Position numbers and translations under genes: made by a program | Origin: a bacterium | GTDB taxonomy: Bacteria > Patescibacteriota > Gracilibacteria > UM-FILTER-43-11 | Direction: 5' to 3' | DNA: 64,000 nucleotides | NCBI GenBank assembly: GCA_030427295.1 | Contig: JAUHWS010000001.1 | Coordinates: 14,079 to 78,078 of the forward strand | Notes under the pieces: generated by a model | The model's database searches: none | The model's input: only the letters and a program-made list of their open reading frames with translations | What the model was told of the DNA's origin: nothing | Shown here: positions 1 to 64,000 of the stretch, one piece after another | Numbering within the stretch: position 1 is the first letter of the stretch | Layout: each line of letters opens with the position of its first letter

Positions 1-954
1 GGTAAAACCTACCAACGCGTCACCCCCAAAACCATCGACGAAATTGGGATCATGACCCATTTCTTTAATGAAATCACCCAGGATCTCGAAAAGATTTCTT
101 ACGATGTCAAAGAGCGCCGCCGCATGTCTTCCGAACTCGACATTGCCGCCAACATTCAGCGAGATGTGTTACCTAAAGAGGTCCCACAAACCCCTGCCTT
201 GGACATTGTGGCCAAAACCCGATCCGCTGCAGAGGTGGGTGGAGATATTTTTGACTTCTTAGAGTCTCAAGACAAAACTCAGCTATTCATTTACATTGGG
301 GACGTGACCGGTCACGGAGTCCCTTCTGGGCTTATTATGATGATGGTGGAAACCCTTGTTACGGCCATGGTGGACCGGGGGATTAACAATACGCAAGAGC
401 TCGTCACGCACACCAATAACCTATTACAACCCCGCATCAGCTCTCGTCTTTTCATGACCTCAGTCATGCTGCGTTGGGACAAGCAAAAACGCCAACTTTT
501 TTATACCGGGGCCGGACACGAACACATTTTAGTTTATCGACACAAAACCGAATCTGTCCAAGCCATCACTTCTGGCGGCATTGCCTTGGGGATGGTTCCC
601 GACGTCAGTCAAATTGCCAAAGAAAATCAAATCCCACTCGAAGTGGGGGATTGCGTTGTGCTTTATACCGACGGGATCACAGAAGCAAAGAATCAAGCGG
701 GCGAGATGTACAGTCTAGACCGTTTAGCCCGTTCCCTCAAAAAAAATGGCTTCAAACCCTCAGCCGAGAGCATCTTTGACGGCATGACCAACGACTTTTC
801 CGCCTTCGTGCGAGAGTATGTCCAAACCGACGACATCACCATGATGGTCATCAAATACACCGGCGACGAATCCACCGAAAACAAGGTCAAGTTGACCATC
901 AGTAAAGATCAAGCCAGTGCCGAACTCAAAAATAGAAATTGGAATTGGAGCTAG
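1..954 (+). CDS. HAMP-domain / PP2C-family (SpoIIE, RsbU-like) serine phosphatase, 5' end outside window
   Basis: Frame 1 is open from nt 1 (..TIDEIGIMTHFFNEI, HAMP-like). PP2C/SpoIIE motifs follow: AANIQRDVLP, GGDIFDF, GDVTGHGVPSG, LYTDGITEA, DDITMMV. Confidence 0.85.
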   Translation, partial: GKTYQRVTPKTIDEIGIMTHFFNEITQDLEKISYDVKERRRMSSELDIAANIQRDVLPKEVPQTPALDIVAKTRSAAEVGGDIFDFLESQDKTQLFIYIGDVTGHGVPSGLIMMMVETLVTAMVDRGINNTQELVTHTNNLLQPRISSRLFMTSVMLRWDKQKRQLFYTGAGHEHILVYRHKTESVQAITSGGIALGMVPDVSQIAKENQIPLEVGDCVVLYTDGITEAKNQAGEMYSLDRLARSLKKNGFKPSAESIFDGMTNDFSAFVREYVQTDDITMMVIKYTGDESTENKVKLTISKDQASAELKNRNWNWS

Positions 955-1025
955 TCTTAGAGCTGGTAGCTTGTAGCTGAGAGCTGGTAGGCTAGTCGGT
1001 ATTTGGAATAACTTAAATTATTCCA
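955..1025 (-). repeat. AGCTNNN heptamer word array; inverted partial copy of the interior of modules 36931-37149 and 60134-60352
   Basis: agctggt agcttgt agctgag agctggt aggctag tcggtatttggaataacttaaatta is the reverse complement of ..taatttaagttattctaaataccgactagtctaccagctaacagctaatagctacc.. at about 60255-60310. It begins 6 nt after the phosphatase stop. Confidence 0.75.
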
Positions 1026-1143
1026 TCAGGGCCTCCCCCTTAATCTTATTAAGTTCACCTTATTGTCCCCCTCCTCAGGGAGGGGGAAAGAGATTAACGG
1101 ATGAATCACTTTTAGGGGGGGTCTAAATGAAAATTGAAATCAT

Positions 1144-1343
1144 CCCTGAAGGCGAGGTTTGCAAACCTCGCCTTCATTGAAAAATAAGAAAACCATTTGT
1201 CATCCTTGGAACCCAAAGGGCCCCCTTAGGGGCTTGATCCAAGAGTCGTCTGTATTTGGAACTTCTGAATTCAAAAAGACTCCCGAGTTCACCTTTCTGG
1301 TAAACCACTCGCTAAGCTCGTGGACCATAAAGGCTCGGGAGTG
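1144..1343 (+). repeat. About 200-bp structured repeat R, copy 1 (second copy at 49811-50009)
   Basis: Near-identical by eye to 49811-50009. Contains a 10-bp-stem hairpin gaaggcgagg..cctcgccttc, a tgtcat-ccttgga..tccaaga-gtcgtc hairpin, and a 9-bp inverted repeat actcccgag..ctcgggagt. Confidence 0.85.
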
Positions 1344-1362
1344 GTAGTGGGGTGTAGGGTGA

Positions 1363-1626
1363 GTATATACTTTGGATTGGGGTGGGTATATACTTTTTCT
1401 CAATGACCAATTTCCAATGTCTCAGTTTCCAAATAAAATCGAATTCTGAATATCTAATTTTTAAACCTTATTCAGACTTTAAATGGCTTAAATAAAACAA
1501 ATTATAAACCATTTGGACATTAAAAATTCAAATTTAGAATTTGTTTGGAAAGTATTGGAATGAATTAGTGAGTATTGGAATGAATTAAGACATAGGTATA
1601 TAGATGAGGAGAGGGTGAGTATATAC
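1363..1626 (+). repeat. GTATATAC double-box module M1 (interior type 1)
   Basis: Boxes at 1363-1370, 1386-1393, 1596-1603 (GTATATAG) and 1619-1626. The interior is an AT-rich word array (ccaatttccaa.. / ..attggaatgaatta) homologous in inverted orientation to 14407-14680. The last box directly abuts the stop codon (1627-1629) of the minus-strand glycosyltransferase gene. Confidence 0.85.
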
Positions 1627-2703
1627 TCACTCCTCCCTCAAGACCTCATACACCTGTTGGGCACAAGTTTCCCAGCGGTATTTTTTGAGGGTTTCAGGAT
1701 GTTTTTTTGTTTTCAAATCCTCTCCTTTTTTAGCCCCTGCAACCCGCTCCATCAACTGGCTCAATTGGACAGCATCGTCGACCTCAAAAAAGAAAGCATT
1801 TTCTGAGGCAATTTCTTTTGAGGTCGGAATCGCTGAAGCAATGATGGGGATGTCTGCATCCATGGCTTCTAAAAGGGGGATTCCAAAACCTTCTTCTCGA
1901 GAGGGAAAGACAAAAGCCAAGGCATGATGTAAAAACACCTGTTTCTCTTCCTCCGAAATGAAGCCTGGCAATACCACTTGGTCTTTCACATGGGGGGGAA
2001 TGGTTTTTAAAATGGCCTCCCCGCCATGGCCTGGAAACCCCGCCAGGACCAATTTAACCTCCTTGTTCCCCTCTCCAAAAAGACCAAAAGCCTGAATCAG
2101 CCGATCTGAGTTTTTTTTATATTCAATCCGTCCCACATACAAAAAATACCCCTTATCCTTCAAATCATATTTCTCTAGGATCTTTTTCTCTTCAATGGGC
2201 TGGACCGAAACCGTTGAAGGGGAAAAGCCCAAAGGAATCACTCTAATTTTCTCAGGATCACAGTCATAATAATGGATCAAATCAGCTTTGGTTTTCTCGG
2301 ACGGCGTGATGATGCGATGAGCCCGTTTGACCGCAAATCGAGTGGCCCAATCCAAATACCAGCGCGATTTCCGGCTGTAGCTTTTAGGCGAGTATTTAAA
2401 CACCACATCATGAATGGTGATGATCGATTTTTTGGGATGAATCAGGGGTAAAACATGAGAAGGAACAAAGAGCGTTTGAATTTCCTTATTCCTCAAAACC
2501 TCCCAACTCAAACGAAGATGGGTCCAAAGTCTCCGAAAAGGAATGGTAATCTGTTTCACTGGTAAATCAATCTTTCGAGGGCTAATCAAGGTGATGTCAT
2601 CCCCATAAGCCTTCACCAAATGCTGGATCAAAAAATAGGAATAATTCTCCACACCCGTGCGCTTTTCGGTGTTGTTGTAACGCGAGGCGTCGATAAATAT
2701 CAT
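1627..2703 (-). CDS. Glycosyltransferase family 4 (GT-B, group 1)
   Basis: 358-aa ORF with a C-terminal EEGFGIPLLEAMDADIPIIAS motif typical of GT4/group-1 glycosyltransferases. Confidence 0.85.
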   Translation of the reverse strand: MIFIDASRYNNTEKRTGVENYSYFLIQHLVKAYGDDITLISPRKIDLPVKQITIPFRRLWTHLRLSWEVLRNKEIQTLFVPSHVLPLIHPKKSIITIHDVVFKYSPKSYSRKSRWYLDWATRFAVKRAHRIITPSEKTKADLIHYYDCDPEKIRVIPLGFSPSTVSVQPIEEKKILEKYDLKDKGYFLYVGRIEYKKNSDRLIQAFGLFGEGNKEVKLVLAGFPGHGGEAILKTIPPHVKDQVVLPGFISEEEKQVFLHHALAFVFPSREEGFGIPLLEAMDADIPIIASAIPTSKEIASENAFFFEVDDAVQLSQLMERVAGAKKGEDLKTKKHPETLKKYRWETCAQQVYEVLREE

Positions 2704-2768
2704 TTCGGATGGGTTACGGATGGGATGCGAATTGTTTTCGAATAGGTTGCGAATGGCTTACGAATAGT
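2704..2768 (+). repeat. 11-nt periodic array, about 6 units (ttcggatgg gttacggatgg gatgcgaattg ttttcgaatag gttgcgaatgg cttacgaatag)
   Basis: Exact 11-nt phasing read from the sequence. On the minus strand it runs directly into the start codon of the GT4 gene (ccatccgaaATG). Confidence 0.85.
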
Positions 2769-2872
2769 TGTTATCAACGGAATATCAGCCACCATCCGGC
2801 CAAAAATGCGGCCCACTAATCAGAGTACACTTAACGAATTAATCCAAAGCTAGTCCTTACAAAAAAGTTGCA

Positions 2873-2901
2873 TTGATGAATCTCTTCACTGCCATTATAA
2901 T
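2873..2901 (+). promoter_or_regulatory. Sigma-70-like promoter (TTGATG-17-TATAAT) upstream of the PUR-like gene
   Basis: TTGATG at 2873-2878, a 17-nt spacer, TATAAT at 2896-2901, about 29 nt before the ATG at 2930. Confidence 0.5.
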
Positions 2902-2929
2902 AGCCTAGCAATACTTTTTTAACCCCAAA

Positions 2930-3274
2930 ATGAAAATGGAAGGAGATAGTACAGATTATCAATTTGATGACGTAGATATGTCAGCTGAACCTCAAACAAC
3001 TGGAGACGATCATGGTCACAGTGATGCCGGTGCTGGTTCAATGAGTTCAGGAAGCCAAGGTCAAGATGGCGGCGGACGCTATGCTGATGAGCTATTTTCA
3101 AAGCAAATTCGAGCCAAATTCCGCACTTTTTATATCGATCTCAAGGAAAGTTCTAACGGAAAATTCATAAAGATCAGCGAAAAAAGTCATGGACGAAAGA
3201 GCACCATCATGATGGATGCTGAAGACGTGGCACCCTTTATCGAAGCGCTTCAAGAAGTGCAAGGTCAACTCTAA
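2930..3274 (+). CDS. PUR-alpha-like ssDNA/RNA-binding protein (DUF3276-like)
   Basis: An acidic/Gly-rich N-terminus, then ELFSKQIRAKFRTFYIDLKESSNGKFIKISEKS..STIMMDAEDVAPFIEAL. This resembles the bacterial PUR repeat family from memory. Confidence 0.6.
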   Translation: MKMEGDSTDYQFDDVDMSAEPQTTGDDHGHSDAGAGSMSSGSQGQDGGGRYADELFSKQIRAKFRTFYIDLKESSNGKFIKISEKSHGRKSTIMMDAEDVAPFIEALQEVQGQL

Positions 3275-3291
3275 ATTTGATCTCAATTCAT

Positions 3292-4548
3292 TCACTGGCC
3301 GCCCGGCGAAACCGCTTGGCGGCTTTTGAGTTTAGATTGTTTGCGCTTATCAAATCCCCAGAGCAAGTAGGGAATCAACAAAATAGAAGCAAAAATGGGA
3401 AAAGCTCCCAAGCTCAAGCCCCCGTATAAAAACCCTCCAAACATCGGCGCCAAGCCATTACTCCCCGCCATAATGGATTCGTCCACTCCCGTCACCCGCC
3501 CTTGTTCTTTTTCACTCACCGCACCGGTCAACATGGTCTTAAAGGTTGGCATACTGAGGCCCATCCCCAAATTAGTCAAATACATCAACGCGAAATAGAC
3601 CATCAAGTTCACCCTGAAAAATAATGCAGCAATGCTCAAAGCTAAAACCAATTGACCCAGATTAAACGTTTTTCGATTTCCTAATTTTTTAGCCAATTTA
3701 GGAGCGATCAGGGCATGATTAAAGACAGAAAAAATACCGATCACCAACATCAAAAGGCCCAACTCCTTAGCATCCAACCCTAAAAAATCTTTTGCATATA
3801 AGGCAAACGTCGAGGTAAAAGTTCCAAAAGCGAAGGCGAAGATAAAGTGCCTCCAAAAAAGGTGGGTGACCAGCTTATTATCTTTAAATTCTCGAATTTT
3901 CTTCACTATATTGATCTCAGACCACAAATGGATTTCCAGTTCCTTGTCTCGTTTTTCATCCGTCAGCGATTCTTTTAAATACAAAATAATCATCAGCAGA
4001 GTAAACAATGAAATTGCCGCAGCAGCGATGACGGTTCCCAAATAACCAATTGAAAACGAAGTGGTGTAGCCTCCTAAAACGGGGCCAACAATAAAACCTA
4101 GGCCAAAGATAGCCCCCACCATGCCATAAAATTTGGTCCTCTCTTCCCGCGTACTGATATCAGCGATGTAGGCATTAGCGACTGAGTTATTCCCCCCCGT
4201 GATGCCATCAATCATGCGGGACAAAAAGATCACTAAAATGGGCAACGAAATTCCCAAAATATCAATGTTGGGTAAAAAATAAGCGATCCCAAAAATCACC
4301 CAACTCAACAAAGTCCCTGCCTGACTCAAAATCAAGGTAGGCCGTCGGCCATATTTATCACTCAGTGAGCCAATGATCGGGGCACCCAAAAACTGAAAAA
4401 AAGCATAAGCTGAAAGCAGTAATCCATACGTAATTGCTCCCGCCCCATAACGCTCGGTCACAAAAGGGAGGACGGGAATCAAAATACTGAATCCAATGGT
4501 GTTCACAAAAGTCAGCAGACCAATGGGGAGGAATTTTTTGCTTGTCAT
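3292..4548 (-). CDS. MFS transporter (drug/H+ antiporter, tetracycline-efflux-like)
   Basis: 418 aa, about 12 hydrophobic segments, MFS loop motif SDKYGRRPTLIL. Confidence 0.85.
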   Translation of the reverse strand: MTSKKFLPIGLLTFVNTIGFSILIPVLPFVTERYGAGAITYGLLLSAYAFFQFLGAPIIGSLSDKYGRRPTLILSQAGTLLSWVIFGIAYFLPNIDILGISLPILVIFLSRMIDGITGGNNSVANAYIADISTREERTKFYGMVGAIFGLGFIVGPVLGGYTTSFSIGYLGTVIAAAAISLFTLLMIILYLKESLTDEKRDKELEIHLWSEINIVKKIREFKDNKLVTHLFWRHFIFAFAFGTFTSTFALYAKDFLGLDAKELGLLMLVIGIFSVFNHALIAPKLAKKLGNRKTFNLGQLVLALSIAALFFRVNLMVYFALMYLTNLGMGLSMPTFKTMLTGAVSEKEQGRVTGVDESIMAGSNGLAPMFGGFLYGGLSLGAFPIFASILLIPYLLWGFDKRKQSKLKSRQAVSPGGQ

Positions 4549-4663
4549 GATTAATTTTTTATCCGAATTTATTTGGAGCCTATTCGAGATTTATAAGCGA
4601 TCACCTGCCTGTCGGCAGGGCGGCTAGCGACAAGCGTTTAGGTACCGCCTCAAAACGATGCAT

Positions 4664-4906
4664 TAACCATCCGTAAAACCATCCATAAACCGTACTTTCA
4701 ATGGTGGGCCGAAGGCTGGCCGCATAGTGGCTGATATTAGTTTTATAACCACCATTGGGTCCACAACTCGGTCCACCATCCGCCCCACGATTCGTAAGCT
4801 ATCCGTAGAACAATTCGTTAACCATTCGTAAAACCATCCGAAAACAATTCGTAGGCTATTCGTAAACAATTCGTTAACCATCCGCAACCCATCCGTAACC
4901 CATTCG
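4664..4906 (-). repeat. 11-nt periodic arrays (CCATTCGTAAN on the + strand): about 3 units, a hairpin-containing gap, then about 12 units
   Basis: ..aagctatccgt agaacaattcgt taaccattcgt aaaaccatccg aaaacaattcgt aggctattcgt aaacaattcgt taaccatccgc aacccatccgt aacccattcg. On the minus strand it begins 1 nt after the rny stop. The central gap carries a 9-bp inverted repeat, caatggtgg..ccaccattg. Confidence 0.85.
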
Positions 4907-4908
4907 AT

Positions 4909-6471
4909 CTACTTCGCCACATCCATCGCACGAATTTCACGAATCACCTGCACCTTGATGGTTCCAGGATAAGCGAGTTCTTGCTCAATCTTTCGCGCAA
5001 TCTCATGAGAGAGTTTGATGGCCTGCATGTCATCCACATCCTTTGGACGAACAAACACCCGGATTTCACGACCCGCTTGGATGGCATACGCCTTTTCCAC
5101 TCCCTCAAACGAGGTGCCCACGCGTTCCAAATCCTTCAAGCGTCTCAAATAAGTCTCAACGGTTTCGCTACGAGCCCCCGGACGAGCCGCTGAAATCGCA
5201 TCAGCCGCTTGAACCACCAAAGCTTCAGCGGTATTCACCGGTATTTCTTCATGATGGGCCTCCACGGCGTGAACCACCTTCTCGGGCAAACCATATTTTC
5301 GCAAAATATCGGCCCCAATCAAGGCATGACTCCCTTCAATGTCGTGATCGACGGCCTTCCCAATGTCGTGCAAGAAGCCAGCGGTCTTAGCCGCTTGGGC
5401 ATCCGCCCCAATGCTGTCAGCAATTTGGCCTGCCAAAAAACCAACTTCCATACTGTGTTTCATCACATTTTGACCATAGCTGGTTCGAAAGCGTAGTCGT
5501 CCAATGATCTTGATCAAGTCTGGATGCAACCCTGTGATTCCCATTTCAAAGGCGGCCTTCTCCCCAAATTCTTTCATCATTTGATGAATTTCTTCCTTCG
5601 TTTCTTCCACAACCGACTCAATGCGGGCTGGGTGAATGCGACCATCTTCCACTAATTTTTCTAAAGCCCGCTTAGCGACGTAGCGACGCACCAAGTCAAA
5701 GCCAGAAATCATGATGGCATTTGGAGTGTCATCCACAATCACATCCACTCCCGTCAAATGTTCAAAGGCGTTAATGTTCCGCCCCTCCTTACCGATCACC
5801 CGGCCTTTAATATCATCATTTGGCAAAGCCACCATGGTCTGGGTCGATTCTGAGGTGACATCCGAAGCCATCTTCTGAATCGCAGATGCAATCACATTGG
5901 TCGCTTCTTTTTTGGCCTCCTCCTTAACTTCCTCATTCATTTGTTTGTAATGCTCCACCAGTTCATCTTTGTACTCCCGTTCCATATTATTCAAAAGCAT
6001 TTGACGGGCTTCTTCTTTCGTCAATTTGGTGATGTTAGCCAGTTTTTCCTCTTGTTCTTGATACAACGCTTCAATTTTATCTTCGGTCTGCTTGAGTTTT
6101 TCTTCACGTTGCTCATAAGCCAACTTCTGTTTCTCGATATCCGAAAGTTTTTTCTCTAAATTATCCTCCTTGGTGATGAGGCGTTCTTCATGTTTTTCAA
6201 GTTGTCGGCGCATGGACTGCTCTTCCTTTTTAGCCTCCTCAACAATTTCCAAGGCCTTGTTTTTAGCATCGACAATTTTCTCTTTCAGTTTGGTCTCGGC
6301 GTCAGCGGCTTTTCGTTCAAGTTCACTCAACTTCTTATCGGCCTGGGCAATCTTTTTTTGATTGGCCTCCTCAATCTTTCTTAGGTAATTGTTACCCTCC
6401 GACTTGAAGTAGATGTAAACACCAGCTGCACCAATGATTAAGCCAATAATGGCATAAATTAGGCTGCTCAT
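4909..6471 (-). CDS. rny: Ribonuclease Y
   Basis: N-terminal TM helix, long coiled-coil, KH domain (GRVIGKEGRNI) and HD domain (FLHDIGK). The ORF opens at TTG 6495; ATG 6471 (MSSLIYAIIG..) is the more likely start. Confidence 0.93.
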   Translation of the reverse strand: MSSLIYAIIGLIIGAAGVYIYFKSEGNNYLRKIEEANQKKIAQADKKLSELERKAADAETKLKEKIVDAKNKALEIVEEAKKEEQSMRRQLEKHEERLITKEDNLEKKLSDIEKQKLAYEQREEKLKQTEDKIEALYQEQEEKLANITKLTKEEARQMLLNNMEREYKDELVEHYKQMNEEVKEEAKKEATNVIASAIQKMASDVTSESTQTMVALPNDDIKGRVIGKEGRNINAFEHLTGVDVIVDDTPNAIMISGFDLVRRYVAKRALEKLVEDGRIHPARIESVVEETKEEIHQMMKEFGEKAAFEMGITGLHPDLIKIIGRLRFRTSYGQNVMKHSMEVGFLAGQIADSIGADAQAAKTAGFLHDIGKAVDHDIEGSHALIGADILRKYGLPEKVVHAVEAHHEEIPVNTAEALVVQAADAISAARPGARSETVETYLRRLKDLERVGTSFEGVEKAYAIQAGREIRVFVRPKDVDDMQAIKLSHEIARKIEQELAYPGTIKVQVIREIRAMDVAK

Positions 6472-6867
6472 AAATACAATAAGGTTACAGGTCAACCTTA
6501 AAGTTAATAAAACCGTTTTTTATTAATGATGATGGTGCTTTTCTTGCTTGAGTCTCGGTTTTTAGTTTGAACAGTGGGTCAAATGGATCAGTTATTTCAG
6601 AGTGCAAACAATCGGGGGATTCTACCATTCATTAGTCAAGGATAGCGCTTAGTCAACAGTTATTAACTCTAGGTCGATGTGATTAAAATAGTGCTGAATG
6701 ATCTCTCATTTAAATACAACAGAATATCAACAGACAAGATCAATCACCCTAATTATAGAATCATAAAATTTATTGTCAAATCATATTTTTTGGCTTAAGC
6801 AAGCTGAGCTTTTTTAAGGATGACTCAAACAAAAGATATTCCCAATAAAAAAAAGTACAAAAAAGAC

Positions 6868-6896
6868 TTGCATAATAAAAAATAATTTGGTATAAT
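6868..6896 (+). promoter_or_regulatory. Near-consensus sigma-70 promoter (TTGCAT-17-TATAAT)
   Basis: TTGCAT at 6868-6873, a 17-nt AT-rich spacer, TATAAT at 6891-6896. No ORF lies downstream on this strand. Confidence 0.65.
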
Positions 6897-6902
6897 GAAA
6901 TA

Positions 6903-7322
6903 TAACGTTAAGAAGAAGATCTTTAAAAACACAGTGCTGGTGAGAGAAACCTGCTAATGGAAACAAAAAATAAAAATTGATTTATTTTGATTGGCAAGTG
7001 ATGGGTCACATGTTGATCAATTGCTTTGCCCATCTTCCTTGGCAGGTTCCTCTCACTAATTGGATGGAGTTAATCAATCCTTCAAGACAAAAATAAAAGC
7101 GTGTTTTTCTTATCTCAACCCCCTTGAGGTCGGAGGATATGCACAATGTGTTTTGCTTCACTTCGGTGGACGCAAGACGTTTGACTTGTTGGAACTTAGG
7201 ATCCTGGACAGTTATCTCTTAGTCGGATAAGTGTTTGAGCCCTACGTTTTAACCACCACCTCTTGGTGAGAGAATAAAAAAACGGTACCACGATCCCTTC
7301 AATCGTGCGTACGGTTTTTTTG
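6903..7322 (+). ncRNA. Candidate orphan structured ncRNA (about 420 nt), class unknown
   Basis: It sits inside an 850-bp stretch (6496-7347) with no ORF of 60 aa or more in any frame, bounded by the promoter at 6868-6896 and an intrinsic terminator at about 7281-7322. Structural elements read by eye are a long-range pairing (ggtgagagaaacctgc at 6939-6954 with gcaggttcctctcac at 7042-7056), a UUCG-tetraloop hairpin (ttcacTTCGgtgga, about 7157-7170) and a 7-bp hairpin (atctcaaCCCCCttgaggt, about 7111-7129). Confidence 0.5.
7281..7322 (+). terminator. Intrinsic terminator (imperfect GC-containing hairpin plus T7 run)
   Basis: acggtaccacgat-cccttca-atcgtgcgtacggt followed by ttttttt. Confidence 0.6.
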
Positions 7323-7347
7323 TTTTAAAAATTATTTTGAAGCCCTT

Positions 7348-7959
7348 TTAAACACGTTGGACGTGATAAATTCCAGTCCTTTTAAATAGCCTATAAAATG
7401 CATAAACTGTTTGTCCATTTTGAGGTCCGGCTATTGCAAAAACAAAAGGTTGATTCGGTGAAATAAGACCATTCTCATAGTCTCTAGCAACATCTTCCAA
7501 ATCAGCCTGAGATGGATCGCAAGGATGTTGACCAGGGTTTAAATCATACACTGTTGTCGGATGAGTGTGCATGTCTCCAATCAATTGAACGTGACGATAT
7601 TCAGAAAATGACCCTTGTATGCCTCTCACGTACTCTTGCACTCCAGCCATGTCAACTGAAACATGATTCGAACCTTCGTTGTAAGCAAAAAGTCGCTGAT
7701 TTTCTTCGGGTGTAATTTCCACCACATGAGTGATTTCCACGTGAGCACTTGAATCTTCTAAATTCGTCCTTCCAAGAAGAATTCGATATCTTTCACGGCC
7801 AGCCTCCAAATCTTGTGGGTTCACTTCTGGAAAATACTGCCCAACATTTTCTGAGTATCCAATGCTTAGCTGTAAATTCTCATCTAAAAAATCCACCCCT
7901 TCCCTCTTTAGCTCGGGATTCTGATAATCATCGTTATGAAAATTTTCTCCAGTTCTCAT
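7348..7959 (-). CDS. JAB/MPN (JAMM) metallopeptidase-domain protein
   Basis: JAMM-like motif GDMHTHPTT..(insert)..PSQADLEDV (H-x-H ... S-x-x-D) in the C-terminal half. The N-terminal 120 aa have no recognisable domain. Confidence 0.6.
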   Translation of the reverse strand: MRTGENFHNDDYQNPELKREGVDFLDENLQLSIGYSENVGQYFPEVNPQDLEAGRERYRILLGRTNLEDSSAHVEITHVVEITPEENQRLFAYNEGSNHVSVDMAGVQEYVRGIQGSFSEYRHVQLIGDMHTHPTTVYDLNPGQHPCDPSQADLEDVARDYENGLISPNQPFVFAIAGPQNGQTVYAFYRLFKRTGIYHVQRV

Positions 7960-8008
7960 TGCAACTTAATTAAGCTCAAGGGCAGTATAGCCCAAAATCG
8001 CCACTGAA

Positions 8009-8245
8009 CTAATATACCCCCCCTACTGTTTCCAAAGCCAAAGGCGTATTATGCTGAGTTACTGCAAAATCTTCCCCGTCGCGCTCTACGGTGAGTCGCA
8101 ACGCACCACGCACGTCTTTGATCATTTTAGGCATCACCCCCCGTTTCACATGGGCTACAAACCCCTGCTTGCTGATGATTCCTCGATAATCTTCCATTTC
8201 AATCAGATCGAGTAATTCGAGTAGGGTGAGTTTTTTTGCAACCAT
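8009..8245 (-). CDS. Small hypothetical protein (78 aa) ending ..ALETVGGVY; possible ubiquitin-like/processed partner of the JAB protein
   Basis: Co-directional and 49 nt upstream of the JAB gene. A GG dipeptide lies 2 residues from the C-terminus. The fold assignment is not supported by any motif I can recognise. Confidence 0.35.
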   Translation of the reverse strand: MVAKKLTLLELLDLIEMEDYRGIISKQGFVAHVKRGVMPKMIKDVRGALRLTVERDGEDFAVTQHNTPLALETVGGVY

Positions 8246-8538
8246 AGTGTTTTTGTTGTTATTTTTTATTTCCCCCCGCTCAAAACAGTCTCAATCTCTT
8301 TTTGCATATCTCCTCATTATACCTGAACAAAAACAATTAATCAAGCCTTTTTAGGCTTTTTAAGAGGAAGAACGGATCATTTGAAGAGTATTTTTTATTG
8401 ACTTTTTGGGTGAAAATTGATAGGGTGGTTTCTTCATTCCGGGTATGAAGTTTTGCTCCTGGGCGCAAAAAAATTCATCCACGGTTTTTTTGTTTCCCAT
8501 TCATTTCTATATCGGTAACCCCCTCTCGATATAAAATC

Positions 8539-11500
8539 ATGAAGAAACTTCTTTCATTTTTGCTTGCCTTCCAAGTCCTTTTTCAATTTCCCGCAGCTGT
8601 TTTAGCCGAGGGAGAAGAGACCCTTCAGGATCCACCCCAAGACGAACAAGTGGAGGACATCCCTAATGAGCCCGTTCCCGAAAACGAGCCTGAGCCCCTT
8701 CTCGAAGAGCCCGAAATCAAGATTGTACTCAACGAAATCCTTCCCGATCCTCTCGAATCCGATGCTGAAAATGAGTTTATCGAACTCTATAATGCTGGAG
8801 AAGCAGAAGTCGATCTAGCAGGGTGGTCATTGGATGATGTCGATTTAGACGACGAAGATATCTATCACTTCGACAACCCCGAACTCAATTATGTGCTTGA
8901 GCCCGATGGCTATCTCACTTTATTCAGACCAGAAACCAATATCACCCTGAACAACACAGGGGACATGGTTTATTTGTTCGATGATCAAGGCGATGAAATC
9001 GACTATTTTGAGTATTTAGACAGCTCAGCAGGAAGGTCGTGGGGACGCAACCTAGAAAATCCCGAAGAGTGGATCCTCTTGCCCAGTCCCAGTCCTGATG
9101 AAGCCAATGAATTTTTAAATGATCCGCCCACGGCAGTCATCACCCTTCAAGGAGGAACAGAGAACATGTCTATCAATGTGACTGGCGAAGACAGCAGTGA
9201 TCCCAATGGGGACAAGCTCAGTTACGTATGGGAATTTGAACCAGGAGTGACAGAAGAAAGTAAAAATCCTCTCACCTATATATATGCCACCGAAGGCCCC
9301 AAAACCATCACTCTCACTGTCACCGATGAGTTTGGTTTATCGGATGAGGTCACCCTCGACTTTATGGCTCAATCACCTCAACAAGAAGATCCAGAGGACG
9401 AAGAAGCTGAAGAGGGGGCTGAATCAGAATCCGATGAGGAAGAGGCGCCCGAGACTTATCCCACCCACCAACTCATCAATGAAATTCTTCCCAATCCTGA
9501 AGGGGCTGATGGAGAAGGGGAATGGATTGAACTCTTCAATTCGACTAACGAAATCATCGATCTGTCAGACTGGTATTTAGATGATGAAGAAGGTGCCAGT
9601 AGCCCCTTTCAAATCCCTCAGGATACTCAACTCCAACCTCAAACCTACTTGGTTTTTAAAGGGCTTGACCTCAACCTCTCCCTCAAAAATTCGGACGATG
9701 TGGTCAGACTCCTTAATCCCAACAAAGAAGAGGTCGAGCGAATTGAATACACAGAAGCCAAGGAGGCTCAAAGTTATGCCAAGCAGTCTGATGACTTATT
9801 CTCCTGGACCTCAACGGTGACCCCAAATGCAGAAAACAGCTTTCCGCCCCCACCCAAAACCTACCAAAAAGGCGATGTTTTGATCGACTCCGCGCTGCCT
9901 AATCCCGAAGGGGCTGACACCGGAAAGGAAAAGATAAAACTTAAGAACACCACTCCAGAGACCATCGACCTGTCCTACTGGAAAATCGCGGATAGCAGCA
10001 GCGAAACCGAGCTGCTCAACCTTTCCATTCCAGCCTATGGAATCAAAGAGCTCAATGCAGAGGATTTTAAATTCTCCCTCAACAACAGTGATGAATCGCT
10101 CACGCTCTACGACCCAACAGGCAACGTCATCGATGAGATAAGTTGGACCAGCTCAACATCAGGACTTTGGACCTTCAATCTCAACCTTCTTTCAGAAGGA
10201 ATGTCAGTCAGTGTGGTTGAGGTGGTCGATGGAGACACCTTCAAAGTGCAGGCAGGTAACAGAGAGCTGACCGTGCGACTGATTGGCGTGGACACCCCCG
10301 AAACCGTTCACCCCTCCAAACCGGTTGAGTATTACGGTAAACAAGCATCAGACTTCCTCAAAAACTTACTTCAAAACCAAACTGTTCGTTTGTATTTTGA
10401 TGAACGTAAAACAGACAGTTATGGTCGAGTTTTAGCTTATGTTTACCTCCACGACACCCTAGTGAATGTCAAAATGATCCAAGAAGGCTATGGCTATGCC
10501 TACACCCGATTTCCCTTTGTTCGCCTAGATGAATTTATTGCTTACGAAGAAGAGGCGAGGACTGCCGGGCGAGGGCTTTGGGCAGATGAAGACGTGGTGG
10601 AGGTGATCGAGGAATTGATTGAAGAAAACGCTCAAAATAAAGGCAAAGTGGAAGCTGAAGTCAAGTCAATTCCTGAGAATGAGGAAGAAATTGATGATGA
10701 AGACGGAGCTCCCAAAAATACTGATGAAGAAAAGGTTGACGATGAGTTGGGAAAAGATTGTGATTCCGACACCCTCAAAATCGATTCCTTCTTGGCGTAT
10801 GCGGAAAAAGGGGTTTCCGAGGAATTTATCACCCTCATCAATACGGGGGACCAGCCTGTCTGTTTGTCTGGATGGCAGTTGGATGACGAATTGGAGGGAG
10901 GTTCAAAACCTTTCACCATAAAGGAGGGTGAAATCGCTCCAGGGAAAACCATGGAATTTGGGAAAGAGATCAGCAAAATTTCCCTCAATAATTCCAATGA
11001 CTGTGCCAGCTTAATTCGGCCCAACGGAGAATTAGCAGATCAGATCTGCTATGGCAAAACGAGTAAAGGGGAAATCCTCACTCACGCTGGAAGCGCCGGA
11101 GCTTCCGAAAAATCAAGTTCCAAAAAAACCACTTCGTCGTCCAAAAAATCCTCTAAAAAAAATGAGGAAAAACCTGCCAAGCACACCTTCAAACGTGACA
11201 GTACTTCCTATCGAGGAGAGTTGGTCAATAAAAGTTACGCAGGATGGGTCGTGGGCTTTGATCAAGATGAGCAAGTATTGGTACTCAAGCTAGACGATGA
11301 AAAGCTCAAGCCCATTTCCTATGCTCACAGTTTGTTCGATATCGATACGATTAAAGATTTAGCTGATTTGTCCGAGGAGGTTGTGTTGGATGTTTATGAA
11401 ACCCCTGATGAAGCACACTTGATTTCCATGCACTCCTCGGCACCAGAACAGATCAAAAAACACTCATGGGCTCACCTATTTCCATTTATCCTGATTCCTG

Positions 11501-11547
11501 TCCTTCTCACAGGACTCATTGCCTACAAAAAATTTGGCCTCAAGTGA
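8539..11547 (+). CDS. Membrane-anchored extracellular multidomain nuclease (signal peptide, 4-5 lamin-tail domains, PKD domain, staphylococcal-nuclease/thermonuclease domain, C-terminal TM anchor)
   Basis: LTD motifs (LNEILPDP..EFIELYN..DLAGWSLDD, repeated); PKD (DPNGDKLSYVWEF..TITLTVTDEFGLSDEV); SNase (VVDGDTFKV..VRLIGVDTPE..YGRVLAYVY..QEGYGYAY..ARTAGRGLWA); N-terminal signal peptide; C-terminal hydrophobic helix. Confidence 0.88.
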   Translation: MKKLLSFLLAFQVLFQFPAAVLAEGEETLQDPPQDEQVEDIPNEPVPENEPEPLLEEPEIKIVLNEILPDPLESDAENEFIELYNAGEAEVDLAGWSLDDVDLDDEDIYHFDNPELNYVLEPDGYLTLFRPETNITLNNTGDMVYLFDDQGDEIDYFEYLDSSAGRSWGRNLENPEEWILLPSPSPDEANEFLNDPPTAVITLQGGTENMSINVTGEDSSDPNGDKLSYVWEFEPGVTEESKNPLTYIYATEGPKTITLTVTDEFGLSDEVTLDFMAQSPQQEDPEDEEAEEGAESESDEEEAPETYPTHQLINEILPNPEGADGEGEWIELFNSTNEIIDLSDWYLDDEEGASSPFQIPQDTQLQPQTYLVFKGLDLNLSLKNSDDVVRLLNPNKEEVERIEYTEAKEAQSYAKQSDDLFSWTSTVTPNAENSFPPPPKTYQKGDVLIDSALPNPEGADTGKEKIKLKNTTPETIDLSYWKIADSSSETELLNLSIPAYGIKELNAEDFKFSLNNSDESLTLYDPTGNVIDEISWTSSTSGLWTFNLNLLSEGMSVSVVEVVDGDTFKVQAGNRELTVRLIGVDTPETVHPSKPVEYYGKQASDFLKNLLQNQTVRLYFDERKTDSYGRVLAYVYLHDTLVNVKMIQEGYGYAYTRFPFVRLDEFIAYEEEARTAGRGLWADEDVVEVIEELIEENAQNKGKVEAEVKSIPENEEEIDDEDGAPKNTDEEKVDDELGKDCDSDTLKIDSFLAYAEKGVSEEFITLINTGDQPVCLSGWQLDDELEGGSKPFTIKEGEIAPGKTMEFGKEISKISLNNSNDCASLIRPNGELADQICYGKTSKGEILTHAGSAGASEKSSSKKTTSSSKKSSKKNEEKPAKHTFKRDSTSYRGELVNKSYAGWVVGFDQDEQVLVLKLDDEKLKPISYAHSLFDIDTIKDLADLSEEVVLDVYETPDEAHLISMHSSAPEQIKKHSWAHLFPFILIPVLLTGLIAYKKFGLK

Positions 11548-11572
11548 CTGAAATTGAAATGATTCACCGTTT

Positions 11573-11614
11573 GCAAAAGTATATACTAGGTATATACCTA
11601 GTATATACTTTTGC
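11573..11614. repeat. Perfect 42-bp palindrome with three GTATATAC boxes spaced 11 bp apart
   Basis: GCAAAAGTATATACTAGGTATATACCTAGTATATACTTTTGC equals its own reverse complement. Boxes at 11579-86, 11590-97 and 11601-08. Confidence 0.9.
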
Positions 11615-11661
11615 TTGACAAAAAAATTTGAAAGAATAAAATCAAATGACTGATTGATAAC

Positions 11662-12111
11662 TTGTTTATTGTAATGGGTCAGCCTTCAATTAACGTATTG
11701 TTTTTAAGCCAGAGGCCTGAGGCACCTGATGAAGGTGACCTCAAGACTATCAGAGGATACTTGCACGGAGTCCTGATGAGAATTGCATCTGTGGCAGCTT
11801 CGAGTGAAGATATGAGTGAAATTCGAAATGGCGTCGATAACTTTGTACACTCAGGCATGACAACTGCCAGGCAAAGAGGTCACTATGTGCAGACCGGTAA
11901 TGATGGCCGCTGGGAATACATAACTCATGATTTAGAAGGGGTTGATGTACGCAGACAAGTGATGTGTGTCCTAGAGGTGGCTGCACAACTTTTACATACA
12001 GCTGGCTCCTTTGTTCCCGCTCTATCTGGTCAGGACAAGAATGCTATTAAGCGCTTGGCAGGAGAAATTCGACGGCAGTCATCAGGTTCCAATGCACATG
12101 CAACTGCTTAA
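11662..12111 (+). CDS. Hypothetical protein (ORFan)
   Basis: 149-aa ORF (TTG start; an ATG alternative at 11674) with no recognisable motif. Called coding only from ORF length and absence of competing ORFs. Confidence 0.45.
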   Translation: MFIVMGQPSINVLFLSQRPEAPDEGDLKTIRGYLHGVLMRIASVAASSEDMSEIRNGVDNFVHSGMTTARQRGHYVQTGNDGRWEYITHDLEGVDVRRQVMCVLEVAAQLLHTAGSFVPALSGQDKNAIKRLAGEIRRQSSGSNAHATA

Positions 12112-12161
12112 AAGTCAAAACTCCCCCTTTATTCTCTCGCCAAAAACCATTACCATGGTGG

Positions 12162-13133
12162 GTGGTATTTTTCACCACGTCCATGACCTACCTACTCCTC
12201 ATCCTCGGTTTTGTTTTGCTCATTAAAGGGGCAGACTTTTTGGTGGACGGAGCCAGTTCCATTGCCAAGCGAGTAGGAATTTCGGATCTCATCATTGGGC
12301 TAACTATTGTTTCATTTGGAACCTCAGCGCCCGAACTGGTGGTCAACCTCATTTCCAGCTTACAGGGAGAAGGGGATATCGCCGTGGGGAGTATTGTGGG
12401 GAGTAACATTTCTAACATCCTGCTCATTTTAGGGATTTCAGCCATGATTTATCCCCTCAAAATCAAAAGTCAGACCACGTGGAAGGAGATCCCACTCAAC
12501 CTTTTAGCCGCCATCGTCTTATTCCTTGTTGCCAACGATCAATTGATCGATGGAGCTGAAACCTCGCTCTTGACCCGTATTGATGGACTAGTACTCATCT
12601 CCTTTTTCACTATTTTTATCTACTACACCATCCATATTGCTCGCTCGGAGCGAGAATTAACGGAGCAAACTCATTCTCGTCCCATCTGGCTGGCTCTAGT
12701 CATGACGGCAGTTGGAATTGTAGGGCTCACCTACGGAGGGCGTTGGGTAGTCAATAGCTCAATTGAAATTGCCTCCTCGCTCGGATTGAGTGAGGCGCTC
12801 ATTGGTTTAACTGTTGTCGCCCTAGGAACTTCATTACCAGAACTCGCCACCTCAGCTGTAGCCGCTTACAAAAGGAATACCGACATCGCCGTGGGAAATG
12901 TCGTGGGCTCCAACATCTTCAATATCTTTTGGGTCCTTGGCTTCAGCTCAAGTATCAATGACATCAATTTTTCCCCAAGCATCAACACCGACATCCTTAT
13001 CTTCGTTGGGGCGACCATTTTACTCTTTTTCTTCTCATTCACAGGAGGTCACCACCGAGTCACCAAACAAGAGGGTTTCATGATGCTTTTTGCCTACGTT
13101 GGCTACATCGTCTTTTTAGTATTGCGAGGATAA
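12162..13133 (+). CDS. Ca2+/Na+ (CaCA family, YrbG-like) antiporter
   Basis: Two alpha-repeat motifs, GTSAPELVVN and GTSLPELATS, and about 10 TM segments. Confidence 0.88.
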   Translation: MVFFTTSMTYLLLILGFVLLIKGADFLVDGASSIAKRVGISDLIIGLTIVSFGTSAPELVVNLISSLQGEGDIAVGSIVGSNISNILLILGISAMIYPLKIKSQTTWKEIPLNLLAAIVLFLVANDQLIDGAETSLLTRIDGLVLISFFTIFIYYTIHIARSERELTEQTHSRPIWLALVMTAVGIVGLTYGGRWVVNSSIEIASSLGLSEALIGLTVVALGTSLPELATSAVAAYKRNTDIAVGNVVGSNIFNIFWVLGFSSSINDINFSPSINTDILIFVGATILLFFFSFTGGHHRVTKQEGFMMLFAYVGYIVFLVLRG

Positions 13134-13145
13134 CTTTCAAAACAA

Positions 13146-14405
13146 ATGAAATCGATCTTTAAACACCTCATTCAATTTTTGCTGGGATTTAAAGCACATC
13201 GTTTCCTTAAAAAAAATCGTATCCAAGTCATTGCCATCACAGGCAGTGTGGGGAAAACCAGTACCAAAGAAGCCATTTACACGGTCTTGAAGGATCGATT
13301 CTCCGTGATGCGAAGCCGCAAGAGTTTTAACACGCCCATCGGCATGAGTCTAGCCATTCTAGGTGAGGAAGAGTCCGGTTTTTCATCTACAAAAGCCTGG
13401 GTCAAAATCTTATGGCGGGTGTTTGTAAAGAAAGGGGAAATTCCTCAAAAGATCATTCTCGAAATGGGGGCCGACAAACCCGGAGATATCAAGGCGCTCA
13501 TGCGCATTGCTCCACCTCATATTTCCATCGTCACAGCAGTTAAACCGGTTCATTTGGCAGAGGGACAATTCAAAGACATCGATGATATTGCCAAAGAGAA
13601 AGGTCGACTCGTCAACGATCTCCCTCGATTTGGTTTGGCCATTTTAAACCAAGATGACCCCCGTGTCAGTCAAATGAAAACCGTCGCCAAAAAGCTGACC
13701 TACGGCATTGATAGATCGTCAGATTTACAAGCCTCCGAAATCAAAATGACCCCCAAAAAAATCCATTTTGAAGTGCTCTATAAAGGAGAATCAGCCCGTT
13801 GTGAACTACCAGTGGTGGGCGCCTATCATATCTATGTGGCGCTCCCTGCCATTGCGGTGGGCATTTCGATGGGCATGAGTTTAGCCGAATCGTGTAAGAC
13901 ATTGGCTCATTTTCATCTCCCTTCAGGGCGCATGAACCCGATTGAAGGCCTTAATGGGGCGCACATTTTGGATGGTTCCTATAATGCCAGCCCCTCCACC
14001 ATGAAAGCGGCACTACAGATGTTAGAAGAGCTCAAAGCTCCTCGAAAAATAGCAGCCTTAGGGACCATGAATGAGTTAGGAAAACAATCCTTCGACGCCC
14101 ACATTGAAGTGGGAAAAATGGCAGGAGCGATTGCAGATCTAATCATTGCCGTAGGGCCAGAAGCCCAAAATCTCAAGCAGGGTGCCGTGGTCGCAGGGAT
14201 GAATGCTGAGTCTATTTTTACCTTTGACGATTCAAAAGAAGCAGGAGACTTACTCGCCAAAAAACTTCAAGAAGGGGACCTGGTTCTAGTGAAGGGGTCT
14301 CAAAATAAAGTACGCATGGAACGTTTAGTCAAACAAATCATGAAGGACCCCAAGCGCGCCCCCGAACTCCTCTGCCGACAAGGAAAAGCCTGGACTGAAC
14401 GGTGA
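13146..14405 (+). CDS. murF: UDP-N-acetylmuramoyl-tripeptide--D-alanyl-D-alanine ligase
   Basis: Mur ligase P-loop ITGSVGKTSTKE, plus central and C-terminal Mur ligase domains (DGSYNASP). Confidence 0.88.
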   Translation: MKSIFKHLIQFLLGFKAHRFLKKNRIQVIAITGSVGKTSTKEAIYTVLKDRFSVMRSRKSFNTPIGMSLAILGEEESGFSSTKAWVKILWRVFVKKGEIPQKIILEMGADKPGDIKALMRIAPPHISIVTAVKPVHLAEGQFKDIDDIAKEKGRLVNDLPRFGLAILNQDDPRVSQMKTVAKKLTYGIDRSSDLQASEIKMTPKKIHFEVLYKGESARCELPVVGAYHIYVALPAIAVGISMGMSLAESCKTLAHFHLPSGRMNPIEGLNGAHILDGSYNASPSTMKAALQMLEELKAPRKIAALGTMNELGKQSFDAHIEVGKMAGAIADLIIAVGPEAQNLKQGAVVAGMNAESIFTFDDSKEAGDLLAKKLQEGDLVLVKGSQNKVRMERLVKQIMKDPKRAPELLCRQGKAWTER

Positions 14406-14406
14406 A

Positions 14407-14680
14407 GTATATACTCATCCTCTCCCCAACTATATACCTAAGTCTTAAATTTCCAATTCACACCAATTCATTCCAATTCACCCCAAACAAATTTTAAAGT
14501 CTAATTCTTAATTTCTAAATTGGTTTGAATTTGCTTTATTTAAGCTATCTTTATTCCAAATAATGTTTAAAAATTAGACATTCGGAATTCGGTTTTATTT
14601 GGAAATTGTGACATTGGAAATTGGTCATTGAGAAAAAGTATATACCCACCCTCACAAAAAGTATATACCTAAGTATATGG
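14407..14680 (-). repeat. GTATATAC double-box module M2 (interior type 1, inverted relative to M1)
   Basis: Boxes at 14407-14, 14430-37 (CTATATAC), 14638-45 and 14661-68, plus a degenerate box at 14673-80. The first box starts 1 nt after the murF TGA (ggTGAaGTATATAC). Confidence 0.85.
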
Positions 14681-14714
14681 TTGTCATTCCCCCGCCACGG
14701 CGGGGGAATCGTCC
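14681..14714 (+). repeat. GTCATTCC-hairpin-GGAATCGTCC element
   Basis: ttgtcattcccccgccacggcgggggaatcgtcc. The architecture matches the elements at 19738, 20128 (inverted) and 20198. Confidence 0.75.
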
Positions 14715-14764
14715 AAATTCAGAAAAACTAAATACAGGTCACCCTCGGACTCACGTTCAGCAAC

Positions 14765-15271
14765 TCAGACCTTCCTCACCACCAAATAAACCACCGTGAT
14801 GAAACCTACCGAGATCAAGATCCAAAAAAACGGCTGATCCTTAATAGGGCTTGGATAGCCTTCCATCGAATACCCCTCCCCCAAGGCTTGTAAATCCTCT
14901 TCAGCATCGGTCAAAAGCATGGTGCGGCTACACAAATTGACCGCAAATTCCCCACTGTATTCTCCCGCGTAAATCAAGTATTCCTCACCGTCTACGAAGG
15001 GATACCCACAAGCCGCTGAATCAGAAGCGGTGGTAAACGTCACGGTTGGGCCCATTTCACCTTGCCACACCTCGTATACCTCAAAATTCACTTCAATGCG
15101 CTCCTCTTTAAAGCGAGTTTCCTTCACTTGCCCAGAGAAAACCGCGTTAGACTTCCCCATCTCCTCTAAAGCCGATCCTGGCTGAAGGCACGAGCAGGCA
15201 TGCGCTTGAGGCAAATAAAAGCCGAAGGAAAAAATAAACAGGGCAATGGTGGCAAAAAAGCGCTTTTTCAT
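14765..15271 (-). CDS. TIMP/NTR-module-like secreted protein with C-terminal TM anchor
   Basis: The signal peptide ends ..AHA and the mature N-terminus starts CSCLQPGS..AVFSGQV. Later comes ..SAACGYPFVDGEEYLIYAG..VNLCSRT. This matches the pattern of TIMP N-domains (CTCxP..., ..SVCGY..EEFLIAG..TTCS). Confidence 0.55.
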   Translation of the reverse strand: MKKRFFATIALFIFSFGFYLPQAHACSCLQPGSALEEMGKSNAVFSGQVKETRFKEERIEVNFEVYEVWQGEMGPTVTFTTASDSAACGYPFVDGEEYLIYAGEYSGEFAVNLCSRTMLLTDAEEDLQALGEGYSMEGYPSPIKDQPFFWILISVGFITVVYLVVRKV

Positions 15272-15301
15272 AAGATTATTTTGGTCAATTTTAAGTCAAA
15301 T

Positions 15302-16201
15302 TTATTTTTTAGAAGCCATCTTTTCCAGTCCAATAATAAAGAGGGCTCCGACGATCATCAGGGCAATGCTCCACACCACCTCTACATTAAATTGCTGAGG
15401 CAAAAACCACTCATAACCCACCACTTTTTCACGGCCGTTAAAATTTTCGAAAAGCGCCTCTTTCCAGGGCCACAAAATACTCAGTGACCCCAAAATAAAA
15501 CCTGTCAAAAGACTGATGATCGGATCCTTGTAGCTTTTTAAGGCCCAGGCCAGCAATCGAGAGAAAGCTAAAATGCCAAACACGGCCCCCAAGCCCACGG
15601 GCACCAAAATACGCATGTCCATATTCTGGACCCCCTCAATCATGATCAATTGGTAGTTTCCCATCAAAATCAAAACAAAAGAGCCTGAAAGTCCCGGCAG
15701 GATCATGCTCATGATGGCCACCATCCCACATAAAAATAAGTAACCCATACTACTATTGGCCGCGGCGGGTTCGATCAAAGTACTCAAGCTCAAAGCAATC
15801 AACGCTCCCACAATAAAAAACCCAATCACCAAAGCGGTCCAGCGTTTGACTGTTTTTCCCACAAAATAAACAGAGGCAGCAATCAATCCAAAAAAGAAAG
15901 CCCACACAAAAACAGGATAACTCTCCAGTAGAGGTTCCAAAACAAAGGTTAAACTATAAATGCCCGTCAAGGCTCCCACAAGCACTGTCAGCAAAAAAAG
16001 CAGGTCAGTATGTTTAGCAAAGGCTTTAAATCGACCCGAAAAGAACAGTTTCAAAGCTTCTAAATCAAAAGATTTGATCGAATGGATCAAGCGTTCAAAC
16101 AGATTGGTCAGTAAGGCAATCGTCCCTCCGGATACGCCAGGCACGATGTTGGCTGCCCCAATGCCCAAACCTTTTAAAAATACAATCAATGTCGATCTCA
16201 T
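15302..16201 (-). CDS. DUF368-family membrane protein (polyprenyl-phosphate transporter family)
   Basis: GIGAANIVPGVSGGTIALLTNLFERLI signature and a second PGLSGSFVLILMG repeat; about 8 TM segments. Confidence 0.85.
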   Translation of the reverse strand: MRSTLIVFLKGLGIGAANIVPGVSGGTIALLTNLFERLIHSIKSFDLEALKLFFSGRFKAFAKHTDLLFLLTVLVGALTGIYSLTFVLEPLLESYPVFVWAFFFGLIAASVYFVGKTVKRWTALVIGFFIVGALIALSLSTLIEPAAANSSMGYLFLCGMVAIMSMILPGLSGSFVLILMGNYQLIMIEGVQNMDMRILVPVGLGAVFGILAFSRLLAWALKSYKDPIISLLTGFILGSLSILWPWKEALFENFNGREKVVGYEWFLPQQFNVEVVWSIALMIVGALFIIGLEKMASKK

Positions 16202-16365
16202 GGGAATGAATTATCTGGTTGCCGTTTAAGGTCAGCCAACGTAAAATAGTAACACGTTTTAATGAACTCAAATACAGGCCGTCCCTATTTTAGCAGGGGT
16301 CCTCGTCGTTAGCTACGGTTTTGCGTGGACGGCCAACAGAATTTTCTCTTTTTAACACACCCAGC

Positions 16366-17625
16366 ATGCACGCTCATCGTTTTTTAGTCACCGGAGGACA
16401 GATTTTAAGCGGTTCAGTCAAAGTCAGTGGTTCCAAAAATGCCGCCTTACCCATCATCGCCGCAGCACTTTTAACTGACGAAGAAGTCATTCTCAGTAAT
16501 GTCCCCAATATCGCGGACATCGAGGTCTTTTCAGGCATTCTCGATGTCCTCGGGGTTGAAAATCATTTTGATGGAGGCATATTTAAAATTAAAGCAAGCA
16601 CTGTCAAAGCCATCGAAATCAAACACGAGTTGGTCAGTAAACTCCGTGGATCCAGCCTGATGATGGGCCCTCTTCTAGCTCGAAATGGAGAAGTGCGCTT
16701 GGCTTATCCCGGAGGATGTGTCTTGGGAAAACGTCCCATGAACGCCCATTTGGAAGCTTTGGAGGCTCTTGGGGCCCATGTGGTGGAACAAGATGAAGTC
16801 CTCCATCTCAAGGCCAATAAACTTATTGGATCGGATTTTACCATGACCGAAGCCAGTGTGACCGCGACTGAAAATGCCATCATGGCTGCGGTGCTGGCAG
16901 AAGGGGAAACCACCATTCGACTCGCTGCCTCTGAGCCTCACGTCCAAGACCTCTGCCACTTCCTCAATGCCATGGGGGCTCAAATTGAAGGCATTGGCAA
17001 TCACACCCTCCACATCAAAGGAGTTGAAAAGTTGCACGGCACAGAATATCGCGTCACCTCTGACTACCTCGAAGCCGGCACGCTCGTTTTGGCAGCTGCT
17101 ATCACAGGGGGGACCGTTGAAGTGCAAGACATCGTCCCTCACCACCTGGACATCTTCTGGCAAAAATTGCGCGAGGTGGGCGTTCAGTTTGAACTTTCTG
17201 AAAATGCCGTCAAAGTCTTTCCCTCTAAAAATCTCAAAGCCATCAAGCTTCAAACCGCTATTTTCCCGAGTTTTCCCACCGACTTACAAGCGCCCTTTGC
17301 CGCGCTCCTCACTCAGGCTGAAGGCACCAGTACCGTTTTTGAAACCTTGTTTGATGGACGCCTTCAATACCTCTACGAACTTGAAAAAATGGGGCTCCAA
17401 CCTAAAATTCTCAACCCCTACCAAGCCGAAATCACCGGTCCGGTTCAGCTCAAAGGTGCTTCGGTAGCCAGTTGTGACATTCGGGCTGGGGCTGGAGTCG
17501 TCTTAGCCGCCCTCGCCGCCGAAGGAGAAACGGAAATCACTAGCATTTACTACATCGATCGCGGTTATGATAAAATAGACGAGAAATTAAACCGCTTGGG
17601 CGCTAAAATCAAGCGGATTAAATAA
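16366..17625 (+). CDS. murA: UDP-N-acetylglucosamine 1-carboxyvinyltransferase
   Basis: VSGSKNAALPIIAAALL, GGCVLGKRPMNAHL, DRGYDKIDEKL. The ORF opens at 16321, but ATG 16366 (MHAHRFLVTGG) fits MurA N-termini. Confidence 0.93.
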   Translation: MHAHRFLVTGGQILSGSVKVSGSKNAALPIIAAALLTDEEVILSNVPNIADIEVFSGILDVLGVENHFDGGIFKIKASTVKAIEIKHELVSKLRGSSLMMGPLLARNGEVRLAYPGGCVLGKRPMNAHLEALEALGAHVVEQDEVLHLKANKLIGSDFTMTEASVTATENAIMAAVLAEGETTIRLAASEPHVQDLCHFLNAMGAQIEGIGNHTLHIKGVEKLHGTEYRVTSDYLEAGTLVLAAAITGGTVEVQDIVPHHLDIFWQKLREVGVQFELSENAVKVFPSKNLKAIKLQTAIFPSFPTDLQAPFAALLTQAEGTSTVFETLFDGRLQYLYELEKMGLQPKILNPYQAEITGPVQLKGASVASCDIRAGAGVVLAALAAEGETEITSIYYIDRGYDKIDEKLNRLGAKIKRIK

Positions 17626-17644
17626 TTTTTTTAACCCTCTTAAC

Positions 17645-18952
17645 ATGCTCGACAAAATTAAAAACCGTCAGTCAAGCATCACGACCAAAATTGTGGTGAT
17701 TGGTGTTTTAGTGGTAGCCTTAATGATTCCCGCAGTCTTCATTCAAGGGCTCGTGTCCGAACGCAAGTCTCGCCAAGCCGAAGCCATGATGGACGTGAGT
17801 CAAAAATGGGGCACCTATCAAGTGGTTGAAGGCCCTGTGATCACCGTGCCCTATGCCCGATTCCCCATTACCGAAGACAATGCGGCCAATCAACTCCTTG
17901 GAACCGTCCACATCCTTCCCGATGAGCTAAGTGTCAACGGAGAAGTTCTTCCCGAAATCCGCTCTCGAGGCATTTTCGATGTGCCACTTTACACCACAGA
18001 CCTCAACGTCTCAGGAACTTTTTCAAAAAACACCTCAGAATTCCCCGTGCCCGAGGAGCAGATTTTGTGGGACCAGGCTAAAATTTCCATGGGAATTTCT
18101 GATATCCGAGGGTTGCGTGAGCAAGTTGAAATGGATTTTGATGGCAATAAAGTCACTCTCGAATCAGGCATGACTGAAAAACAGCTATTCGATTCGGGTG
18201 TGGGCGTTGACCTTTCTTCATTTGGAAAGAAAAGCACTCACGAATTTTCAATCGACCTTATGTTGAACGGAAGTGAAATGCTCGACTTCGTTCCGATGGG
18301 AAAAGAGAGTAAGGTTACCCTCAATTCTGCGTGGCAAGACCCTAGTTTTGATGGCTCCTTTTTGCCCACCGAACACGAAATTACTGAAGATGGCTTCAAG
18401 GCCAGCTGGTCTATTTTGGATGTGAATCGTAACTATCCTCAAGTGTGGATCGACGAAACCTATCCAACTCACGAGTCCCAGTTCGGCGTGAAATTATTCA
18501 TGCCAGTGGATCATTATCAACAAACAACTCGCTCAGTTAAATATGCAATTTTGTTCATCGTTCTCACTTTCTTAGCTTTCTTTTTAGTCGAGGTGCTCAA
18601 TCGCTACCGCATTCACCCGATTCAATACCTGTTGGTTGGATTTGCCATCGTCCTATTCTATCTTCTCCTCCTTTCACTCTCCGAACATCTAGGCTTCCAA
18701 ACCGCTTACCTAGTCGCTTCAGTTGCTACTGTAGGGATGGTCAGTCTCTATGCCGGTAGTATGCTCCACATCCGACGCCTGGGCTACCTGATTGGCTTAT
18801 TTTTAGCCGTGCTTTATGTTTTCCTTTACTTCCTGCTTCAGATGGAAGACCTGGCTCTGGTTCTAGGTAGTGTAGGGCTCTTCATCATCCTTGGCTTGGT
18901 CATGTTCCTGACCCGCAACATCGATTGGTATGCCATGAAGAGCGGAGAATAA
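17645..18952 (+). CDS. creD: CreD-family inner-membrane protein
   Basis: N-terminal TM helix followed by GLVSERKSRQ, a periplasmic domain and C-terminal multi-TM region typical of CreD. Confidence 0.75.
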   Translation: MLDKIKNRQSSITTKIVVIGVLVVALMIPAVFIQGLVSERKSRQAEAMMDVSQKWGTYQVVEGPVITVPYARFPITEDNAANQLLGTVHILPDELSVNGEVLPEIRSRGIFDVPLYTTDLNVSGTFSKNTSEFPVPEEQILWDQAKISMGISDIRGLREQVEMDFDGNKVTLESGMTEKQLFDSGVGVDLSSFGKKSTHEFSIDLMLNGSEMLDFVPMGKESKVTLNSAWQDPSFDGSFLPTEHEITEDGFKASWSILDVNRNYPQVWIDETYPTHESQFGVKLFMPVDHYQQTTRSVKYAILFIVLTFLAFFLVEVLNRYRIHPIQYLLVGFAIVLFYLLLLSLSEHLGFQTAYLVASVATVGMVSLYAGSMLHIRRLGYLIGLFLAVLYVFLYFLLQMEDLALVLGSVGLFIILGLVMFLTRNIDWYAMKSGE

Positions 18953-18967
18953 TCTGTCTCAATCACC

Positions 18968-19008
18968 AAAAAACTGGAGTTCTACTTTTGTCAGAGCTCC
19001 AGTTTTTA
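18968..19008. terminator. Bidirectional intrinsic terminator between convergent creD and the relE-like gene
   Basis: aaaaaaCTGGAGttct..agaGCTCCAGttttt: the stem is flanked by an A-run and a T-run. Confidence 0.7.
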
Positions 19009-19014
19009 AATAGC

Positions 19015-19296
19015 TCAATAGACTTCGTCGTGTGAACCAATGTTAAGCAGCCAAATTCCATCTTTTTTTCGTCGAAAAATAACTCTTAGGTCGTAAGTCA
19101 GTGAAAAAGCATAACGGTCTTTCATATCACCCTTTAATTTGTGTATTTTTAAAGATTCTGATTGAAATTCAAGGTGAGATAAAAGCGCAATGGCGTTTAA
19201 CAATAGTGAGATGACTGAAGGTCTTTTCTTAATTAGCTTCTGAAAATTTCGATCAAATTGCTTACTGATTTTTATGACAATCCTCATTTGCTTCAA
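19015..19296 (-). CDS. RelE/YafQ-family type II toxin (mRNA interferase)
   Basis: HKLKGDMKDRYAFSLTYDLRVIFRR..LLNIGSHDEVY, a RelE/ParE-superfamily C-terminal pattern. It overlaps the upstream antitoxin gene. Confidence 0.75.
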   Translation of the reverse strand: MKQMRIVIKISKQFDRNFQKLIKKRPSVISLLLNAIALLSHLEFQSESLKIHKLKGDMKDRYAFSLTYDLRVIFRRKKDGIWLLNIGSHDEVY

Positions 19297-19585
19297 TTAT
19301 TGTTTCAAAATGTTTTTCTAATGCTTCTATGCTATTAAAAGAGCCCGCAACTTTCCCTCGTTCCATGTCACGTTCAGCTTCCAAAGTTTCTTGTACAAAC
19401 AATTCGTGCTTCAAATCCTTGATCATCTCATGGAGTCGATTGAGCTCGTTAATATCGATCATGGCGACGTCAAATTCCGAATGAGTTAAAACAGGCACGA
19501 CCTTCTCTTTTTTAACCCGTTCTAAAAGCGATTTAGGATCCCGCCGCATGTCGGTAACGGTGGCAGGTTGGACAATATAAGTCAT
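19262..19585 (-). CDS. Phd/YefM-like type II antitoxin
   Basis: N-terminal ..TVTDMRRDPKSLLERVKKEKVVPVLTHSEFDVAMIDINELNRL (Phd/YefM-like). It lies directly upstream of the toxin and overlaps it. Confidence 0.65.
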   Translation of the reverse strand: MTYIVQPATVTDMRRDPKSLLERVKKEKVVPVLTHSEFDVAMIDINELNRLHEMIKDLKHELFVQETLEAERDMERGKVAGSFNSIEALEKHFETIIEANEDCHKNQ

Positions 19586-19737
19586 TTTGCGATATTTATT
19601 GCTAATATTTGTATTATATATGATGCTATATTTAATGTCAAATTTAGTGCTATTTTTAAGTTATCCTAGTTCAATAGCTCAAAAACTAAGCAGTTCCTCT
19701 ATTTGTAGTGAAATGACAGTTAGAGCCAACTACACAA

Positions 19738-19780
19738 TGTCATTCCACACCGAAGCGAAGCGGAAAGCGTGGAATCGTCC
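19738..19780 (+). repeat. GTCATTCC-hairpin-GGAATCGTCC element
   Basis: tgtcattccacaccgaagcgaagcggaaagcgtggaatcgtcc. Confidence 0.8.
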
Positions 19781-19794
19781 ATAAGCTAAAGCAC

Positions 19795-20084
19795 TCAATA
19801 CCAATTCTCTGACAGATCCTTCCACTCAGGATTATTTTTTTCAATCAAATCCGTTTTCCATTTCCGTTTATACCGCTTGAATTGTTTTTCTCTTCGAATG
19901 GCTTCGGATACATCGTTCGTTTCCTCAAAATACACCAACCTGTTGATGCTGTATTTAGCAGTGAAACCATTGGGGTTTAATTTTTCCTTATGCTGACTCT
20001 AGCTAAAAGATTATTGGTGACTCCAACGTAGATGGTTTTATGCTCATTGGCCAAGATGTAGGTGTAGTAAGTTTTTTCCTTCAT
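19795..20084 (-). pseudogene. Frameshifted GIY-YIG nuclease superfamily gene (UPF0213/YhbQ-like)
   Basis: The minus strand reads MKEKTYYTYILANEHKTIYVGVTNNLLAR, then a stop. Another frame continues SQHKEKLNPNGFTAKYSINRLVYFEETNDVSEAIRREKQFKRYKRKWKTDLIEKNNPEWKDL. The frame break is at about 19995-20000. Confidence 0.75.
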
Positions 20085-20127
20085 TTGGTACAGGAAAAGT
20101 ATTGAGTAAGGATGAATTATAGTCATT

Positions 20128-20159
20128 GGACGATTCCATGGTCAAGCCATGGAATGACA
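20128..20159 (-). repeat. GTCATTCC-hairpin-GGAATCGTCC element (inverted orientation)
   Basis: The reverse complement reads tgtcattccatggcttgaccatggaatcgtcc. Confidence 0.8.
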
Positions 20160-20197
20160 ATCAAAAATTTAAGCTCAAAAATAAAAATAATTACAAA

Positions 20198-20240
20198 TGT
20201 CATTCCACACCGGAGCAAAGCGGAGAGCGTGGAATCGTCC
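20198..20240 (+). repeat. GTCATTCC-hairpin-GGAATCGTCC element
   Basis: tgtcattccacaccggagcaaagcggagagcgtggaatcgtcc, near-identical to 19738-19780. Confidence 0.8.
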
Positions 20241-20312
20241 CAATACAAATTTCCTAACCCTTTGCTTGCACCCACCCTTCTGCTATCATGTTTTCCGACT
20301 AACTTGATCGAC

Positions 20313-21359
20313 ATGCAATCCAAAATTGAATCCCTCAAAAAAGACACCCTCACGGCTTTAGAAAAGGCTAAAACCGAAGACGAGGTACGCGAGCTCGAGA
20401 TCAAATATTTAGGTCGAAAAGGGCCGTTCAGCGATCTGATGCGTGGACTCAAAGACCTCTCCGATGAGGAAAAGCGAACCGTAGGAAAGTTAGCCAACAT
20501 GGTGAAAAAAGAATTAGAGCTCGCGGTCCAACAAAAATACGCTGCCCTCGAAACTGCTGCCATGGATGAAATTGTCGAAACGGAGTGGCTCGATGTCACG
20601 GTGCCAGGCAAAAAACCCCAAATGGGACACCGGCACCTCATCTCCAAATTTATCGACGACCTCGAAGTCATTTTTGGACGCATGGGCTTTTCCGTCGCCG
20701 AAGGCCCTGACATCGAAACCGAACACTTCAACTTCGATCAGCTCAACATGCCCGACGACCATCCCGCCCGGGACATGCAAGATACCTTCTGGCTCAAAAA
20801 TTTAGACAAATCCGTCCTCCGCACCCAAACCTCCCCCGTCCAGATCCGCTATATGGAGGCGCATAACCCCCCCCTTCGCATCATCAGCATGGGAAAAACC
20901 TTTCGTAAAGACAGCGATGCCACCCATTCCCCCATGTTCCATCAATGTGAAGGCTTGATGGTCGGCGAAAACATTTCCATCGCTAATCTAAAAGGTGTGA
21001 TGACCGCCTTTCTTCAGCAAGTATTTGAAGACGATTCCATTAAAACCCGTTTTCGCACCAGTTATTTTCCCTTCGTCGAACCCGGGCTCGAAGTCGACTG
21101 CACCTGCCCCATCTGCCATGGTGAAGGTCGTCTCCCGGATCACTCGCCTTGCCGACTCTGCAAACAATGTGGCTGGCTCGAGATTGGCGGAGCAGGGATG
21201 GTTCATCCAAAAGTCCTTGAAAATGTGGGCTATGATCCTCAAAAATTTACCGGTTTTGCCTTTGGAATGGGGCTCGATCGCATGGTGATGATCAAATACC
21301 GAGTCAATCACCTCCGCCTCCTGTTTGAAAATGATTTGAGATTCATTGAACAATTCTAA
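20313..21359 (+). CDS. pheS: Phenylalanine--tRNA ligase alpha subunit
   Basis: Class II aaRS motifs (HPARDMQDTFW, LRTQTSPVQIRYM, FRKDSDATHSPMFHQCEG, GFAFGMGLDRMVMIKY). The ORF opens at 20112, but the first 67 codons translate the hairpin repeats. ATG 20313 (MQSKIESLKKD) is the likely start. Confidence 0.93.
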   Translation: MQSKIESLKKDTLTALEKAKTEDEVRELEIKYLGRKGPFSDLMRGLKDLSDEEKRTVGKLANMVKKELELAVQQKYAALETAAMDEIVETEWLDVTVPGKKPQMGHRHLISKFIDDLEVIFGRMGFSVAEGPDIETEHFNFDQLNMPDDHPARDMQDTFWLKNLDKSVLRTQTSPVQIRYMEAHNPPLRIISMGKTFRKDSDATHSPMFHQCEGLMVGENISIANLKGVMTAFLQQVFEDDSIKTRFRTSYFPFVEPGLEVDCTCPICHGEGRLPDHSPCRLCKQCGWLEIGGAGMVHPKVLENVGYDPQKFTGFAFGMGLDRMVMIKYRVNHLRLLFENDLRFIEQF

Positions 21360-21488
21360 TTCGAATGGTTTACGGATTGCTGCGAATCGCTAACGGATCG
21401 TTTAACGAATAGATTGTCACTCTGAATGCAAACCATTCGTAAGCCATTCGTAAAACAACTCGTTAAACCATGCGTGGAACAATCCGAA
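21360..21488. repeat. Two opposed 11-nt periodic arrays (CGAATGG-type, then CCATTCG-type) filling the whole spacer
   Basis: ttcgaatgg tttacggattg ctgcgaatcg ctaacggatcg tttaacgaatag ... aaaccattcgt aagccattcgt aaaacaactcgt taaaccatgcgt ggaacaatccgaaATG. Confidence 0.85.
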
Positions 21489-22097
21489 ATGAAAAATCAC
21501 TACCAAACCCTCGGCCTCACTCCACAAGCCTCGCACGAGGAGATTAAAAAAGCGTATTTTGACTTAGCCAAGAAATACCATCCCGATGCCGGAGATGCCG
21601 CTGAAGTCCGAAAATTCCACGAGCTCACCGAAGCGTACAAAACCCTGACTGACAAAGAGCTCAGGCAGGCGTATGATCTCAGTTTAAAATCGGGTCTCGA
21701 GCAAATTGACCATGTGGAGGAAGAGCTCACCCAAAAAAACCCCGCTGATCCTCTTTTTTCAAAGCAAAAACGCGAATCTTATCGTGATGAAGAACTCCGT
21801 GAATTTCATCAAAACCGTTTCAAAAAAGCAGTCTTTCGGGTCATCTTGCTTTCCATCATCTTCTCCCTACTCGGTGCCTTTTTCGGAATCTTACTCGAAC
21901 ATCCCACCCTCATCACGGGAACAGCCGGCTTGTTGATTGGGCTCAGCTTATCCATCCGCAAAAATTTTGACCTCAGCTCCTTTTTCCCATCCGCAAAACA
22001 ACAAAAAAAACTCAAGCTCCTCCTTTGGTTTGCCATGACGGTAGGGATTTTATACTTTGTCGGTTTGATTTTATTTAGTATTCTATCAAGTGGATAA
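21489..22097 (+). CDS. J-domain (DnaJ-like) membrane protein
   Basis: J domain NHYQTLGL..EIKKAYFDLAKKYHPD, then 3 TM helices at the C-terminus. The ORF opens at 21426 inside the repeat array; ATG 21489 is preferred. Confidence 0.8.
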   Translation: MKNHYQTLGLTPQASHEEIKKAYFDLAKKYHPDAGDAAEVRKFHELTEAYKTLTDKELRQAYDLSLKSGLEQIDHVEEELTQKNPADPLFSKQKRESYRDEELREFHQNRFKKAVFRVILLSIIFSLLGAFFGILLEHPTLITGTAGLLIGLSLSIRKNFDLSSFFPSAKQQKKLKLLLWFAMTVGILYFVGLILFSILSSG

Positions 22098-22127
22098 GCC
22101 CTCGGATATTTTCTAACATCCAGAATC

Positions 22128-22319
22128 ATGACCTCATTTTTCAAAAAAATCTCACTGCTAATTTCTGTAACCCTTTTTCCAACGATGGCTAATGCTCATT
22201 TGATTGGGGGCCACAGTCATGTGACAGAGGCCACCCACTCAGCGCTTGGGCTGGAGCACTTCTTTTTAGCCGGAGTGGTTGGATTCATCCTATACAGCAT
22301 CATTAAAAAATTAAGTTAA
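22128..22319 (+). CDS. Small His-rich membrane/secreted protein (63 aa)
   Basis: Signal-like N-terminus (..PTMANA), HLIGGHSHVTEATH and a C-terminal TM helix. No family recognised. Confidence 0.4.
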   Translation: MTSFFKKISLLISVTLFPTMANAHLIGGHSHVTEATHSALGLEHFFLAGVVGFILYSIIKKLS

Positions 22320-22323
22320 ATTC

Positions 22324-22824
22324 ATGACAAAAGTTTTTATTGGTTCCGATCACGTTGGATTCGAACTCAAAGAAAAGCTCATTGTTTATTTGCAGGAACT
22401 CGGTTACGACGTCGAAGACAAAGGAGCTTTTGATTACGACAAGGCGGATGATTATCCCGACTTCATCCTTCCCGTGGCGCGTGCTGTGGCTGAAAATCCC
22501 GATGAACATCGCGGCATTGTCATGGGAGGTTCTGGTCAAGGAGAGGCCATGGCAGCCAACGCGGTTAAAGGCGTTCGGGCCGCTCTCTTCTATGCCCCCG
22601 CCTTGCCCGAAGCAGCGGTCGATGTGAGCGGTCGTCAAAGCGAAGACCCCTTCGAAATGATTCGCCTCACGCGCGAGCACAACAACGCCAACGTCCTCTC
22701 TCTCGGGGTCCGATTCCTGACGGAAGAAGAAGCTAAAAAAGCCGTCAAACTTTGGCTCGAAGCCCCATTTACGGAAGAAGAACGACATGTGCGCCGAATT
22801 GATAAATTTAAGGAGGTTTCTTAA
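22324..22824 (+). CDS. rpiB: Ribose-5-phosphate isomerase B
   Basis: KVFIGSDHVGFELKEKL..GIVMGGSGQGEAMAANAVKGVRAAL, RpiB/LacAB family. Confidence 0.9.
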   Translation: MTKVFIGSDHVGFELKEKLIVYLQELGYDVEDKGAFDYDKADDYPDFILPVARAVAENPDEHRGIVMGGSGQGEAMAANAVKGVRAALFYAPALPEAAVDVSGRQSEDPFEMIRLTREHNNANVLSLGVRFLTEEEAKKAVKLWLEAPFTEEERHVRRIDKFKEVS

Positions 22825-22826
22825 AA

Positions 22827-22855
22827 GTGGTTAGGGGTCAGTGGCTAGCGAGTGG
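22827..22855 (+). repeat. Heptamer word array (gtggtta ggggtca gtggcta gcgagtg)
   Basis: Starts 2 nt after the rpiB stop. It is an inverted partner of 23560-23589. Confidence 0.7.
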
Positions 22856-22899
22856 ATTTCTTTTGTGCTAAAATTGAAGCAATTAATATAGCCGTTCTC

Positions 22900-23217
22900 A
22901 TGAATTCAATCGTTCAAAACAAAGACGATTTGTTGGCTCGTTTACTCGAAAAAAGAGCAGAAATTGAAAAGCATGGCATCAGGCGCTTGGGCCTCTTTGG
23001 CTCCTTTATGAAAAACCAGGTCACTCAAGCAAGTGACGTTGATTTTTTAGTGGAATTTCACACAGGGAAAAAAAATTATCAAAATTTTATCGAGTTGGCC
23101 GAGTTCCTAGAATCCCTTTGTCAACGAAGGGTAGAGCTTGTCACCCCAGAATCACTCAGCCCCTACCTTGCCGACAGTATTAACTCCGAAGTCGAATATA
23201 TCCTTGGATCCGATTAA
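22900..23217 (+). CDS. MNT-type nucleotidyltransferase antitoxin
   Basis: RRLGLFGSFMKNQVTQASDVDFLVEF (GS-x10-DxD minimal nucleotidyltransferase motif). ATG 22900 is preferred over the ORF opening at 22852. Confidence 0.85.
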   Translation: MNSIVQNKDDLLARLLEKRAEIEKHGIRRLGLFGSFMKNQVTQASDVDFLVEFHTGKKNYQNFIELAEFLESLCQRRVELVTPESLSPYLADSINSEVEYILGSD

Positions 23218-23530
23218 ATATCTGCAACATATCTTGGACGAAATCCTTTATTTAGAAAAGGCTTCTAAAGATTTGAGCTATGAGAATTTTTTAAAGGATG
23301 AGAATTTAATAAGGGCGTTCGCAAGAAGTCTTGAAATCATAGGTGAAGCCAGCAAAAAAATCCCAGATGAATTTAAGCAGAATCATGAAGAAATTGAGTG
23401 GAAATCCATGGCTGGGATGAGAGATAGGCTCATTCATGATTATTTTGGAGTGGATTTTGAGTTGGTGTGGGATGTGATTAAAAATCATCTGCCCGCCTTG
23501 AAGTTAAAATTGGAAAAATTGATGAATTAA
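23204..23530 (+). CDS. HepT (DUF86) RNase toxin
   Basis: The RDRLIHDY (RxxxxH) HEPN motif. The probable TTG start at 23204 overlaps the MNT stop, a typical MNT-HepT operon arrangement. Confidence 0.85.
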   Translation: MDPIKYLQHILDEILYLEKASKDLSYENFLKDENLIRAFARSLEIIGEASKKIPDEFKQNHEEIEWKSMAGMRDRLIHDYFGVDFELVWDVIKNHLPALKLKLEKLMN

Positions 23531-23559
23531 ATCGAATGTCATTCTCGTTTCGCAAAAAG

Positions 23560-23589
23560 CTAACCACTGATCACTAGCCACTATCCACT
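23560..23589 (-). repeat. Heptamer word array (reverse complement: gtggata gtggcta gtgatca gtggtta)
   Basis: Runs directly into the rpe ATG at 23590. Inverted partner of 22827-22855. Confidence 0.7.
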
Positions 23590-24216
23590 ATGCAATTAAA
23601 AATCACCCCCTCCATCCTCGGCATCGACTATGGTCGGATGAATGAACATCTAGCCGAACTCGCGCCGCATTCCGACATGTTTCATGTGGATGTGATGGAT
23701 GGCAATTTTGTCCCAAATCTGACGATCGGGGCGCCTGTGGTGGCTTGTATCAAAACCGAGGTACCGCTCGACTGCCATTTGATGATCCGCAATCCACACC
23801 GTTACATCGAGGATTTTGCCAAGGCCGGGGCGGCCTCGATCACCATCCATGCCGAGGCCAGTTTGCATCTGGCTCCCGATGTAGAAAAAATCAAAAAAGC
23901 CGGTTGTAAGGCCTGCGTAGCCATCAGCCCGGACACCCCGGTTGAAAAAATCTCAGCCGTCTTGCCCATGCTCGACATGGTGCTGGTCATGTCCGTGGTT
24001 CCCGGTTTTGGAGGCCAAGCCTTCATTCCCGAAGTCCTCGACAAGGTCCGTTGGATCCGCGAACACTACCCCGAACTCGACATTCAAATCGACGGAGGCA
24101 TCAACGACAAAACCGCCCCGCTAGCCATCGAAGCCGGCGCCAACGTCCTCGTCGCAGGGTCCTACATCCTCAAATCTGAGGATTATGGGAAGGCGGTGGA
24201 GAGCCTAAAAAAATAA
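23590..24216 (+). CDS. rpe: Ribulose-phosphate 3-epimerase
   Basis: PSILGIDYG, FHVDVMDGNFVPNLTIG, VMSVVPGFGGQAFIP, DGGIN. Confidence 0.93.
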   Translation: MQLKITPSILGIDYGRMNEHLAELAPHSDMFHVDVMDGNFVPNLTIGAPVVACIKTEVPLDCHLMIRNPHRYIEDFAKAGAASITIHAEASLHLAPDVEKIKKAGCKACVAISPDTPVEKISAVLPMLDMVLVMSVVPGFGGQAFIPEVLDKVRWIREHYPELDIQIDGGINDKTAPLAIEAGANVLVAGSYILKSEDYGKAVESLKK

Positions 24217-24227
24217 TGTAAATCAAA

Positions 24228-24794
24228 ATGAACCTGAAGAAAATTTTTTTTGGAGAACCTGAAACACCAAGTTATATTCTTCATGTGGCAGTTAGTCCGC
24301 TTTTTTTAAAGAATGCCAAAGCTGAATGGACTCATTTAAGAGTTTTTAAACTTAAAAAAGAAGGTTTAGAAATAAATTGGGATCCAAAAAGAAAGGATTT
24401 TGGCCAAATACTTCTTGATGATCGCTATGAAGAAAAGAGCTATGAAATAAGTTTATCAGGAAAATCAGTGACTTTTATTGATAAACGGGTAAAAAATAGC
24501 GAAAAATATTATACAGTTTTTTATTCTGACTTTATTGACTTTATTGTTCGTAGTTATCAAAAAGGGAAGTTGTCAGTTGAAATTAAAGACTTTTTAAAAT
24601 TTGCAGAATCTACATATGATAAAAAATATTTTGAAGCTAACTATAATTTAAAAAAAGAATATGAAGAGCTCTACTCCATTAACTATCTTGCTAAAATGAA
24701 AATGGAGGGTAGTGGCTACAGAGATTCAAATTCAATTAGGCTAATAATGCAAGACATCTTTGAAATTAGTATCGCAACATACAACATAATTTAG
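24228..24794 (+). CDS. Hypothetical protein, markedly AT-rich gene
   Basis: 188-aa Lys/Tyr/Ile/Asn-rich ORF. Its base composition is visibly more AT-rich than the flanking genes. Confidence 0.5.
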   Translation: MNLKKIFFGEPETPSYILHVAVSPLFLKNAKAEWTHLRVFKLKKEGLEINWDPKRKDFGQILLDDRYEEKSYEISLSGKSVTFIDKRVKNSEKYYTVFYSDFIDFIVRSYQKGKLSVEIKDFLKFAESTYDKKYFEANYNLKKEYEELYSINYLAKMKMEGSGYRDSNSIRLIMQDIFEISIATYNII

Positions 24795-24954
24795 CTAGAA
24801 CCAAAGTTGATCTATTAGATTTTTCAAGTTGAGACATGCTCTTTGGTAGAACGTGTCTGTTCCTCGGTAAGTTCAGACTCCAGCCCTCCTCTTGATTATT
24901 TTATAAATGCACTCTATTTTGTACACAAATAAGTACATTTTAACGTACCTAATC

Positions 24955-25191
24955 ATGCTACCCATCATCGTCTCACCCACCACATTCCGTCGAAAACTAG
25001 CTCACTACCTCGATCTTGCCGCCCATCAAATCGTCGTCGTGACCGATAAAGAATCCAACAAAGTCATCCTAGACGAAAGGGAATACAATCGCTTGTGTCG
25101 CCTCAGTCAAAGCCATCCTCAAACCCTCAAACGCCGAAAATATCCGCGCTCCCGCCTACTAGCCGGACGACGAGGAAAGCTTAAATCATAA
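24955..25191 (+). CDS. Possible orphan Phd/YefM-like antitoxin-fold protein
   Basis: MLPIIVSPTTFRRKLAHYLDLAAHQIVVVTDKESNKVILDEREYNRL resembles Phd/YefM N-domains, with a basic C-terminal tail. No toxin gene is adjacent. Confidence 0.4.
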   Translation: MLPIIVSPTTFRRKLAHYLDLAAHQIVVVTDKESNKVILDEREYNRLCRLSQSHPQTLKRRKYPRSRLLAGRRGKLKS

Positions 25192-25194
25192 AGC

Positions 25195-25572
25195 ATGAAA
25201 AAATGGACCGTTCACATATGGGACGAAGGAAAATATGTTGACCTCTGGACGCTCAATCACACTCTAGCCGGCTCACTGCCTGCAGGTGTCATCTTTTTTC
25301 TAGACATGCCCTACAGCTATGGATTCCTATTCACGGTCATAGTGGCACTAGCTTGGGAAGTCATCGAATTGACACTCGGCATTCGTGAACAAGCTTGGAA
25401 TAAATTTTTTGATGTCATCACAGCCATTCTTGGTTTCATAGGAACCTATGAGCTCATGGCAAAAAATGTCCTCAACAACAAAATTCTCTTCATCATACTC
25501 CTAGCAATTTACGTCATTTTAGAGCTGTGGGGATACTTAACAGTCAAGTGGCGGCATCAGAAAGAAAGTTAG
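25195..25572 (+). CDS. Small integral membrane protein (3-4 TM)
   Basis: Hydrophobic segments; no family recognised. Confidence 0.5.
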   Translation: MKKWTVHIWDEGKYVDLWTLNHTLAGSLPAGVIFFLDMPYSYGFLFTVIVALAWEVIELTLGIREQAWNKFFDVITAILGFIGTYELMAKNVLNNKILFIILLAIYVILELWGYLTVKWRHQKES

Positions 25573-25710
25573 CATTAAGTCTTTTATAAAATAGAAACCA
25601 GACGCAAGTATTTCCTTTTTTGAAATATGGTTTTTTGCATCTCCACACAGGCTATGAAAGTAATCTTGACATAATTAATAAAATAATTTATTTTAATTTT
25701 CACATAATAA

Positions 25711-27258
25711 TTGAATAACGCATTGATCATGGAAGAAGAAGGGCTTCAACAAATCGGCGGACCAGAAAAAACTCAAAACCCTGAAGCTAGAACGGCTGAA
25801 GAAATTCGGGCGGAGATAGACGTGCTACTCGATAAATATCGAGAGGCTTTTGAAAGAGGGGGTATTGTTGATCAGCCTAGTATTCATGATCTGGGGCCCA
25901 ATGATTTCAGAAGTCAACCATTTGGAGAATCCGGAACCGGTTATGTGATTGCAAGTGATCTGAGGCGACGGGGGTTGATAGAGGTTCCGTTCGCCGGGAG
26001 CTTAATGATTTCACAGGACACATTGTGGCAAATTCGTGAATTATTGGGTCAACCGCTCATGGACCGAGGTCGCCTACAAATTATTTTAAGTGCATTGGAA
26101 GAACATGAAGCTGTTGACGAAGACACCTTCAGTCAAATGGACATGGACCTTTTGCGCCGAGCTTTAATTAAATTTGGGAATATCGGCTATACCCCTCAGC
26201 TCTACCATGCTACAACCGGTAAATTTCTAGGAAGGCGACATTTTACTGGAGAGCGTCGCAAAGAAATCGCTGATGCGGTAGAGTTCACTGTTTTTGGCAA
26301 AGTTCGTCGTGCTTTATTTGAAAAAGGTTACGTCGATCGTGGGTCTTTAATGACAGTTGACATGAAAGAGTTTTGCCAAGAGCAATTTGAAGGGTTTGGG
26401 AGTGGGTACATGTTAATTAAGTCAATGGCAGAAGCAAATTTAATTACTGTCAATAAGGATGAAAAAAGTGGAATGCTGATTATAAATCGAAATATCTTTG
26501 CACAGATTGTTGATCGATTCGATCTTCCCAAGCTAAATAAAAGGCGGCGAATTGAGTTTTTTGCAGCCCTCGAGGAACACGGTACAACCAGCCGAATCGC
26601 ACTCCGAAAATTAAGTCGTCAATTTGAAGAGGGTTCTATTGAGCTGGGAGGATTCGAATCGGGTAAAGATTTTTATTGGAAATTAACAGGAAGACGATCT
26701 CCAGAAGGATACATTGCCTACCAGCACATGGATGAAATGGCTGACATCATGGGATTTGATTTAGTTGAAGATGCAAAAAAAGCGTTTCGCGAAAAAGGAA
26801 TTCGTAGCCAATCAGAGGTTTTGGCCATGAAAGTGAAAGAATTTTCCCGCATGGATTTCGGTAAGTACGGAACTGGGTATGAAATTGTTAAATCTTTAGC
26901 TGATGAAGGATTACTCCAGGTTGAGCGAAGGGATGGCAGTAAAGTGAGGGTCAAAAAGCCTGTATTAAAACAATTGTGTAAGCTATTAGAACTGCCACTT
27001 ATTAGCAAAAAAGAGCATGCCAAAATAAGTCATGCATTGGAAACAAAAAGAGTTGTGGACAGAGAAAGCTTAAAAGCCTTAAAAATTGATGAATTAAGAA
27101 GGGGGGGAATAAAATTTGGAGAACTTGGAACCATTCGAGCTATTTACAAAGCTATTTTTGGTGAATCAATAAAAGGTAGGCTTCAACCAAGTCACTTGGA
27201 CCAAATCGCCGATGTTATTTTCGACGGCAAAATTCCAGAAGGAGCATTGGAAAGTTAG
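25711..27258 (+). CDS. Hypothetical protein with three tandem modules of about 130 aa
   Basis: Three copies of the pattern ..F(G)xxG(T/S)GYxI(x)S(L/M)Axxx(L)(I/L)xV.. followed by ..L(x)(L/Q)P(L)..(R/K)xxIxxALE(E/T)(H/K).. at about aa 60-160, 215-300 and 375-465. TTG start at 25711, with ATG 25729 as an alternative. Confidence 0.6.
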   Translation: MNNALIMEEEGLQQIGGPEKTQNPEARTAEEIRAEIDVLLDKYREAFERGGIVDQPSIHDLGPNDFRSQPFGESGTGYVIASDLRRRGLIEVPFAGSLMISQDTLWQIRELLGQPLMDRGRLQIILSALEEHEAVDEDTFSQMDMDLLRRALIKFGNIGYTPQLYHATTGKFLGRRHFTGERRKEIADAVEFTVFGKVRRALFEKGYVDRGSLMTVDMKEFCQEQFEGFGSGYMLIKSMAEANLITVNKDEKSGMLIINRNIFAQIVDRFDLPKLNKRRRIEFFAALEEHGTTSRIALRKLSRQFEEGSIELGGFESGKDFYWKLTGRRSPEGYIAYQHMDEMADIMGFDLVEDAKKAFREKGIRSQSEVLAMKVKEFSRMDFGKYGTGYEIVKSLADEGLLQVERRDGSKVRVKKPVLKQLCKLLELPLISKKEHAKISHALETKRVVDRESLKALKIDELRRGGIKFGELGTIRAIYKAIFGESIKGRLQPSHLDQIADVIFDGKIPEGALES

Positions 27259-27278
27259 ATCGCTTTCCAGACAAAACC

Positions 27279-27307
27279 TTGCAACTTCAAGTTCCTTTAG
27301 ATAAAAT
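27279..27307 (+). promoter_or_regulatory. Sigma-70-like promoter (TTGCAA-17-TAAAAT) about 175 nt upstream of the tRNA
   Basis: TTGCAA at 27279-84, a 17-nt spacer, TAAAAT at 27302-07. Confidence 0.45.
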
Positions 27308-27481
27308 GACCAAGCTCCTTTTTTCAAAACCGCATTCCTAGAAAAAAGGGGTCCCCATGAAATGCGAAATGAATCCCGAACAAAGTGAGGGATGAATGAA
27401 TTTCGTGGGGAGGAGGAGTTCACAAAAGTTGAAGCAAATGCTGAGCAAGCAGATGCGTAAACTGAAGTGAAGCGACGACGA

Positions 27482-27558
27482 GCGCCAGTAGCTCAGGGGA
27501 TTAGAGCGTCCGGTTGCGGTCCGGGAGGTCGCAGGTTCGATTCCTGCCTGGCGCACCA
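27482..27558 (+). tRNA. tRNA-Arg (anticodon GCG), CCA encoded
   Basis: Cloverleaf read by hand: acceptor GCGCCAG/CTGGCGC, D arm GCTC-AGGGGATTA-GAGC, anticodon arm TCCGG-TTGCGGT-CCGGG, variable loop AGGTC, T arm GCAGG-TTCGATT-CCTGC, discriminator A, then CCA. Confidence 0.9.
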
Positions 27559-27682
27559 TCGCAAAATAATGCTTCAGCTTGCACATGAGTCTCATTCTAA
27601 GCCTCCTGTTTCAGCTTATGTACCATTTTGCTCTTTCCCATGAAATATGCCTTCGACTTCGCATTTTATGGGGACCTCTGAC

Positions 27683-27773
27683 TAATCGCTAATCGCTAAT
27701 CGCTAATCGCTAATCACTAATCGCTAATCACTAATCGCTAATCACTAATCACTAATCGCTAATCACTAATCGC
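27683..27773 (+). repeat. Perfect-phase heptamer microsatellite, 13 units of TAATCGC/TAATCAC
   Basis: Read directly. The order of G/A unit variants is G G G G A G A G A A G A G. Confidence 0.92.
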
Positions 27774-27873
27774 TCTTTAAAAATCATTGATATTTCCGCA
27801 AAGCCGAAAACGCACACCAGCCGAACAAAGAATTCCCCTTCCTCTCCCGCCCGCTTTACACTACAATACAGCC

Positions 27874-28521
27874 ATGATCAGCTTTCAAAATGTCAGCAAA
27901 AAATTCGGGTCGCATTTAGTGCTCGACGACATCACGTTTTACATCGATAAGAACGAATTCGTCATCCTAACTGGTTCCTCTGGGGCCGGGAAGTCCACCG
28001 TGATCGCGCTCCTCATTGGAGCTGAAAAACCCACCCATGGGGTCATCGAAGTCGACGACATGCACATCAGCGACATGGACACCTCCACCCTACAACTCCT
28101 GCGCCGAAAAATCGGAGTGGTTTATCAAGATTACAAACTCCTCGATAAAAAAACCGTTTTCGAAAACGTCGCGTTTGCCATGGAGGTCTGCAACGAAGAC
28201 GATGATAAAATCAAGGAACGCGTCCCCGAAGTGCTCGAAAAAGTCGGACTACTTCATTTTCAGGATAAATTTCCCGACGAACTTTCTGGAGGGGAAAAAC
28301 AACGCCTTTCCATCGCCCGAGCCCTCGTGCACAACCCCTACCTCATCATCGCCGATGAACCCACGGGGAACCTGGACGAAGAAAATGTTCGAGGGATCAT
28401 CCACCTCCTTCAAAAACTCCACAAAGAAGGCGCCACCGTGCTCCTGACCACCCACGATCCCAAAGTTAAAGAACTCGTCAAAGGCCGGATGTTAACGTTG
28501 GAGAAAGGGAAAATTAACTGA
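27874..28521 (+). CDS. ftsE: Cell-division ABC transporter ATP-binding protein FtsE
   Basis: Walker A GSSGAGKST, signature LSGGEKQRLSIARAL, Walker B LIIADEPTGNLD. About 215 aa from ATG 27874. No ftsX gene is adjacent. Confidence 0.85.
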   Translation: MISFQNVSKKFGSHLVLDDITFYIDKNEFVILTGSSGAGKSTVIALLIGAEKPTHGVIEVDDMHISDMDTSTLQLLRRKIGVVYQDYKLLDKKTVFENVAFAMEVCNEDDDKIKERVPEVLEKVGLLHFQDKFPDELSGGEKQRLSIARALVHNPYLIIADEPTGNLDEENVRGIIHLLQKLHKEGATVLLTTHDPKVKELVKGRMLTLEKGKIN

Positions 28522-28650
28522 TGAAGCGACTAGCGAGTAGCGACGAGCGATTAGCTAAAATAGATCTTAGAATAGAGCTAAACACTACACGCCAATCGCT
28601 AAACGCTCTAAAAATTCGTAATTCGTAATTTGTAACTCGTAATTAAAAAG
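28522..28650 (-). repeat. Box-less copy of module interior type 2 (AGCGNNN and ATTCGTA heptamer blocks)
   Basis: tgaagcgact agcgagt agcgacg agcgatt agc ... aattcgt aattcgt aatttgt aactcgt aatt aligns with the reverse complement of 31140-31270. It fills the ftsE-purM spacer. Confidence 0.75.
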
Positions 28651-29697
28651 ATGACCACCTACAAAGAATCCGGCGTTGATGTTGATTTGGGCGATCGTTG
28701 TTCCAAAATCGCCTACCAGGCGGCCAAAAATACCTTCTCGGGTCGAACTGGAATGATTGGTCAGGCCGTCACCGATGAAGGAGGATTTGCCGGACTTTTG
28801 GACATGGGCGATTTTTATTTGGTCCAGAATGACGATGGCGTGGGAACCAAAATCGAAGTGGCTGAAAAAATGAAGCAATTCGACACGCTGGGTTACGACC
28901 TGATCGCCATGGTGGCCGATGACGCAATTTGCCTGGGCGCTGAAACCATCTCCATCACCAACACCCTGGATTCTCCAGGTCTGGATGAGCCAATGATCAA
29001 AGGTCTCATGGAAGGGCTAGAAAAAGCCGCCCTAGAACAAAAAATCGTCATTCCTGGGGGTGAACTCGCTGAGCTTGGCGGGGCCCTCAACGGCAACGTA
29101 TGGAATGCTACCGCCGTGGGCATCCTCAAAAAAGATCGCGTGATTACAGGTTCGGATATCCAAGTGGGGGATGCGATTTTAGGCTTCAAATCCAAGGGCG
29201 TTCGTTCCAATGGATTGTCACTGGCGAGACACATCCTCCACAAAAACTTTGGAGACAATTGGGTCGACGAACCCTACAACGACCAAGAAACATGGGGGCA
29301 AGTCGTTCTCACTCCCTCCAAAATCTACAGCCGCGCTCTACTCAATATCATCGGCACCTTCGACGAACCCAAAGCCCACTTCATCAAAGGCCTGGTTCAC
29401 AACACAGGCGGAGGCATCAAGGGCAACTTACCTCGACTTCTCAAAAAACAGGACTTCGGAGCCACGCTGGACCACCTGATTCAACCACACCCTTTCATGC
29501 TCAAATTGATGGAATTGGGCAGTGTTTCCTTTGAAGAAGCTTACAAAACCTGGAACATGGGTGTCGGCATGATGGCCGTTTGCCACCAGGATAAGGCCGA
29601 TGAGCTCATCGCTCAACTCCGCGAAAATAACATCGACGCTCAGATCATTGGAGACGTGACTGATACAGGAAACATTGAATTCGTGTATCCCCATTAG
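28651..29697 (+). CDS. purM: Phosphoribosylformylglycinamidine cyclo-ligase (AIR synthetase)
   Basis: TYKESGVDVDLGD.., DDGVGTKIEVA, PGGELAE: the PurM family pattern. Confidence 0.88.
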   Translation: MTTYKESGVDVDLGDRCSKIAYQAAKNTFSGRTGMIGQAVTDEGGFAGLLDMGDFYLVQNDDGVGTKIEVAEKMKQFDTLGYDLIAMVADDAICLGAETISITNTLDSPGLDEPMIKGLMEGLEKAALEQKIVIPGGELAELGGALNGNVWNATAVGILKKDRVITGSDIQVGDAILGFKSKGVRSNGLSLARHILHKNFGDNWVDEPYNDQETWGQVVLTPSKIYSRALLNIIGTFDEPKAHFIKGLVHNTGGGIKGNLPRLLKKQDFGATLDHLIQPHPFMLKLMELGSVSFEEAYKTWNMGVGMMAVCHQDKADELIAQLRENNIDAQIIGDVTDTGNIEFVYPH

Positions 29698-29726
29698 ACA
29701 TCAGAAATTAGCCATCAGACATCAAA
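29698..29726 (+). repeat. Heptamer word array (acatcag aaattag ccatcag acatcaa) filling the entire purM / DUF1704 spacer
   Basis: Begins at the nt after the purM TAG and ends at the ATG at 29727. Related words (agacatc/agacatt) recur at 56471-56554. Confidence 0.7.
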
Positions 29727-31088
29727 ATGCAGTCTAAAAAAACCCACACCACTCCACTCGACACCCAATGGCTTGCTCAATTCGAACCCCTGGGAGCCTT
29801 TCAAGCTCACCAATTTTTTTCAAATGTCAAAGGGGGATTGTCCACGATTAAAAAATCATTTCTTTCAGATGAAATCGAAAACCCCCATTTTGAGTACATA
29901 GACATCAATCCCTCCGATTTGGATGAGAAGAAGCAAGCACTCCTGGATCTAAAAAAAGAACTGCTCAAAAGCGAAAAAAATGAGGTGGTTCAATCGGCTT
30001 ACGAATGGAAAATTGACGAGAAGCTTACTGAGCTCAAACTCCTTCAAGCCGTCTTGCAAAACGACATGGAGACATTTCAGAAAACCAACGAATCACTCTA
30101 TGGCTCACCCGCTCCCGACTTATTTGCTCACAGTCTCCAAGTCATCCACCATGAAATCCAGGTCGCTCAAAATCCCGATCATGCTGATTTAATGCACGCG
30201 GCCACTGATTTAAAAGAGAAGCTCCCACCACTTTCTTCCACCAAAACCGAGATTGCCCTGCCGTCTAAAACACGGATTGAAAGCATCAAAGTTTATGTCC
30301 AAAAACAACTCCAGCTTCTTTTAGGCGAAGCGTATGAAAGTCTTCAAGAAGGCATCCAAGCGAAAAAAAATTATTCAAATGTCGAATTAAAAGCTCTTTT
30401 TCAAAGCGTTTTAGGGCATCTAAACGCCAATGATTGGACGGTCATTGCTCATGATCATTCGGAACGGGGTGTTTTTAGTATCGATCAAGGCAAAAAAGAC
30501 ATTCACATCCCCGAACGTGTTTACCCTGCCCAACGGGTTCTCGAGCTGGTGGCACACGAAATTGGTGTCCATGTTGTCAGGCGACTTCATGGAGATCGGG
30601 CCCCCCTCAAACTTCTAAGTATTGGCCTCGATCGTTACACACGAGGGGACGAAGGCTTGGCAGCCACCTTGGAAGATGCCATCAAACCAGAGCTCCACGA
30701 TTTTTTTGGTCTCGATCGCTACCTGGCCATCAGTTTAGCACTAGGATTGGATGGTAAAAAAAGAAATTTTAGGCAGGTCTTCGAGATCATGAAATCCTTT
30801 CACATTTTTAGGGGATGGCAAGCCAATCTCCCCTCCGAAAAAATTCCCGAACTTGCTCAAGAAAAAGCCTGGATGAATACCTACCGCACGTTCCGAGGCA
30901 CCAATGGTCAGCAAGCCGGTTTTTGCTACACCAAAGACATGCTTTACCGCGAAGGAAATATTGGCGTTTGGGATCTCCTAGCAAATGTCCCCACGTCTAA
31001 TGTGGAAGATCACATTGAAACACTCCTCCTCGGAAAATACGATCCCCTCAACTCTCGCCATCAATGGGTGATGGAGCAATTGGGGTGA
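29727..31088 (+). CDS. DUF1704 (QEGLA-motif, MATCAP-like) putative metallocarboxypeptidase
   Basis: HEIGVHVVR zinc-binding-like motif and RGDEGLAATLE (QEGLA-type motif). Confidence 0.7.
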   Translation: MQSKKTHTTPLDTQWLAQFEPLGAFQAHQFFSNVKGGLSTIKKSFLSDEIENPHFEYIDINPSDLDEKKQALLDLKKELLKSEKNEVVQSAYEWKIDEKLTELKLLQAVLQNDMETFQKTNESLYGSPAPDLFAHSLQVIHHEIQVAQNPDHADLMHAATDLKEKLPPLSSTKTEIALPSKTRIESIKVYVQKQLQLLLGEAYESLQEGIQAKKNYSNVELKALFQSVLGHLNANDWTVIAHDHSERGVFSIDQGKKDIHIPERVYPAQRVLELVAHEIGVHVVRRLHGDRAPLKLLSIGLDRYTRGDEGLAATLEDAIKPELHDFFGLDRYLAISLALGLDGKKRNFRQVFEIMKSFHIFRGWQANLPSEKIPELAQEKAWMNTYRTFRGTNGQQAGFCYTKDMLYREGNIGVWDLLANVPTSNVEDHIETLLLGKYDPLNSRHQWVMEQLG

Positions 31089-31102
31089 GAGTGTGCACTT
31101 AG

Positions 31103-31343
31103 GTATATACTTTGGGTTGGGGTGGGTATATACTTTCGCCTCAATTACGAGTTACTAATTACGAATTACGAGTTTATTTTTTGAGCGTATAGCGATCAGC
31201 GTATAGCGTTTAGCTTTTTAAAATAAGGTTTTTAGCTAATCGCTACTCGCTATTCGCTAATCGCTTGTTGAAAAATGTATTGAGATGGTGCTCAGCATTT
31301 TGAAGAGGGTGAGTATATAGTTGAGGCGAGGATGAGTATATAC
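31103..31343 (+). repeat. GTATATAC double-box module M3 (interior type 2)
   Basis: Boxes at 31103-10, 31126-33, 31313-20 (GTATATAG) and 31336-43. The interior has ATTACGA x4, AGCGNNN x5 and CGCTANT x4 heptamer blocks, homologous to 50039-50270. Confidence 0.85.
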
Positions 31344-31404
31344 TCTTGGCACTCTCCTAAAATTATGTTAGCCTAAAGGCACTTTATTAACCTATTTTTT
31401 CTTT

Positions 31405-32082
31405 ATGGAAAACCAAGCTTTATTCGACGACATCAAACAAAAAATTGACGAAAAACACATGCTCAACCACCCGTTCTACCAAGTGTGGTCCAAAGGAACC
31501 TTGACTAAAGAAGAGTTGGCGGATTACTTGGCTCAATATTTTTATCTCGAAGCAGCCTTCCCACGCTTCATGAGTGGGCTCCATGCGCGCACCCTCGACG
31601 CGGACATGCGTCAAAAAATGTTGGACAATCTCGTTCATGAAGAAATGGGTCCCAACAATCACGTCGCACAACTCGTCCATCTCGCGGAAAAAGCCTTCGG
31701 GATGACCAAAGAAATGATCATGGAAATTGGCCCCAACGAAAAGACCAAAGCCATCATTAAAGCTTTCGAAGAAGCCACTCAATCGGACGACATTCAAGAA
31801 GGATTGGCAGCCATGATCGTTTACAAACAACAAGTTTCTGACGTGGCTCAAACCAAGCTCGACGGACTCAAAGAGCACTACGGGGTCACGGATCAAAAGT
31901 CTCTTGAATTCTACGAAACTCATGCCGAAATCAACCGTGACTACCACCAAATGCTCGATCAAGTGTACCAACCCCTTTCTCGCGACAAGGTGCTCAAAAA
32001 AACCGAAACCATCCGCGATGCCTTCTGGGGCTTTTTGGATGGCGTGACCACTCCAGAAATTCTAGAACGCTGCGAGATGTAA
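31405..32082 (+). CDS. Heme-oxygenase-like di-iron oxidase (CADD/PqqC/TenA-like family)
   Basis: HPFYQVWSKGTLTKEELADYLAQYFYLEAAFPRFMS..HEEMGPNNH: the pattern of CADD/PqqC-like proteins. Confidence 0.7.
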   Translation: MENQALFDDIKQKIDEKHMLNHPFYQVWSKGTLTKEELADYLAQYFYLEAAFPRFMSGLHARTLDADMRQKMLDNLVHEEMGPNNHVAQLVHLAEKAFGMTKEMIMEIGPNEKTKAIIKAFEEATQSDDIQEGLAAMIVYKQQVSDVAQTKLDGLKEHYGVTDQKSLEFYETHAEINRDYHQMLDQVYQPLSRDKVLKKTETIRDAFWGFLDGVTTPEILERCEM

Positions 32083-32203
32083 TCATTACTCATCACTGAA
32101 AAGAACTTAAAGTCAGCCCTGCCTTAAGTGGATAGGGCTGATTTGACATGTAGATAAATTTATGAAATAATCAATCCCAAAAACATGCTCAATTGATTAA
32201 AGA

Positions 32204-32854
32204 ATGATGGATGAACTCCAAAGCAATCCTCTTATAGAGGTAGGTTGGGCAAGTTACGAAGAGTATTTTGGTCGACAAGAACAAGAAGTCGCTGCTTTCA
32301 GGGATCACGTCATGACCACTTTGGAGCGGGTTTATGGCGATCAACCAGAACGATTTCGCCAACGACTCCATGAAATCTTAGAATTGGGAATGCAGGTCAA
32401 GAACGATTTAATAAAGCGCTACTTCAGGGTGGCCTGCTTAGCAGAAGGGGAGGACAGGGAGCTTTCCCCCGAAGAGGTTTTGCAGATCATTGGTGAAAGA
32501 CCTTTAAAAAGAGGTGACAAGATTTATCATTTTTCAGCCATCAAACGCGCTATTGGATTTGAGGGGCACAAACGCATGTATTTTTCCTCATCACCAAATC
32601 GCCGTGATGTTGAAGCGGATAACTTGAATAAAGCGGAAATGAAAGGTTTGAGTATTTGGCGGCACACTTGCGTAGTTCAAGAGCCCGACAGTATCATAGA
32701 TCATGATGCACATGCTTTAACCGCAGAAAGTAGGGATAGTTTAATTCGAGAATATATATTGGGTAAGCTAAAAGAAGAGGCAAGGTGGTATATTGTTCAG
32801 AAGAAAGGTGCCATCAAAGTTGTCTTGGTTGAGAAAGTGTTAGAAGAAGACTAA
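32204..32854 (+). CDS. Hypothetical protein (ORFan)
   Basis: 216-aa ORF with no recognisable motif. Confidence 0.5.
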   Translation: MMDELQSNPLIEVGWASYEEYFGRQEQEVAAFRDHVMTTLERVYGDQPERFRQRLHEILELGMQVKNDLIKRYFRVACLAEGEDRELSPEEVLQIIGERPLKRGDKIYHFSAIKRAIGFEGHKRMYFSSSPNRRDVEADNLNKAEMKGLSIWRHTCVVQEPDSIIDHDAHALTAESRDSLIREYILGKLKEEARWYIVQKKGAIKVVLVEKVLEED

Positions 32855-32924
32855 GTATCTTTACCTCATGTCTTTTTTCTGCTAAGCTAGAGCTCCGGGT
32901 CTTACTTCATCATTCCATCAATTC

Positions 32925-33995
32925 ATGGCAGACCCGTACCGTTTTTTCTGGGCCCAGTGGGGGATTCTCAAGCTCAAATCGCTCCGCGCCATTCTTCAAT
33001 TATTTGGCTCTTTTGAACGTGCCTGGAAAAAAACCATGCCCGAGCACCTCCGCCACCTCAATTTACGGGAGGACACCATCAAACGCGCCTTCGAACAGCG
33101 AGACAGTCAGACCTTTCAAAACGCCATCTCCATTGCCGACGAGCTCAACATTCAACTCCTTTTTGTCGACGACGAAAACTACCCTCACCTTCTCAAGCAA
33201 CTCGACACCGCGCCTCCATTCCTTTTTGTACGAGGAAGACTTCCCAGCTTCCACAAGTCCATGGCCATCGTAGGCACTCGGGCTGCCACCGATTATGGGC
33301 GGCGCATCACGCAAAAGCTCACCACCGATTTGGTCCACGAAGGCTTTGTGATTGTCAGTGGTTTGGCCCTAGGGATCGATGCCGCCGCCCACCGTGCCAC
33401 CCTCCAAAGCAAGGGCATCACCGTGGCTGTTTTGGGATCTGGCGTCGATCAAATTTATCCCCGCAGTCACCATCGCCTCGCCTCCGAAATGCTAGAATCC
33501 GGTGGTGCCCTGGTCTCCACCTATCCCATCGGCACCCTCCCCGAAACCTATCACTTCCCTCAACGCAACGAAATTGTGGCCGGGCTCACCCGAGGCACCC
33601 TCGTGATCGAAGGGGGTATCAAGTCTGGCGCCCTCATCACGGCCAAGCTCGCCCTCGAACAAGGTCGAGAGGTTTTTGCCGTGCCCGGCAATGTCACTCA
33701 ATTGGGGCTCAGCGGCACCAATCATCTCATCCGAAATGGGGAAGCCAAACTCATCGAAAATGTCGATCACCTCATTGACGATTTAGGATTCAAAACCAGC
33801 GAAAAAAAACCTCAAGCCCACGACTTCAACTCCGACGAGCGCAAAATCCTCGAATCCCTCTCCACCCAAGCCAAAAACGTTGACCAACTCTTTGCTTGCA
33901 CCGAATTTGACATTCCTCAACTCTCCGAACACCTCCTCAACCTGCAACTCAAAGGTGCCATTGCTCAACAAGGCGAGCGGTGGGTACTTGTTTAA
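32925..33995 (+). CDS. dprA: DNA-processing protein A
   Basis: MAIVGTRAATDYGRRIT..GFVIVSGLALGIDAAAHRATL..EIVAGLTRGTLVIEGGIKSGALITAKLALEQGREVFAVPG, with a C-terminal winged-helix-like domain. Confidence 0.92.
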   Translation: MADPYRFFWAQWGILKLKSLRAILQLFGSFERAWKKTMPEHLRHLNLREDTIKRAFEQRDSQTFQNAISIADELNIQLLFVDDENYPHLLKQLDTAPPFLFVRGRLPSFHKSMAIVGTRAATDYGRRITQKLTTDLVHEGFVIVSGLALGIDAAAHRATLQSKGITVAVLGSGVDQIYPRSHHRLASEMLESGGALVSTYPIGTLPETYHFPQRNEIVAGLTRGTLVIEGGIKSGALITAKLALEQGREVFAVPGNVTQLGLSGTNHLIRNGEAKLIENVDHLIDDLGFKTSEKKPQAHDFNSDERKILESLSTQAKNVDQLFACTEFDIPQLSEHLLNLQLKGAIAQQGERWVLV

Positions 33996-34110
33996 ACGAA
34001 TGGGATGCGGATAGGTTGCGAATGGGCGACGGATAGTTTTACGAATGGCTTCACGGATGGTTTACGGATTGTTTTTGAATAGGGTGCGAATAGGTTACGA
34101 ATTGATTTCG
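33996..34110 (+). repeat. 11-nt periodic array, about 10 units (acgaatgg gatgcggatag gttgcgaatgg gcgacggatag ...)
   Basis: Starts at the nt immediately after the dprA TAA. It lies between convergent genes. Confidence 0.88.
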
Positions 34111-34189
34111 CTTAGTCCTTAGTCCTACAAAAAAATCCCAACACCGCCTCCAAAAGAAACGATGCTGGGATTTTCAAAATTTAAAAGTG

Positions 34190-35836
34190 CTAAAGTTCTT
34201 CAAATAAATGGGTCAATTCATCGATGCTATTCACGTCAGTGGGAGCGGTGATTTTATTGTCCGCTTCTGCATTCACAAGGTCAAATTGATAGCGAATGGT
34301 CATGTCGACAAAGTCTCCTTCAGTAAATCTAAATCGCGCTTTCAAGTCATCCAAAAGACCCTCTTCATTCAGATGATAGAGACCACCCAAACGCATCTTC
34401 CCGAATTCTCGACGCAGTTGATCAAATCCTCCAGGGGGGGGTGTTTCCCCTGTGATCAAAGCCACTTGATAGATAAAATCAGCCAATTTGTTGTGATTTA
34501 AGCTGAAAAACTGATAACCTGCATGCTCGCCCCGAGCGACTGTTTTGTGTCTAAAAAAGTCAGTGTCAAAAAATAGGTTCACACCTCGTCGGGCTTGAGC
34601 GACTTTGGCAGCAATGGCCGTTTCATCATAATCAAACGTTTCTCTCAAGGCTTGCTGTTCTTCAAAGTCTGGATAGTGGGGATATACTTCCACAATGTAC
34701 CAGTCTCCATCCACATGAAGCCATTCACCCCCTCTTTTCTCAATAAAATCCAGCACCGATTGCTCCTCTTGAATCAACTCTCCCTGATATTTTTCATTGG
34801 GAAAACAATACATGTGTTGAAATCCATTCTCAAAAGATTCAGGTTTTTTCATGAGTTCTTCATCCAAGTTAATATCCTCAATTTCCTCAACATCAAACCC
34901 TTCAATCAACTCCATATCAATCTCGTCACCCTTCATGGGTAGTTCTTGGGGCAGTTCATCTTCCAATTCTTCTTTGAGCTCAGGTTCGGGCACAAGACCA
35001 ATTTCAGCTTCCTCCATCAAAATTTCCTCGTCAAACACAGGGAAATAATGACAAATCAAGACGCCCTTTTCTTCTAGGGCATCCTTATCAATCTTCGTTT
35101 TTTCAACCTCATCATCCTCTAAATAAGTATTGTAATCCACAGAAAACGGGTCAACAAAATCTTCTTCAAAGCGAGGGTAAAGGGCTTCAAAAAATTGTGA
35201 ATCTTTTTCATTTTGTTCAACAATTTCTTCGATCATCTTATGAATCGCTTCCTCAGGGTTCATCTTAAAATCAGCCAAAAAAGCAAGCTGATCTAAATCA
35301 GGTCCAAAGCCTCGCATATCTTCAAGTTGATCCAAGGCATACCACTTACCCACAATAGTACGAATGAGATCAGAGACCTTCATCAATTCCACTTCCATAC
35401 TGGTATCATTTCCTTCAAAATCAAAGTCAAATCGGTCAAGTTTAATGTAGGCTTTGTCCATTTCTAGACCAATCACTTCAGCAGCGCCTTGCAGGCGAAG
35501 ATATTCGAATTCCGGTTCGTAGCCCGGCATGTCTTCAGCGTAAATTTCTGAGTCCATTCGGAGTTCGATGTAGCCTTCCATCGCGGTGCTGACAGCGTAA
35601 CCATCTTTATTGTCTAAATTATTTTTAGCTGTCAATTCAAACACGACATCCACAAAGTCGGTGTCGAATTCACCGTGAAGAATCTCGGCGGTGTCATAAT
35701 TTTCAAGTGATGCCACTCGTCTGACAGCTTCCAAAAAACCGACGCTCTCAGTCTCACTCACATCTTGAGCACGAGCCGGTCCAACCATCACCATCATCAT
35801 GGCAAACGAGCTCAGCAGGGCAAATAATTTCTTCAT
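34190..35836 (-). CDS. Secreted, highly acidic hypothetical protein
   Basis: Signal peptide MKKLFALLSSFAMMMVMVGPARA, very Glu/Asp-rich, no recognisable domain. Confidence 0.6.
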   Translation of the reverse strand: MKKLFALLSSFAMMMVMVGPARAQDVSETESVGFLEAVRRVASLENYDTAEILHGEFDTDFVDVVFELTAKNNLDNKDGYAVSTAMEGYIELRMDSEIYAEDMPGYEPEFEYLRLQGAAEVIGLEMDKAYIKLDRFDFDFEGNDTSMEVELMKVSDLIRTIVGKWYALDQLEDMRGFGPDLDQLAFLADFKMNPEEAIHKMIEEIVEQNEKDSQFFEALYPRFEEDFVDPFSVDYNTYLEDDEVEKTKIDKDALEEKGVLICHYFPVFDEEILMEEAEIGLVPEPELKEELEDELPQELPMKGDEIDMELIEGFDVEEIEDINLDEELMKKPESFENGFQHMYCFPNEKYQGELIQEEQSVLDFIEKRGGEWLHVDGDWYIVEVYPHYPDFEEQQALRETFDYDETAIAAKVAQARRGVNLFFDTDFFRHKTVARGEHAGYQFFSLNHNKLADFIYQVALITGETPPPGGFDQLRREFGKMRLGGLYHLNEEGLLDDLKARFRFTEGDFVDMTIRYQFDLVNAEADNKITAPTDVNSIDELTHLFEEL

Positions 35837-35945
35837 GATCTTAATTTAATGAGATAAAACAGCTCCATTGTACACAATTTGTGTTAAAATAGCATCCACT
35901 AAAATCGTTCACGTGAATGAGGGGATCAAAAACATCGGCCACTTA

Positions 35946-36350
35946 ATGCTGTTCGTCCTACTCTCCATCCATTTGGGATTCATGTTTCTCATCCTTTCAC
36001 CCACCCCCCTACTCTTTCGAATGAACTACGAATCCCTCCCCCTGGTAGAGGCTTCTCTGATTCCCAAAAAGGTCCAACGTTTTTTAGAGGATTCAAGCAC
36101 ACCTCTTTCCATTTCCTCAGATGGGGCGGTCAATTTCTCCGACCAACTCAAGGCCAAATTCCTCGAATTCCGTCGCGAAAAATTTTTGGATGACACCGAA
36201 CGTCTCGCCCTCGATCTCAGTCTGGTCAACTTTGGCTCAGACATTTTGGGTATGGAAGCCGGCGCTCAATATTATTTTCAAAAACCTCTCAGTGATCTCA
36301 CCGAGGACCAATGGATGTCGCTGATTTATTTTCAGGCGATTTTTAATTGA
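35946..36350 (+). pseudogene. Truncated/degenerate GT51 peptidoglycan transglycosylase-like gene
   Basis: TM helix, then ..IPKKVQRFLEDSS.. where EDxxFxxHxG is expected, then LDLSLVNFGSDILGMEAGAQYYFQKPLSDLTEDQWMSL (GT51 motif-3-like). The ORF ends about 80 aa early, directly at an 11-mer array. Confidence 0.45.
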
Positions 36351-36436
36351 GCGGATAGGTTACGAATGGGTTGCGGATAGCTGCGAATGGTTTACGAATA
36401 GTTAACGGATAGGTTGCGGATGGGTAGCGAATGGTT
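36351..36436 (+). repeat. 11-nt periodic array, about 8 units (gcggatag gttacgaatgg gttgcggatag ctgcgaatgg tttacgaatag ttaacggatag gttgcggatgg gtagcgaatgg)
   Basis: Starts at the nt after the TGA at 36348-50. Confidence 0.88.
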
Positions 36437-36465
36437 AAGGAGTTATCCCTTTTAATAACATAGTA

Positions 36466-36849
36466 ATGTCTAAAAAAATCATTCACAATCGAGGTGAATT
36501 TAAAACTAGAAGAAGATTGCTTAGGGCAAATCAAACGCGTGCTGAGCAATTGCTTTGGGATAGAATAAGAAACAGAATGTTTCATGGCTTAAAATTTAGG
36601 CGTCAACATAGTGTGGGTCCATTCATTCTTGATTTTTATTGCGTTTCTTTAAAATTAGCCATTGAGGTTGATGGCCCGACTCACTTGAGTGATGAGGCAA
36701 AAGCATACGATCAGCATCGCGAGGACCATATTAAAAACTATAATATTCATTTTTTGAGATTCACCAATCAAGAAATCTACGAAAATTTAGAAGGTGTTTT
36801 AGAAGTCATTTGGAATTGGGTTCAGGACCTCCCCCAAACCCCCTCCTAA
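36466..36849 (+). CDS. DUF559 (Vsr-like endonuclease fold) domain protein
   Basis: RANQTRAEQLLWDRIRNR..KFRRQHSVGPFILDFYC..LAIEVDG..H..D..R...L...G...LRF.N.E. Two cccctcc..ggagggg-type hairpins follow at 36838-36895. Confidence 0.85.
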   Translation: MSKKIIHNRGEFKTRRRLLRANQTRAEQLLWDRIRNRMFHGLKFRRQHSVGPFILDFYCVSLKLAIEVDGPTHLSDEAKAYDQHREDHIKNYNIHFLRFTNQEIYENLEGVLEVIWNWVQDLPQTPS

Positions 36850-36930
36850 CCTAGGAGGGGGCTGTTATTTTTCCCTCTCCTAACATTTTAGGAGAGGGAC
36901 ACAGGGTGAGGTCCTGGATAAAAGAATGAA

Positions 36931-37149
36931 GTATATACTCACCCTCTCCTCAACTATATACCTATCCTCCTCAAAAAGCTGAGAGCTCGCAGCTTGTCGC
37001 TGGGAGTGAAATTCAGTTGATACAATTCTCTATTCATCTTAAATAAGAGATAATTTGAGTTATTCTAAATATTGAATAGTCTACCAGCTAACAGCTAATA
37101 GCTACCAGCTAGAAAAAAGTATATACTAACCCCACCATAAAGTATATAC
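36931..37149 (-). repeat. GTATATAC double-box module M4 (interior type 3)
   Basis: Boxes at 36931-38, 36954-61 (CTATATAC), 37119-26 and 37142-49. The interior, with ACCAGCT/AACAGCT/AATAGCT heptamers, is homologous to 60134-60352. Confidence 0.85.
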
Positions 37150-37256
37150 GCTAGCTACCAAGTTGCCCGCTTAAAAAATACTATTTAAAAACTTGACAAA
37201 TAAAAGAATATAGTTAATAATATCAACCTTTGTGTAAAAAATAGCTCAATATTAAA

Positions 37257-38270
37257 ATGCCAGAAAAACTGCCCACAATCGCCGCACTTGCCATCCCAAA
37301 TTCTGATAGGCAAGGAGACGCGCAGCATGATGCAGATAGAATAAAAGCTTTGGTAGAGCTCAGTTCATACGAGCCCAGGCTCGTCACGACCGATGGCGGA
37401 GAAGAAGCCTTCGAACAGGGAACCGTTGAACGCGAGGCAGCCGAGATCGTTTTGGCGCGCCGGCACGAAATCGCTGATTTAGACACAGTTGACAATGCTG
37501 ATTATTCAGTACTGTATGGAGAAATACCTTCGGATGCTGAGTTGGGAAAATACATTCAAGAATTAATTCCACATGTCCTCAGTAGCATTGCACCAACCCT
37601 TAGAGAGGGGCTAGTTTATGAGTTGGTCACCCAAATCATAGAAGGGGGGAGGCCGAATGCGGTCGATCAATACAAAGATCTAGAAAATCTGCCCAAAAAC
37701 TTAACCGAAGAAAGCCTTAAAAAAGCCGTTAGTGAAAGAATAGGGGCAGAATTAAATCGAATGCACCCCATCCTAAATAAAGCACTCGGGGCCCTAATAG
37801 GAGCAATAATCATTAGTGCATTTTTGGTCGCAATTGGAGGTGTTTTGACAGAGAATTTCCTAACCATTGTCATCGCGCTTTCAGGTACCGTTGCCGGTAT
37901 GGCAGGTGCAATGACTGGGCTTGAACGATTTAGAAAAAATTATGAATCCCTGGCCGCAGCTGATCCAAGTCGATATCGAATTGGAATTCCTGGACTACCT
38001 CCAACACTAGAAAACAGCGATATCACGTCAGTTGCCAATCAGCTCATCGAACTAAGTAGTCTGATTGGTCAGTTCCGAGCCCGTTTTGATAACGCCACCC
38101 TGAGGGGTCTAACGGCAAATGGAATGTTGGACGAGCAAAAACACATAGACATTGCCTTTGAAATTGAGACAATCAGAGTCCTTTCAAGAAGAATTCAAGA
38201 GCGTCTAGAGCCGCTTGTCAGCTTACAGCTGGATAGGCAACCTGCAACAAAAGCTCTAAAAAGTAAATAA
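37257..38270 (+). CDS. Hypothetical membrane protein (2 central TM helices)
   Basis: 337-aa ORF with hydrophobic segments ALIGAIIISAFLVAIGGVL and FLTIVIALSGTVAGMAGAM. No family recognised. Confidence 0.55.
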   Translation: MPEKLPTIAALAIPNSDRQGDAQHDADRIKALVELSSYEPRLVTTDGGEEAFEQGTVEREAAEIVLARRHEIADLDTVDNADYSVLYGEIPSDAELGKYIQELIPHVLSSIAPTLREGLVYELVTQIIEGGRPNAVDQYKDLENLPKNLTEESLKKAVSERIGAELNRMHPILNKALGALIGAIIISAFLVAIGGVLTENFLTIVIALSGTVAGMAGAMTGLERFRKNYESLAAADPSRYRIGIPGLPPTLENSDITSVANQLIELSSLIGQFRARFDNATLRGLTANGMLDEQKHIDIAFEIETIRVLSRRIQERLEPLVSLQLDRQPATKALKSK

Positions 38271-38479
38271 TAATAATATACTAATTTAGTCAAGCCATTT
38301 TAGTCAAAGCCATTGACTATGTTAGACAGCTTGACTACAATAAATCAGCTATAATCGCGCTACCGATTGTGTTGTGGTTGCTTGCGCATTGGCCATCTGA
38401 GCTTTGTACAAGCCCTATTTTGGTGTCCAAGCGTGCTCGGATGTGAACTGAATTATTCATCCTTCAAAACCTCAACAAC

Positions 38480-41400
38480 ATGGCTAAAACCAAGCAAGCT
38501 GCTTTGACTCTTGAGCCCACGAAAGTTATCAATGGGCGACATTACTTCACCGAGACCGAAGACAGCTACCGTTTACCCCCACTGATTGAGATCCAACTCA
38601 ATTCCTATCAGTGGTTTTTGACCGATGGACTCAAAGAGCTCCTCCAAGAAGTCTCTCCCATCACCGACTTTTCGGGCAAGAAGATGGAACTCCACTTCCT
38701 CAGTCATAGCTTGGACAAGCCAAAACACGATCCTCTCACCGTCAAACGCAAAAATCTCACCTACGAAGGATCGCTTAAGGCCCACGTTCAGCTCATCAAC
38801 AAAGAAACCGGCGAAATTAAAGAGCAAGACATCTTCTTGGGTTCCATCCCTTTAATGACCGACAAAGGAACCTTCATCATCAACGGAATCGAACGGGTGG
38901 TCGTCAATCAAATTGTTCGAAGTCCGGGCGTGTTCTATTCCAAAAATCCTGCCGCCCCGCAGTACTTCAACGCCAAAATCATTCCAAAACGAGGGGCCTG
39001 GCTCGAAATTGAAACCGATAAAAAAGGCGTCATCTACGTCAAAATTGATCGAAAACGCAAAATCCCAGTCACGCAACTCCTCCGCATCTTCGGGATGGAG
39101 AAAGATGCTGACATGCTAGACATGTTTAAAGACGTGAATGTCGATTTAAACAACGATTACATTCAAAACACGCTCGAAAAAGACAGTGCGCGCACCTTGG
39201 ATGATGCCTATCAATCCATCTATAAAAAAATCCGCCCCGGTGATCTGGCCACACCCGAAAACGCCAAGCAGCTTATCGAAGGGCTTTTCTTCGACTTTAA
39301 GCGCTACGACATGGGGCTGATTGCGCGTTACAAACTCAATAAACGATTCGGCACCTCCATCGGTACCGAAATGAAAGATCGCATTTTCCAAACTGAAGAT
39401 TTTGTCAATATTCTCAAGCAACTCATCGAGCTCAACAACGGCGAAGGAGGTCCAGACGACATTGATCATCTGTCCAACCGTCGGGTTCGCAGTGTCGGAG
39501 AACTAGTTCAAAACAAGTTCCGCATGGGGCTACTCCGTACCGACCGCATTGCCAAAGATCGCATGACCATCATGGATCTAGAAGCAGCTACGCCGACCCA
39601 GCTCATCAACTGCCGACCGATCACGGCGGCGCTACGCGAATTCTTCGCCAGCTCTCAGTTGTCTCAGTTCATGGACCAAACTAACCCATTGTCTGAACTG
39701 GCGCACAAACGCCGTATTTCAGCCATGGGTCCTGGAGGGTTATCACGTGAACGCGCCTCCTTTGACGTGCGTGATGTGCACGCTTCTCACTACGGACGTA
39801 TTTGTCCCATCGCCACGCCCGAAGGACCGAACATCGGACTTGTGGTACATCTGGCCGCTTATGCTAGAGTCAACGAATATGGATTCATCGAAACACCCTA
39901 TCGAACCGTTGAGCACTTTAAAGAACCGGTCGCTTCAGAGCTCACGGGTTTGATGATTGATGAAGAAGTGAAAGATGGTCGAAAAATAATCGCCAAACCC
40001 GGTGATCGCTTGACCAAGACACAAGCCAGTGCGGTTGCAAAGATTAAAAAAGCCATCAAAAACCCACCGGTTGAAAAACTAGACAAACCCATTCCTGTTC
40101 AACTCATTGGGAAACTTGCTGCTGAAGACCTAAAAGTGGGTCGAAAAATCATTCTCAAGAAAGGGGAAGAAATCACTCCAGAAAAAGCACGGGCAGCCGT
40201 CAATGGAGGAAAATTAAAATCCATTAAAGTCCAAGAAAAGGCTCAAAATCTCGTCCGCATTCGAGCCCGCCTTATCGACGAAGTCAAATATTACGATGCC
40301 GACGCTGAGCGACATTTCGTCGTGGCTGAAACCAATGCAGAAATTGATGAAAACGGACAATTTGTAAGCACTCGTGTGGCTGCTCGTAAGCAGGGTGAGC
40401 CCAACATCGTGCACATCCGTGACCTGACCCACATCGACATCGCACCGAAACAAATTGTATCGGTCACCACTTCGCTCATTCCCTTCCTCGAACACGATGA
40501 CAACACTCGTGCGTCCATGGGATCAAACATGCAACGTCAAGCCGTCAGCCTCCTTTCCCCCGAAGCACCCATCGTCGGAACCGGGATGGAAGGACTCACC
40601 GCTTCCAGTTCAGGGCAAGCGGTGGTGGCACGTGGAAGTGGAACCGTTGAGATGGTGGATGCGGACCACGTGGTCGTCAAATACGCTGACGGAAAAAAAG
40701 AAGAATATCCCATTCTCTCTTTCCAACGCTCCAACCAAGCCACGGCCATCAACATGCGTCCCGCTGTGACCAAAGGTCAAAAAGTCAAAAAAGGAGACAC
40801 ACTCATCGATGGCGCCGCCGTACAAAAAGGCGAACTCGCGCTCGGTCGAAACTTGATGGTAGCCTATATGTCTTGGGGGGGATACAACTACGAAGACGCG
40901 ATCATCATTTCCGATCGTGTGGCCCGCGAAGGATTCTACGATTCAGTGCACATCGAATCCTTCACCGTCGATGTCCGCGACACCAAACTCGGTCCCGAAA
41001 TTGTCACGCGCGACATTCCAAATGTCGGAGAGGCTCGCTTAAAAGATCTTGATGTCGATGGAATTGTTCGCATCGGAGCGACGGTTCACGAAGGAGACAT
41101 CCTCGTAGGTAAAATCACACCAAAAGGAGAAACGGAACTCACGGCTGAAGAACGGCTTTTACAAGCCATTTTCGGTGATAAAGCCAAGGATGTTAAAGAC
41201 ACTTCACTCCGGCTTCCCGGAGGAGAAGGGGGGAAAGTGGTCGACGTTCAAATTTTCAGTAGACAAGAAGGCGATGAGCTCCCCACCGGAGTCATCCGAC
41301 AAATCAAAGTCTTTGTGTCCCAAACCCGTAAAGTTCAAGTGGGGGATAAAATGGCCGGTCGGCACGGGAACAAAGGGGTGATCTCTCGCATTGTTCCTTC

Positions 41401-42310
41401 TGAAGACATGCCGTTCATGGCGGATGGAACACCTGTAGACATCATCCTCAACCCACTCGGGGTATCCAGCCGTATGAACATTGGGCAGATTCTCGAAACC
41501 CATCTCGGTTGGGCAGCAGGTAAACTTGGTATTAAAGTGGCTACCCCAGCGCTCAATGGGATCAGTCTCGATCAAATTGGTCAACTCATGAAAGACGCTG
41601 GACTCCCAGAAGATGGAAAAATTCAACTCTTCGACGGTCGAACCGGAGAACCCTTCCAATACCCAACCGTGGTCGGAAAGGTTTACATGCTCAAGCTCCT
41701 TCACTTGGTTGAGGATAAGTTGCATGCCCGTTCAGTGGGGCCATACTCTCTGGTCACTCAGCAGCCTCTCGGGGGGAAAGCGCAGCATGGAGGACAGCGT
41801 TTCGGAGAAATGGAAGTATGGGCCTTGGAAGCTTATGGGGCCGCCTACACGCTTCAAGAAATGCTGACCATCAAATCCGATGATGTGGTGGGACGTGCCA
41901 AAGCCTACGAATCGATCGTTAAAGGAGAATCTATCAAAACCCCAAGTGTCCCTGAATCATTCAACGTCTTGGTCAAAGAGCTGAAGAGCTTGTGTTTGGA
42001 TGTTGAACTCCTCAAAACCGCTGGAGGCCATATAGAAGAAGTGGAGGTAGAGGATGTCATTGATGCTGGAGATGAAGATGAATTGATTCCATCTGCCGAT
42101 CAAATCGACGAACTCAATGAAGGAAAAGAGTCCGAAGAAGACGTTGAGAAAGAAGTGGAAGGCGAAAATCTTGGCGCCCATGATGCCATTGAAGAAATGG
42201 AAGAGGCAGCCACTGAAGATGAAGGCTCCGATGGACAGCTCTCTCAAAAAGAAATCAGCGATTTAGAAGAAGCAGCCATCGACGAAGAAGATAAGAAGAA
42301 TAAAAAATAA
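38480..42310 (+). CDS. rpoB: DNA-directed RNA polymerase subunit beta, with a lineage-specific insertion and a 90-aa acidic C-terminal tail
   Basis: Conserved blocks throughout (GTFIINGIERVVVNQ, SQLSQFMDQTNPLSELAHKRRISA, NMQRQAVSL, GRHGNKGVISR, GGQRFGEMEVWALEAYGAAYTLQE). Confidence 0.97.
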   Translation: MAKTKQAALTLEPTKVINGRHYFTETEDSYRLPPLIEIQLNSYQWFLTDGLKELLQEVSPITDFSGKKMELHFLSHSLDKPKHDPLTVKRKNLTYEGSLKAHVQLINKETGEIKEQDIFLGSIPLMTDKGTFIINGIERVVVNQIVRSPGVFYSKNPAAPQYFNAKIIPKRGAWLEIETDKKGVIYVKIDRKRKIPVTQLLRIFGMEKDADMLDMFKDVNVDLNNDYIQNTLEKDSARTLDDAYQSIYKKIRPGDLATPENAKQLIEGLFFDFKRYDMGLIARYKLNKRFGTSIGTEMKDRIFQTEDFVNILKQLIELNNGEGGPDDIDHLSNRRVRSVGELVQNKFRMGLLRTDRIAKDRMTIMDLEAATPTQLINCRPITAALREFFASSQLSQFMDQTNPLSELAHKRRISAMGPGGLSRERASFDVRDVHASHYGRICPIATPEGPNIGLVVHLAAYARVNEYGFIETPYRTVEHFKEPVASELTGLMIDEEVKDGRKIIAKPGDRLTKTQASAVAKIKKAIKNPPVEKLDKPIPVQLIGKLAAEDLKVGRKIILKKGEEITPEKARAAVNGGKLKSIKVQEKAQNLVRIRARLIDEVKYYDADAERHFVVAETNAEIDENGQFVSTRVAARKQGEPNIVHIRDLTHIDIAPKQIVSVTTSLIPFLEHDDNTRASMGSNMQRQAVSLLSPEAPIVGTGMEGLTASSSGQAVVARGSGTVEMVDADHVVVKYADGKKEEYPILSFQRSNQATAINMRPAVTKGQKVKKGDTLIDGAAVQKGELALGRNLMVAYMSWGGYNYEDAIIISDRVAREGFYDSVHIESFTVDVRDTKLGPEIVTRDIPNVGEARLKDLDVDGIVRIGATVHEGDILVGKITPKGETELTAEERLLQAIFGDKAKDVKDTSLRLPGGEGGKVVDVQIFSRQEGDELPTGVIRQIKVFVSQTRKVQVGDKMAGRHGNKGVISRIVPSEDMPFMADGTPVDIILNPLGVSSRMNIGQILETHLGWAAGKLGIKVATPALNGISLDQIGQLMKDAGLPEDGKIQLFDGRTGEPFQYPTVVGKVYMLKLLHLVEDKLHARSVGPYSLVTQQPLGGKAQHGGQRFGEMEVWALEAYGAAYTLQEMLTIKSDDVVGRAKAYESIVKGESIKTPSVPESFNVLVKELKSLCLDVELLKTAGGHIEEVEVEDVIDAGDEDELIPSADQIDELNEGKESEEDVEKEVEGENLGAHDAIEEMEEAATEDEGSDGQLSQKEISDLEEAAIDEEDKKNKK

Positions 42311-42364
42311 GCAATCTAAGGTAAAAGCTAATTAAGAAAATAGTAATACGTAACCATTACGATC

Positions 42365-42790
42365 ATGAGAAGTGTTAATAAGGTCATCCTTGTTGGAAAC
42401 CTCACACGAGATCCTGAGCTCAAGCAAACGACAGGAGGACAATCCATTGTCACCTTTGGCATGGCCACCAATCGAGAATGGGTCACGGGAGACAATGAAA
42501 AAAAATCACTTGCCGAATACCACAATATTGCTGCTTGGGGACCCCTCGCTGAAATTTGTGGAAAATACCTCAAAAAAGGAAAATTAGTCTACATCGAAGG
42601 CTACTTAAAAACACGCTCATGGGACAGTCCGGAAGGGGTAAAAATCTTCAAGACTGAGATTGTCGCCACTGACATGATCATGCTCGACAAGCGCCCTCAA
42701 GATGAGGGCTTGCCAAATAACGACCATTTTGAAGATCATATGAGCAGCCCTGAAGAGCCGGATGACAATGTATTTGATCCCGCTGCCTAA
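42365..42790 (+). CDS. ssb: Single-stranded DNA-binding protein
   Basis: OB-fold pattern VNKVILVGNLTRDPELK..TFGMATNREW..EYHNIAAWGPLAEICGKYLKKGKLVYIEGYLKTRSWD. The acidic tail ends DDNVFDPAA. Confidence 0.9.
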   Translation: MRSVNKVILVGNLTRDPELKQTTGGQSIVTFGMATNREWVTGDNEKKSLAEYHNIAAWGPLAEICGKYLKKGKLVYIEGYLKTRSWDSPEGVKIFKTEIVATDMIMLDKRPQDEGLPNNDHFEDHMSSPEEPDDNVFDPAA

Positions 42791-42835
42791 AGCCAGTGTT
42801 TTAGAACTTTTTTAATCGTCCATAATCATTCAACA

Positions 42836-45800
42836 ATGACACAATTAAAAGGCCCAAAGAAGCACGAAGACTTTGACTCCATCAGTCTTTCGATTGCGAG
42901 TCCTGACTCCGTGCTCGCCTGGTCTCATGGAGAAGTCACCAAGCCAGAAACCATCAACTACAGAACCCAAAAACCAGAACGAGACGGGCTTTTCTGCGAA
43001 AAAATCTTTGGCCCCACCAAAAACTGGGAGTGTTACTGTGGGAAGTACAAACGCATTCGCTACAAAGGTGTGGTGTGTGAAAAATGTGGAGTTGAAGTCA
43101 CTCGTAGCATCGTTCGCCGTGAACGTATGGGGCATATCAGTCTAGCAGTACCGGTCACTCACATCTGGTTTCTCCGTTCCACACCAAGCCGACTTGGTCT
43201 ACTTTTAGATCTACCGATCAAAGCCATCGAACAAGTGATTTATTTTGCCGCCTACATCATCACCAATGTCGATGGAGAGGCTAAAAAAGAAGCCCTCGAG
43301 AATTTGGACAAAGACTTCCAAACCTACAAAAAACAAATTCAAGAAGAGTTCAAAGCCAAATCCAATGATTTAAAGATCAAGGCCCGAGCCAAAAATGAAG
43401 AATTGTCTGAAGAAGAAATGGAAGCCATCGATCACGATGATTCCGAAGCAGAGGCCGTGCTGAAATCAGAAGATTCCTTTGCTCAAAAGATCGAGGAACT
43501 GACCATGCAACACAATCAGGCCAAAGATGATCTAGAAAACCTTGCCATCGGAAAGGTTTTGGGAGAAATCGAATACCGAGAACTTTCCATGAAATTTGGT
43601 CATGTCTTCCATGCCGGAACCGGGGCAGAGTCCATCCGAAAAATTCTCGAACAAATGGACTTAAAAGCCTTTATTAAAGAATTAGAAGAACTTCGAAAAA
43701 AGAGCACGGGTCAAAAGTATAAAAAACTCCTTCGCCGTATCCGGCTTGCTTCTGCACTGATCAAAGCCAAAATTCGCCCTGAATGGATGGTGATTAGCCA
43801 ATTGCCTGTCATTCCACCAGATTTAAGACCAATGGTTCAACTCGATGGCGGGCGTTTCGCCGCCTCAGATCTCAATGACCTTTATCGTCGTGTGATCAAT
43901 CGTAACAACCGTCTAAAACGCCTCATGGCCATCGGAGCTCCTGAGGTCATCTGCCGAAATGAAAAACGCATGCTGCAAGAAGCTGTCGACACCCTCTTCA
44001 ACAATGCTGCTCGTGCGGGCCGTGCCGTCTTCACAGCAGGGGACAAGCGTAAGCTCCGCTCTCTTTCTGACATGCTTAAAGGGAAGCAAGGGCGCTTCCG
44101 TCAAAATCTCTTGGGTAAACGTGTGGACTACTCTGGTCGTTCCGTGATCGTGGTCGGTCCTCAGCTCAAGCTTAATGAATGTGGGCTACCTAAAGAAATG
44201 GCCCTCAAACTCTTCAAACCCTTTGTCGTCGGAGAGCTCATCCGCCAAGAGTTAGCTCACAATGTTAAAGGAGCCGAACGTCTCATCGATGAAGGGAAAA
44301 AAGAAGTGTGGGACATCCTAGAAAATGAAACTCAAAAGCGATTGGTCTTGCTCAACCGGGCACCGACCCTTCACCGCTTAGGGATTCAAGCTTTCAAACC
44401 TGTCCTGATCGATGGGAAGGCCATCCAAATCCATCCGCTTGTTTGTGCAGCCTTCAACGCCGACTTTGATGGAGACCAAATGGCCGTTCATCTGCCACTT
44501 TCTGTAAAAGCCCAAGATGAGGCTAAAGAACTCATGTTGGCCACCACCAACTTGCTCAAGCCATCGGCTGGGGAACCGATCATCACACCGTCTCAAGACA
44601 TGGTATTAGGGGTATACTACCTTACTCAGGGCTTCAAAGGAAAGAAAGGGGAAGGCATGACCTTTGCCAATGTCAACGAAGCCATCAATGCGTATCGGAT
44701 GGGGTATGTTGATTTACAAGCCTTTGTCAACGGACGTGCAGAAGGACAAATCATTGAAAACACCACAGTAGGACGCCTGATTTTTAACACCTTCCTTCCC
44801 GAAGAGATTGGTTATGTCAACGAAACCGTCGGAAAAAATGGGCTCAAAGGCTTATTGGCAGACATTCTCGACAAAGCCGGCCCAGAAAAAACTGCATTGG
44901 TCGCCGACGAGTTCAAACGAATCGGATTTAAATTTGCCACCAAATCAGGGATCACTATCTCAGCCTTCGACATGCTGGTGCCAGAATCTCGTGAAGAGCT
45001 CATTGCTGAGGCAGACGAAACGGTTCGAAAGATCAACAATCAGTACTGGAAAGGATGGATCACAGAAGACGAACGTTACCATCATGCCATCCGTCTGTGG
45101 TCTTCCCTCAAAAACAGTGTGACGGGCCAAATGATTGAAAAATTTCAAGGAAACCCCGAAAACAACATTTATTACATGATCGACTCAGGTGCCCGTGGGA
45201 ACTGGGGGCAGATCACCCAGCTCTGTGGAATGAAAGGGTTGGTAGCCAACCCCTCTGGTAAAACCATTGAGCTCCCGATCAAGTCCAATCTAAAAGGAGG
45301 ATTCTCCATCCTCGAATACTTCATCGCAACGCATGGAGGACGTAAAGGAAAATCGGATACTGCGCTTAAAACAGCGGAAGCCGGTTACCTCACCCGTCGT
45401 TTGGTGGATGCCGTGCAAGATATCGTCATCAAAGAGTCTGATTGTGGAACCATTGTAGAACACATCATCACACGTGAAGAAAGTGAGCAAATTGGGGAAG
45501 ATTTCGAAAACCGTATCTTTGGGCGAACCTTGGCAGTCAATATCGAGGATCCAAAAACCAAGAAAGTCATTGCCAAGAATGGTGTGCAGCTAGACAACGA
45601 TATCACCGCAGCCGTCAAAGGTGCTCAAATTGAGGAAGTGGCCGTTCGATCCATCATGACCTGTACCACCGAAAATGGCATTTGCCAACAATGTTACGGA
45701 TTCGACTTGGGAACCAACAAGTTGGTCGATTTAGGAACTGCTGTCGGGATCATTGCCGCGCAAAGTATCGGAGAGCCTGGAACGCAGCTCACCATGCGGA

Positions 45801-46732
45801 CCTTCCACATGGGAGGGGTGGCCGAAGGGTCTGATATCACCCAAGGGCTGACTCGGGTGGAAGAACTTTTTGAAGCCCGTTCACCAAAAGGCGCCGCAGT
45901 TTTGGCTGATATCTCTGGGAAAATATCGATTAAAAATAACAAAGATCAGATTGAAGTCACCATCAAAGCTCAAGAATTAGGAGGTGACACCTACCGCATC
46001 CCACCCGATTTTGAAGCTGTGGTTAAAAAAGGCGACAAGATCAAGCCAAAGCAAATCATTGCACGAGCCATTGGAGAAAAGAATACTTTCAAATCGACCG
46101 ATGAAGGAGAAGTGGTGAAAGTGACCGAGACCGAAATCATCACAAAGCACACTGAAAAGCACGAAAAAACCTATCTTTTCGGTCCAAAGGAAAAAATCAC
46201 TGTCAAGAACAACGATCTCATCGCTCGGGGGACCCCTCTCAACCGTGGTCACCTCAACCTGCAAGAGTTGATGCAAGCCACCGATGTGTACACCACTCAG
46301 AAGTATATCATGACGGATGTGCAGCACATCTATGCGTCTCAAGGTCAAACCATTAACGATAAACACATCGAGATCATCGTGAAACAAATGTTCTCCAAGG
46401 TGCGGATCATGAATCCAGGGGATTCAGATTTCTTGCCAGGCGAATTGGCCAATACCGAGCAGTTCAACAACACCAATAATGAACTAAAGAAAGCCAAAAA
46501 GACCCTGGCCCACGGAGAACGCCTGCTCTTAGGAATCTCACGTGTGGCTATCACCACCAACAGCTGGCTATCAGCCGCTTCCTTCCAAGAAACCATCCGT
46601 GTTTTGGTGGAAGCAGCGACCACTCGAAAGATTGATAACCTAAAAGGCTTGAAAGAAAACGTAATTATTGGTAAACTCATCCCCGCTGGCCACGTCTATA
46701 AGAGTAATTATGAAGCAAAAAGCCAGGAATAA
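42836..46732 (+). CDS. rpoC: DNA-directed RNA polymerase subunit beta'
   Basis: Zn-finger [23 protein letters not shown], catalytic [12 protein letters not shown], trigger-loop and bridge-helix blocks. Confidence 0.97.
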
Positions 46733-46816
46733 AGCCAAATTTTGACCATCGATACAACTTAGACAAGCTGTCTAAAACCCTCCATGTAATAATAATAAGT
46801 AATAAAGAATTAAGTC

Positions 46817-47236
46817 ATGCCAACCATCAACCAATTGGTCCGAAAATCTCGAAGAAAGCAAAAGAAGAAAAGTAAGGCACCTGCGCTTCAATATACTTTC
46901 AACACCTTGAAGAATAAAACAGTAGCCTTTAAAAAAGGAGCCCCTCAAAAACGGGGTGTTTGTGTCAAAGTAACCACGATGACTCCTAAAAAGCCAAACT
47001 CGGCCTTGCGTAAAATTGCACGTGTTCGATTGACCAACGGAAAAGAGGTAAATGCTTACATCATGGGAGAAGGTCACAATCTTCAAGAGCACTCGGTAGT
47101 CACACTTTATGGAGGTCGTGTGAAGGATTTGCCAGGGGTGCCTTATCACATCACTCGTGGGGTGCTCGACTGCCAAGGGGTTCAAGACCGAAAGCAAGGC
47201 CGCAGCCGTTATGGAGCCAAAAAACCTAAAAAATAA
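46817..47236 (+). CDS. rpsL: 30S ribosomal protein S12
   Basis: [44 protein letters not shown]. Confidence 0.97.
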
Positions 47237-47281
47237 TTTTACAGAACTCGCTAATCACTAACCGCTAATCGCTCTAATTCT

Positions 47282-47743
47282 ATGAGTAAAGTTAAACATC
47301 AATACATTCCTGCAGGATCTACCGCGTGGCAAGAAAAGTTCATCAATTGCATGATGCTCCGTGGTAAAAAATCAGTCGCTCGGTCCATTTTTGCTGAAGC
47401 CATGAGACACATGCGTGACCAAGGCATTAAGAATCCTGAAGAGATATTTGAAAAAGCCATCCGGAATGTCATGCCAAACATGGAAGTACGAGCAAAGCGT
47501 GTCGGGGGTAGTGTGTACCAAATTCCAGTCGAAGTAAAACCAAAGCGACAATTAGCACTCAGTATTCGATGGATCATCAACGCATGTCGCAGTAAAAAAG
47601 GAAGTCCTATGGGAAAACGACTGGCGAATGAATTGATGGAAGCTAGTAAAGAAGCTGGTTCTGCTTTCAAGAAACGAGAAGACACCCACCGTATGGCTGC
47701 TGCCAACAAAGCCTTTGCTCACTTGGCCCGATACAGTCGCTAA
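47282..47743 (+). CDS. rpsG: 30S ribosomal protein S7
   Basis: FINCMMLRGKKSVA..NVMPNMEVRAKRVGGSVYQIPVEV...HRMAAANKAFAH. Confidence 0.95.
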   Translation: MSKVKHQYIPAGSTAWQEKFINCMMLRGKKSVARSIFAEAMRHMRDQGIKNPEEIFEKAIRNVMPNMEVRAKRVGGSVYQIPVEVKPKRQLALSIRWIINACRSKKGSPMGKRLANELMEASKEAGSAFKKREDTHRMAAANKAFAHLARYSR

Positions 47744-47838
47744 TTTTTAGAGACCTTTTTTTCATTTATAGGCGTACTGCTTTAGACTTGCTTTAGTAAA
47801 ATAATTGTGGTACTTTGAGGCAAGATTAACATTTCATT

Positions 47839-48867
47839 ATGTCCAATAAGATCAGCCTAAAAAAATGTGTGAGTCTTTTTTTGGCGACCATGGCATTGGT
47901 GGTTTATCTGCCTACCTTTGCCCAAGGTCAAGACGAAGCAAAAAAGGGATTTTTGGATGTCGCCAGGACGCACGAATATTATGTGCCCATCACCTATTTG
48001 GCGAGCCAAGAAGTGATCAAGGGGTATGATGATGGCAATTTCAAATCTGACAAATTTGTCAATAAGGCTGAGGCCCTAAAAATCATCATTGAAGGCTCAG
48101 ACATTCCAACCGATGTTGTCTTTAGCCCCCTTTTTCCGGATGTCACTCAAGCTGATTGGTTTTGGAGTTACGTGATGAAGGCTCATGGACTGGGCATCGT
48201 CAACGGGAATGACGAAGATGGAACGTTCACTGGTTACGAAGTCGTCAATTTGGCGGAGTTCCTAAAGATGCTCCTCTTAGCCAACGAGATTGATGTCACG
48301 ATTTTTGAAGGCAAGCAAATTGTTCCGAATGTCGATCCCGCCGTGTGGTTTTCGAATTACGCCAGCTACGCCGCTCAAACTGGGATCATCAGTCTGAATG
48401 AAAATGGAGAAATCGACCCCTCTGCCACCCTAACTCGTGGAGAAGTGGTCAATCTGATGTACCTCCTCATTATTGTCATGAATGGCTCAGACACCGATTT
48501 TCTGACCGAACAAATGGAGCAACAAGTTGGACAAATTGAGATCTACATTGCCGACAATCGCTTGGATTTAGCCAAAACCGCCTCCAAACTGGCCGATGAC
48601 ATCGGGCAGCAAATCATCAAAAATGACGGAGAAGATCTCACGGTTGTGGCAGCCGCCAAGGTGGCCCGTGCCTATGATTTATTGGTGGATGCTTACATTG
48701 CAGGCACCGAAGGTAACAATGAAAAGGCCACTGATCTGGCCAATCAAGTCATCCAAAAGGCCAATGAAGCTCAAGAGACCGACGGAGCCCAAGAAAGCAT
48801 CGCCATCCACCTAAAAGAAATCGCCCAGGACATTCTAGAAGAGGTCGAAGCCGATACTACTCAGTAA
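47839..48867 (+). CDS. Secreted protein with three S-layer-homology (SLH) domains and a C-terminal helical region
   Basis: Signal peptide, then three SLH-like repeats: FLDVARTHEYYVPITYLASQEVIKGYDDGNFKSDKFVNKAEALKII; FPDVTQADWFWSYVMKAHGLGIVNG..; VDPAVWFSNYASYAAQTGII..LTRGEVVNLM. Confidence 0.75.
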   Translation: MSNKISLKKCVSLFLATMALVVYLPTFAQGQDEAKKGFLDVARTHEYYVPITYLASQEVIKGYDDGNFKSDKFVNKAEALKIIIEGSDIPTDVVFSPLFPDVTQADWFWSYVMKAHGLGIVNGNDEDGTFTGYEVVNLAEFLKMLLLANEIDVTIFEGKQIVPNVDPAVWFSNYASYAAQTGIISLNENGEIDPSATLTRGEVVNLMYLLIIVMNGSDTDFLTEQMEQQVGQIEIYIADNRLDLAKTASKLADDIGQQIIKNDGEDLTVVAAAKVARAYDLLVDAYIAGTEGNNEKATDLANQVIQKANEAQETDGAQESIAIHLKEIAQDILEEVEADTTQ

Positions 48868-48900
48868 AACCAACTAAAAACCAGCTAAAAACCAGACAAA
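48868..48900 (+). repeat. 3 x 11-nt array (aaccaactaaa aaccagctaaa aaccagacaaa)
   Basis: Starts at the nt after the SLH-protein TAA. Confidence 0.8.
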
Positions 48901-48958
48901 TTTTTTAAAAATTGATCATGTTTTTTTGTTACTCTAAAAACCAATAACAACCAATCTT

Positions 48959-49369
48959 ATGGCGTTAGAAGGAGAAAGAGGTGATGATATCAGCCTTCAT
49001 GGTCTTAATAAAAGTCAGCTTCTCACGGATTTGGGAGAATATGAGCGAGTTTCAAGATTATTAGAGCAACAAGATGAGGTCGGTCCAGAATTGGATCAAC
49101 TGATCCTCCGAATGGCAAAAATCAGAGCACGTATCAATGCAGTTATTCTTACATGGTGGAGCGGTGATGACCCAAGTGGACAACCAAGGCATAAACGCTT
49201 AGGACTCCGGGCTGAACACATGGGTCATATTTTATTAGGGGTAGCATTCCATTATCCTCCAGAGCTCATTACTACAATGCGCAACTACGTTAATCGATCT
49301 TTGGCTGAAGACAGTGGCTCGCGATTGCCTGCCGCCGTAGCGCGACAAGAAATTAGCGCAGCCACCTAG
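48959..49369 (+). CDS. Hypothetical protein (ORFan)
   Basis: 136-aa ORF with no recognisable motif. Confidence 0.45.
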   Translation: MALEGERGDDISLHGLNKSQLLTDLGEYERVSRLLEQQDEVGPELDQLILRMAKIRARINAVILTWWSGDDPSGQPRHKRLGLRAEHMGHILLGVAFHYPPELITTMRNYVNRSLAEDSGSRLPAAVARQEISAAT

Positions 49370-49400
49370 TTAAGATAATTTTTTATTTTAATATTACAAC

Positions 49401-49757
49401 ATGACCAATCCCGACACCCGTGACCCCACTTTAGAGGATCTTGTCGAAGAAGTGGCAGGAACAATAATTGGCCCTAATATCAACATAAAACCGCAAGGGT
49501 TAAGGGTAAGAGCAGAAGCACTTGAAAATGACAGCTATTTGAGAGAGAAAGTTTTAGCTGGCGCACGCAGAGCAATTATGGATGTCGACAGAAAGAGTGA
49601 TTGGTTTCCTAGACTGATGGAGGGGATAGCGCAAGGCACCGACGCAGAGAGGTTAAGGCTAGCGGCCTTTTACCGAGCTCTCGCAGAAAAACTGACAAAA
49701 ATAAGTTCCCAAGCTGGTTCTGTTGACCAGTCAATTTCTGCTGCTGCATCAGCTTAA
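49401..49757 (+). CDS. Hypothetical protein (ORFan)
   Basis: 118-aa ORF with no recognisable motif. Confidence 0.45.
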   Translation: MTNPDTRDPTLEDLVEEVAGTIIGPNINIKPQGLRVRAEALENDSYLREKVLAGARRAIMDVDRKSDWFPRLMEGIAQGTDAERLRLAAFYRALAEKLTKISSQAGSVDQSISAAASA

Positions 49758-49810
49758 TCTCTCAACAGGAGTGCACGTAAGTAGGCTTCGGCATTGAATT
49801 TTTTGGCAAA

Positions 49811-50009
49811 CCCTGAAGGCGAGATTGGCTAATCTCGCCTTCATTGAAAAATAAGAAAACCATTTGTCATCCTTGGAACCCTAAGGGCCCCTTAGGGGCT
49901 TGATCCAAGAGTTGTCTGTATCTGGAACCTCTGAATTCAAAAAGACTCCCAAGTTCACCTTTTTGGTAAACCACTCGCTAAGCTCGTGGACCATAAAGGC
50001 TCGGGAGTG
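49811..50009 (+). repeat. About 200-bp structured repeat R, copy 2
   Basis: Near-identical to 1144-1343 and likewise followed directly by a GTATATAC module. Confidence 0.85.
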
Positions 50010-50038
50010 ACATTAAGGTGTGGGGTAGGTATATACTT

Positions 50039-50270
50039 TGTGTGAGGGTTAGTATATACTTTATTCTTAGTTACGAATTACGAGTGACGAATTACGAGTT
50101 GATTTTTTGAGCGTTTAGCGGTCAGCGTATAGCGTTTAGCTCTATTCTAAGCTCTATTTCAGCTAATCGCTAGCCACTCACCACTGACCACTTGCCGAAA
50201 AAGGAAGCGGGACGATTCCCAGCATTTCGAAGAAGGTAGGTATATAGTTGGGAAGAAGGTGAGTATATAC
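50039..50270 (+). repeat. GTATATAC double-box module M5 (interior type 2)
   Basis: Boxes at 50039-46, 50062-69, 50240-47 (GTATATAG) and 50263-70. The interior is homologous to M3. Confidence 0.85.
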
Positions 50271-50282
50271 TTCTTTTCCAGC

Positions 50283-50310
50283 TTGTCTTTTTCGCTCCAA
50301 TCGGTATACT
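50283..50310 (+). promoter_or_regulatory. Candidate promoter for fusA (TTGTCT-16-TATACT)
   Basis: TTGTCT at 50283-88, a 16-nt spacer, TATACT at 50305-10, about 105 nt upstream of the fusA ATG. Confidence 0.4.
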
Positions 50311-50414
50311 ATCTTCGCCTTTTTATTGAAGTGACAACGAGTGGAAAGCAATTCCAGCTGCCCAGGGTCACTCACTATAAACAGTAAGTAATCAATAATA
50401 ATTAATAATTCAAT

Positions 50415-52502
50415 ATGTCAGACTACAAGGAAGCACTCAAGAAGGTCCGAAACTTTGGGATCATTGCCCATATCGATGCAGGGAAGACCACCTGTACCGA
50501 ACGTATTTTGTACTACACCGGTAAATCTTACAAAATCGGGGAAGTGCACGAAGGAGAAGCCACCATGGACTGGATGGAACAAGAGCAAGAACGCGGGATC
50601 ACCATCACTGCTGCCGCCACCACTTGTTTCTGGAAAGATCATCACTACAACATTATCGATACTCCAGGTCACGTGGACTTCACCGCTGAAGTAGAACGTT
50701 CCATGCGTGTGCTCGATGGGGGGGTAGTGGTTTTTGATGGGGTGGCTGGGGTAGAACCTCAGTCTGAAACCGTATGGCGCCAAGCTGACAAATACCATGT
50801 ACCTCGCATGTGTTTTATCAACAAGCTCGACCGTACTGGAGCCAGTTTTGAGCGTTCGTTCCAAAGTATCTTGGATCGCTTGACCAAAAATGCCTCACCC
50901 ATTCAATTGCCGATTGGAATGGAGTCAGACTTCAAAGGGCTGGTTGACTTGGTCGAAATGAAAGCCACCATCTACACCAACGACTTGGGAACCGACATGG
51001 AAGAAACCGACATTCCCGAAGACATGAAGGCCGATGTAGAAAAATGGCGCGCTCAGATGCTCGAAAAAGTCGCCGAAGGGGACGAGCAATTCATGGAAAA
51101 GTATTTGGGAGGTGAAGAATTCACCACCGAAGAACTCAAAGCCGCCATTCGCCGTGCTGTGATTGCCAACAATTTTGTCCCGGTCCTCACCGGGACAGCC
51201 CTCAAAAACAAGGGGGTACAACTGCTTTTGGATGCCGTAAACGACTACCTACCTTCTCCACTCGACATTCCTGCCATCAAAGGACACATGGCAGATGATC
51301 CAGAAAAAACCGTGGAACGCCACACTGATCCAAATGAACCTCTTGGAGCCCTCGTCTTCAAAATTGCTACGGACCCTTTTGTAGGACGCCTCTGTTTCGT
51401 TCGTGTCTATTCAGGAGTCCTCAAATCTGGATCTTATGTGTACAACTCCTCTCAAGATGCCAAAGAACGAATTGGACGCTTGGTGGAAATGCACGCCAAC
51501 GATCGAAAAGAAATTCAAGAAATTTCAGCGGGACACATTGGGGCCGTCATTGGTCTCAAATCAGTGCGAACCGGATCCACTCTCGTGGGAGATGGTCAAC
51601 CAAAAGTGATTCTCGAATCCATCGAGTTCCCCGAACCCGTGATCTCGATTGCCATCGAACCTAAAACCAAAGCCGACCAAGAAAAGATGGGGCTAGCGCT
51701 TCAAAAATTGGCCGAAGAAGATCCAACCTTCCGTGTACGCTCGGATGAAGAAACCAATCAAACCATCATCTCAGGAATGGGTGAGCTTCACCTCGAAGTC
51801 CTCGTAGACCGCATGAAACGCGAATTTAAAGTGGAAGCAAACATTGGTAAGCCTCAAGTGGCCTATCGTGAAACCATCCAAAAAGAAGTGGAAGAAGAAG
51901 AGAAATACTCCAAGCAAACCGGTGGACGCGGTCAATACGGTCACGTGCTCATCCGTGTCATGCCAAACGAAGCCGGAAAAGGATACGAGTTCATTGACTC
52001 GATCGTGGGAGGGCGTATTCCTAAAGAATACATCCCTGGGGTGCAAAAAGGTCTCGACGAAGCCCTCACGCGTGGGGTGATTGCTGGCTACCCAGTCGTC
52101 GATGTCAAAGTAGAGCTCTACGACGGGTCTTACCATGACGTCGACTCTTCTGAGTTAGCCTTTAAGATGGCTTCTAGCATTGCCTTCAAGAACGCCTGTA
52201 AAAAAGCCAGTCCAGTACTTCTAGAGCCCACCATGCACGTGGAAGTCGTGACTCCAGAAGATTACATGGGGGATGTGATGGGGGACATCAACTCTCGTCG
52301 GGGGCAAATCGATTCGATGGGGGATCGTGGACAAGCCAAAACCATCGAAGCCAAAGTCCCACTCTCCGAAATGTTCGGTTATGTTGGTGACCTCCGCTCG
52401 ATGACCCAAGGAAGGGCTTCATACACCATGGAATTCTCTCACTACGCCAAAGTGCCTAACAACGTGGCTGAGAAGATCCGTGAAGAACGAGGGATGGCGT
52501 AA
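50415..52502 (+). CDS. fusA: Elongation factor G
   Basis: [27 protein letters not shown], and domain IV/V blocks. Confidence 0.97.
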
Positions 52503-52545
52503 GTCTAATTCATTCCAATACGTTCCAATTCATTACAATTTCCAA

Positions 52546-52582
52546 ACGAAGGCGAGGATATATATCCTCGCCTTCGTTTTTT
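52546..52582 (+). terminator. Intrinsic terminator after fusA
   Basis: acgaaggcgagga-tatata-tcctcgccttcgt followed by tttttt. The stem sequence gaaggcgagg is shared with the first hairpin of repeat R. Confidence 0.85.
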
Positions 52583-52708
52583 GGAATATAAAATATGTAG
52601 GTCTTCACACACGAGCTTTCAAAATCTCAATTTTTCCTCTTAATAAAAGCCAAAAATCACATTAAAGAATGACGTAATTAATTACATAATTTTGTATTTT
52701 CATCGACA

Positions 52709-53422
52709 TCATTTATTACTTTGCTTCTGTCTTCTGATCTCCGCATTCACTTGCTCAAGAGTATCAAAAAAGGCTTTACGAGACCCAGACGCTCTATCTA
52801 ACATTGACATGTAAGTAAGGACCTCTGGATCATTTAGAGGTCCCCTTAAGGCATCTCTCCACAGAGTTTCAGTTTTTGTATCAATGCTTCCACTCGACAA
52901 ACCCTCATTTAAACGGTTAAGTATAAACATAGCTGCCATTATTTTACCAGATGACTCACCATGAAGTCGCAGTCTGTCTTTGATATGCAGCCGTCTTGCA
53001 TATTGAGTGAATATAGACTGAATTGTTCCCACCTGTTCTTTATGGGGCAGACTTGCTACGTAATCTATGGCAGACATGACAAAGTTCTCGCCCTCACTTG
53101 CATCCGAAGCCAAAATTTCATCCACTAATGGCTCAGTTTCGTGCTGAAGTCTATCGCCCAAAGCGTTAATCCATCGATTTCGAATGTCATCAGGCAATTG
53201 CCTAATATAACCCATTATTTGATGAACAAATTTGCGTTGAACGTGCTCAGGTGTAATCCAATCGTGATGATGTGAAGATGCGTTCCTCATTCCTCTATCA
53301 AAGGCTGCTTGCATCGCATCAGCATCTCGAGCTGCATCCATCTCGTATAAAAATTGTTCAAAGTAATCGCGCTTGGGTTCAGGTGCGGGAATCCGATAGG
53401 TGTCTTTTGATCTTTCATTCAT
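52709..53422 (-). CDS. Hypothetical protein (ORFan)
   Basis: 237-aa ORF that looks helical, with no signal peptide and no recognisable motif. Confidence 0.5.
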   Translation of the reverse strand: MNERSKDTYRIPAPEPKRDYFEQFLYEMDAARDADAMQAAFDRGMRNASSHHHDWITPEHVQRKFVHQIMGYIRQLPDDIRNRWINALGDRLQHETEPLVDEILASDASEGENFVMSAIDYVASLPHKEQVGTIQSIFTQYARRLHIKDRLRLHGESSGKIMAAMFILNRLNEGLSSGSIDTKTETLWRDALRGPLNDPEVLTYMSMLDRASGSRKAFFDTLEQVNAEIRRQKQSNK

Positions 53423-53529
53423 CCCTTAATTATAACATTTTCTTAGTTAAAACACAAAAAATAACCCTTAATTCCCATTTGAAACGCCTTTGTCTTTCTG
53501 CTACACTCCAAACAGAAAAAAACAAAAAA

Positions 53530-54018
53530 ATGAAAAGCGTAGTAAGCACATCACTTTCTCGTAAACTCAAATCCGGCGTCCTGTGGGGGCTGGGATTTTT
53601 TGCGGCTTTTGGGTTGGCATTTTATGCCTACGCCATTGGATTTCCTGACACCCAACCGGGTCCCGCCTCTGGCGTCGTGGGGATGTTTGTAGGAGCCACG
53701 CCCCAGGTTTATACTGGAAACATCAGCAATTACGACAAGGCCAATGGAAATTGCATCGACGCCTACGAAGACAGCCACATTTGCACGACCACCGAAATAA
53801 TCAATACTTACAATCACAATTCAGCTACCCTTCTGGGTCAAACCGATAGTTTTTGGGTCAACGGTGGCAGCCCTGCAAATCTAGAAGACTTCAGCAGTGA
53901 TTGTTTAGGATGGAGCACGGATCTTAGTGTTGCTTTCGGATATGTATGGGATACCGGTGATCAGCGGGCCTACCTCACCTCCTGCGACCAACAGCGCGCT
54001 TTTGCTTGTTGCAAGTAG
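53530..54018 (+). CDS. Membrane-anchored/secreted Cys-rich protein
   Basis: ATG 53530 (MKSVVSTS..) precedes a TM/signal helix. The C-terminal domain has 6 Cys (..NGNCIDAYEDSHICTT..SSDCLGWST..YLTSCDQQRAFACCK). A C-type-lectin/endostatin-like fold is only a guess. Confidence 0.55.
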   Translation: MKSVVSTSLSRKLKSGVLWGLGFFAAFGLAFYAYAIGFPDTQPGPASGVVGMFVGATPQVYTGNISNYDKANGNCIDAYEDSHICTTTEIINTYNHNSATLLGQTDSFWVNGGSPANLEDFSSDCLGWSTDLSVAFGYVWDTGDQRAYLTSCDQQRAFACCK

Positions 54019-54072
54019 GTCCGAATGGGTTGCGAATTGGCCGCGAATAGTTCACGGATAGATTACGAATTG
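54019..54072 (+). repeat. 11-nt periodic array, about 5 units, followed by three TGGACCNNNTGG 12-mers
   Basis: gtccgaatgg gttgcgaattg gccgcgaatag ttcacggatag attacgaattg. Starts at the nt after the TAG at 54016-18. Confidence 0.85.
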
Positions 54073-54184
54073 TGGGACGGGTGGTGGACCGAGTTGTGGA
54101 CCAAATGGTTGTCTTAACTGAATAGAAACCACAACCCGGCCAACAATGCGGCCCACGGATTGACTTGGATAAAACAAAATAAAT

Positions 54185-55945
54185 ATGACGCTCAAAAAAT
54201 TTCTCCCTATCGCTACCTTTTTCATGGCTTTGCTTGCGTTTCCCACCCTCACGCAGGCGGGCTTGAGTGATCGTTGTTTTCCCTCCATTCAATGTGATGA
54301 AAGCAGTGACTACTACGCGGGCAGCTGTCAGAAAAAAATCGATACGATCAACGATTGTCCTGTGCCTCCTTTTGGGCAATTCTCTGCCTTTAGTTGTGAT
54401 TACGGATGTTATTTTCGGACGCGCCCCGAATTTCAAGAATGCGCAGGGGGTTTCATGGTCAATGGTACCTGCATGACCTCCCTCGAAATCGTCAACGACG
54501 AAAATCAAAGTAAGATTTGGGATGGGGTCGAACTCGAATCCATCGGAGCCGGTGGTGAAGGGTTGTGGGAAACCGACGGAGTCCACGTGTATCGCAGCTC
54601 CGGAAATGTCGGGATTGGTGTCGAAAATCCCGAAGACTACCCGCTGGATGTAGCAGGCCCTATCAATGTAAATCATGACGTTGAGGGGGCGGCGATTTAT
54701 GCCAACCAGCGTCAAATGCTTTGGTATAATAAGGAATTTGGACTTGCGGGGTGGGGCTTTGACGCCGATGTCAATCTCTTTCCAAAGCGCGTGGGAATTG
54801 GAGCAATGCCTCCAGAAGAAACCAATCTGTATGTCGAAAAAGATGAGGAAGTCAACGCGTTAGGAGGCAATTATACTGGTTATTTCTATAACAAAAATAG
54901 TGGGACCACAGCTACGACTGGCATCTTCACACGCGGAGAGGCAGCCAACGCTTCAACGTATGGGCTCACTAGCTACGCCTGGAGCACCGGATCCAATGAT
55001 GCACACGGGATTTATAGCTATGCCTTAGTACAAGACAACAACAATGCAGACATTGCTTACGGACTGTACTCCATATCAATGAACAATTCCAATAACTGTG
55101 ACAATGAAGGGTGTGCCCACAGCTACGGAGTGTATTCCAAGGCTAATGGACCACTTTCAACAGGGGTGTATGGGGAAGCGCGTCAAACCGCAGGGCATTT
55201 TGTAGGTGCTTCAAACGGAAATAGCAATACCGTTGGATTAAAAGTAGAGAGTGAAGCATCTGGTTCGACCGGAGCCACCTTTAACTGTGACGGCCCTTGT
55301 ACCTCAGCCATTTTTTATGATGGGGATGATGTGGCTTACAACGAATACAAGTCTGGCATGGTGATCATTGGCAGTCCGACATCAAACCATCTCAGTTTCG
55401 ACAACAATGAAATCATGGCTAAACAATTGGGGAGTTTTTCCACCCTCCACCTCAATGCCGATGGAGGGAGTGTGATGCTCACCAAGGGCAATCCAGCTTA
55501 CAAGCTCCAATTGGCGAATGACAGTAATAATTTAAAAGGACGAGGGTTGGCATTCTCGTGGGATACCTTTTCTGACAGTCGGGTCAAGATGAATCAAAGA
55601 GATCTAAAATATGGATTAGATACTCTTATGAAATTACGACCCAAATCTTACGATCATTACAGTGGTACCGTCCAAAACGGCCAAGTCATGCTAGGAGAGG
55701 ATTATGAACCCACCATCGGATTCATTGCTCAAGAGGTTTACGACGTTATTCCTGAGGCTGTCAGAAAGCCAGCGGATGAGTCCAATGAACTCTGGACCAT
55801 GGACAGCGACAAATTGGTCCCGGTGCTGGTCAATGCCATCCAAGAACAACAAACCACCATCGATCAGTTGACTTCTGCCGTCTGCGATCTCAATCCCAAG
55901 GCTGACATCTGCAGCGAATCCAATCAAAAAGCACCCTCAATTTAG
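54185..55945 (+). CDS. Secreted tail-fibre-like protein with C-terminal peptidase S74 intramolecular-chaperone domain
   Basis: Signal peptide; Cys-rich N-domain; central repeats of the xYG(L/V/I)YS type. The C-terminus reads FSDSRVKMNQRDLKYGLDTLMKLRPKSYDH..PTIGFIAQEVYDVIPEAV...DKLVPVLVNAIQEQQ, the endosialidase/tail-fibre chaperone pattern. Confidence 0.8.
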   Translation: MTLKKFLPIATFFMALLAFPTLTQAGLSDRCFPSIQCDESSDYYAGSCQKKIDTINDCPVPPFGQFSAFSCDYGCYFRTRPEFQECAGGFMVNGTCMTSLEIVNDENQSKIWDGVELESIGAGGEGLWETDGVHVYRSSGNVGIGVENPEDYPLDVAGPINVNHDVEGAAIYANQRQMLWYNKEFGLAGWGFDADVNLFPKRVGIGAMPPEETNLYVEKDEEVNALGGNYTGYFYNKNSGTTATTGIFTRGEAANASTYGLTSYAWSTGSNDAHGIYSYALVQDNNNADIAYGLYSISMNNSNNCDNEGCAHSYGVYSKANGPLSTGVYGEARQTAGHFVGASNGNSNTVGLKVESEASGSTGATFNCDGPCTSAIFYDGDDVAYNEYKSGMVIIGSPTSNHLSFDNNEIMAKQLGSFSTLHLNADGGSVMLTKGNPAYKLQLANDSNNLKGRGLAFSWDTFSDSRVKMNQRDLKYGLDTLMKLRPKSYDHYSGTVQNGQVMLGEDYEPTIGFIAQEVYDVIPEAVRKPADESNELWTMDSDKLVPVLVNAIQEQQTTIDQLTSAVCDLNPKADICSESNQKAPSI

Positions 55946-56031
55946 CTTGGTAGTTTAGTCGTTTCGCTAGCTTATTAAGCTCTGTATGCTGCTATGGTGG
56001 CTTCAGCAATAAACAATAGAAATCAGTAAAC

Positions 56032-56469
56032 ATGAAAAAAATAGCCAAAAAAATCAGTGCCGTGCTCCTTGCCACCTTCATCCTCTCCGCTTGTGCCAAT
56101 CAGGATGAAGCGCCAAATATAGAATCAGAGGTCACGACCGAGCCTGATCAAAGTACGACAGATAACTCAAATGCCGAAACTGAAGCCGTTCAAAACACTG
56201 GTACACCAGCCCTTCCCACCACTCCCGACCCCACAGAAGTCCTGGTTCAAGACCTGATGAATGAAACCCAGCCCACCGAAACGGGCACCCTCGATGACCT
56301 CCCTCAAGATCTCCCAGAAGCCACCGACAGTCCCGAATACAGCCAAGCGACCACTCCCGAATCTCCCCAAGATTGTGAAGCCATTCAAGATGCAGAGTTG
56401 AAATCAATCTGCTATCACGCCGCAGGCTACAGCGACAATTCACCCTCTGTCGAGGAAGATGCTTTGTAA
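56032..56469 (+). CDS. Acidic Pro/Thr-rich lipoprotein
   Basis: Lipobox ..FILSAC at aa 15-20. The remainder is low-complexity and acidic. Confidence 0.65.
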   Translation: MKKIAKKISAVLLATFILSACANQDEAPNIESEVTTEPDQSTTDNSNAETEAVQNTGTPALPTTPDPTEVLVQDLMNETQPTETGTLDDLPQDLPEATDSPEYSQATTPESPQDCEAIQDAELKSICYHAAGYSDNSPSVEEDAL

Positions 56470-56470
56470 A

Positions 56471-56554
56471 ATGTCTGATGTCTAATGGGCTAATGTCTAA
56501 TGGGGACAATCATTTGGAAAATACAAAAAGCATAAGACATTAGACATCAGACAT
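56471..56554. repeat. Perfect 17-bp inverted repeat (atgtctgatgtctaatg / cattagacatcagacat) with a 50-nt loop
   Basis: Left arm 56471-56487, right arm 56538-56554. Built from agacatc/agacatt heptamer words. It starts 1 nt after the lipoprotein stop and is followed by an A-run, not a T-run. Confidence 0.85.
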
Positions 56555-56566
56555 CAAAAAAACCCT

Positions 56567-56595
56567 TTGACAGGCGAGGGGGCATTTGCTAAAAT
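56567..56595 (+). promoter_or_regulatory. Strong sigma-70-like promoter for tuf (TTGACA-17-TAAAAT)
   Basis: TTGACA at 56567-72, a 17-nt spacer, TAAAAT at 56590-95, about 100 nt upstream of the tuf ATG. Confidence 0.65.
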
Positions 56596-56695
56596 CCAGC
56601 TTGCTTGTTTTTCAGATTGGCAAAGTTCGTATTGAATGAACGACGCAAATGTGTAAGAATAGGCGTGACTATTAACTATTTAATCAATACATATT

Positions 56696-57883
56696 ATGGC
56701 TGAAGGAACATTTGATCGCAGCAAGCCACACGTGAATGTTGGGACCATTGGTCACGTCGACCATGGTAAAACAACACTCTCTGCTGCACTTTGTACAGTT
56801 GCTGCTGCACAAGGACATGGTAAGGCAGTAAGCTTCCAGGACATTGATAATGCTCCTGAAGAAAAGGCTCGTGGTATTACCATTGCCACCTCTCACCAAG
56901 AGTACGAAACAAACAAGCGTCACTACGCTCACGTGGATTGTCCTGGGCATGCTGACTACGTTAAGAACATGATTACGGGTGCCGCTCAAATGGATGGTGC
57001 CATCTTGGTGGTTTCTGCTGCTGATGGACCAATGCCACAAACTCGAGAACACATCCTATTGGCTCGCCAAGTAGAAGTACCTCACATTGTGGTCTTCTTG
57101 AACAAATGCGACATGGTAGACGATCCAGAACTTCTCGACTTGGTTGAAATGGAGATCCGTGAACTTCTCAACAAATACGAATTCCCTGGAGACGACACGC
57201 CAATCATCCGTGGTTCTGCGCTTAAAGCGCTTGAAAACCCATCTGGAGATGATGCTAAGCCAGTGGTTGAACTCCTCAACAAGTTGGATGAATACATTCC
57301 AGATCCAAAACGTGATATCGATAAAGACATGTTGATGCCCGTTGAAGATATCTTCTCTATCAAAGGTCGTGGTACCGTTGCCACGGGTCGTATCGAACAA
57401 GGGGTGGTTAACGTGAATGACGAAGTTGAAATCGTCGGTCTACGTGACACCAAGAAAGTGGTTGTGACGGGAGTAGAAATGTTCCGAAAACTGCTTGATC
57501 GTGGTCAAGCTGGAGATAACGTTGGCTTGCTCCTTCGTGGGGTAGAGCGTGACGATATCGAACGTGGACAAGTGATCGCTAAACCAGGAACCATCACACC
57601 TCACAGTGAATTCGAAGCTGAAATCTACGTTTTGAGTAAAGAAGAAGGAGGGCGTCACACGCCATTCTTCAAAGGTTACAAACCTCAGTTCTACATCCGA
57701 ACGACTGACGTAACCGGTGAAGTTCATCTTCCAGAAGGAACCGAAATGGTGATGCCTGGAGATAACATCAAACTCCGTGTGACCCTTGGTAAAAACATCG
57801 CCCTAGAAGACGGAACCCGTTTCGCGATCCGCGAAGGAGGTCGAACCGTTGGAGCGGGTGTGGTCACCAAGATCATCAAATAG
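56696..57883 (+). CDS. tuf: Elongation factor Tu
   Basis: [22 protein letters not shown], and full-length similarity to EF-Tu. Confidence 0.98.
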
Positions 57884-57891
57884 ACCTTTTG

Positions 57892-57935
57892 TCCCGATAG
57901 GCTTCCGAGCTTATCGGGATTATAAGTTTTATTTG
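57892..57935 (+). terminator. Hairpin plus T-rich tract after tuf (terminator/attenuator)
   Basis: tcccgatag-gcttccgagc-ttatcggga followed by ttataagttttattt. Confidence 0.55.
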
Positions 57936-58036
57936 ACTGGAGCAATTCCCTTTGTGGAAACTCCTACCACATTTAAGCTTAGTAAGCTCCATAAGCTCTG
58001 TAAGCTAAAATGTACAATTCGTAACCTCTCAAACCC

Positions 58037-58369
58037 ATGGCTGCTAAAAAAGATTCTGGCAATAAACAACGCATTCGCATTACCCTAAAAGCCTTCGATC
58101 ATACCATCATCGATAAGGCTGTTGAAACCATTATCAGCACAGCAGAACGCACGGGGGCTATTGTGGCTGGGCCAATTCCGCTTCCTACCAAGATTAAAAA
58201 ATTCACGGTTCTCAAATCAACTTTTGTCTCTAAAGACTCTCGTGAACAATTCGAAATGCGCATCCACAAACGTTTGATTGACCTGCGCGAAACCACCTCT
58301 TCAACCATCGACTCACTCACCAACCTCTCGCTTCCTGCCGGAGTGGACATTGAGATTAAAATGCTTTAA
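58037..58369 (+). CDS. rpsJ: 30S ribosomal protein S10
   Basis: [11 protein letters not shown]......I...A...GA...GPIPLPT......VL.S....[15 protein letters not shown]. Confidence 0.96.
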
Positions 58370-58402
58370 TAGCGATTAACGATTAGCGAGTAACGAATAA
58401 CA
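58370..58402 (-). repeat. Heptamer word array (tagcgat taacgat tagcgag taacgaa taac)
   Basis: Starts at the nt after the rpsJ TAA. Confidence 0.75.
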
Positions 58403-58472
58403 TAAAAGCAGTTGTCCAACTTATAAAGTACCTCCTTTGAGTGGTGCTTTTTAGTTTTTAATCCTAAATATA

Positions 58473-58832
58473 ATGAAAACCTTTAAAGATGTGCTTGTTT
58501 GGAAAGAGTCATATAAATTCACATTGCTGATTTATAAACTGACAAATAACTTTCCCACATCCGAGGAATTCGGGCTAAAATCTCAAATGAGACGAGCCGC
58601 TGTATCTATTATTTCAAACTTCGCTGAAGGGTTCAAGAAGGCTAGTTTTAAAGAAAAAAATCATTTTTATAAAATCTCTGAAGGATCCTTAGAAGAAATC
58701 AAATGTCAAACGATGCTCTCCAAGGATTTGTCCTATTTGAGTGAGCAGGAGTACGAACAAATCGCATTGTTAGAAAATACCATCAGAAGACTGCTTCATG
58801 GTTGGATAAAATCCCAAAAATCTCACTACTAG
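58473..58832 (+). CDS. Four-helix-bundle protein (23S rRNA intervening-sequence protein family)
   Basis: FKDVLVWKESYKFTLLIYKLTNNFP..E.FGLKSQMRRAAVSIISNFAEGF.....KEK.HFY.IS.GSL.E, the TIGR02436-type pattern. Confidence 0.85.
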   Translation: MKTFKDVLVWKESYKFTLLIYKLTNNFPTSEEFGLKSQMRRAAVSIISNFAEGFKKASFKEKNHFYKISEGSLEEIKCQTMLSKDLSYLSEQEYEQIALLENTIRRLLHGWIKSQKSHY

Positions 58833-58863
58833 CTAATCGATAATCGTTACTCGTTAATCGTTA
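58833..58863 (+). repeat. Heptamer word array (ctaatcg ataatcg ttactcg ttaatcg tta)
   Basis: Starts at the nt after the TAG at 58830-32. Confidence 0.75.
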
Positions 58864-58901
58864 TAAGGATTTGCTATAATTTCAGTAAGCGCTTTAAAGA
58901 A

Positions 58902-59921
58902 ATGACATCAAAAAAAACCATCATCATTGGCGCAGGGCCTTCAGGGTTGGCGACGGCCTACTATCTCAAACGTGCAGGAGTGGATTTTGTGATGTTCGAA
59001 AAAGGGGATCGGCCGGGATTTTCCTATGCGAGTATGCACGAGAGCCTCAGGCTCCTCACGCCGGCCTGCTACTCCAACTTGCCAGGATTCAAACTCTCTC
59101 CCAAAAAACTTCCCTACTACACCCGTCCTCAGCTGATCGATTACTATGAGGATTACGCCGAACACTTTGAACTCCCCATTCAATTTGGTCAGGAGGTTGA
59201 ATCGGTCACAACTCACTCCGGTGGGTTTGAGGTGAAGACCAAAACTGACATCTATCAAGCCAAGTCCCTGGTTTGTGCGACGGGGCAATTTACTCACCCA
59301 TTTATCCCGCCTCTGAAGGGCCTAGCATCCACTGCCATCACGGTGATGCATTCGTCTGCCTATCAGTCGCCCCAAGCGCTCAAATCAACTCTAAACGGCA
59401 AGCAACGGGTGCTAGTGGTTGGAGGAGGAAACACGGGTACCGAAATCGCTTGTGAACTGGCCGAGGCAGGATTCAAGGTGGGTCTCTCGACCAAGCGCCC
59501 TCTCCACGTGCTCCCGCACCGTATTGTAGGGCTGGATGTTCATTTTATCGCCCGCCCTTTTGAGCACCTCACTCGCCTTGTCACCCGCATCACGGGTAAG
59601 CCTTTTGAGGTCAAAAAGACGCCGGTTTTAGGCCGACAGATCTTGCAGAAGATCAAGTCGGGTCAAATCCACGCGTATACTCAATTGCTAGGATTCGACC
59701 ACGATCAAGTCCAATTCAAGTCCGAATCCGTTCCTTTCGATGCTGTCATTTTGGCGACGGGTTATCGTTACGAAACGCCCTATCTCAAATTCTCCAGCGC
59801 CCCTCCCGGCCTCTTCTATGTCGGCAAGCCCGGCCAATCCGGCCTCGACTCGGCCTTCCTTCGCGGAATCAACTTGGATGCCAAGCGAGCCGCGAAGCAA
59901 GTGTTGCGGTATTTGAAGTGA
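58902..59921 (+). CDS. NAD(P)/FAD-dependent oxidoreductase (flavin-monooxygenase-like)
   Basis: Two Rossmann GxGxxG motifs, IIIGAGPSGLATAYYL and VLVVGGGNTGTEIACEL, plus an ATGY motif. Confidence 0.8.
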   Translation: MTSKKTIIIGAGPSGLATAYYLKRAGVDFVMFEKGDRPGFSYASMHESLRLLTPACYSNLPGFKLSPKKLPYYTRPQLIDYYEDYAEHFELPIQFGQEVESVTTHSGGFEVKTKTDIYQAKSLVCATGQFTHPFIPPLKGLASTAITVMHSSAYQSPQALKSTLNGKQRVLVVGGGNTGTEIACELAEAGFKVGLSTKRPLHVLPHRIVGLDVHFIARPFEHLTRLVTRITGKPFEVKKTPVLGRQILQKIKSGQIHAYTQLLGFDHDQVQFKSESVPFDAVILATGYRYETPYLKFSSAPPGLFYVGKPGQSGLDSAFLRGINLDAKRAAKQVLRYLK

Positions 59922-59922
59922 A

Positions 59923-60164
59923 GTATATACTCACCTTCTCCTCATCTATATACCTACCCTCTATGAAATGCTGAAGTTCATTTCGATACCTTTTTCAACA
60001 AGCGAATAGCGAGTAGCGAGTAGCGATTAGCTAAAATACAGCTTTCAGAAGCCCCCTCTAACTCCCCCGAAGGGGGAGGGTAAATAATGCTTCCTTGCAC
60101 CTCGCACTTAGCCCGCCGCACTTGTGACGAAAAGTATATACTTATCATCTTCCTAACTATATAC
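59923..60164 (-). repeat. GTATATAC double-box module M6 (interior partly type 2)
   Basis: Boxes at 59923-30, 59946-53 (CTATATAC), 60134-41 and 60157-64 (CTATATAC). The first box starts 1 nt after the oxidoreductase TGA (gTGAaGTATATAC). The interior contains agcgaat agcgagt agcgagt agcgatt agc and a ctcccccgaagggggag hairpin. Confidence 0.85.
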
Positions 60165-60352
60165 TCACCCTCTGAAAAAAGCTGGGGGCTCAGAGCTTGT
60201 TGCTGGGAGTAAAATTCGGTTAGTATAGCTCTTCATTCGTCTTAAATAAGAGGTAATTTAAGTTATTCTAAATACCGACTAGTCTACCAGCTAACAGCTA
60301 ATAGCTACCATCTCGAATAAAGTATATACCCACCCTACCTTCAAGTATATAC
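60134..60352 (-). repeat. GTATATAC double-box module M7 (interior type 3), sharing its left box pair with M6
   Basis: Boxes at 60134-41, 60157-64, 60322-29 and 60345-52. The interior is homologous to 36931-37149. Confidence 0.85.
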
Positions 60353-60426
60353 CTAAGTGTACCGTTATCACTCTCCTGCCTGAGCAAGACAATCATCTGA
60401 ATTTTACAATGTCGGAGACAGAATGC

Positions 60427-61083
60427 CTATTCAGCGAATTCCAGAAAGGGATTGTTGTCCTCGTGATCTGGATCTGCTGGTCTTTTAAGGTCATCATCCA
60501 TCCAGCCCCGAGTTAATTGTTCAGCTTCAACAACTTTATCCCTTTTAATGATAAAACTAGTACTTGCCTCGCCATTTAGTTTGGATTTTGCCTTCCGCAG
60601 TTGGTTTTCCTCACGGGTCAAATTCCCTTCGTTTAACCCATCAAAAAATGAAGCTAGTCCAGCCTTTCGATTCAAAGTCATGACTTGATTGCCAGCTTCA
60701 TCCAAAGTAACTGATTGGATGATCACTCTAACATAGGGGGTGCCCCCGACCATATCAACTCGCTCCACAAGCGCAAGATTTTCTGAAGAAGTTCCATCTT
60801 CATTGTGTTCGTAACGAACCATTGTGCCAGGAAGGTATTTATCTCTAGTGTCTAAATATTCCAATAAATCACCCCCCATATCTCCATCCCTAAATTGAAT
60901 CACACAATCTGCAAAAGCAGCTCGCTGCTCTTCAATTAATTGCGCTTCACAAGATCTTTCAGCTGCAGCTTGCCGTTCAGCGTCAATTCTTCTTACCATA
61001 TCACCCACTGTGCTGACTAAGCTCAGCCCTCCTGCTTGAGACATTTCAACATCTCTACGTTCGAATGTTCTTCCATCAGGCAT
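60427..61083 (-). CDS. Hypothetical protein (ORFan; shares a beta-rich segment with the 61145-61846 product)
   Basis: 218-aa ORF. The segment GTMVRYEHNEDGTSSENLALVERVDMVGGTPYVRVIIQSV aligns by eye with GSEVLHARLEDGSADPDRVALVDDVETIEGLRLVRCLVERV in the next gene. Confidence 0.5.
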   Translation of the reverse strand: MPDGRTFERRDVEMSQAGGLSLVSTVGDMVRRIDAERQAAAERSCEAQLIEEQRAAFADCVIQFRDGDMGGDLLEYLDTRDKYLPGTMVRYEHNEDGTSSENLALVERVDMVGGTPYVRVIIQSVTLDEAGNQVMTLNRKAGLASFFDGLNEGNLTREENQLRKAKSKLNGEASTSFIIKRDKVVEAEQLTRGWMDDDLKRPADPDHEDNNPFLEFAE

Positions 61084-61144
61084 ATCATCGTGAGTTATGA
61101 GCTAAGAGTTTATTTTTACACACCAACTGACCTTAAGACAAGTT

Positions 61145-61846
61145 TTATTGAGGGTTTCTTCCACGTACAGCCCCAACAAATTCATTGATAAATCGTTGAG
61201 TTGTCCACCCAGGGATCTCCAATGATTGGGCAACTCTCTTATCACCATTCTTAGCTAATCGGGCCTTGGCTTCTGCAAGCCTCTCTAAATTGACTGCTAA
61301 ATCATCTGGGTTCAATTCGTCTAAATCCACAGGACGACCATAAAGGACTTCAATTATGGTGGTTCTCTGGCCATCTTTACCTTGAACCACCCGTTCGACA
61401 AGGCATCGGACGAGACGAAGGCCTTCAATGGTTTCCACATCATCAACCAGGGCCACTCTGTCAGGGTCAGCGGAACCATCCTCCAAGCGGGCATGTAAGA
61501 CTTCAGAGCCTCTTGCGTAGCGCTTTTCTGCTCTTTTTTCTGCTTCTGTCCTTTGGCGATCATTCTCATCTAATTGAGCCAGAGTTTGGTCTGCTAAGGC
61601 CTGATATTCCTCGGCAGCTGCCTCGTCCATTCTGGGGCCACCTAAAGACTGACCTTTTCCGTCCATCAAATCAGCAAATTTACCTCTTTTAGAAGTAACT
61701 GCAGCATGAGCAGTATCTTGCCCATCTTTTTCAGCTAAAAACCGTGAACCACTTTCCGAAGCCAGACGGAGCTCTCTCTGTCTCTGTCTATCAGCAGCCG
61801 CTGGGTCGATAAGGTCTTCATAGGTTTCTAGTTTTCTGGCACCCAT
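61145..61846 (-). CDS. Hypothetical protein (ORFan, putative paralog of the 60427-61083 product)
   Basis: 233-aa ORF, rich in charged residues, with no signal peptide. Confidence 0.5.
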   Translation of the reverse strand: MGARKLETYEDLIDPAAADRQRQRELRLASESGSRFLAEKDGQDTAHAAVTSKRGKFADLMDGKGQSLGGPRMDEAAAEEYQALADQTLAQLDENDRQRTEAEKRAEKRYARGSEVLHARLEDGSADPDRVALVDDVETIEGLRLVRCLVERVVQGKDGQRTTIIEVLYGRPVDLDELNPDDLAVNLERLAEAKARLAKNGDKRVAQSLEIPGWTTQRFINEFVGAVRGRNPQ

Positions 61847-61918
61847 AATTTGAAAAGTTAGTAATTTAGTAAGTTTTTAAGCGCTTTAAACTGGAAAAAT
61901 GAATCTAGAATCTTAAAT

Positions 61919-62617
61919 TTAATCATTTTCAACATCAATCTGAATTTGCTCACCCATATATTCATTAACAACTTCATCAAGCTCCCTAGTATCATTGACG
62001 TTATCAACAGGACCATGTGGACATGGTATGATCGAAAGTTGATTGATTATTTCTTTTGGAAAAGAAGCTGGGACATTAGCTCCAGTCTGGGATCGGGTAT
62101 AGACAATCACTGAGCCATCTTTTTCCGGATCAAGGCCAAGGTAAATCATGCAGGCCACTACTTTTTCAGCTTGATCACAAACCAAAAGTACATCACCCGG
62201 TTCACATGTTTGAATATCAAAACCAAGGTCTGCAACATCCAATGGATATTCATCCTCTTCTTTCACGAGTGTTGCATCATTCACAATTTCATGGGCATCA
62301 CTTGGCTCTACTTGAGGAACGCCGTAACATGGCGCGGCCGCGATTGGCTCAGACCCGATAGTCCGATTTTCAGGTCTAGCAAGGACAAACCCACCACTTA
62401 CCTTTAAAGAAGTGACCCCACGGGCAGCCGCTAAAAATTTAGCTCGATTGCTGTTTGCCGCGCGCAACAAATCAGCACCAGAAACATCTCCTAAAATACT
62501 AAATCTGTTCCTAATGGCCTTAGTCACATTTGGGCCAAGTTGAACTAAGCCCTCAAAACTTTTTGGTTCTTCTATGATGTCAGTTTCAGTATATAAATCT
62601 TCTGCTGCGCCAGCCAT
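61919..62617 (-). CDS. Hypothetical protein (ORFan)
   Basis: 232-aa ORF with no recognisable motif. Confidence 0.5.
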   Translation of the reverse strand: MAGAAEDLYTETDIIEEPKSFEGLVQLGPNVTKAIRNRFSILGDVSGADLLRAANSNRAKFLAAARGVTSLKVSGGFVLARPENRTIGSEPIAAAPCYGVPQVEPSDAHEIVNDATLVKEEDEYPLDVADLGFDIQTCEPGDVLLVCDQAEKVVACMIYLGLDPEKDGSVIVYTRSQTGANVPASFPKEIINQLSIIPCPHGPVDNVNDTRELDEVVNEYMGEQIQIDVEND

Positions 62618-62726
62618 GGTAGCTAAATTTAATTTTTTAAAATTATTTAACCATTAACTTTATACAATAATATATTGAAAAATGTCAAGAGGAAGTTGGC
62701 AAGGAGAAGGTGAAAATTTCAGCGTG

Positions 62727-63560
62727 TTAGAGTTGTTTTCTACCGAAACCTGCTAAAAGTTCTTGAAAGAGACTAATAAGTCTTTTGCTCAGTCTAGATA
62801 ATTTTTCAATCACAGAGTCAAATGATAAACCTGCAGAAACTACTGGTTTATTTGACTGTCTTAAGGCAATCGCCTTATTTAACTCTTCAACATTAACAAC
62901 TCTTGTCATCCGATTTTCATCGCATTCTGCATTAACAATTTGGCTAATAGAGCCTGTTCTAGACCTAACATCGGAGATTACACCCATGCGAACCAAGTCC
63001 AGACGCCCAGTCCTTTCCATAGCCGCTAGTAGTTCTCCAATCTTAGCTCGTGATTCATCAAATCGAGTCACAGCTTCACGACCTCTCTCTTGATCGTCAG
63101 CCAGTCTTAATGCCGCCCTAGCCAACGTCACCATCCGTTCGACAGAATCATAAAGATCTGTATGCTCAAACCCTTTAGAAATAAGCTTATCAGCCAATCT
63201 AAGCCCATGTCTTTGGATTTCTTGCAATTGTTCATCCAATCGATTATCAGATTCACCATTGTACTCCAGTTCATTAGGAATGCCTGGTGCAAGTTCCGCC
63301 AATTCAATAACTGGCGTGCCATGCTGACTTATAATATCTTCAAAATGGACATCTTTGTGACCCGTTTCACCCCCAGGAGTTTCAAACTCAATTCTTATAA
63401 AAGGGTACTCCAGCTGAGTGGTGGCAACTCCCTGATACCAGTTGCCGTCGCTCCGTTTAAACTGAACTGGCCGTTTATTCACAAGAATAAAAATACGATC
63501 AAAGCGAGCGATATCAGCACCGCTTGGCTGTTCACTTGGATTAGTTCGGGGAGCATGCAT
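62727..63560 (-). CDS. Hypothetical protein (ORFan)
   Basis: 277-aa ORF with an N-terminal beta-rich segment (FILVNKRPVQFKRSDGNWYQGVATTQLEYPFIRIEFE) and a helical C-terminal half. Confidence 0.5.
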   Translation of the reverse strand: MHAPRTNPSEQPSGADIARFDRIFILVNKRPVQFKRSDGNWYQGVATTQLEYPFIRIEFETPGGETGHKDVHFEDIISQHGTPVIELAELAPGIPNELEYNGESDNRLDEQLQEIQRHGLRLADKLISKGFEHTDLYDSVERMVTLARAALRLADDQERGREAVTRFDESRAKIGELLAAMERTGRLDLVRMGVISDVRSRTGSISQIVNAECDENRMTRVVNVEELNKAIALRQSNKPVVSAGLSFDSVIEKLSRLSKRLISLFQELLAGFGRKQL

Positions 63561-63921
63561 GGCTAGAGGGTTAATGAATTAAGTAATTAACCTTATACCC
63601 CACCATACCACACCTTAAATTTTTGTAAAATTTTTTCTCCAAAAAAGTCATGCCACTCAAAGCCTTGACTTCTGCAGTCAATCTGATACACTCATTTTAA
63701 TAACTCCCTCATACATACCCACCACAGCACTTAAGCACAGACAAAAATGAACTAAACGCTAAACGCTGACCGCTACTCAAAAAATTGAGCACAGCCAAAA
63801 CCCAAAGCGGTGTGTAGAAGAGTTAATAACATATCACGAATGGATTCGCGCTCCACGTTGGTTTGTTTTTATTTAAAAATCAATGTCGGATTCGACATTC
63901 CATCCACAACCCCAAATAAAC

Positions 63922-64000
63922 ATGGAAATGCCCCTTTACCTCACCTACGACGACGTCCTCCTCTTACCCCAATACTCCGAGATCTTACCTCGGCAAGTCG
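63922..64000 (+). CDS. guaB: IMP dehydrogenase / GMP reductase family protein, N-terminal 26 codons only
   Basis: MEMPLYLTYDDVLLLPQYSEILPRQV matches the conserved IMPDH N-terminus (LTFDDVLLxPxxSxVLPxxV). It runs off the window end. Confidence 0.6.
   Translation, partial: MEMPLYLTYDDVLLLPQYSEILPRQV

Follow-up and report, generated by a model that had tools for sequence, protein, structure and literature searches.

Beside rny, the gene for RNase Y, in a member of the Peregrinibacteria (CPR) lies a stretch of DNA (6496-7347 of the window, by which we mean the whole 64,000 nucleotides analyzed) that, as an earlier sequence-only reading had claimed, holds no ORF of 60 residues or more, the longest being 56 residues on the + strand and 51 on the − strand. 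The question raised by this locus is what such a stretch encodes. From sequence comparison we consider it very probable that positions 6903-7321 (+) represent an independent structured ncRNA gene of an undescribed family in one Peregrinibacteria clade. The sequence-only reading had proposed a stand-alone ncRNA of ~420 nt, and this proposal is borne out by homologues that keep the promoter, the terminator and, through compensatory changes, the helices. An accessory RNA of 420-850 nt under structural selection was unexpected in Peregrinibacteria, as CPR genomes are small and have little spare DNA.

From promoter to terminator the gene occupies positions 6868-7321 (+). The previously noted TTGCAT-17-TATAAT promoter is present (TTGCAT at 6868-6873, TATAAT at 6891-6896), and to it can be added a TG at 6888-6889, making an extended −10 element (TGgTATAAT, 6888-6896). 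An automated consensus promoter scan passed over this promoter because TTGCAT matches TTGACA at 3 of 6 positions; every homologue retains CTTGC or CTTGT followed by TTTGnTATAAT. Transcription would begin ~7 nt past the −10 box, giving a 5′ leader (6903-6938, +) that contains GAUCUUUAAAAA and whose motif, RAUGMUCYUUAAAAA, is conserved at the nucleotide level. No pairing partner of the leader was backed by covariation, and a leader:UUUAAC helix drawn by eye was discarded, as it lacks covariation and RNAalifold places UUUAAC with GUUGGA and CUAAG with CUUAG. The hairpin followed by T7 that had been described ~420 nt past the promoter also exists and is formed in the minimum free energy (MFE) fold. 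It constitutes a bidirectional intrinsic terminator (7276-7321, both strands) composed of A7 (7276-7282), a bulged hairpin (7283-7314) and U7 (7315-7321), and the bulge is the reason that a terminator scan gave no match. The sequence of this hairpin (helix 7) varies among homologues while its pairing is kept. As the terminator is shared with the convergent gene (7348-7959, −) it is alone no proof of a + strand transcript. Promoter and terminator are kept in the right order, position and strand across the homologues, and it is very likely that the ncRNA is transcribed from a promoter of the sigma-70 type with its extended −10 and ends at the intrinsic terminator.

The suggestion that the RNA is not the leader of a downstream gene held up, in that the genes 3′ of it are convergent and no same-strand gene lies downstream, both in the window and at the homologous loci. 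In the window the stop codon of the convergent gene is 27 nt from the terminator. On the other side, ~90 bp from the ncRNA promoter, is the divergent promoter of rny (TTGACA-16-TATAAT, 6752-6779, −), which matches the consensus at 12 of 12 positions and is kept at homologous loci, including those without the ncRNA. The called neighbors across loci were RNase Y, a 78-aa orphan protein, JAB, LTD/SNase and PurA-like proteins, and no transposase, reverse transcriptase or integrase adjoins the ncRNA in the window or at the homologous loci. We considered the conserved 78-aa neighbor as an RNA-binding partner and rejected it, as its gene is also found at loci without the ncRNA; this protein has no Pfam or PADLOC match, and its structure model is confident (pLDDT 84), yet has no PDB fold match. 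A phage or mobile origin was also rejected (scans of IMG/VR yielded chance matches alone, and nhmmer gave nothing). RNAduplex, applied to the ncRNA and the 5′ UTR of rny, returned only meaningless long-loop solutions, and a proposed A-rich motif common to the ncRNA and the rny leader was dropped as too weak, since the A-rich AAAAAUUAAAACGUUCC of the rny leaders is kept in one subgroup only.

Searches of relatives identified 16 further homologues, each in a distinct Peregrinibacteria genome or metagenome contig and with compensatory changes. Wherever flanking sequence is available, the ncRNA gene lies head-to-head with rny, immediately upstream of it and on the other strand. The metagenome matches that were found without context were all true homologues (7 of 7), with rny alongside in six and the seventh contig ending before it. 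Within the ncRNA-bearing clade RNase Y is 66-84% identical to that of the window, and as far as sampled the family is in all likelihood confined to this one Peregrinibacteria clade. The ncRNA is absent, and the rny promoter present, at L129, L122/L123, L125/L126 and L127/L128 (L numbers denote individual loci), and its clean absence from some sister genomes indicates that it is accessory or dispensable rather than housekeeping.

The predicted fold of the RNA is far more stable than that of shuffled sequences (MFE −139.3 kcal/mol vs. −99.9 ± 5.6; z = −7.0), and folding of the − strand gives z = −5.6. Its architecture comprises the leader, one to three tandem Y-shaped modules, a ~220-nt 3′ domain (P4-P7) and, before the terminator, an element that we term A′. 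The covariance model of the module (R1) scored 71.6 bits (E = 1e-14) on the + strand of the window vs. 35.2 bits on the − strand, and at all loci the sense score was about twice the antisense score. Transcription of the + strand is also supported by invariant G-U pairs (for instance columns 241:304, 242:303, and 68:76), which on the − strand would become C-A mismatches. Module number varies among the homologues, with two in L120 and L130 and three in L124, the longest member, and the RNA ranges from ~420 nt to ~800-850 nt. One homologue, L002, is a deletion variant without the whole 3′ domain that has kept A′. Such natural variants (with one, two or three modules, without the 3′ domain, or without A′) are ready material for structure-function studies.

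The single module of the window (6935-7057, +) is a three-way junction of helices P1, P2, and P3, and among 19 modules 25 of its 42 pairs show changes on both sides. The long helix that the sequence-only reading had drawn between 6939-6954 and 7042-7056 is real and extends to ~22 bp, corresponding to P1, whose purine-rich 5′ strand, A (GGUGAGAGAAACCUGCUAAUGG, 6939-6962, +), pairs with a pyrimidine-rich 3′ strand, B (..CCUUGGCAGGUUCCUCUCACU, 7035-7057, +). Across homologues P1 is a near-perfect helix of 22-25 bp in which the outer 8 bp are nearly invariant and the inner part covaries. P2 (6967-6988, +) is an A/U hairpin with four consensus pairs that is seen in the module MFE fold and is absent from L046, L124, and L133, and P3 (6989-7034, +) is a long hairpin with an internal loop, most of whose pairs have compensatory changes and whose length ranges from ~40 to ~160 nt. 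These two hairpins are the least conserved parts in both sequence and length. Between the helices lies an A-rich motif (GAAACAAAAAAUAAAAA, 6960-6976, +) that covers the junction J1/2 and the 5′ strand of P2, with which part of it coincides in most members; its core, GAAACAAAAAyAAA, is near-invariant in 19 of 19 modules. A second copy (ACAAAAAUAAAAG, 7087-7099, +) occupies the single-stranded linker with which the 3′ domain begins and is also found in L124, L133, and L006; within it ACAGAAAUAAAAG is invariant or nearly so in our alignment A3 and unpaired in the consensus. Each RNA therefore has n + 1 copies of the almost invariant A-rich strand ACAAAAAUAAAA, one per module and one in the 3′ domain, and this motif stays invariant while the helices covary.

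In the ~220-nt 3′ domain, 29 of 80 pairs show double-sided changes, a proportion as high as which was reached in 0 of 500 shuffles. Taken together with the P1 stub, 93.1% of cells in this domain are paired vs. 87.4% in the shuffles, with 29 double-sided pairs vs. 14.9, and in slid-alignment controls only 43-52% of cells were paired. The CCCCC-loop and UUCG-tetraloop hairpins of the sequence-only reading are both present, as P4 (7099-7144, +; loop 7119-7123; helices 2-3, with 9 of 14 pairs double-sided) and P5 (7153-7176, +; loop 7162-7165; helix 4, with 3 of 4 pairs double-sided), the latter not being conserved in sequence. P6 (7188-7253, +; helix 5) is formed by GUUGGA:UUUAAC, CUUAG:CUAAG and an inner hairpin; eight of its 24 pairs are double-sided, 93.7% of its cells are paired, and it persists when the distant members L006 and L124 are added. 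The cacc-UCUU-ggtg hairpin, P7 (7257-7268, +; helix 6), overlaps the start of A′ and was only partly upheld, as it is present in the window but in homologues is a weak helix of 3-5 bp (5 pairs, 2 double-sided). Two tertiary contacts were considered for this domain and rejected: a GAAA-tetraloop receptor in UAUGG/CUAAG, the halves of which do not face each other across a single helix, and a pseudoknot in which the C-rich loop of P4 would pair with the GGG of UAUGGGU, as the window has the loop without the GGG.

A′ is a second copy of GGUGAGAGAA (7265-7274, +) that repeats the first ten bases of A just 5′ of the terminator and is found in every homologue with a 3′ end, including L002. We confirmed that the 64 kb has two copies of GGTGAGAGAA and no more (6939 and 7265), both of them complementary to 7048-7057, within B, from which A′ is ~210 nt distant. 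Pairing of A′ with B is possible at 94% of cells and includes one covarying pair, B7:A′8, which reads U-A in four of the 10 aligned sequences and C-G in four others; in all 10 the position of A that matches A′8 never changes. A count by eye that included L002, L006, L124, L133, and L192 gave A-U 5, G-C 6, A.C 1, and U.U 3 for this pair, the A.C being that of the window itself. The A′:B covariation score was reached by 15 of 500 shuffles. The energy advantage of A:B over A′:B ranges from 2.2 to 15.3 kcal/mol and is 7.5 kcal/mol in the window, and when A was blocked A′ paired with B in the MFE fold of six of seven homologues evaluated; in the seventh, L054, the search pattern took the terminator for A′. 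The suggestion of alternative pairings therefore stands only in part: one A′:B pair covaries and A′ takes B if A is blocked, but A:B is favored by 2-15 kcal/mol. Two further homologues depart from the common pattern. In L046 the ~75 nt that were read past B contain no A′, and the outer P1, elsewhere invariant, has three compensatory changes. In the third module of L124, loss of the GGUGAGAG portion of A leaves B free for A′.

The best explanation as a whole, and one in which we have moderate confidence, is the RNA gene as described together with a role as scaffold or decoy. Taken by itself, the role of a protein-binding scaffold or decoy RNA in RNA turnover, tied to RNase Y, is a tentative proposal. 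The rigid helices would display the n + 1 A-rich strands as putative sites for a single-strand RNA-binding protein, and the ncRNA would thereby act as scaffold or decoy. The prime candidate for its partner or processing enzyme may be the neighboring membrane-bound RNase Y, with its KH and HD domains, a guess that comes from the gene neighborhood. A:B would be the default pairing, and A′:B would replace its outer 8-10 bp when A is bound, cleaved or displaced; as A′:B is able to replace the outer part of A:B, one GGUGAGAGAA copy would always be exposed. The fixed head-to-head position with rny leads to a concrete and testable hypothesis, that an RNA may control RNase Y activity. However, the conserved synteny could reflect inheritance alone, as the homologues are close (RNase Y identity of at least 66%), and an A-rich sequence says little about a specific binding site when the spacer around it is A+T-rich. 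The RNA may also have a lineage-specific or even selfish role, since the family is small and patchy.

Should the RNA instead be a base-pairing regulator or conformational switch, the rest of the molecule would be a stabilizing scaffold, and the exposed GGUGAGAGAA (A′ by default) would pair in trans, either with targets resembling UUCUCUCACC or with the B of another molecule to produce a dimer. The retention of A′ in every member with a 3′ end, even in L002 with its 3′ domain gone, the constant excess of one purine element over the pyrimidine elements and the extent of A′:B complementarity (94%) are all consistent with this. We nevertheless consider it unlikely, as the window has no excess of complementary sites (8 matches at ≤1 mismatch vs. 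4.7 expected), no target could be named, and ~400 nt of covarying structure far exceeds the need of an sRNA that presents a seed.

Alternatively, the RNA could be a precursor from which one small RNA is released per module, with RNase III sites in P1 or RNase Y sites in the A-rich junctions. The unusual length, regularity and sequence conservation of P1 would suit such processing, the tandem modules resemble processing units, and A′ could re-pair with B after cleavage; but the would-be products, P2 and P3, are the parts least conserved in sequence and length (40-160 nt) and the conserved 3′ domain is left unexplained, making a precursor distinctly improbable in our judgment. We would likewise give long odds to the ncRNA being a dedicated RNA subunit of an RNase Y ribonucleoprotein, or alternatively a new large ribozyme. 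As such a subunit, its repeatable modules would dock RNase Y at the membrane with the A/A′/B exchange as an on/off switch, and RNase Y, a major endonuclease of the Gram-positive type, would thereby gain its first known RNA cofactor, guide or gatekeeper.

It is highly unlikely that each module is the aptamer of a stand-alone ligand-sensing RNA in which the ligand selects A:B or A′:B. In its favor are the invariant nucleotides at the three-way junction of the module, the existence of tandem copies (glycine riboswitches have them too) and a choice of mutually exclusive helices, but no locus has a same-strand downstream gene, the conserved bases are almost all A, unlike known aptamer cores, and the terminator hairpin overlaps neither A′ nor B.

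There is very little likelihood that a small protein or leader peptide explains the conservation. A leader mini-ORF, M-[LIF]-[LIF]-K-N-stop, can be read in L054, L058, L102, L105, L120, L003, and L132, but its AUG is missing from the window, L133, and L046, and L004 has a TTG that opens a 3-codon frame. In other members the frame continues for differing lengths, SD-like purines abut the AUG, no ORF is conserved among the homologues (none of 20 or more residues is common beyond nucleotide identity) and indels are not in multiples of three.

We compared the RNA with known families using cmscan. At the gathering score, Rfam 15 (4227 covariance models) matched only tRNAs in the window and 12 homologous loci, so that the novelty expected from the sequence-only reading was upheld. 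At E ≤ 10 the best match in the ncRNA region was a chance one to MIR4416, a plant miRNA (20.7 bits vs. a gathering score of 70), and in L124 the best was 22 bits vs. 54. OLE, ROOL, GOLLD, HEARO, and raiA were absent at either threshold, and for bacterial Y RNA there was no cmscan match and no rsr among the called neighbors. CrcZ was the only Rfam family to touch the A-rich motif (10.7 bits vs. a gathering score of 95). A literature search for Peregrinibacteria and noncoding RNA found no ncRNA family of this kind described, and there is every indication that the ncRNA is a member of a previously undescribed one. The earlier failure to recognize RNase P RNA, tmRNA, SRP RNA or 6S RNA agrees with our cmscan and ARAGORN results. 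RNase P RNA is essential and universal within a clade and has a P4 built from CR-I (GGAAAGUCC) and CR-V; its models gave no match in the window region or L124 even at E ≤ 10. tmRNA has a tRNA-like acceptor and T arm plus a tag reading frame; ARAGORN found none in the window or seven homologous loci, and the 3′ end of the ncRNA is an intrinsic terminator, not CCA. 6S RNA is a single long hairpin with a central bubble and SRP RNA has a domain IV with a GNRA loop and symmetric/asymmetric loops; neither gave cmscan matches to this multi-domain RNA. That it is a very divergent form of one of these housekeeping RNAs is close to refuted, for although its size would fit RNase P RNA or tmRNA and ACAGAAA in the homologues presumably recalls CR-V, no housekeeping Rfam family was matched in the window region or L124 even at E ≤ 10, close relatives (including L129 and L122) do without it, and its module copy number varies.

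To our knowledge, bacterial ncRNAs that are both large and intricately folded make up only a few described families. The ones that have been studied, namely RNase P RNA, tmRNA, group I and II introns, OLE, ROOL, and GOLLD, proved to be ribozymes, ribonucleoproteins or self-assembling particles. The ncRNA resembles OLE, ROOL, GOLLD, and raiA in being a stand-alone gene of more than 400 nt with a narrow phylogenetic range and in having many covarying helices amid invariant single-stranded bases, and, as OLE is tied to oapA, it is tied to rny. It matches none of the four in sequence or structure and differs from them in having a CPR host phylum, and we know of none of them that is built, as it is, from a tandemly repeatable module. 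With CrcZ, which carries A-rich Hfq/Crc sites, and CsrB/RsmZ, which carry GGA loops, it shares several copies of one short invariant motif between helices, in a number that differs from one relative to the next. Like the CA motifs of CrcZ, this motif is A-rich, and it is exactly to the A-rich motifs that cmscan aligns CrcZ, whereas the GGA of CsrB/RsmZ is not conserved (AAGAAAC in L054, L058, and L003). The helices of the ncRNA are however far larger than those of CrcZ or CsrB/RsmZ and are themselves conserved. Attenuators and riboswitch platforms offer a parallel in the middle element B, which can pair with A or A′ ahead of a terminator, but here B and A′ are ~210 nt apart, the terminator hairpin is independent and no downstream gene is controlled. 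Bacterial Y RNA, encoded beside rsr as part of the Ro/Y RNA/PNPase machine and characterized by a conserved stem that binds Ro and by a tRNA-like module, is a precedent for an RNA-RNase gene pair acting as a ribonucleoprotein. Like it, the ncRNA is modular, lies beside the gene for an RNA-degradation factor and has a long stem of conserved sequence formed from distant strands; unlike it, the ncRNA is without a tRNA-like module and without rsr, its neighbor being RNase Y rather than Ro.

The 852-bp spacer between rny (4909-6471, minus strand; RNase_Y_N, KH and HD domains) and a convergent 203-aa ORF (7348-7959, minus strand) contains no ORF reaching 60 aa in 6496-7347, and on its plus strand we found the signals of the stand-alone RNA gene that a sequence-only reading had proposed. 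Its promoter consists of TTGCAT (6868-6873), 17 nt and TATAAT (6891-6896), with a TG at 6888-6889 that makes it an extended -10 type; it was unlisted by the consensus scanner because the -35 hexamer matches at only 3/6 positions. The terminator (A7, 7276-7282; bulged hairpin, 7283-7314; U7, 7315-7321) is present as claimed, but it is a bidirectional one, shared with the convergent gene. As rny has a perfect consensus sigma-70 promoter on the minus strand (TTGACA-16-TATAAT, 6779..6752), rny and the ncRNA are transcribed divergently from promoters ~90 bp apart. The plus strand folds at -139.3 kcal/mol vs. -99.9 ± 5.6 in shuffles (z = -7.0), and for the minus strand z = -5.6. The long helix, the UUCG, CCCCC-loop and cacc-UCUU-ggtg hairpins and the two copies of GGTGAGAGAA that had been picked out by eye are all in the sequence.

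The host is a Peregrinibacteria/Peribacteria-like CPR bacterium, the closest RNase Y relatives (80-93% identical) coming from MAGs labelled Candidatus Peregrinibacteria, Peribacteria or Patescibacteria. A search for homologous loci (L numbers) recovered 16 distinct homologues, with L107 (nearly a repeat of L102) and L108 (the same as L004 over the RNA) each counted once with its counterpart. Queried with the spacer, nhmmer matched five Peregrinibacteria genome contigs (L002, L003, L004, L006, and L046), in each case upstream of rny and on the strand opposite to it. When 241 million metagenome records were scanned with a context-free pattern, 68 stretches matched, of which seven were true homologues (L054, L058, L102, L105, L107, L108, and L120) and the others chance matches; rny adjoins the RNA in six of these seven, and the contig of the seventh ends first. 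Contigs encoding graded RNase Y relatives added L124, L130, L131, L132, L133, and L192. The RNA was cleanly absent from L129 (RNase Y identity 83%), L122/L123 (77%), L125/L126 and L127/L128 (69%), from every RNase Y locus examined outside this Peregrinibacteria clade, and from IMG/VR. The short, RNA-less spacers of L129 and L122 still show the conserved TTGACA of the rny promoter's -35 region. On the ncRNA strand of L129 (~2120-2200) a degenerate CTTGAT..TTTTATATTCATAT resembles the ncRNA promoter, a sequence remnant suggesting that the RNA was lost by deletion and not absent before gain.

The promoter (CTTGC/CTTGT, ~17 nt, TTTGnTATAAT, then RUAUGAAAC) is kept in every homologue, and each homologue with a recovered 3' end (all except L046 and the contig-truncated L132) finishes in a G+C-rich hairpin, unrelated in sequence, preceded by an A-tract and followed by a U-tract. 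A short protein does not explain this conservation: ORFs of at least 20 aa vary among homologues in where they lie, how long they are and which frame they use, ORF matches are confined to stretches of high nucleotide identity, and gaps in our ten-member alignment, A3, are often 1-2 nt. Seven members have a five-codon mini-ORF in the leader, the start codon of which is missing in the window, L133, and L046; in L004 the only start is a TTG, and its frame runs for 3 codons. Nor is it a known RNA, as had been argued from missing signature motifs. Against Rfam 15, cmscan identified a tRNA alone in the whole window, chance matches to eukaryotic miRNA and snoRNA families in the ncRNA region at E <= 10, nothing in twelve homologous loci and sub-threshold noise alone in L124, and ARAGORN detected no tmRNA. 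The literature searched contained no paper pairing Peregrinibacteria with ncRNAs, and wider searches on CPR and structured RNAs turned up no account of such an RNA.

Downstream of the leader lies a Y-shaped module (6935-7057, plus strand) in which a 22-bp stem, P1 (purine-rich strand A, 6939-6962; pyrimidine-rich strand B, 7035-7057), closes a junction carrying two hairpins, P2 (A/U) and P3 (long). RNAalifold on 11 modules gave a matching fold with double-sided changes in 19 of 42 pairs, rising to 25/42 across 19 modules aligned to R1, the covariance model built from the 11. With R1 all modules were detected on the expected strand, scoring 30-131 bits, antisense matches (16-49 bits overall) each being well under their own sense match (71.6 sense vs. 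35.2 antisense in the window). P3 varies from ~40 to 160 nt, and the junction GAAACAAAAAyAAA is nearly invariant. Modules occur in tandem in L120 (two; 4552-4830), L130 (two; 2190-1712, minus strand), and L124 (three; 2498-2066, minus strand), a sequence pattern that suggests recurrent unequal recombination. The L130 duplication takes in the leader motif GAUCUUUAAAAAG, and both copies have P3 insertions of > 100 nt.

Compensatory changes extend to the 3' domain. RNAalifold on A3 (leader, P1 stub and all sequence 3' of B) identified four helices and the terminator: P4, the loop of which is rich in C; P5; P6, which combines GUUGGA:UUUAAC and CUUAG:CUAAG with an inner hairpin; and P7, which is weak. 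Paired cells reach 93.1% (87.4 ± 0.6 in shuffles), and 29 pairs show double-sided changes (14.9 ± 2.4 shuffled; 0/500 shuffles as high); sliding the partners 1-3 columns reduces pairing to 43-52%. P6 also holds when two distant members, L006 and L124, are included. The domain opens with the A-rich motif again, as ACA(G/A)AAAUAAAAG, this copy being unpaired and invariant. Insertions of 100-300 nt occur in L006, L124, and L133; L002 has lost the whole domain and kept A' and the terminator, and L046 has kept the module alone.

Every member with a 3' end has A' (7265-7274), a second copy of the ten bases that begin A, and the alternative pairings proposed from this repeat stand in part. A':B is 94% paired and has one covarying pair, B7:A'8, at a score that 15/500 shuffles attain. 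Of ten sequences, four have U-A at this pair and four have C-G, with the corresponding A-strand base constant (by eye, with further members: A-U 5, G-C 6, A.C 1, the window, and U.U 3). The outer eight P1 pairs are invariant except in L046, which has three compensatory changes there and in which the ~75 nt read beyond B contain no A', as expected if B normally must satisfy two partners. In L124, B of the third module is free for A', since the GGUGAGAG part of A is missing there. With A barred from pairing, A' takes B in the MFE of six of seven members evaluated. However, switching from A:B to A':B costs 2.2-15.3 kcal/mol (7.5 in the window), making A:B the ground state; on these models A':B is a plausible second state.

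In the common gene order the RNA (←) lies between the 78-aa gene (→) and rny (→). The 203-aa ORF, which weakly matches Prok-JAB/MPN and has an HxH...SxxD motif, is an insertion between the RNA and the 78-aa gene that is peculiar to the window genome; 15 related loci had no copy by tblastn. The 78-aa ORF beyond it (8009-8245, minus strand) is a member of an orphan family (19 clusters) that is confined to this clade; its structure model is confident (pLDDT 84) but resembles no PDB fold. A C-terminal extension resembling an SsrA degradation tag (..PANDNGIDYMNQAA, ..ANQNNERYDLAA) is genomically encoded in five homologues (protein homologues noted: P0129, P0131, P0134, P0136, and P0138; also L192 1285-1332). 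A 1002-aa secreted-looking protein (8539-11547, plus strand) with three LTD domains, PKD repeats and a staphylococcal-nuclease domain is also a conserved neighbor in L127 and L129. The rny 5' UTR (~270 nt from its promoter) is unconserved in sequence except for AAAAAUUAAAACGUUCC in one subgroup and a hairpin, (G/A)AGGUUa..N..uAACCUU, just 5' of the start codon (6481-6499), which hides an SD-like GAGG. This hairpin is kept in most of 19 aligned Peregrinibacteria rny loci, with or without the ncRNA (L002-L004, L054, L120, L122, L124, L129-L133, and L192; variant stems in L006, L125, and L127), and may be a translational or autoregulatory element.

The sequence-only finding is borne out, and the analysis supports its interpretation. 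We are highly confident that the locus is a conserved RNA gene representing a new family, strand-specific, under structural constraint and with transcription signals of its own, accessory and strictly rny-linked. Rival readings of its role, less likely in our view, are a base-pairing or dimerising RNA acting via the exposed GGUGAGAGAA, a precursor cleaved at P1 or the A-rich junctions, and a stand-alone ligand sensor. The reading that we favor, still a tentative one, is a protein-binding scaffold or decoy: the rigid helices, repeatable module and n+1 invariant A-rich single strands point to such a design, in which the helices would display the n+1 copies for protein binding. The modularity is unusual, and the link to RNase Y is testable. 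CrcZ and CsrB are known analogs of such a design, and Y RNA with rsr and OLE with oapA are precedents for an RNA and an adjoining gene product, which would make RNase Y the first candidate partner or processing enzyme. The family is a new one in an established class, the large structured bacterial ncRNAs.

What the first reader, a model, noticed from the sequence alone, without database searches (positions are those of the whole stretch)
11573..11614. Perfect 42-bp palindrome with three GTATATAC boxes at 11-bp (one helical turn) spacing
GCAAAAGTATATACTAGGTATATACCTAGTATATACTTTTGC is exactly self-complementary. It presents three boxes on one face of the helix, 26 nt downstream of the surface-nuclease gene and about 50 nt upstream of an ORFan. 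It could be an operator-like high-affinity site for the protein that recognises the module boxes, a cruciform-forming element, or a bidirectional hairpin terminator (A4 on the left, T4 on the right).
Basis: seen in the sequence. Interest (0 to 1): 0.6.

Follow-up and report, generated by a model that had tools for sequence, protein, structure and literature searches.

The report
Triple-box operator for an AbrB-type regulator
The 42-base perfect palindrome is real and is most likely a three-site docking array, probably with a built-in promoter, for a small AbrB/MazE-fold DNA-binding protein encoded elsewhere in this uncultured Peregrinibacteria genome, which gives a first candidate for the protein that reads the genome's 373 GTATATAC boxes.

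Summary
Positions 11573-11614 are a perfect 42-bp palindrome with three GTATATAC boxes 11 bp apart.

It is one of exactly five such triplets in the 1.48-Mb genome. None occurs in 60 related genomes.

- **Candidate reader.** One sister copy lies 21 nt upstream of a gene for a tandem (two-domain) AbrB/MazE-fold protein. As a tandem, that protein was found only in this genome.
- **Family habit.** Its single-domain relatives carry other 8-bp palindromes, phased at 11-12 bp, in front of their own genes.
- **Other lineages.** Phased GTATATAC arrays sit directly upstream of MazE/AbrB genes in Ureibacillus, Anaerococcus, a Saccharibacteria MAG and two metagenome contigs. They also precede some RelB-type genes.
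- **Published binding.** E. coli MazE and Rickettsia VapB2 bind ATATATAC(T) cores.
- **Fold.** The modelled tandem protein resembles MraZ, which binds three or four phased boxes in its own promoter.
- **Promoter geometry.** All five copies have a -35-like hexamer 15-17 nt before the TATATA of box 2, facing the downstream gene.

Best reading: an operator, with promoter, of that regulator. Here it abuts a near-consensus promoter for an ORFan.

A second role as terminator of the nuclease gene is plausible, because this copy has the strongest hairpin. No binding or RNA data exist.

The parts
11573..11614 (.). Perfect 42-bp palindrome: a triple-box operator array plus 6-nt complementary flanks on each side
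   Evidence: It is one of five genome copies of GTATATAC-N3-GTATATAC-N3-GTATATAC.
11579..11586 (.). Box 1 (GTATATAC); extended form AAGTATATACTA
   Evidence: The genome-wide logo is RR-GTATATAC-YY.
11590..11597 (.). Box 2 (GTATATAC). Its TATATA (11591-11596) is a candidate -10 hexamer of an in-array promoter P1.
   Evidence: In all five copies a -35-like hexamer lies 15-17 nt upstream of this TATATA on the gene-facing side.
11601..11608 (.). Box 3 (GTATATAC)
11570..11575 (+). TTTGCA, a weak -35-like hexamer of candidate promoter P1, with a 15-nt spacer to the TATATA of box 2
   Evidence: It matches 4 of 6 positions and is the weakest of the five copies. The sister copies have TTGACT, TTGGCA, TAGACT and TTGTAA.
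11615..11642 (+). Near-consensus sigma-70-type promoter P2 (TTGACA-16-TAAAAT) directly abutting the palindrome. Box centres then fall at about -44, -55 and -66 relative to an inferred start near 11649.
   Evidence: 11 of 12 matches, the best in 8000-15000. The transcription start is inferred, not measured.
11662..12111 (+). ORFan (149 aa from TTG 11662, or 145 aa from ATG 11674) downstream of the array. Its coding status is uncertain.
   Evidence: No Pfam hit. No homologue in 30 relatives. Codon-usage score 0.128, the best of six frames but below the 5th percentile (0.20) of real genes. Absent between the same flanking genes in G002 and G007.
8539..11547 (+). Upstream gene: 1002-aa surface nuclease (4 lamin-tail domains, PKD, SNase, C-terminal membrane anchor). 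The palindrome is the only hairpin between its stop codon and the next promoter.
12162..13133 (+). Na+/Ca2+ exchanger gene, the next conserved gene downstream. It possibly shares a transcription unit with the ORFan.
   Evidence: Orthologues in G002 (75% identity) and G007 directly follow the nuclease gene.

Best explanation
The palindrome is a protein-binding operator array. It consists of three 8-bp palindromic boxes (extended consensus RR-GTATATAC-YY) one helical turn apart.

**Inferred binding mode.** Each box is bound by one swapped-hairpin (AbrB/MazE-fold) unit. The most likely reader is the 110-aa protein encoded at G000:C9:8002-8334. This is a single chain with two AbrB domains, so one pseudo-symmetric protein would bind one palindromic box, and three would bind side by side cooperatively.

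**Inferred regulatory logic.** The protein's own gene is preceded by the same triplet, which implies autoregulation. The four other triplets, including this one, would then be its regulon. In the family as a whole the array overlaps a core promoter. A -35-like hexamer lies just upstream of box 1, box 1 falls in the spacer, box 2 supplies TATATA as the -10, and box 3 covers the start region. Binding would therefore occlude RNA polymerase.

**This locus.** The in-array promoter is weak (TTTGCA-15-TATATA), and a strong promoter (TTGACA-16-TAAAAT) starts immediately after the array. The bound protein would sit at about -44 to -66 of that promoter and would control the lineage-specific ORFan, and perhaps the exchanger gene behind it. 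The sign of the regulation is unknown.

**Extra feature of this copy.** Because it is perfectly symmetric, with 4 additional complementary flank bases per side, it also encodes the strongest RNA hairpin of the five. That hairpin probably doubles as the terminator of the nuclease gene.

**Shown:** the sequence anatomy, the copy number, the adjacency to the AbrB gene, the cross-lineage recurrence and the fold.

**Inferred:** binding, cooperativity, promoter use, direction of regulation and termination.
For: 1. There are exactly five triplets in G000, even when 2 mismatches are allowed. Three are identical 30-mers. All lie 17-54 nt upstream of a start codon.
2. The C9 copy ends 21 nt before the ATG of a protein with two MazE_antitoxin (SpoVT-AbrB) domains (E = 4e-13). 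Only two PF04014 genes exist in the assembly.
3. Co-occurrence. Box pairs number 220 in G000 and 0 in the same-genus G001 and G002. Triplets number 5 against 0 in 60 relatives. The tandem protein has no tandem homologue in 60 relatives or in a database of 5.8 billion proteins.
4. Relatives of the protein show the same design with other words.
   - The G000 paralogue at C88 and its G002 orthologue have TTACGTAA-type boxes 11 bp apart, just before the ATG.
   - L122 has CTCATGAG three times at 12 bp. L124 has a 22-bp perfect palindrome.
5. There is independent recurrence of GTATATAC arrays at 11 bp, directly upstream of PF04014 genes.
   - Ureibacillus thermophilus (gap 11 nt) and Anaerococcus provencensis (4 boxes, gap 29 nt). 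In each, this is the only such array in the genome.
   - A Saccharibacteria MAG (4 boxes) whose regulator belongs to the same mini-AbrB subfamily, at 46% identity. That genome has 7 arrays.
   - Metagenome contigs L145 and L183.
   - ORFs starting within 120 nt of an array were AbrB/MazE in 2 of 71 cases, against 1 of 3410 other ORFs on the same contigs.
6. Experimental precedent. The E. coli MazE operator has three sites, and site 'a' is TTGATATATACTGT. The R. felis VapB2 DNA core is ATATATACT (PMC4333400).
7. The AF2 model (pLDDT 84) shows two beta-beta-alpha-beta-beta halves. The best whole-chain PDB matches are MraZ (TM 0.62-0.65). MraZ binds 3-4 phased boxes in its own promoter cooperatively, with the transcription start inside a box (PMC12957436).
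8. The -35-like hexamers match 5, 5, 4, 4 and 4 of 6 positions on the gene-facing side, against 4, 3, 2, 2 and 3 on the other side. The background probability of 4 or more matches is 0.18.
Against: - There are no binding, footprint or transcript data.
- The link to the tandem AbrB protein rests on one adjacency in this genome plus analogy.
- Absence of the protein from G001 and G002 could partly reflect their 81-87% completeness.
- GTATATAC triplets elsewhere also precede RelB/DinJ-type (ribbon-helix-helix) antitoxin genes (L096, L154, L200), so the word is not specific to the AbrB fold.
- Most of the 64 metagenome sites have no regulator next to them, and many look like eukaryotic simple repeats.
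- The orthologous site in G002 and G007 lacks the element.
- This copy has the poorest in-array -35 element (4 of 6 matches, 15-nt spacer).
- The positional argument (upstream of a start codon in 5 of 5 copies) is weak in a genome with 60-170-nt intergenic gaps.
- The downstream ORFan may not be a real gene.
Confidence: 0.6

Rival explanations
1. The primary function is an intrinsic, possibly bidirectional, transcription terminator for the nuclease gene. On this reading the RNA hairpin, not the double-stranded DNA, is the functional form.
For: - It lies 25 nt after the stop codon and is the only hairpin before the next promoter.
- The RNA hairpin is -29.3 kcal/mol (z = -7.4) and is followed by UUUUGCUU, with 6 U in 8 nt. 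An A4 tract on the left would allow action in both directions.
- This copy has 4 more complementary flank base pairs, plus the spacer change that perfects the stem. Its sisters fold at only -11 to -18 kcal/mol.
- G002 and G007 carry a hairpin at the same place after the orthologous nuclease gene.
- The C90 copy is followed by U8 in the direction of its upstream gene.
Against: - Two of the five copies (C9, C3a) have no co-oriented upstream gene to terminate.
- The C3b copy has only 3 U in 8 nt.
- The stem is long and A/U-rich and swallows part of the U-tract. The consensus terminator scan did not call it.
- This reading does not explain three exactly phased 8-bp palindromes, their perfect conservation, or their recurrence in front of AbrB/MazE genes in other phyla.
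- The G002 hairpin has its T-tract on the upstream side, which is the wrong polarity for the nuclease transcript.
Confidence: 0.15
2. It is a functionless or selfish by-product of the GTATATAC module repeat family. For example, it could be a collapsed or miniature derivative of a module (a MITE/REP-like element), or a footprint of recombination between boxes, that happens to lie in intergenic DNA.
For: - It uses the same extended box (RR-GTATATAC-YY) as about 110 modules with 23-bp box pairs, 373 boxes in all.
- Both are confined to this species.
- Three copies are identical 30-mers, which is consistent with recent copying.
- The ORFan and palindrome together are an insertion relative to G002 and G007.
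- The perfect symmetry, including the flanks, could come from a single hairpin-templated repair event.
Against: - The 11-11 spacing occurs only in these five sites and never within modules.
- There are no target-site duplications and no shared flanks beyond about 3 bp.
- The same 11-bp triplet occurs in genomes that have no module family, where it sits at MazE/AbrB promoters.
- The gene-facing -35-like hexamers are not expected for junk.
Confidence: 0.15
3. It is a DNA-level structural site. It could be a cruciform-extruding palindrome used by a recombinase, a nuclease, or replication or segregation machinery, rather than by a transcription factor.
For: - It is a perfect palindrome with no spacer and an A/T-rich centre.
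- The single-strand DNA hairpin is -17.4 kcal/mol, z = -8.8.
Against: - The four sister copies are imperfect palindromes, with a spacer mismatch at the centre.
- There is no recombinase or transposase next to any copy.
- Nothing links the sites to replication landmarks.
Confidence: 0.05

Closest known systems
E. coli mazEF operator 'cab' bound by MazE, and the R. felis VapB2 operator (AbrB/SpoVT swapped-hairpin antitoxins; Marianovsky 2001; Zorzini 2015, PMC4333400)
   Same: - Three adjacent sites for a dimeric AbrB-fold domain lie in the regulator's own promoter.
- The bound core, ATATATAC(T), is nearly identical to the box here, (A)GTATATAC(T).
- The array overlaps promoter elements.
   Different: - Here the sites are three identical perfect 8-bp palindromes at a strict 11-bp period.
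- The candidate protein has no toxin partner. A glyoxalase-family gene follows it.
- It has no disordered toxin-binding tail, and it is a fused two-domain chain.
- The array is dispersed to four other promoters, including this one, so it is not private to one operon.
MraZ and its box array at the dcw promoter (PMC12957436; PDB 9sz7, 9qlg, 1n0e)
   Same: - One polypeptide carries two AbrB-like domains. MraZ entries are the best whole-chain structural matches, with TM 0.62-0.65.
- Binding is cooperative, to 3-4 boxes about one helical turn apart in its own promoter.
- The transcription start lies inside a box.
   Different: - MraZ boxes are direct GTG(G/T) repeats with a 10-bp period, not palindromes.
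- MraZ heads the dcw cluster and forms octamers or dodecamers.
- The protein here scores as PF04014 (MazE_antitoxin), not as the MraZ family.
- It is 110 aa long, and its two halves are 67% identical, which indicates a recent independent duplication.
Mini-AbrB (about 55-60 aa) regulators of Patescibacteria with phased palindromic operators
   Same: - The protein subfamily is the same, at 46-61% identity.
- The layout is the same: 2-4 eight-bp palindromes at 11-12 bp directly before the gene.
- The GTATATAC word itself recurs in the Saccharibacteria example.
   Different: - In this genome the regulator is a unique tandem fusion.
- Its box has also been amplified into about 110 intergenic modules, 373 boxes in all.
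Bidirectional Rho-independent terminators, and REP/BIME-type extragenic palindromes
   Same: - It is an intergenic hairpin just after a stop codon, with an A-tract on the left and a T-tract on the right.
- It is multi-copy and species-specific.
   Different: - The stem is 19-21 bp and A/U-rich, and is built from three phased protein-site-like boxes.
- Not all copies follow a gene.
- It is not GC-rich like REP elements.

Membership tests
AbrB/MazE/SpoVT-type operator array | Two to four adjacent dyad-symmetric sites located in or at the promoter of the gene for an AbrB-fold protein (autoregulation) | tested here: met
   A sister triplet ends 21 nt before the ATG of the tandem PF04014 protein at G000:C9:8002-8334. 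The same holds for L105, L114, L119, L145 and L183.
AbrB/MazE/SpoVT-type operator array | Site sequence of the kind shown experimentally to be bound by this fold | tested here: met
   MazE site 'a' is TTGATATATACTGT and the VapB2 core is ATATATACT (PMC4333400). The box here is AGTATATACT. This is a resemblance to published sites, not a binding test.
AbrB/MazE/SpoVT-type operator array | Direct, specific binding of the cognate protein (EMSA or footprint), and an effect on transcription | not testable with these tools
AbrB/MazE/SpoVT-type operator array | This particular copy lies in a promoter region | tested here: met
   TTGACA-16-TAAAAT starts 1 nt after the palindrome. A weak in-array promoter, TTTGCA-15-TATATA, is also present. 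Both promoters are predicted, not mapped.
MraZ regulon site | The regulator belongs to the MraZ family and heads the dcw cluster; boxes are direct GTG(G/T) repeats at 10 bp | tested here: not met
   Pfam assigns PF04014, not MraZ. The neighbouring genes are a glyoxalase-family gene and an unrelated 463-aa ORF. The boxes are palindromic at 11 bp. Only the architecture is alike.
Type II toxin-antitoxin operator | The regulator is an antitoxin co-transcribed with a toxin gene | tested here: not met
   The gene after the tandem AbrB encodes a VOC/glyoxalase-family protein (E = 2e-19). No MazF, PIN or Doc toxin is adjacent.
Rho-independent terminator | A stable hairpin immediately followed by a U-rich tract, shortly after a stop codon | tested here: inconclusive
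   The hairpin is -29.3 kcal/mol, lies 25 nt after the stop and is followed by UUUUGCUU. However, the stem is A/U-rich, pairs with part of the U-tract, and was not called by the consensus scan.
Rho-independent terminator | Transcript 3' ends at the U-tract | not testable with these tools
MITE / REP-like mobile repeat | Dispersed copies with terminal inverted repeats, target-site duplications or an associated transposase (RAYT/TnpA) | tested here: not met
   There are five dispersed copies, but the flanks share no duplication and at most about 3-8 nt of similarity. No transposase lies next to any copy.

The most novel reading that the evidence does not exclude
The tandem AbrB-fold protein (G000:C9:8002-8334) reads all 373 GTATATAC boxes, not only the five triplets. 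On this reading, the species-specific modules (about 110 intergenic elements with 23-bp box pairs) are a repeat family that has spread binding sites for one recently duplicated mini-regulator through a 1.5-Mb CPR genome. The five 11-bp triplets would be its high-affinity promoter-operators. The modules would be a genome-wide layer of lower-order sites, used for titration, nucleoid organisation or insulation at gene ends. That would be a rare, datable case of a transcription factor and a repeat family arising together in one species.
Probability: 0.3. Interest if true: 0.75.

Novelty: new variant of a known kind. Interest (0 to 1): 0.55.

Why it matters
- **Gene regulation in CPR bacteria.** Regulation in candidate-phyla-radiation (Patescibacteria/Peregrinibacteria) bacteria is almost unstudied. 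This finding yields a compact, directly testable regulator-operator pair: a 110-aa protein and a 30-42-bp site.
- **A candidate box reader.** Earlier follow-ups of this genome's GTATATAC module family left the box-reading protein unknown. The autoregulatory triplet in front of the tandem AbrB gene supplies a specific candidate.
- **Independent origin of an architecture.** The MraZ-like design, with two AbrB domains in one chain and phased boxes, seems to have arisen again by a recent internal duplication.
- **Wider use of the motif.** If confirmed, the same phased GTATATAC array could serve as a predictive signature for AbrB/MazE-type regulons in several phyla.

Tried and rejected
- **Taxonomy from EF-Tu.** The protein is too conserved to place the genome. 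Earlier notes say Peregrinibacteria.
- **Conservation in relatives.** The triplet (with up to 2 mismatches) and the 23-bp box pairs are absent from 60 relatives. The orthologous nuclease-exchanger gap in G002 and G007 lacks the element. I therefore dropped vertical conservation as an argument.
- **Exact near-consensus triplet in JGI metagenomes.** There were 0 hits, so no sister strains were available for population-level comparison.
- **The loose pattern in metagenomes.** Many hits look like eukaryote-type simple repeats. I used this set only for an enrichment estimate.
- **BLAST of a 4-box array against plasmids and phages.** No match, probably because of low-complexity masking.
- **IMG/VR scan.** It gave 7 loci, mostly Bacillus-prophage-like or long tandem arrays, and none was informative.
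- **Full-text search for GTATATAC.** It returned only primers and unrelated sequences.
- **Rfam.** There is nothing in the region; the only window hit is tRNA-Arg at 27482.
- **The idea that the genes downstream of the five triplets are one family.** Rejected. They are TspO, a 64-aa ORF, a 106-aa ORF, the 149-aa ORFan and the AbrB gene, with no shared Pfam family.
- **A cyanobacterial (HIP1/STRR) origin.** I considered this because of the heptamer repeats and rejected it on genome size and octamer counts.

Full report
**1. Observation**

Window 11573-11614 is GCAAAAGTATATACTAGGTATATACCTAGTATATACTTTTGC. It consists of two 21-nt arms that are 100% complementary, with no spacer, and it equals its own reverse complement. 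The three GTATATAC boxes start at 11579, 11590 and 11601.

The octamer occurs 22 times in the window against 0.15 expected. It occurs 373 times in the 1.48-Mb, 98-contig, 43% GC genome, where it is the commonest palindromic octamer.

The nuclease ORF (8539-11547) carries lamin-tail, PKD and SNase domains and stops 25 nt before the palindrome. The ORFan starts 47 nt (TTG) or 59 nt (ATG) after it.

**2. Family context**

Genome-wide box-to-box distances are dominated by 23 bp (111 cases). These are the box pairs of the intergenic modules that earlier follow-ups described. A distance of 11 bp occurs exactly 10 times, always as 11+11 triplets.

There are five triplets: C3:9870, C3:14891, C9:7952, C45:25657 (this one) and C90:6229.
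- Three are the identical 30-mer GTATATACTAGGTATATACTTAGTATATAC.
- This copy differs by one base (CTA instead of TTA), and that change makes it perfectly symmetric.
- It alone also has 4 further complementary flank bases (GCAA/TTGC) beyond the AAG/CTT that all copies share.

Allowing 2 mismatches finds no further site in the genome and none in 60 related genomes. The 23-bp pairs are likewise confined to this genome: 220 against 0 in the two same-genus genomes. The extended box is RR-GTATATAC-YY for all 373 boxes.

**3. What sits next to the five copies**

All five lie 17-54 nt upstream of a start codon.

| Copy | Downstream gene |
|---|---|
| C3a | TspO (161 aa) |
| C3b | 64-aa ORF |
| C90 | 106-aa ORF |
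| C45 | 149-aa ORFan |
| C9 | 110-aa protein with two MazE_antitoxin (SpoVT-AbrB) domains |

The C9 protein begins MANKKHARKLNKVGGGTYSVTLPIEAIRELKWK..., and the motif recurs in the second half. Its Pfam hit is E = 4e-13 with two stretches. Its halves are 67% identical. A glyoxalase-family gene follows it, not a toxin.

Only two PF04014 genes exist in the assembly: this one and a 57-aa single-domain paralogue on C88.

The tandem form is found nowhere else. There are only single-domain matches in 60 relatives, and only proteins of about 60 aa in a database of 5.8 billion proteins. The boxes and the tandem protein are therefore both specific to this species.

**4. The protein family habitually carries phased palindromes in front of its own gene**

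- The C88 paralogue and its G002 orthologue have TTACGT(C/A)A boxes 11 bp apart immediately before the ATG.
- The closest database homologues have CTCATGAG three times at 12 bp (L122), GCTACTGAATTAATTCAGTAGC (L124) and ACTACTGAAT twice (L123), directly upstream.

The C9 triplet fits this pattern as the autoregulatory operator of the tandem protein.

**5. Independent recurrence of the same array**

A scan of 185,579 species genomes for GTATATAC-N3-GTATATAC-N3-GTATATAC gave 26 stretches in roughly a dozen lineages. In three of those lineages the array is directly upstream of a PF04014 gene.
- Ureibacillus thermophilus MazE, gap 11 nt.
- Anaerococcus provencensis MazE, four boxes, gap 29 nt.
- A Saccharibacteria MAG whose 58-aa regulator is 46% identical to the protein here, four boxes.

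In the two Firmicutes this is the only such array in the genome. The Saccharibacteria MAG has seven arrays, a regulon-like situation parallel to this genome.

A metagenome scan added a MazE (L145) and a mini-AbrB (L183). ORFs starting within 120 nt of an array were AbrB/MazE in 2 of 71 cases, against 1 of 3410 other ORFs on the same contigs.

Two caveats apply.
- Triplets also precede RelB/DinJ-type antitoxin genes (L096, L154, L200).
- Many metagenome hits are simple-repeat DNA.

The word is therefore an operator type of small beta-strand DNA binders, and it is not exclusive to AbrB.

**6. Published precedent and fold**

- E. coli MazE binds a three-site operator whose central site is TTGATATATACTGT. 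Rickettsia VapB2, which has the same fold, binds a core ATATATACT (PMC4333400). Both are almost the box seen here.
- The AF2 model of the tandem protein (pLDDT 84, pTM 0.74) has two beta-beta-alpha-beta-beta halves.
- Its best whole-chain PDB matches are MraZ entries, including MraZ on its 4-box promoter (TM 0.62-0.65, probability 1.0).
- MraZ is a two-AbrB-domain chain. It binds 3-4 boxes about one turn apart in its own promoter cooperatively, with the transcription start inside a box (PMC12957436).
- The protein here is not an MraZ family member. The likeness is architectural.

**7. Promoter geometry**

When each copy is oriented toward its downstream gene, a -35-like hexamer lies 3-5 nt before box 1. 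That places it 15-17 nt before the TATATA of box 2.

| Side | Hexamers | Matches to TTGACA (of 6) |
|---|---|---|
| Gene-facing | TTGACT, TTGGCA, TTTGCA, TAGACT, TTGTAA | 5, 5, 4, 4, 4 |
| Opposite | not listed | 4, 3, 2, 2, 3 |

The background probability of 4 or more matches is 0.18. Four copies leave only 17-29 nt to the start codon, so the promoter must overlap the array.

This copy is the exception.
- Its in-array -35 is the weakest.
- A separate promoter, TTGACA-16-TAAAAT, with 11 of 12 matches and the best in 7 kb, starts at 11615.
- That places the box centres near -44, -55 and -66.

**8. The hairpin reading**

The RNA hairpin of this copy is -29.3 kcal/mol (z = -7.4), against -11 to -18 kcal/mol for its sisters. 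It is followed by UUUUGCUU. As single-stranded DNA it folds at -17.4 kcal/mol.

In G002 and G007 the nuclease gene is followed directly by the exchanger gene, with a hairpin in the short gap and no ORFan. The palindrome therefore occupies a terminator-like position, and the ORFan, promoter and palindrome are new in this species.

Termination cannot explain the family. C9 and C3a have nothing upstream to terminate, and C3b lacks a U-tract. I therefore treat termination as a likely second role of this copy.

The extra symmetry could reflect selection for the stem, or a single hairpin-templated repair event.

**9. The downstream ORFan**

- It has no Pfam hit and no homologue in 30 relatives.
- Its codon score is 0.128, against 0.39 +/- 0.11 for real genes.
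- It may be a young or acquired gene, or it may not be coding at all.

**10. Verdict**

This is most likely (about 0.6) an operator array for an AbrB-fold regulator. The C9 tandem protein is the specific candidate, at about 0.5.

Rival readings:
- primary terminator, 0.15
- by-product of the module repeat family, 0.15
- structural or cruciform site, 0.05

Earlier AI notes on other CPR genomes reached the same kind of reading for GTATATAC arrays. I saw them after forming mine, and they are not independent evidence.

Noticed in passing
G000:C9:8002-8334 (outside the window; locus L086 1501-1830): A gene for a 110-aa protein made of two SpoVT-AbrB domains that are 67% identical to each other. As a tandem it is unique in a database of 5.8 billion proteins. 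It is preceded by a GTATATAC triplet and followed by a glyoxalase-family gene. It is a candidate reader of all the GTATATAC boxes.
   Followed up: yes
G000:C88:771-944 (L090) and G002:C168 (L087): A single-domain mini-AbrB paralogue and its same-genus orthologue both carry two TTACGTAA-type palindromes 11 bp apart, immediately upstream of the ATG. This is the same operator design with a different word.
   Followed up: partly
window 11548-12161 versus L127 (G002) and L128 (G007): The palindrome, the strong promoter and the 149-aa ORFan form a lineage-specific stretch of about 600 bp between the nuclease and Na/Ca-exchanger genes. In G002 the two genes are about 120 nt apart.
   Followed up: partly
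L127:1400-1450 (G002): The hairpin after the orthologous nuclease gene is TTTTTTGAAGGCGATG...CATCGCCTTCAAAAAA. Its T-tract is upstream and its A-tract downstream, so the polarity is wrong for terminating the nuclease transcript.
   Followed up: no
L097, L103, L104, L107, L114, L117 (Saccharibacteria MAG CAYYEP01; G061): A 1.1-Mb Saccharibacteria genome has seven 11-bp-phased GTATATAC arrays on different contigs. The 4-box array lies in front of a mini-AbrB gene. This is a parallel regulon in another CPR phylum.
   Followed up: partly
L096, L100, L154, L200, L141: GTATATAC triplets also lie directly upstream of RelB/DinJ-type or ribbon-helix-helix-like antitoxin genes, so the same operator word is used by a second DNA-binding fold. 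In L100 the triplet is followed by TTGTCA-16-TATAAT, the same layout as at window 11615.
   Followed up: partly
L098, L101, L102, L109-L111, L115, L116 (Candidatus Enterousia spp.): A conserved GTATATACACT x3 array lies about 30 nt downstream of a TTGACA hexamer, at an orthologous locus in at least eight Enterousia species. No small regulator gene was seen next to it.
   Followed up: no
L256:7334-7451 (IMG/VR contig): Eleven head-to-tail GTATATACAAG units occur in a 164-kb viral contig. A related contig (L252) has three.
   Followed up: no
genome-wide box pairs, e.g. G000:C1:18346-18376: The 15-nt spacers inside the 23-bp module box pairs fall into a few types (TTTGGGTTGAGGTGG, TTTGGGTTGACTTTA, and others). 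Some contain a TTGACT hexamer.
   Followed up: no
G000:C90:5879-6199: The 106-aa ORF downstream of the C90 triplet has no coding signal by codon usage (score about 0 in all frames). That triplet may therefore serve something other than this ORF.
   Followed up: no

Follow-up and report, generated by a model that had tools for sequence, protein, structure and literature searches.

Six gene-less repeat modules are present in a 64-kb stretch of bacterial DNA (the window), and the left ends of three of them begin 0-1 nt past a TGA stop codon, namely the stops of a GT4 gene, of murF and of a gene for an FMO-like oxidoreductase. The description that fits them best is that of a new variant among the intergenic repeats of bacteria, MITE- or REP/BIME-like and specific to this lineage. 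We propose, with a probability of about one half, that they belong to a gene-less repeat family of this lineage which settles in the only slot that a compact genome tolerates.

Bacteria of the candidate phyla radiation are usually pictured as streamlined and repeat-poor. The host genome is a Peregrinibacteria-like member of this radiation; the best named homologues of its MurF (~55-62% identity) come from Candidatus Peregrinibacteria and Patescibacteria, and on this ground a cyanobacterial origin, to which the heptamer repeats might point, was rejected. The gene content of the window is ordinary housekeeping and includes rpoB, rpoC, fusA, tuf, rpsL, rpsG, rpsJ, pheS, murF and a murA-like gene. 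Translation with code 11 yields full-length RpoB, RpoC, EF-G and EF-Tu, which indicates that TGA is a stop codon in this genome. It is the rarest stop in the window, ending 10 of 54 genes, with TAA or TAG at the other 44.

Anatomy of the modules

There are 22 copies of the octamer GTATATAC in the window, where shuffled sequences predict 0.15, and every copy belongs to one of the six modules or to a single solo palindrome. The modules are 219-430 nt long, ORF-less and dispersed, and all of them are intergenic (0 within genes). Their orientations along ~60 kb are -, +, -, +, -, + (three plus, three minus). The modules and the features related to them are the following.

m1, 1363..1626, minus strand: module with core type A; left direct repeat 1593-1626, terminal octamer 1619-26 adjoining the GT4 stop
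m2, 14407..14668, plus strand: module with core type A; left direct repeat 14407-14440, right direct repeat 14638-14671; one long hairpin
m3, 31103..31343, minus strand: module with core type B; right end 14 nt past the DUF1704 stop
m4, 36927..37149 including a TGAA leader (36931-37149 without it), plus strand: module with core type C; no gene upstream
m5, 50029..50270, minus strand: module with core type B; upstream of fusA
m6, 59923..60352, plus strand: composite module of left direct repeat, partial B core, internal direct repeat 60134-60167, C core and right direct repeat
28522..28650, plus strand: core-B-like cassette without GTATATAC repeats; fills the entire spacer and begins 3 nt past a TGA stop
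1144..1362, minus strand: 'core D' repeat of ~215 nt, joined to the right direct repeat of m1
49811-50028: second copy of 'core D', joined to the right direct repeat of m5
11575..11612, no strand: solo 38-nt palindrome with three GTATATAC octamers at 11 nt spacing
1615..1630, minus strand: perfect 16-nt palindrome GTGAGTATATACTCAC, which includes the GT4 stop TGA (1627-29)

The ends of the modules are direct repeats of ~34 nt rather than simple inverted ends, and have the form GTATATAC-N15-[G/C]TATATAC-CTA. The left direct repeat reads GTATATAC-TCACCCTCTCCTCAA-CTATATAC-CTA and the right one GTATATAC-CCACCCnnnnnnAAA-GTATATAC-CTA(AGT), the conserved unit being GTATATAC with a YCACCC tail. A promoter-like ATGACA-16-TATACT is present at the right end. 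Left and right repeats match at 27 of 34 positions in the same orientation (79% alike), and each contains two invariant octamers ([G/C]TATATAC) placed 23 nt apart. In the inverted sense the two ends share only the self-complementary octamer; m1 is the single exception, its two ends also showing an inverted match of 12 nt, GTGAGTATATAC. Since both ends are direct repeats, the boundary of a module is ambiguous by a few nucleotides.

Three core types were distinguished: A (m1 and m2), B (m3, m5 and the first half of m6) and C (m4 and the second half of m6). The cores are ~150-200 nt long and consist of mosaics of 7-11-nt periodic repeats arranged as inverted pairs, and because of this inverted orientation they are predicted to fold into hairpins. 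Between the two different cores of m6 stands a third, internal direct repeat, so that repeats and cores alternate. Modules m1 and m5 have another unit of ~215 nt in common, which adjoins the right direct repeat.

Only chance ORFs of at most 67 aa occur in the modules, and a protein search with the concatenated module ORFs returned no homologues; neither an ORF family nor a tRNA was found in them. Rfam at gathering thresholds identified no family in the modules, and relaxed thresholds gave sub-threshold hairpin matches only. No transposase or recombinase domain was detected in any ORF scanned in the 64-kb window, nor was a tnpA, tnpB or RAYT gene found there, and comparison of the flanks of all six copies revealed no target-site duplication. 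The lack of target duplication, of inverted ends beyond the palindromic octamer and of a transposase or recombinase in the window sits uneasily with a repeat family that settles by insertion. A degenerate two-octamer pattern searched against a genome collection gave 11 matches listed, all of them unrelated chance hits. Metagenome scans with the patterns of the left and right direct repeats and scans of viral sequences for the module repeats gave no match, and no description of these repeats was found in the literature.

The direct repeats could be attachment sites, in which case the ORF-less cores would be moved by a recombinase encoded elsewhere and would integrate at octamer-like sequences that happen to follow stops. 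Ends that are direct and not inverted, the array in m6, the extension of m1 and m5 into a shared unit past the right direct repeat and the missing target duplication are all consistent with such site-specific recombination, as are the degenerate octamers GTATATGG, GTGCACAC and GTGTACCG in the right flanks of m2, m3 and m6. However, the window holds no recombinase gene, an nhmmer search of it found no solo direct repeat that might represent an empty attachment site, and the orthologous sites of relatives carry no octamer. We regard this explanation as very unlikely.

The octamers are better conserved than the rest of the modules. All 26 of them (13 direct repeats in six modules) are intact, whereas same-type cores are only 74-83% identical, m1 and m2 being the pair with 83%; this speaks for constraint on the octamers. 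Such perfect conservation points to a function at each locus, which the proposed repeat family leaves unspecified. The solo palindrome at 11575-11612 is found 27 nt past a TGA stop, with a promoter-like TTGACA site shortly downstream of it, and its fold has a z of -10. This palindrome is kept in a relative with a 79%-identical MurF (JGI 3300010234), where two mirrored changes turn TAGG...CCTA into TCGG...CCGA and the spacer that flanks it has diverged. The m2 module folds into a single long hairpin (z = -6.2). All predicted pairs are preserved between m1 and m2, and in this comparison of two sequences one compensatory pair was counted on one strand and four on the other. Both strands fold equally well, so that no RNA strand is indicated.

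The modules might, on the other hand, be functional 3′-end cassettes that are not currently mobile, are maintained by the host and serve as mRNA 3′ hairpins or terminators or as phased binding sites of a lineage-specific protein that recognises GTATATAC. Their function would require a start at the stop codon, and spread and homogenisation would occur by recombination. The invariance of the octamers despite 17-26% core divergence argues for this, as do the symmetry-keeping change in the solo palindrome between diverging flanks, the long hairpin of m2 and the predicted pairs that m1 and m2 have in common. A module-like sequence at the murF junction of the same relative and the start of other repeat arrays at stops, both described below, point the same way. 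REP elements of E. coli are reportedly located within 15 nt of a stop. Against such a role, half of the modules (m3, m4 and m5) are not at stops, and two of these are inverted relative to the flanking genes. Folding that is equal on both strands, the many stop-abutting arrays that fold no better than shuffles, and the more distant relatives that manage without any such element also speak against it. Functional cassettes appear to us rather unlikely.

Junctions between modules and stop codons

Four genes end next to a module.

13146-14405, plus strand: MurF ORF, TGA at 14403-05
58902-59921, plus strand: FMO-like oxidoreductase ORF, TGA at 59919-21
1627-2703, minus strand: GT4 ORF, TGA at 1627-29
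Stop at 31086-88: DUF1704/MATCAP ORF, 14 nt short of the right end of m3 at 31103

At murF the TGA is followed by a single A and then by GTATATAC at 14407-14, and the oxidoreductase gene shows the same arrangement, with GTATATAC at 59923-30. On the minus strand the TGA of the GT4 gene directly abuts GTATATAC at 1619-26. The ORF list and the sequence bear out the positions that the first-pass annotation had given for these three stops and module ends, as well as the 14-nt distance between the DUF1704 stop and the opposite module end. The same annotation had pointed to a copy at 36927-36938 with no gene upstream, and this was also found to be the case: positions 36927-38 read TGAAGTATATAC, and the upstream frame has just 24 codons and no start codon. 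The left end of m3 reads AAGA followed by GTATATAC and faces the start of a tenA-like gene, and that of m5 reads AGAA followed by GTATATAC, with no stop there. In all six modules, including m3 and m5 with their AGA/AGAA, the left octamer is preceded by GA or GAA. As the left ends always follow ...GA or ...GAA, TGA is the only stop that can be fused to them.

Logan contigs of run ERR3428543 match the junctions exactly; L001 corresponds to window positions 11585-14428 and L015 to 56472-60269. With this independent reproduction, an assembly artefact is excluded for the junctions at murF and at the oxidoreductase gene. The four Logan contigs examined for this organism all end inside repeats. Logan look-ups of the window proteins returned contigs of the same organism only, broken in repeats, and no empty-site variants. 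Selenocysteine insertion or read-through at the UGA was considered and rejected, because each of the three fusions meets the repeat in a different frame and conserved proteins come out full length under code 11. Displacement of the original stop to the right flank (C-TAA-GT) was likewise rejected, because CTAAGT also occurs within the left direct repeat of m2.

It had been suggested that the element trims the native C-termini of its host genes. Alignment with homologues refuted this. In MurF 7 residues follow the conserved CRQ motif, the same number as in 97 of 119 homologues. The C-terminus of the GT4 protein is within -1 to +5 residues of those of 26 homologues; the protein aligns to their last residues and matches NCBIfam profiles to within 3 positions of the profile ends. 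For the oxidoreductase, the C-terminus differs in position by at most 2 residues from those of the three closest orthologues. Since the three proteins are full length, the modules sit at stops rather than trim genes.

The fusion of modules to stops exceeds chance, to an extent that depends on the model. If insertion is taken to be uniform over the present intergenic DNA, the probability is 3.5e-6. It is 6.6e-5 for a TGA target considered window-wide and 4.6e-4 for a GTGA target; these models use present-day spacers, which are themselves enlarged by repeats. For a local model restricted to the three convergent spacers and a TGA target, the joint probability is 0.003, and the most generous local model, which adds a tiny ancestral GT4 spacer, gives ~0.03-0.06. 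Three of the 10 TGA-ending genes are fused to a module and none of the 44 genes ending in TAA or TAG (Fisher P = 0.005). That the three fusions arose by coincidence among intergenic repeats would be easiest to accept from the small sample of six modules and from the most generous local value. The identical junction sequence in all three fusions, the association with TGA and the range of the other models (3.5e-6 to 4.6e-4) argue against coincidence, which we consider hardly credible. Simple models of a target plus chance, with 6.6e-5 window-wide and 0.003-0.06 locally, are still low for the proposed repeat family as well.

Each of the three fused modules is located between convergent genes, an arrangement found at 7 of the 53 spacers in the window. 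Insertion sequences are known to be in excess between convergent genes (PMC2942039), and the location of the fused modules matches this excess, insertions being least harmful there. Stop codons are also abutted by repeats of other types. Among the other periodic arrays of the window (periods 7, 10 and 11), 12 of 28 begin at most 6 nt from a stop, four of them at distance 0. They adjoin TAA, TAG and TGA alike, and many of the stop-abutting arrays fold no better than shuffles. Repeats of this lineage generally take up the 3′ spacer, beginning at the stop codon.

Relatives and the origin of the junctions

Relatives at 53-64% protein identity have no modules at any of the three sites, and they are too distant to define module boundaries. 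In two of them (L016 and L021) murF ends in TAA and is followed by an ordinary, module-free spacer. The oxidoreductase loci in L014, L022 and L023 and the GT4 loci in L019, L020 and L021 are also module-free, and no octamer was found at the orthologous sites of the relatives. The native 3′ spacers of relatives are short, 2-128 nt overall. The spacer between the GT4 and SpoIIE genes measures 2 nt in L021 and 55 nt in L020, compared with 672 nt here, and that 3′ of the oxidoreductase gene measures 21-128 nt. In L019 a short periodic repeat stands right behind the GT4 stop. The orthologue encoding the 79%-identical MurF reads TAA-AGTATAAGCTCAT, a module-like sequence, at the same junction, and its contig breaks right after; this site appears to be filled.

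Insertion of the element at stop codons or close to them holds as a description, given the non-random abutment and the module-free stops of relatives; the further step, recognition of the stop by the element, found no support in the analysis. Much of the pattern does not need such recognition, since a GA(A) preference, tiny native spacers and purifying selection would account for it.

The stop codons of the orthologues differ between the three genes. Module-free orthologues end in TGA in two of three cases for GT4 and in two of three for the oxidoreductase, and the background of TGA is 10 of 54 genes in the window and 3 of 24 among other genes of the relatives. On this comparison, the TGA stops of GT4 and of the oxidoreductase are probably native. 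The orthologues of MurF all end in TAA, which makes the TGA of murF either a later TAA-to-TGA change or element-derived. The 4-nt leader TGAA before the left direct repeat aligns with the leaders AAAA, TAAA and GAAA of internal and right direct repeats, and on the strength of this alignment it may belong to the element. The proposed repeat family has to reckon with both observations, a murF TGA where all orthologues have TAA and a TGAA leader that is possibly the element's own.

Donation of a stop without trimming is possible, mainly for murF. The TGA or GTGA would be the outermost part of the element, either a 4-nt repeat leader or the left half of a palindrome (G)TGA-GTATATAC-TCA(C) at the element's end, and would take the place of the native stop by integration exactly there. 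The presence of the rarest stop at all three fusions agrees with this, and so does the TGAA of m4, where there is no gene. In m1 the 16-nt perfect palindrome extends across the stop, in addition to the 12-nt inverted match at the ends. A G precedes the TGA in three of three fusions, and in the fold GGUG pairs with CACC of the right direct repeat. The alignment of the left leader TGAA with the right leaders TAAA and AAAA and the TAA of the MurF orthologues can be added. However, m3 and m5 have AGA/AGAA, so the T is not invariant, the module-free orthologues of GT4 and the oxidoreductase mostly have TGA already, and the 79% relative shows TAA and not TGA at the murF junction. Replacement of a stop at the same codon three times also demands high precision, and we know of no mechanism that offers it. 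We hold donation to be a tentative alternative that is rather unlikely.

A stronger version would combine several of these elements: a previously undescribed, ORF-less cassette bounded by direct repeats and containing phased GTATATAC palindromes, which integrates precisely at stops, with a terminal palindrome TGA-GTATATAC-TCA that overlaps or supplies the stop and a putative dedicated protein that reads the octamers, also at solo sites like 11575-11612. Such a cassette would target stop codons or replace them. Taken together, this combination seems to us improbable.

We propose instead that the repeat family reached its present places through a junction preference and subsequent selection. The left junction would favour ...GA/GAA followed by GTATATAC, and a T in front of it makes a TGA. 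At GT4 and at the oxidoreductase gene the module would have arrived directly 3′ of a native TGA. Native 3′ spacers measure a few to ~100 nt, and only an insertion in the spot right after the stop would spare both the gene and the downstream terminator or promoter. Surviving insertions would pile up right past stops, especially between convergent genes, because other positions are disruptive. As there are six copies only and no close relative with an empty site, we infer the mobility and the exact boundaries of the modules; the mode of insertion and an octamer-reading protein that acts in trans are likewise putative parts of this proposal.

Relation to known repeat families and significance

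MITEs are small (~100-400 bp), ORF-less, dispersed intergenic elements with long predicted hairpins and with subfamilies that share their ends (PMC2229807, PMC3184786). The modules resemble families such as Correia/NEMIS, ERIC, RUP and Nezha in that they are small, non-coding, multi-copy, dispersed and hairpin-forming and fall into subfamilies. MITEs have terminal inverted repeats of ~10-40 bp, a target-site duplication for each copy and near-identical copies, whereas the modules have direct repeats at their ends, no duplication and copies that are 74-83% alike with cores built as 7-11-nt periodic mosaics. To our knowledge, no insertion sequence related to these modules has been described.

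Like REP/BIME elements (REPINs), the modules are extragenic, are often placed at the 3′ ends of genes or between convergent ones, are mosaics of motifs and can start a few nucleotides from stops; the nearness of REP/BIME elements to stop codons is reportedly documented in work of Liang, Rudd and Deutscher from 2015. REP/BIME elements are characterised by an imperfect, GC-rich palindrome (20-40 nt) headed by GTAG or CGTC. The modules lack it, and their conserved unit is an AT-rich palindrome of 8 bp repeated at 23 nt. REP/BIME elements are further associated with a RAYT transposase and with proteobacterial hosts, whereas the window contains no RAYT and the host belongs to the candidate phyla radiation.

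Elements of the IS200/IS605 type likewise follow a short fixed motif and have neither a target duplication nor inverted ends. Their derivatives insert 3′ of a fixed tetra- or pentanucleotide; the GA/GAA that always precedes the left end of the modules is 2-3 nt long and is seen in six copies. They also show a replication-linked orientation bias and subterminal hairpins, whereas the modules alternate in orientation and have no separate subterminal hairpins. Integron-like or dif-module-like cassettes share with the modules the directly repeated bounding sites and the arrays in which sites are shared (m6 has three direct repeats and two cores). A cognate recombinase and empty single sites, both expected of such cassettes, were not found for the modules within the window. 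Periodic arrays, heptamers among them, occupy the intergenic DNA here and form the cores of the modules, and the STRR heptamers of cyanobacteria are a comparable case. The latter belong to a different phylum, and here the arrays occur in inverted pairs, some of them framed by GTATATAC direct repeats.

The window represents a genome of the candidate phyla radiation in which repeats have inflated a spacer of 2-55 nt to 672 nt. The perfectly conserved octamers of this one repeat family would imply a protein partner. There is also a practical warning, in that repeats of this kind interrupt metagenome assemblies precisely where genes end. If the junction with the stop codon reflects real targeting, the modules would have an unusual insertion specificity and would be a source of error in the calling of gene ends. 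If, as we hold more likely, the junction results from selection in a compact genome, the modules would provide a clear example of purifying selection positioning selfish or structural DNA.

Core D and the convergent GT4-SpoIIE spacer

The spacer between the convergent GT4 and SpoIIE genes spans 672 nt in the window (955-1626), compared with only 2 nt in L021 (9814-9815) and 55 nt in L020 (1252-1306), two contigs of more distant relatives. It consists of repeats throughout, namely a fragment of the module core type C, GC hairpins, core D and the ORF-less module m1. Core D, a repeat of about 215 nt, occurs attached to the right repeats of two modules, m1 and m5.

1144-1362: core D, joined to m1
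49811-50028: core D, joined to m5

The two copies are about 90% identical (88-91%). Core D is predicted to fold into five hairpins, the last of which is not followed by a T-run. No Rfam family was matched by this repeat.

Promoter-like sites, hairpins and a solo palindrome

The right ends of the modules m2 and m6 carry promoter-like sites of the form ATGACA or GTGATA-16 nt-TATACT, each made up of the module's last octamer together with its right flank. These sites face inward, toward the module, in antisense orientation relative to the gene upstream.

14660-14687, minus strand: promoter-like site, m2
60344-60371, minus strand: promoter-like site, m6

Three hairpins share the conserved feet (A)TGTCATTCC ... 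GGAATCGTCC and have a variable interior.

14680-14712: hairpin directly after m2
19736-19780 and 20196-20240: two hairpins, 460 nt apart, located upstream of the annotated pheS start or within it

A perfect 38-nt palindrome, which contains three GTATATAC octamers 11 nt apart, occurs on its own.

11575-11612: palindrome in the window
942-979 of contig L002: its counterpart

The palindrome is kept in the relative whose MurF is 79% identical, where a double substitution preserves the symmetry. The probable interpretation is an operator or a bidirectional hairpin. A promoter-like TTGACA-17-TAAAAT lies immediately downstream of the window copy.

Periodic arrays and neighboring genes

Many spacers across the window are filled by short periodic arrays with periods of 7, 10 and 11 and units such as CGAATGG, CTAATCG and AATGTCT.

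4790-4906, 33996-34102, 36351-36429, 56470-56502, 58370-58401: example arrays
27682-27774: 13 tandem CTAATCG heptamers between tRNA-Arg(GCG) (27482-27558) and an ABC ATPase gene

Twelve of the 28 arrays in the window start no more than 6 nt from a stop codon (TAA, TAG or TGA), and five of the 28 abut start codons. One 11-nt array has its first unit at the TGA stop of a 134-aa ORF. A DUF559 endonuclease-like gene comes next after this ORF, whose match to the transglycosylase domain is confined to the middle (positions 87-148 of the 178 in the profile). The ORF probably represents what is left of a penicillin-binding-protein gene.

35946-36350: 134-aa ORF
42365-42790: single-strand-binding protein gene, between rpoB (38480-42310) and rpoC (42836-46732)
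58473-58832: bAvd/23S-rRNA-intervening-sequence protein family gene, between rpsJ and the FMO-like oxidoreductase gene
2930-3274: PurA-like ssDNA/RNA-binding protein gene

A gene similar to the bAvd-family gene is found near GT4 in the relative L019. In relatives, the PurA-like gene shows synteny with RNase Y and GT4. Members of the PurA-like family bind purine-rich repeats; a possible connection between this binding and the G-rich 11-nt arrays is speculation.
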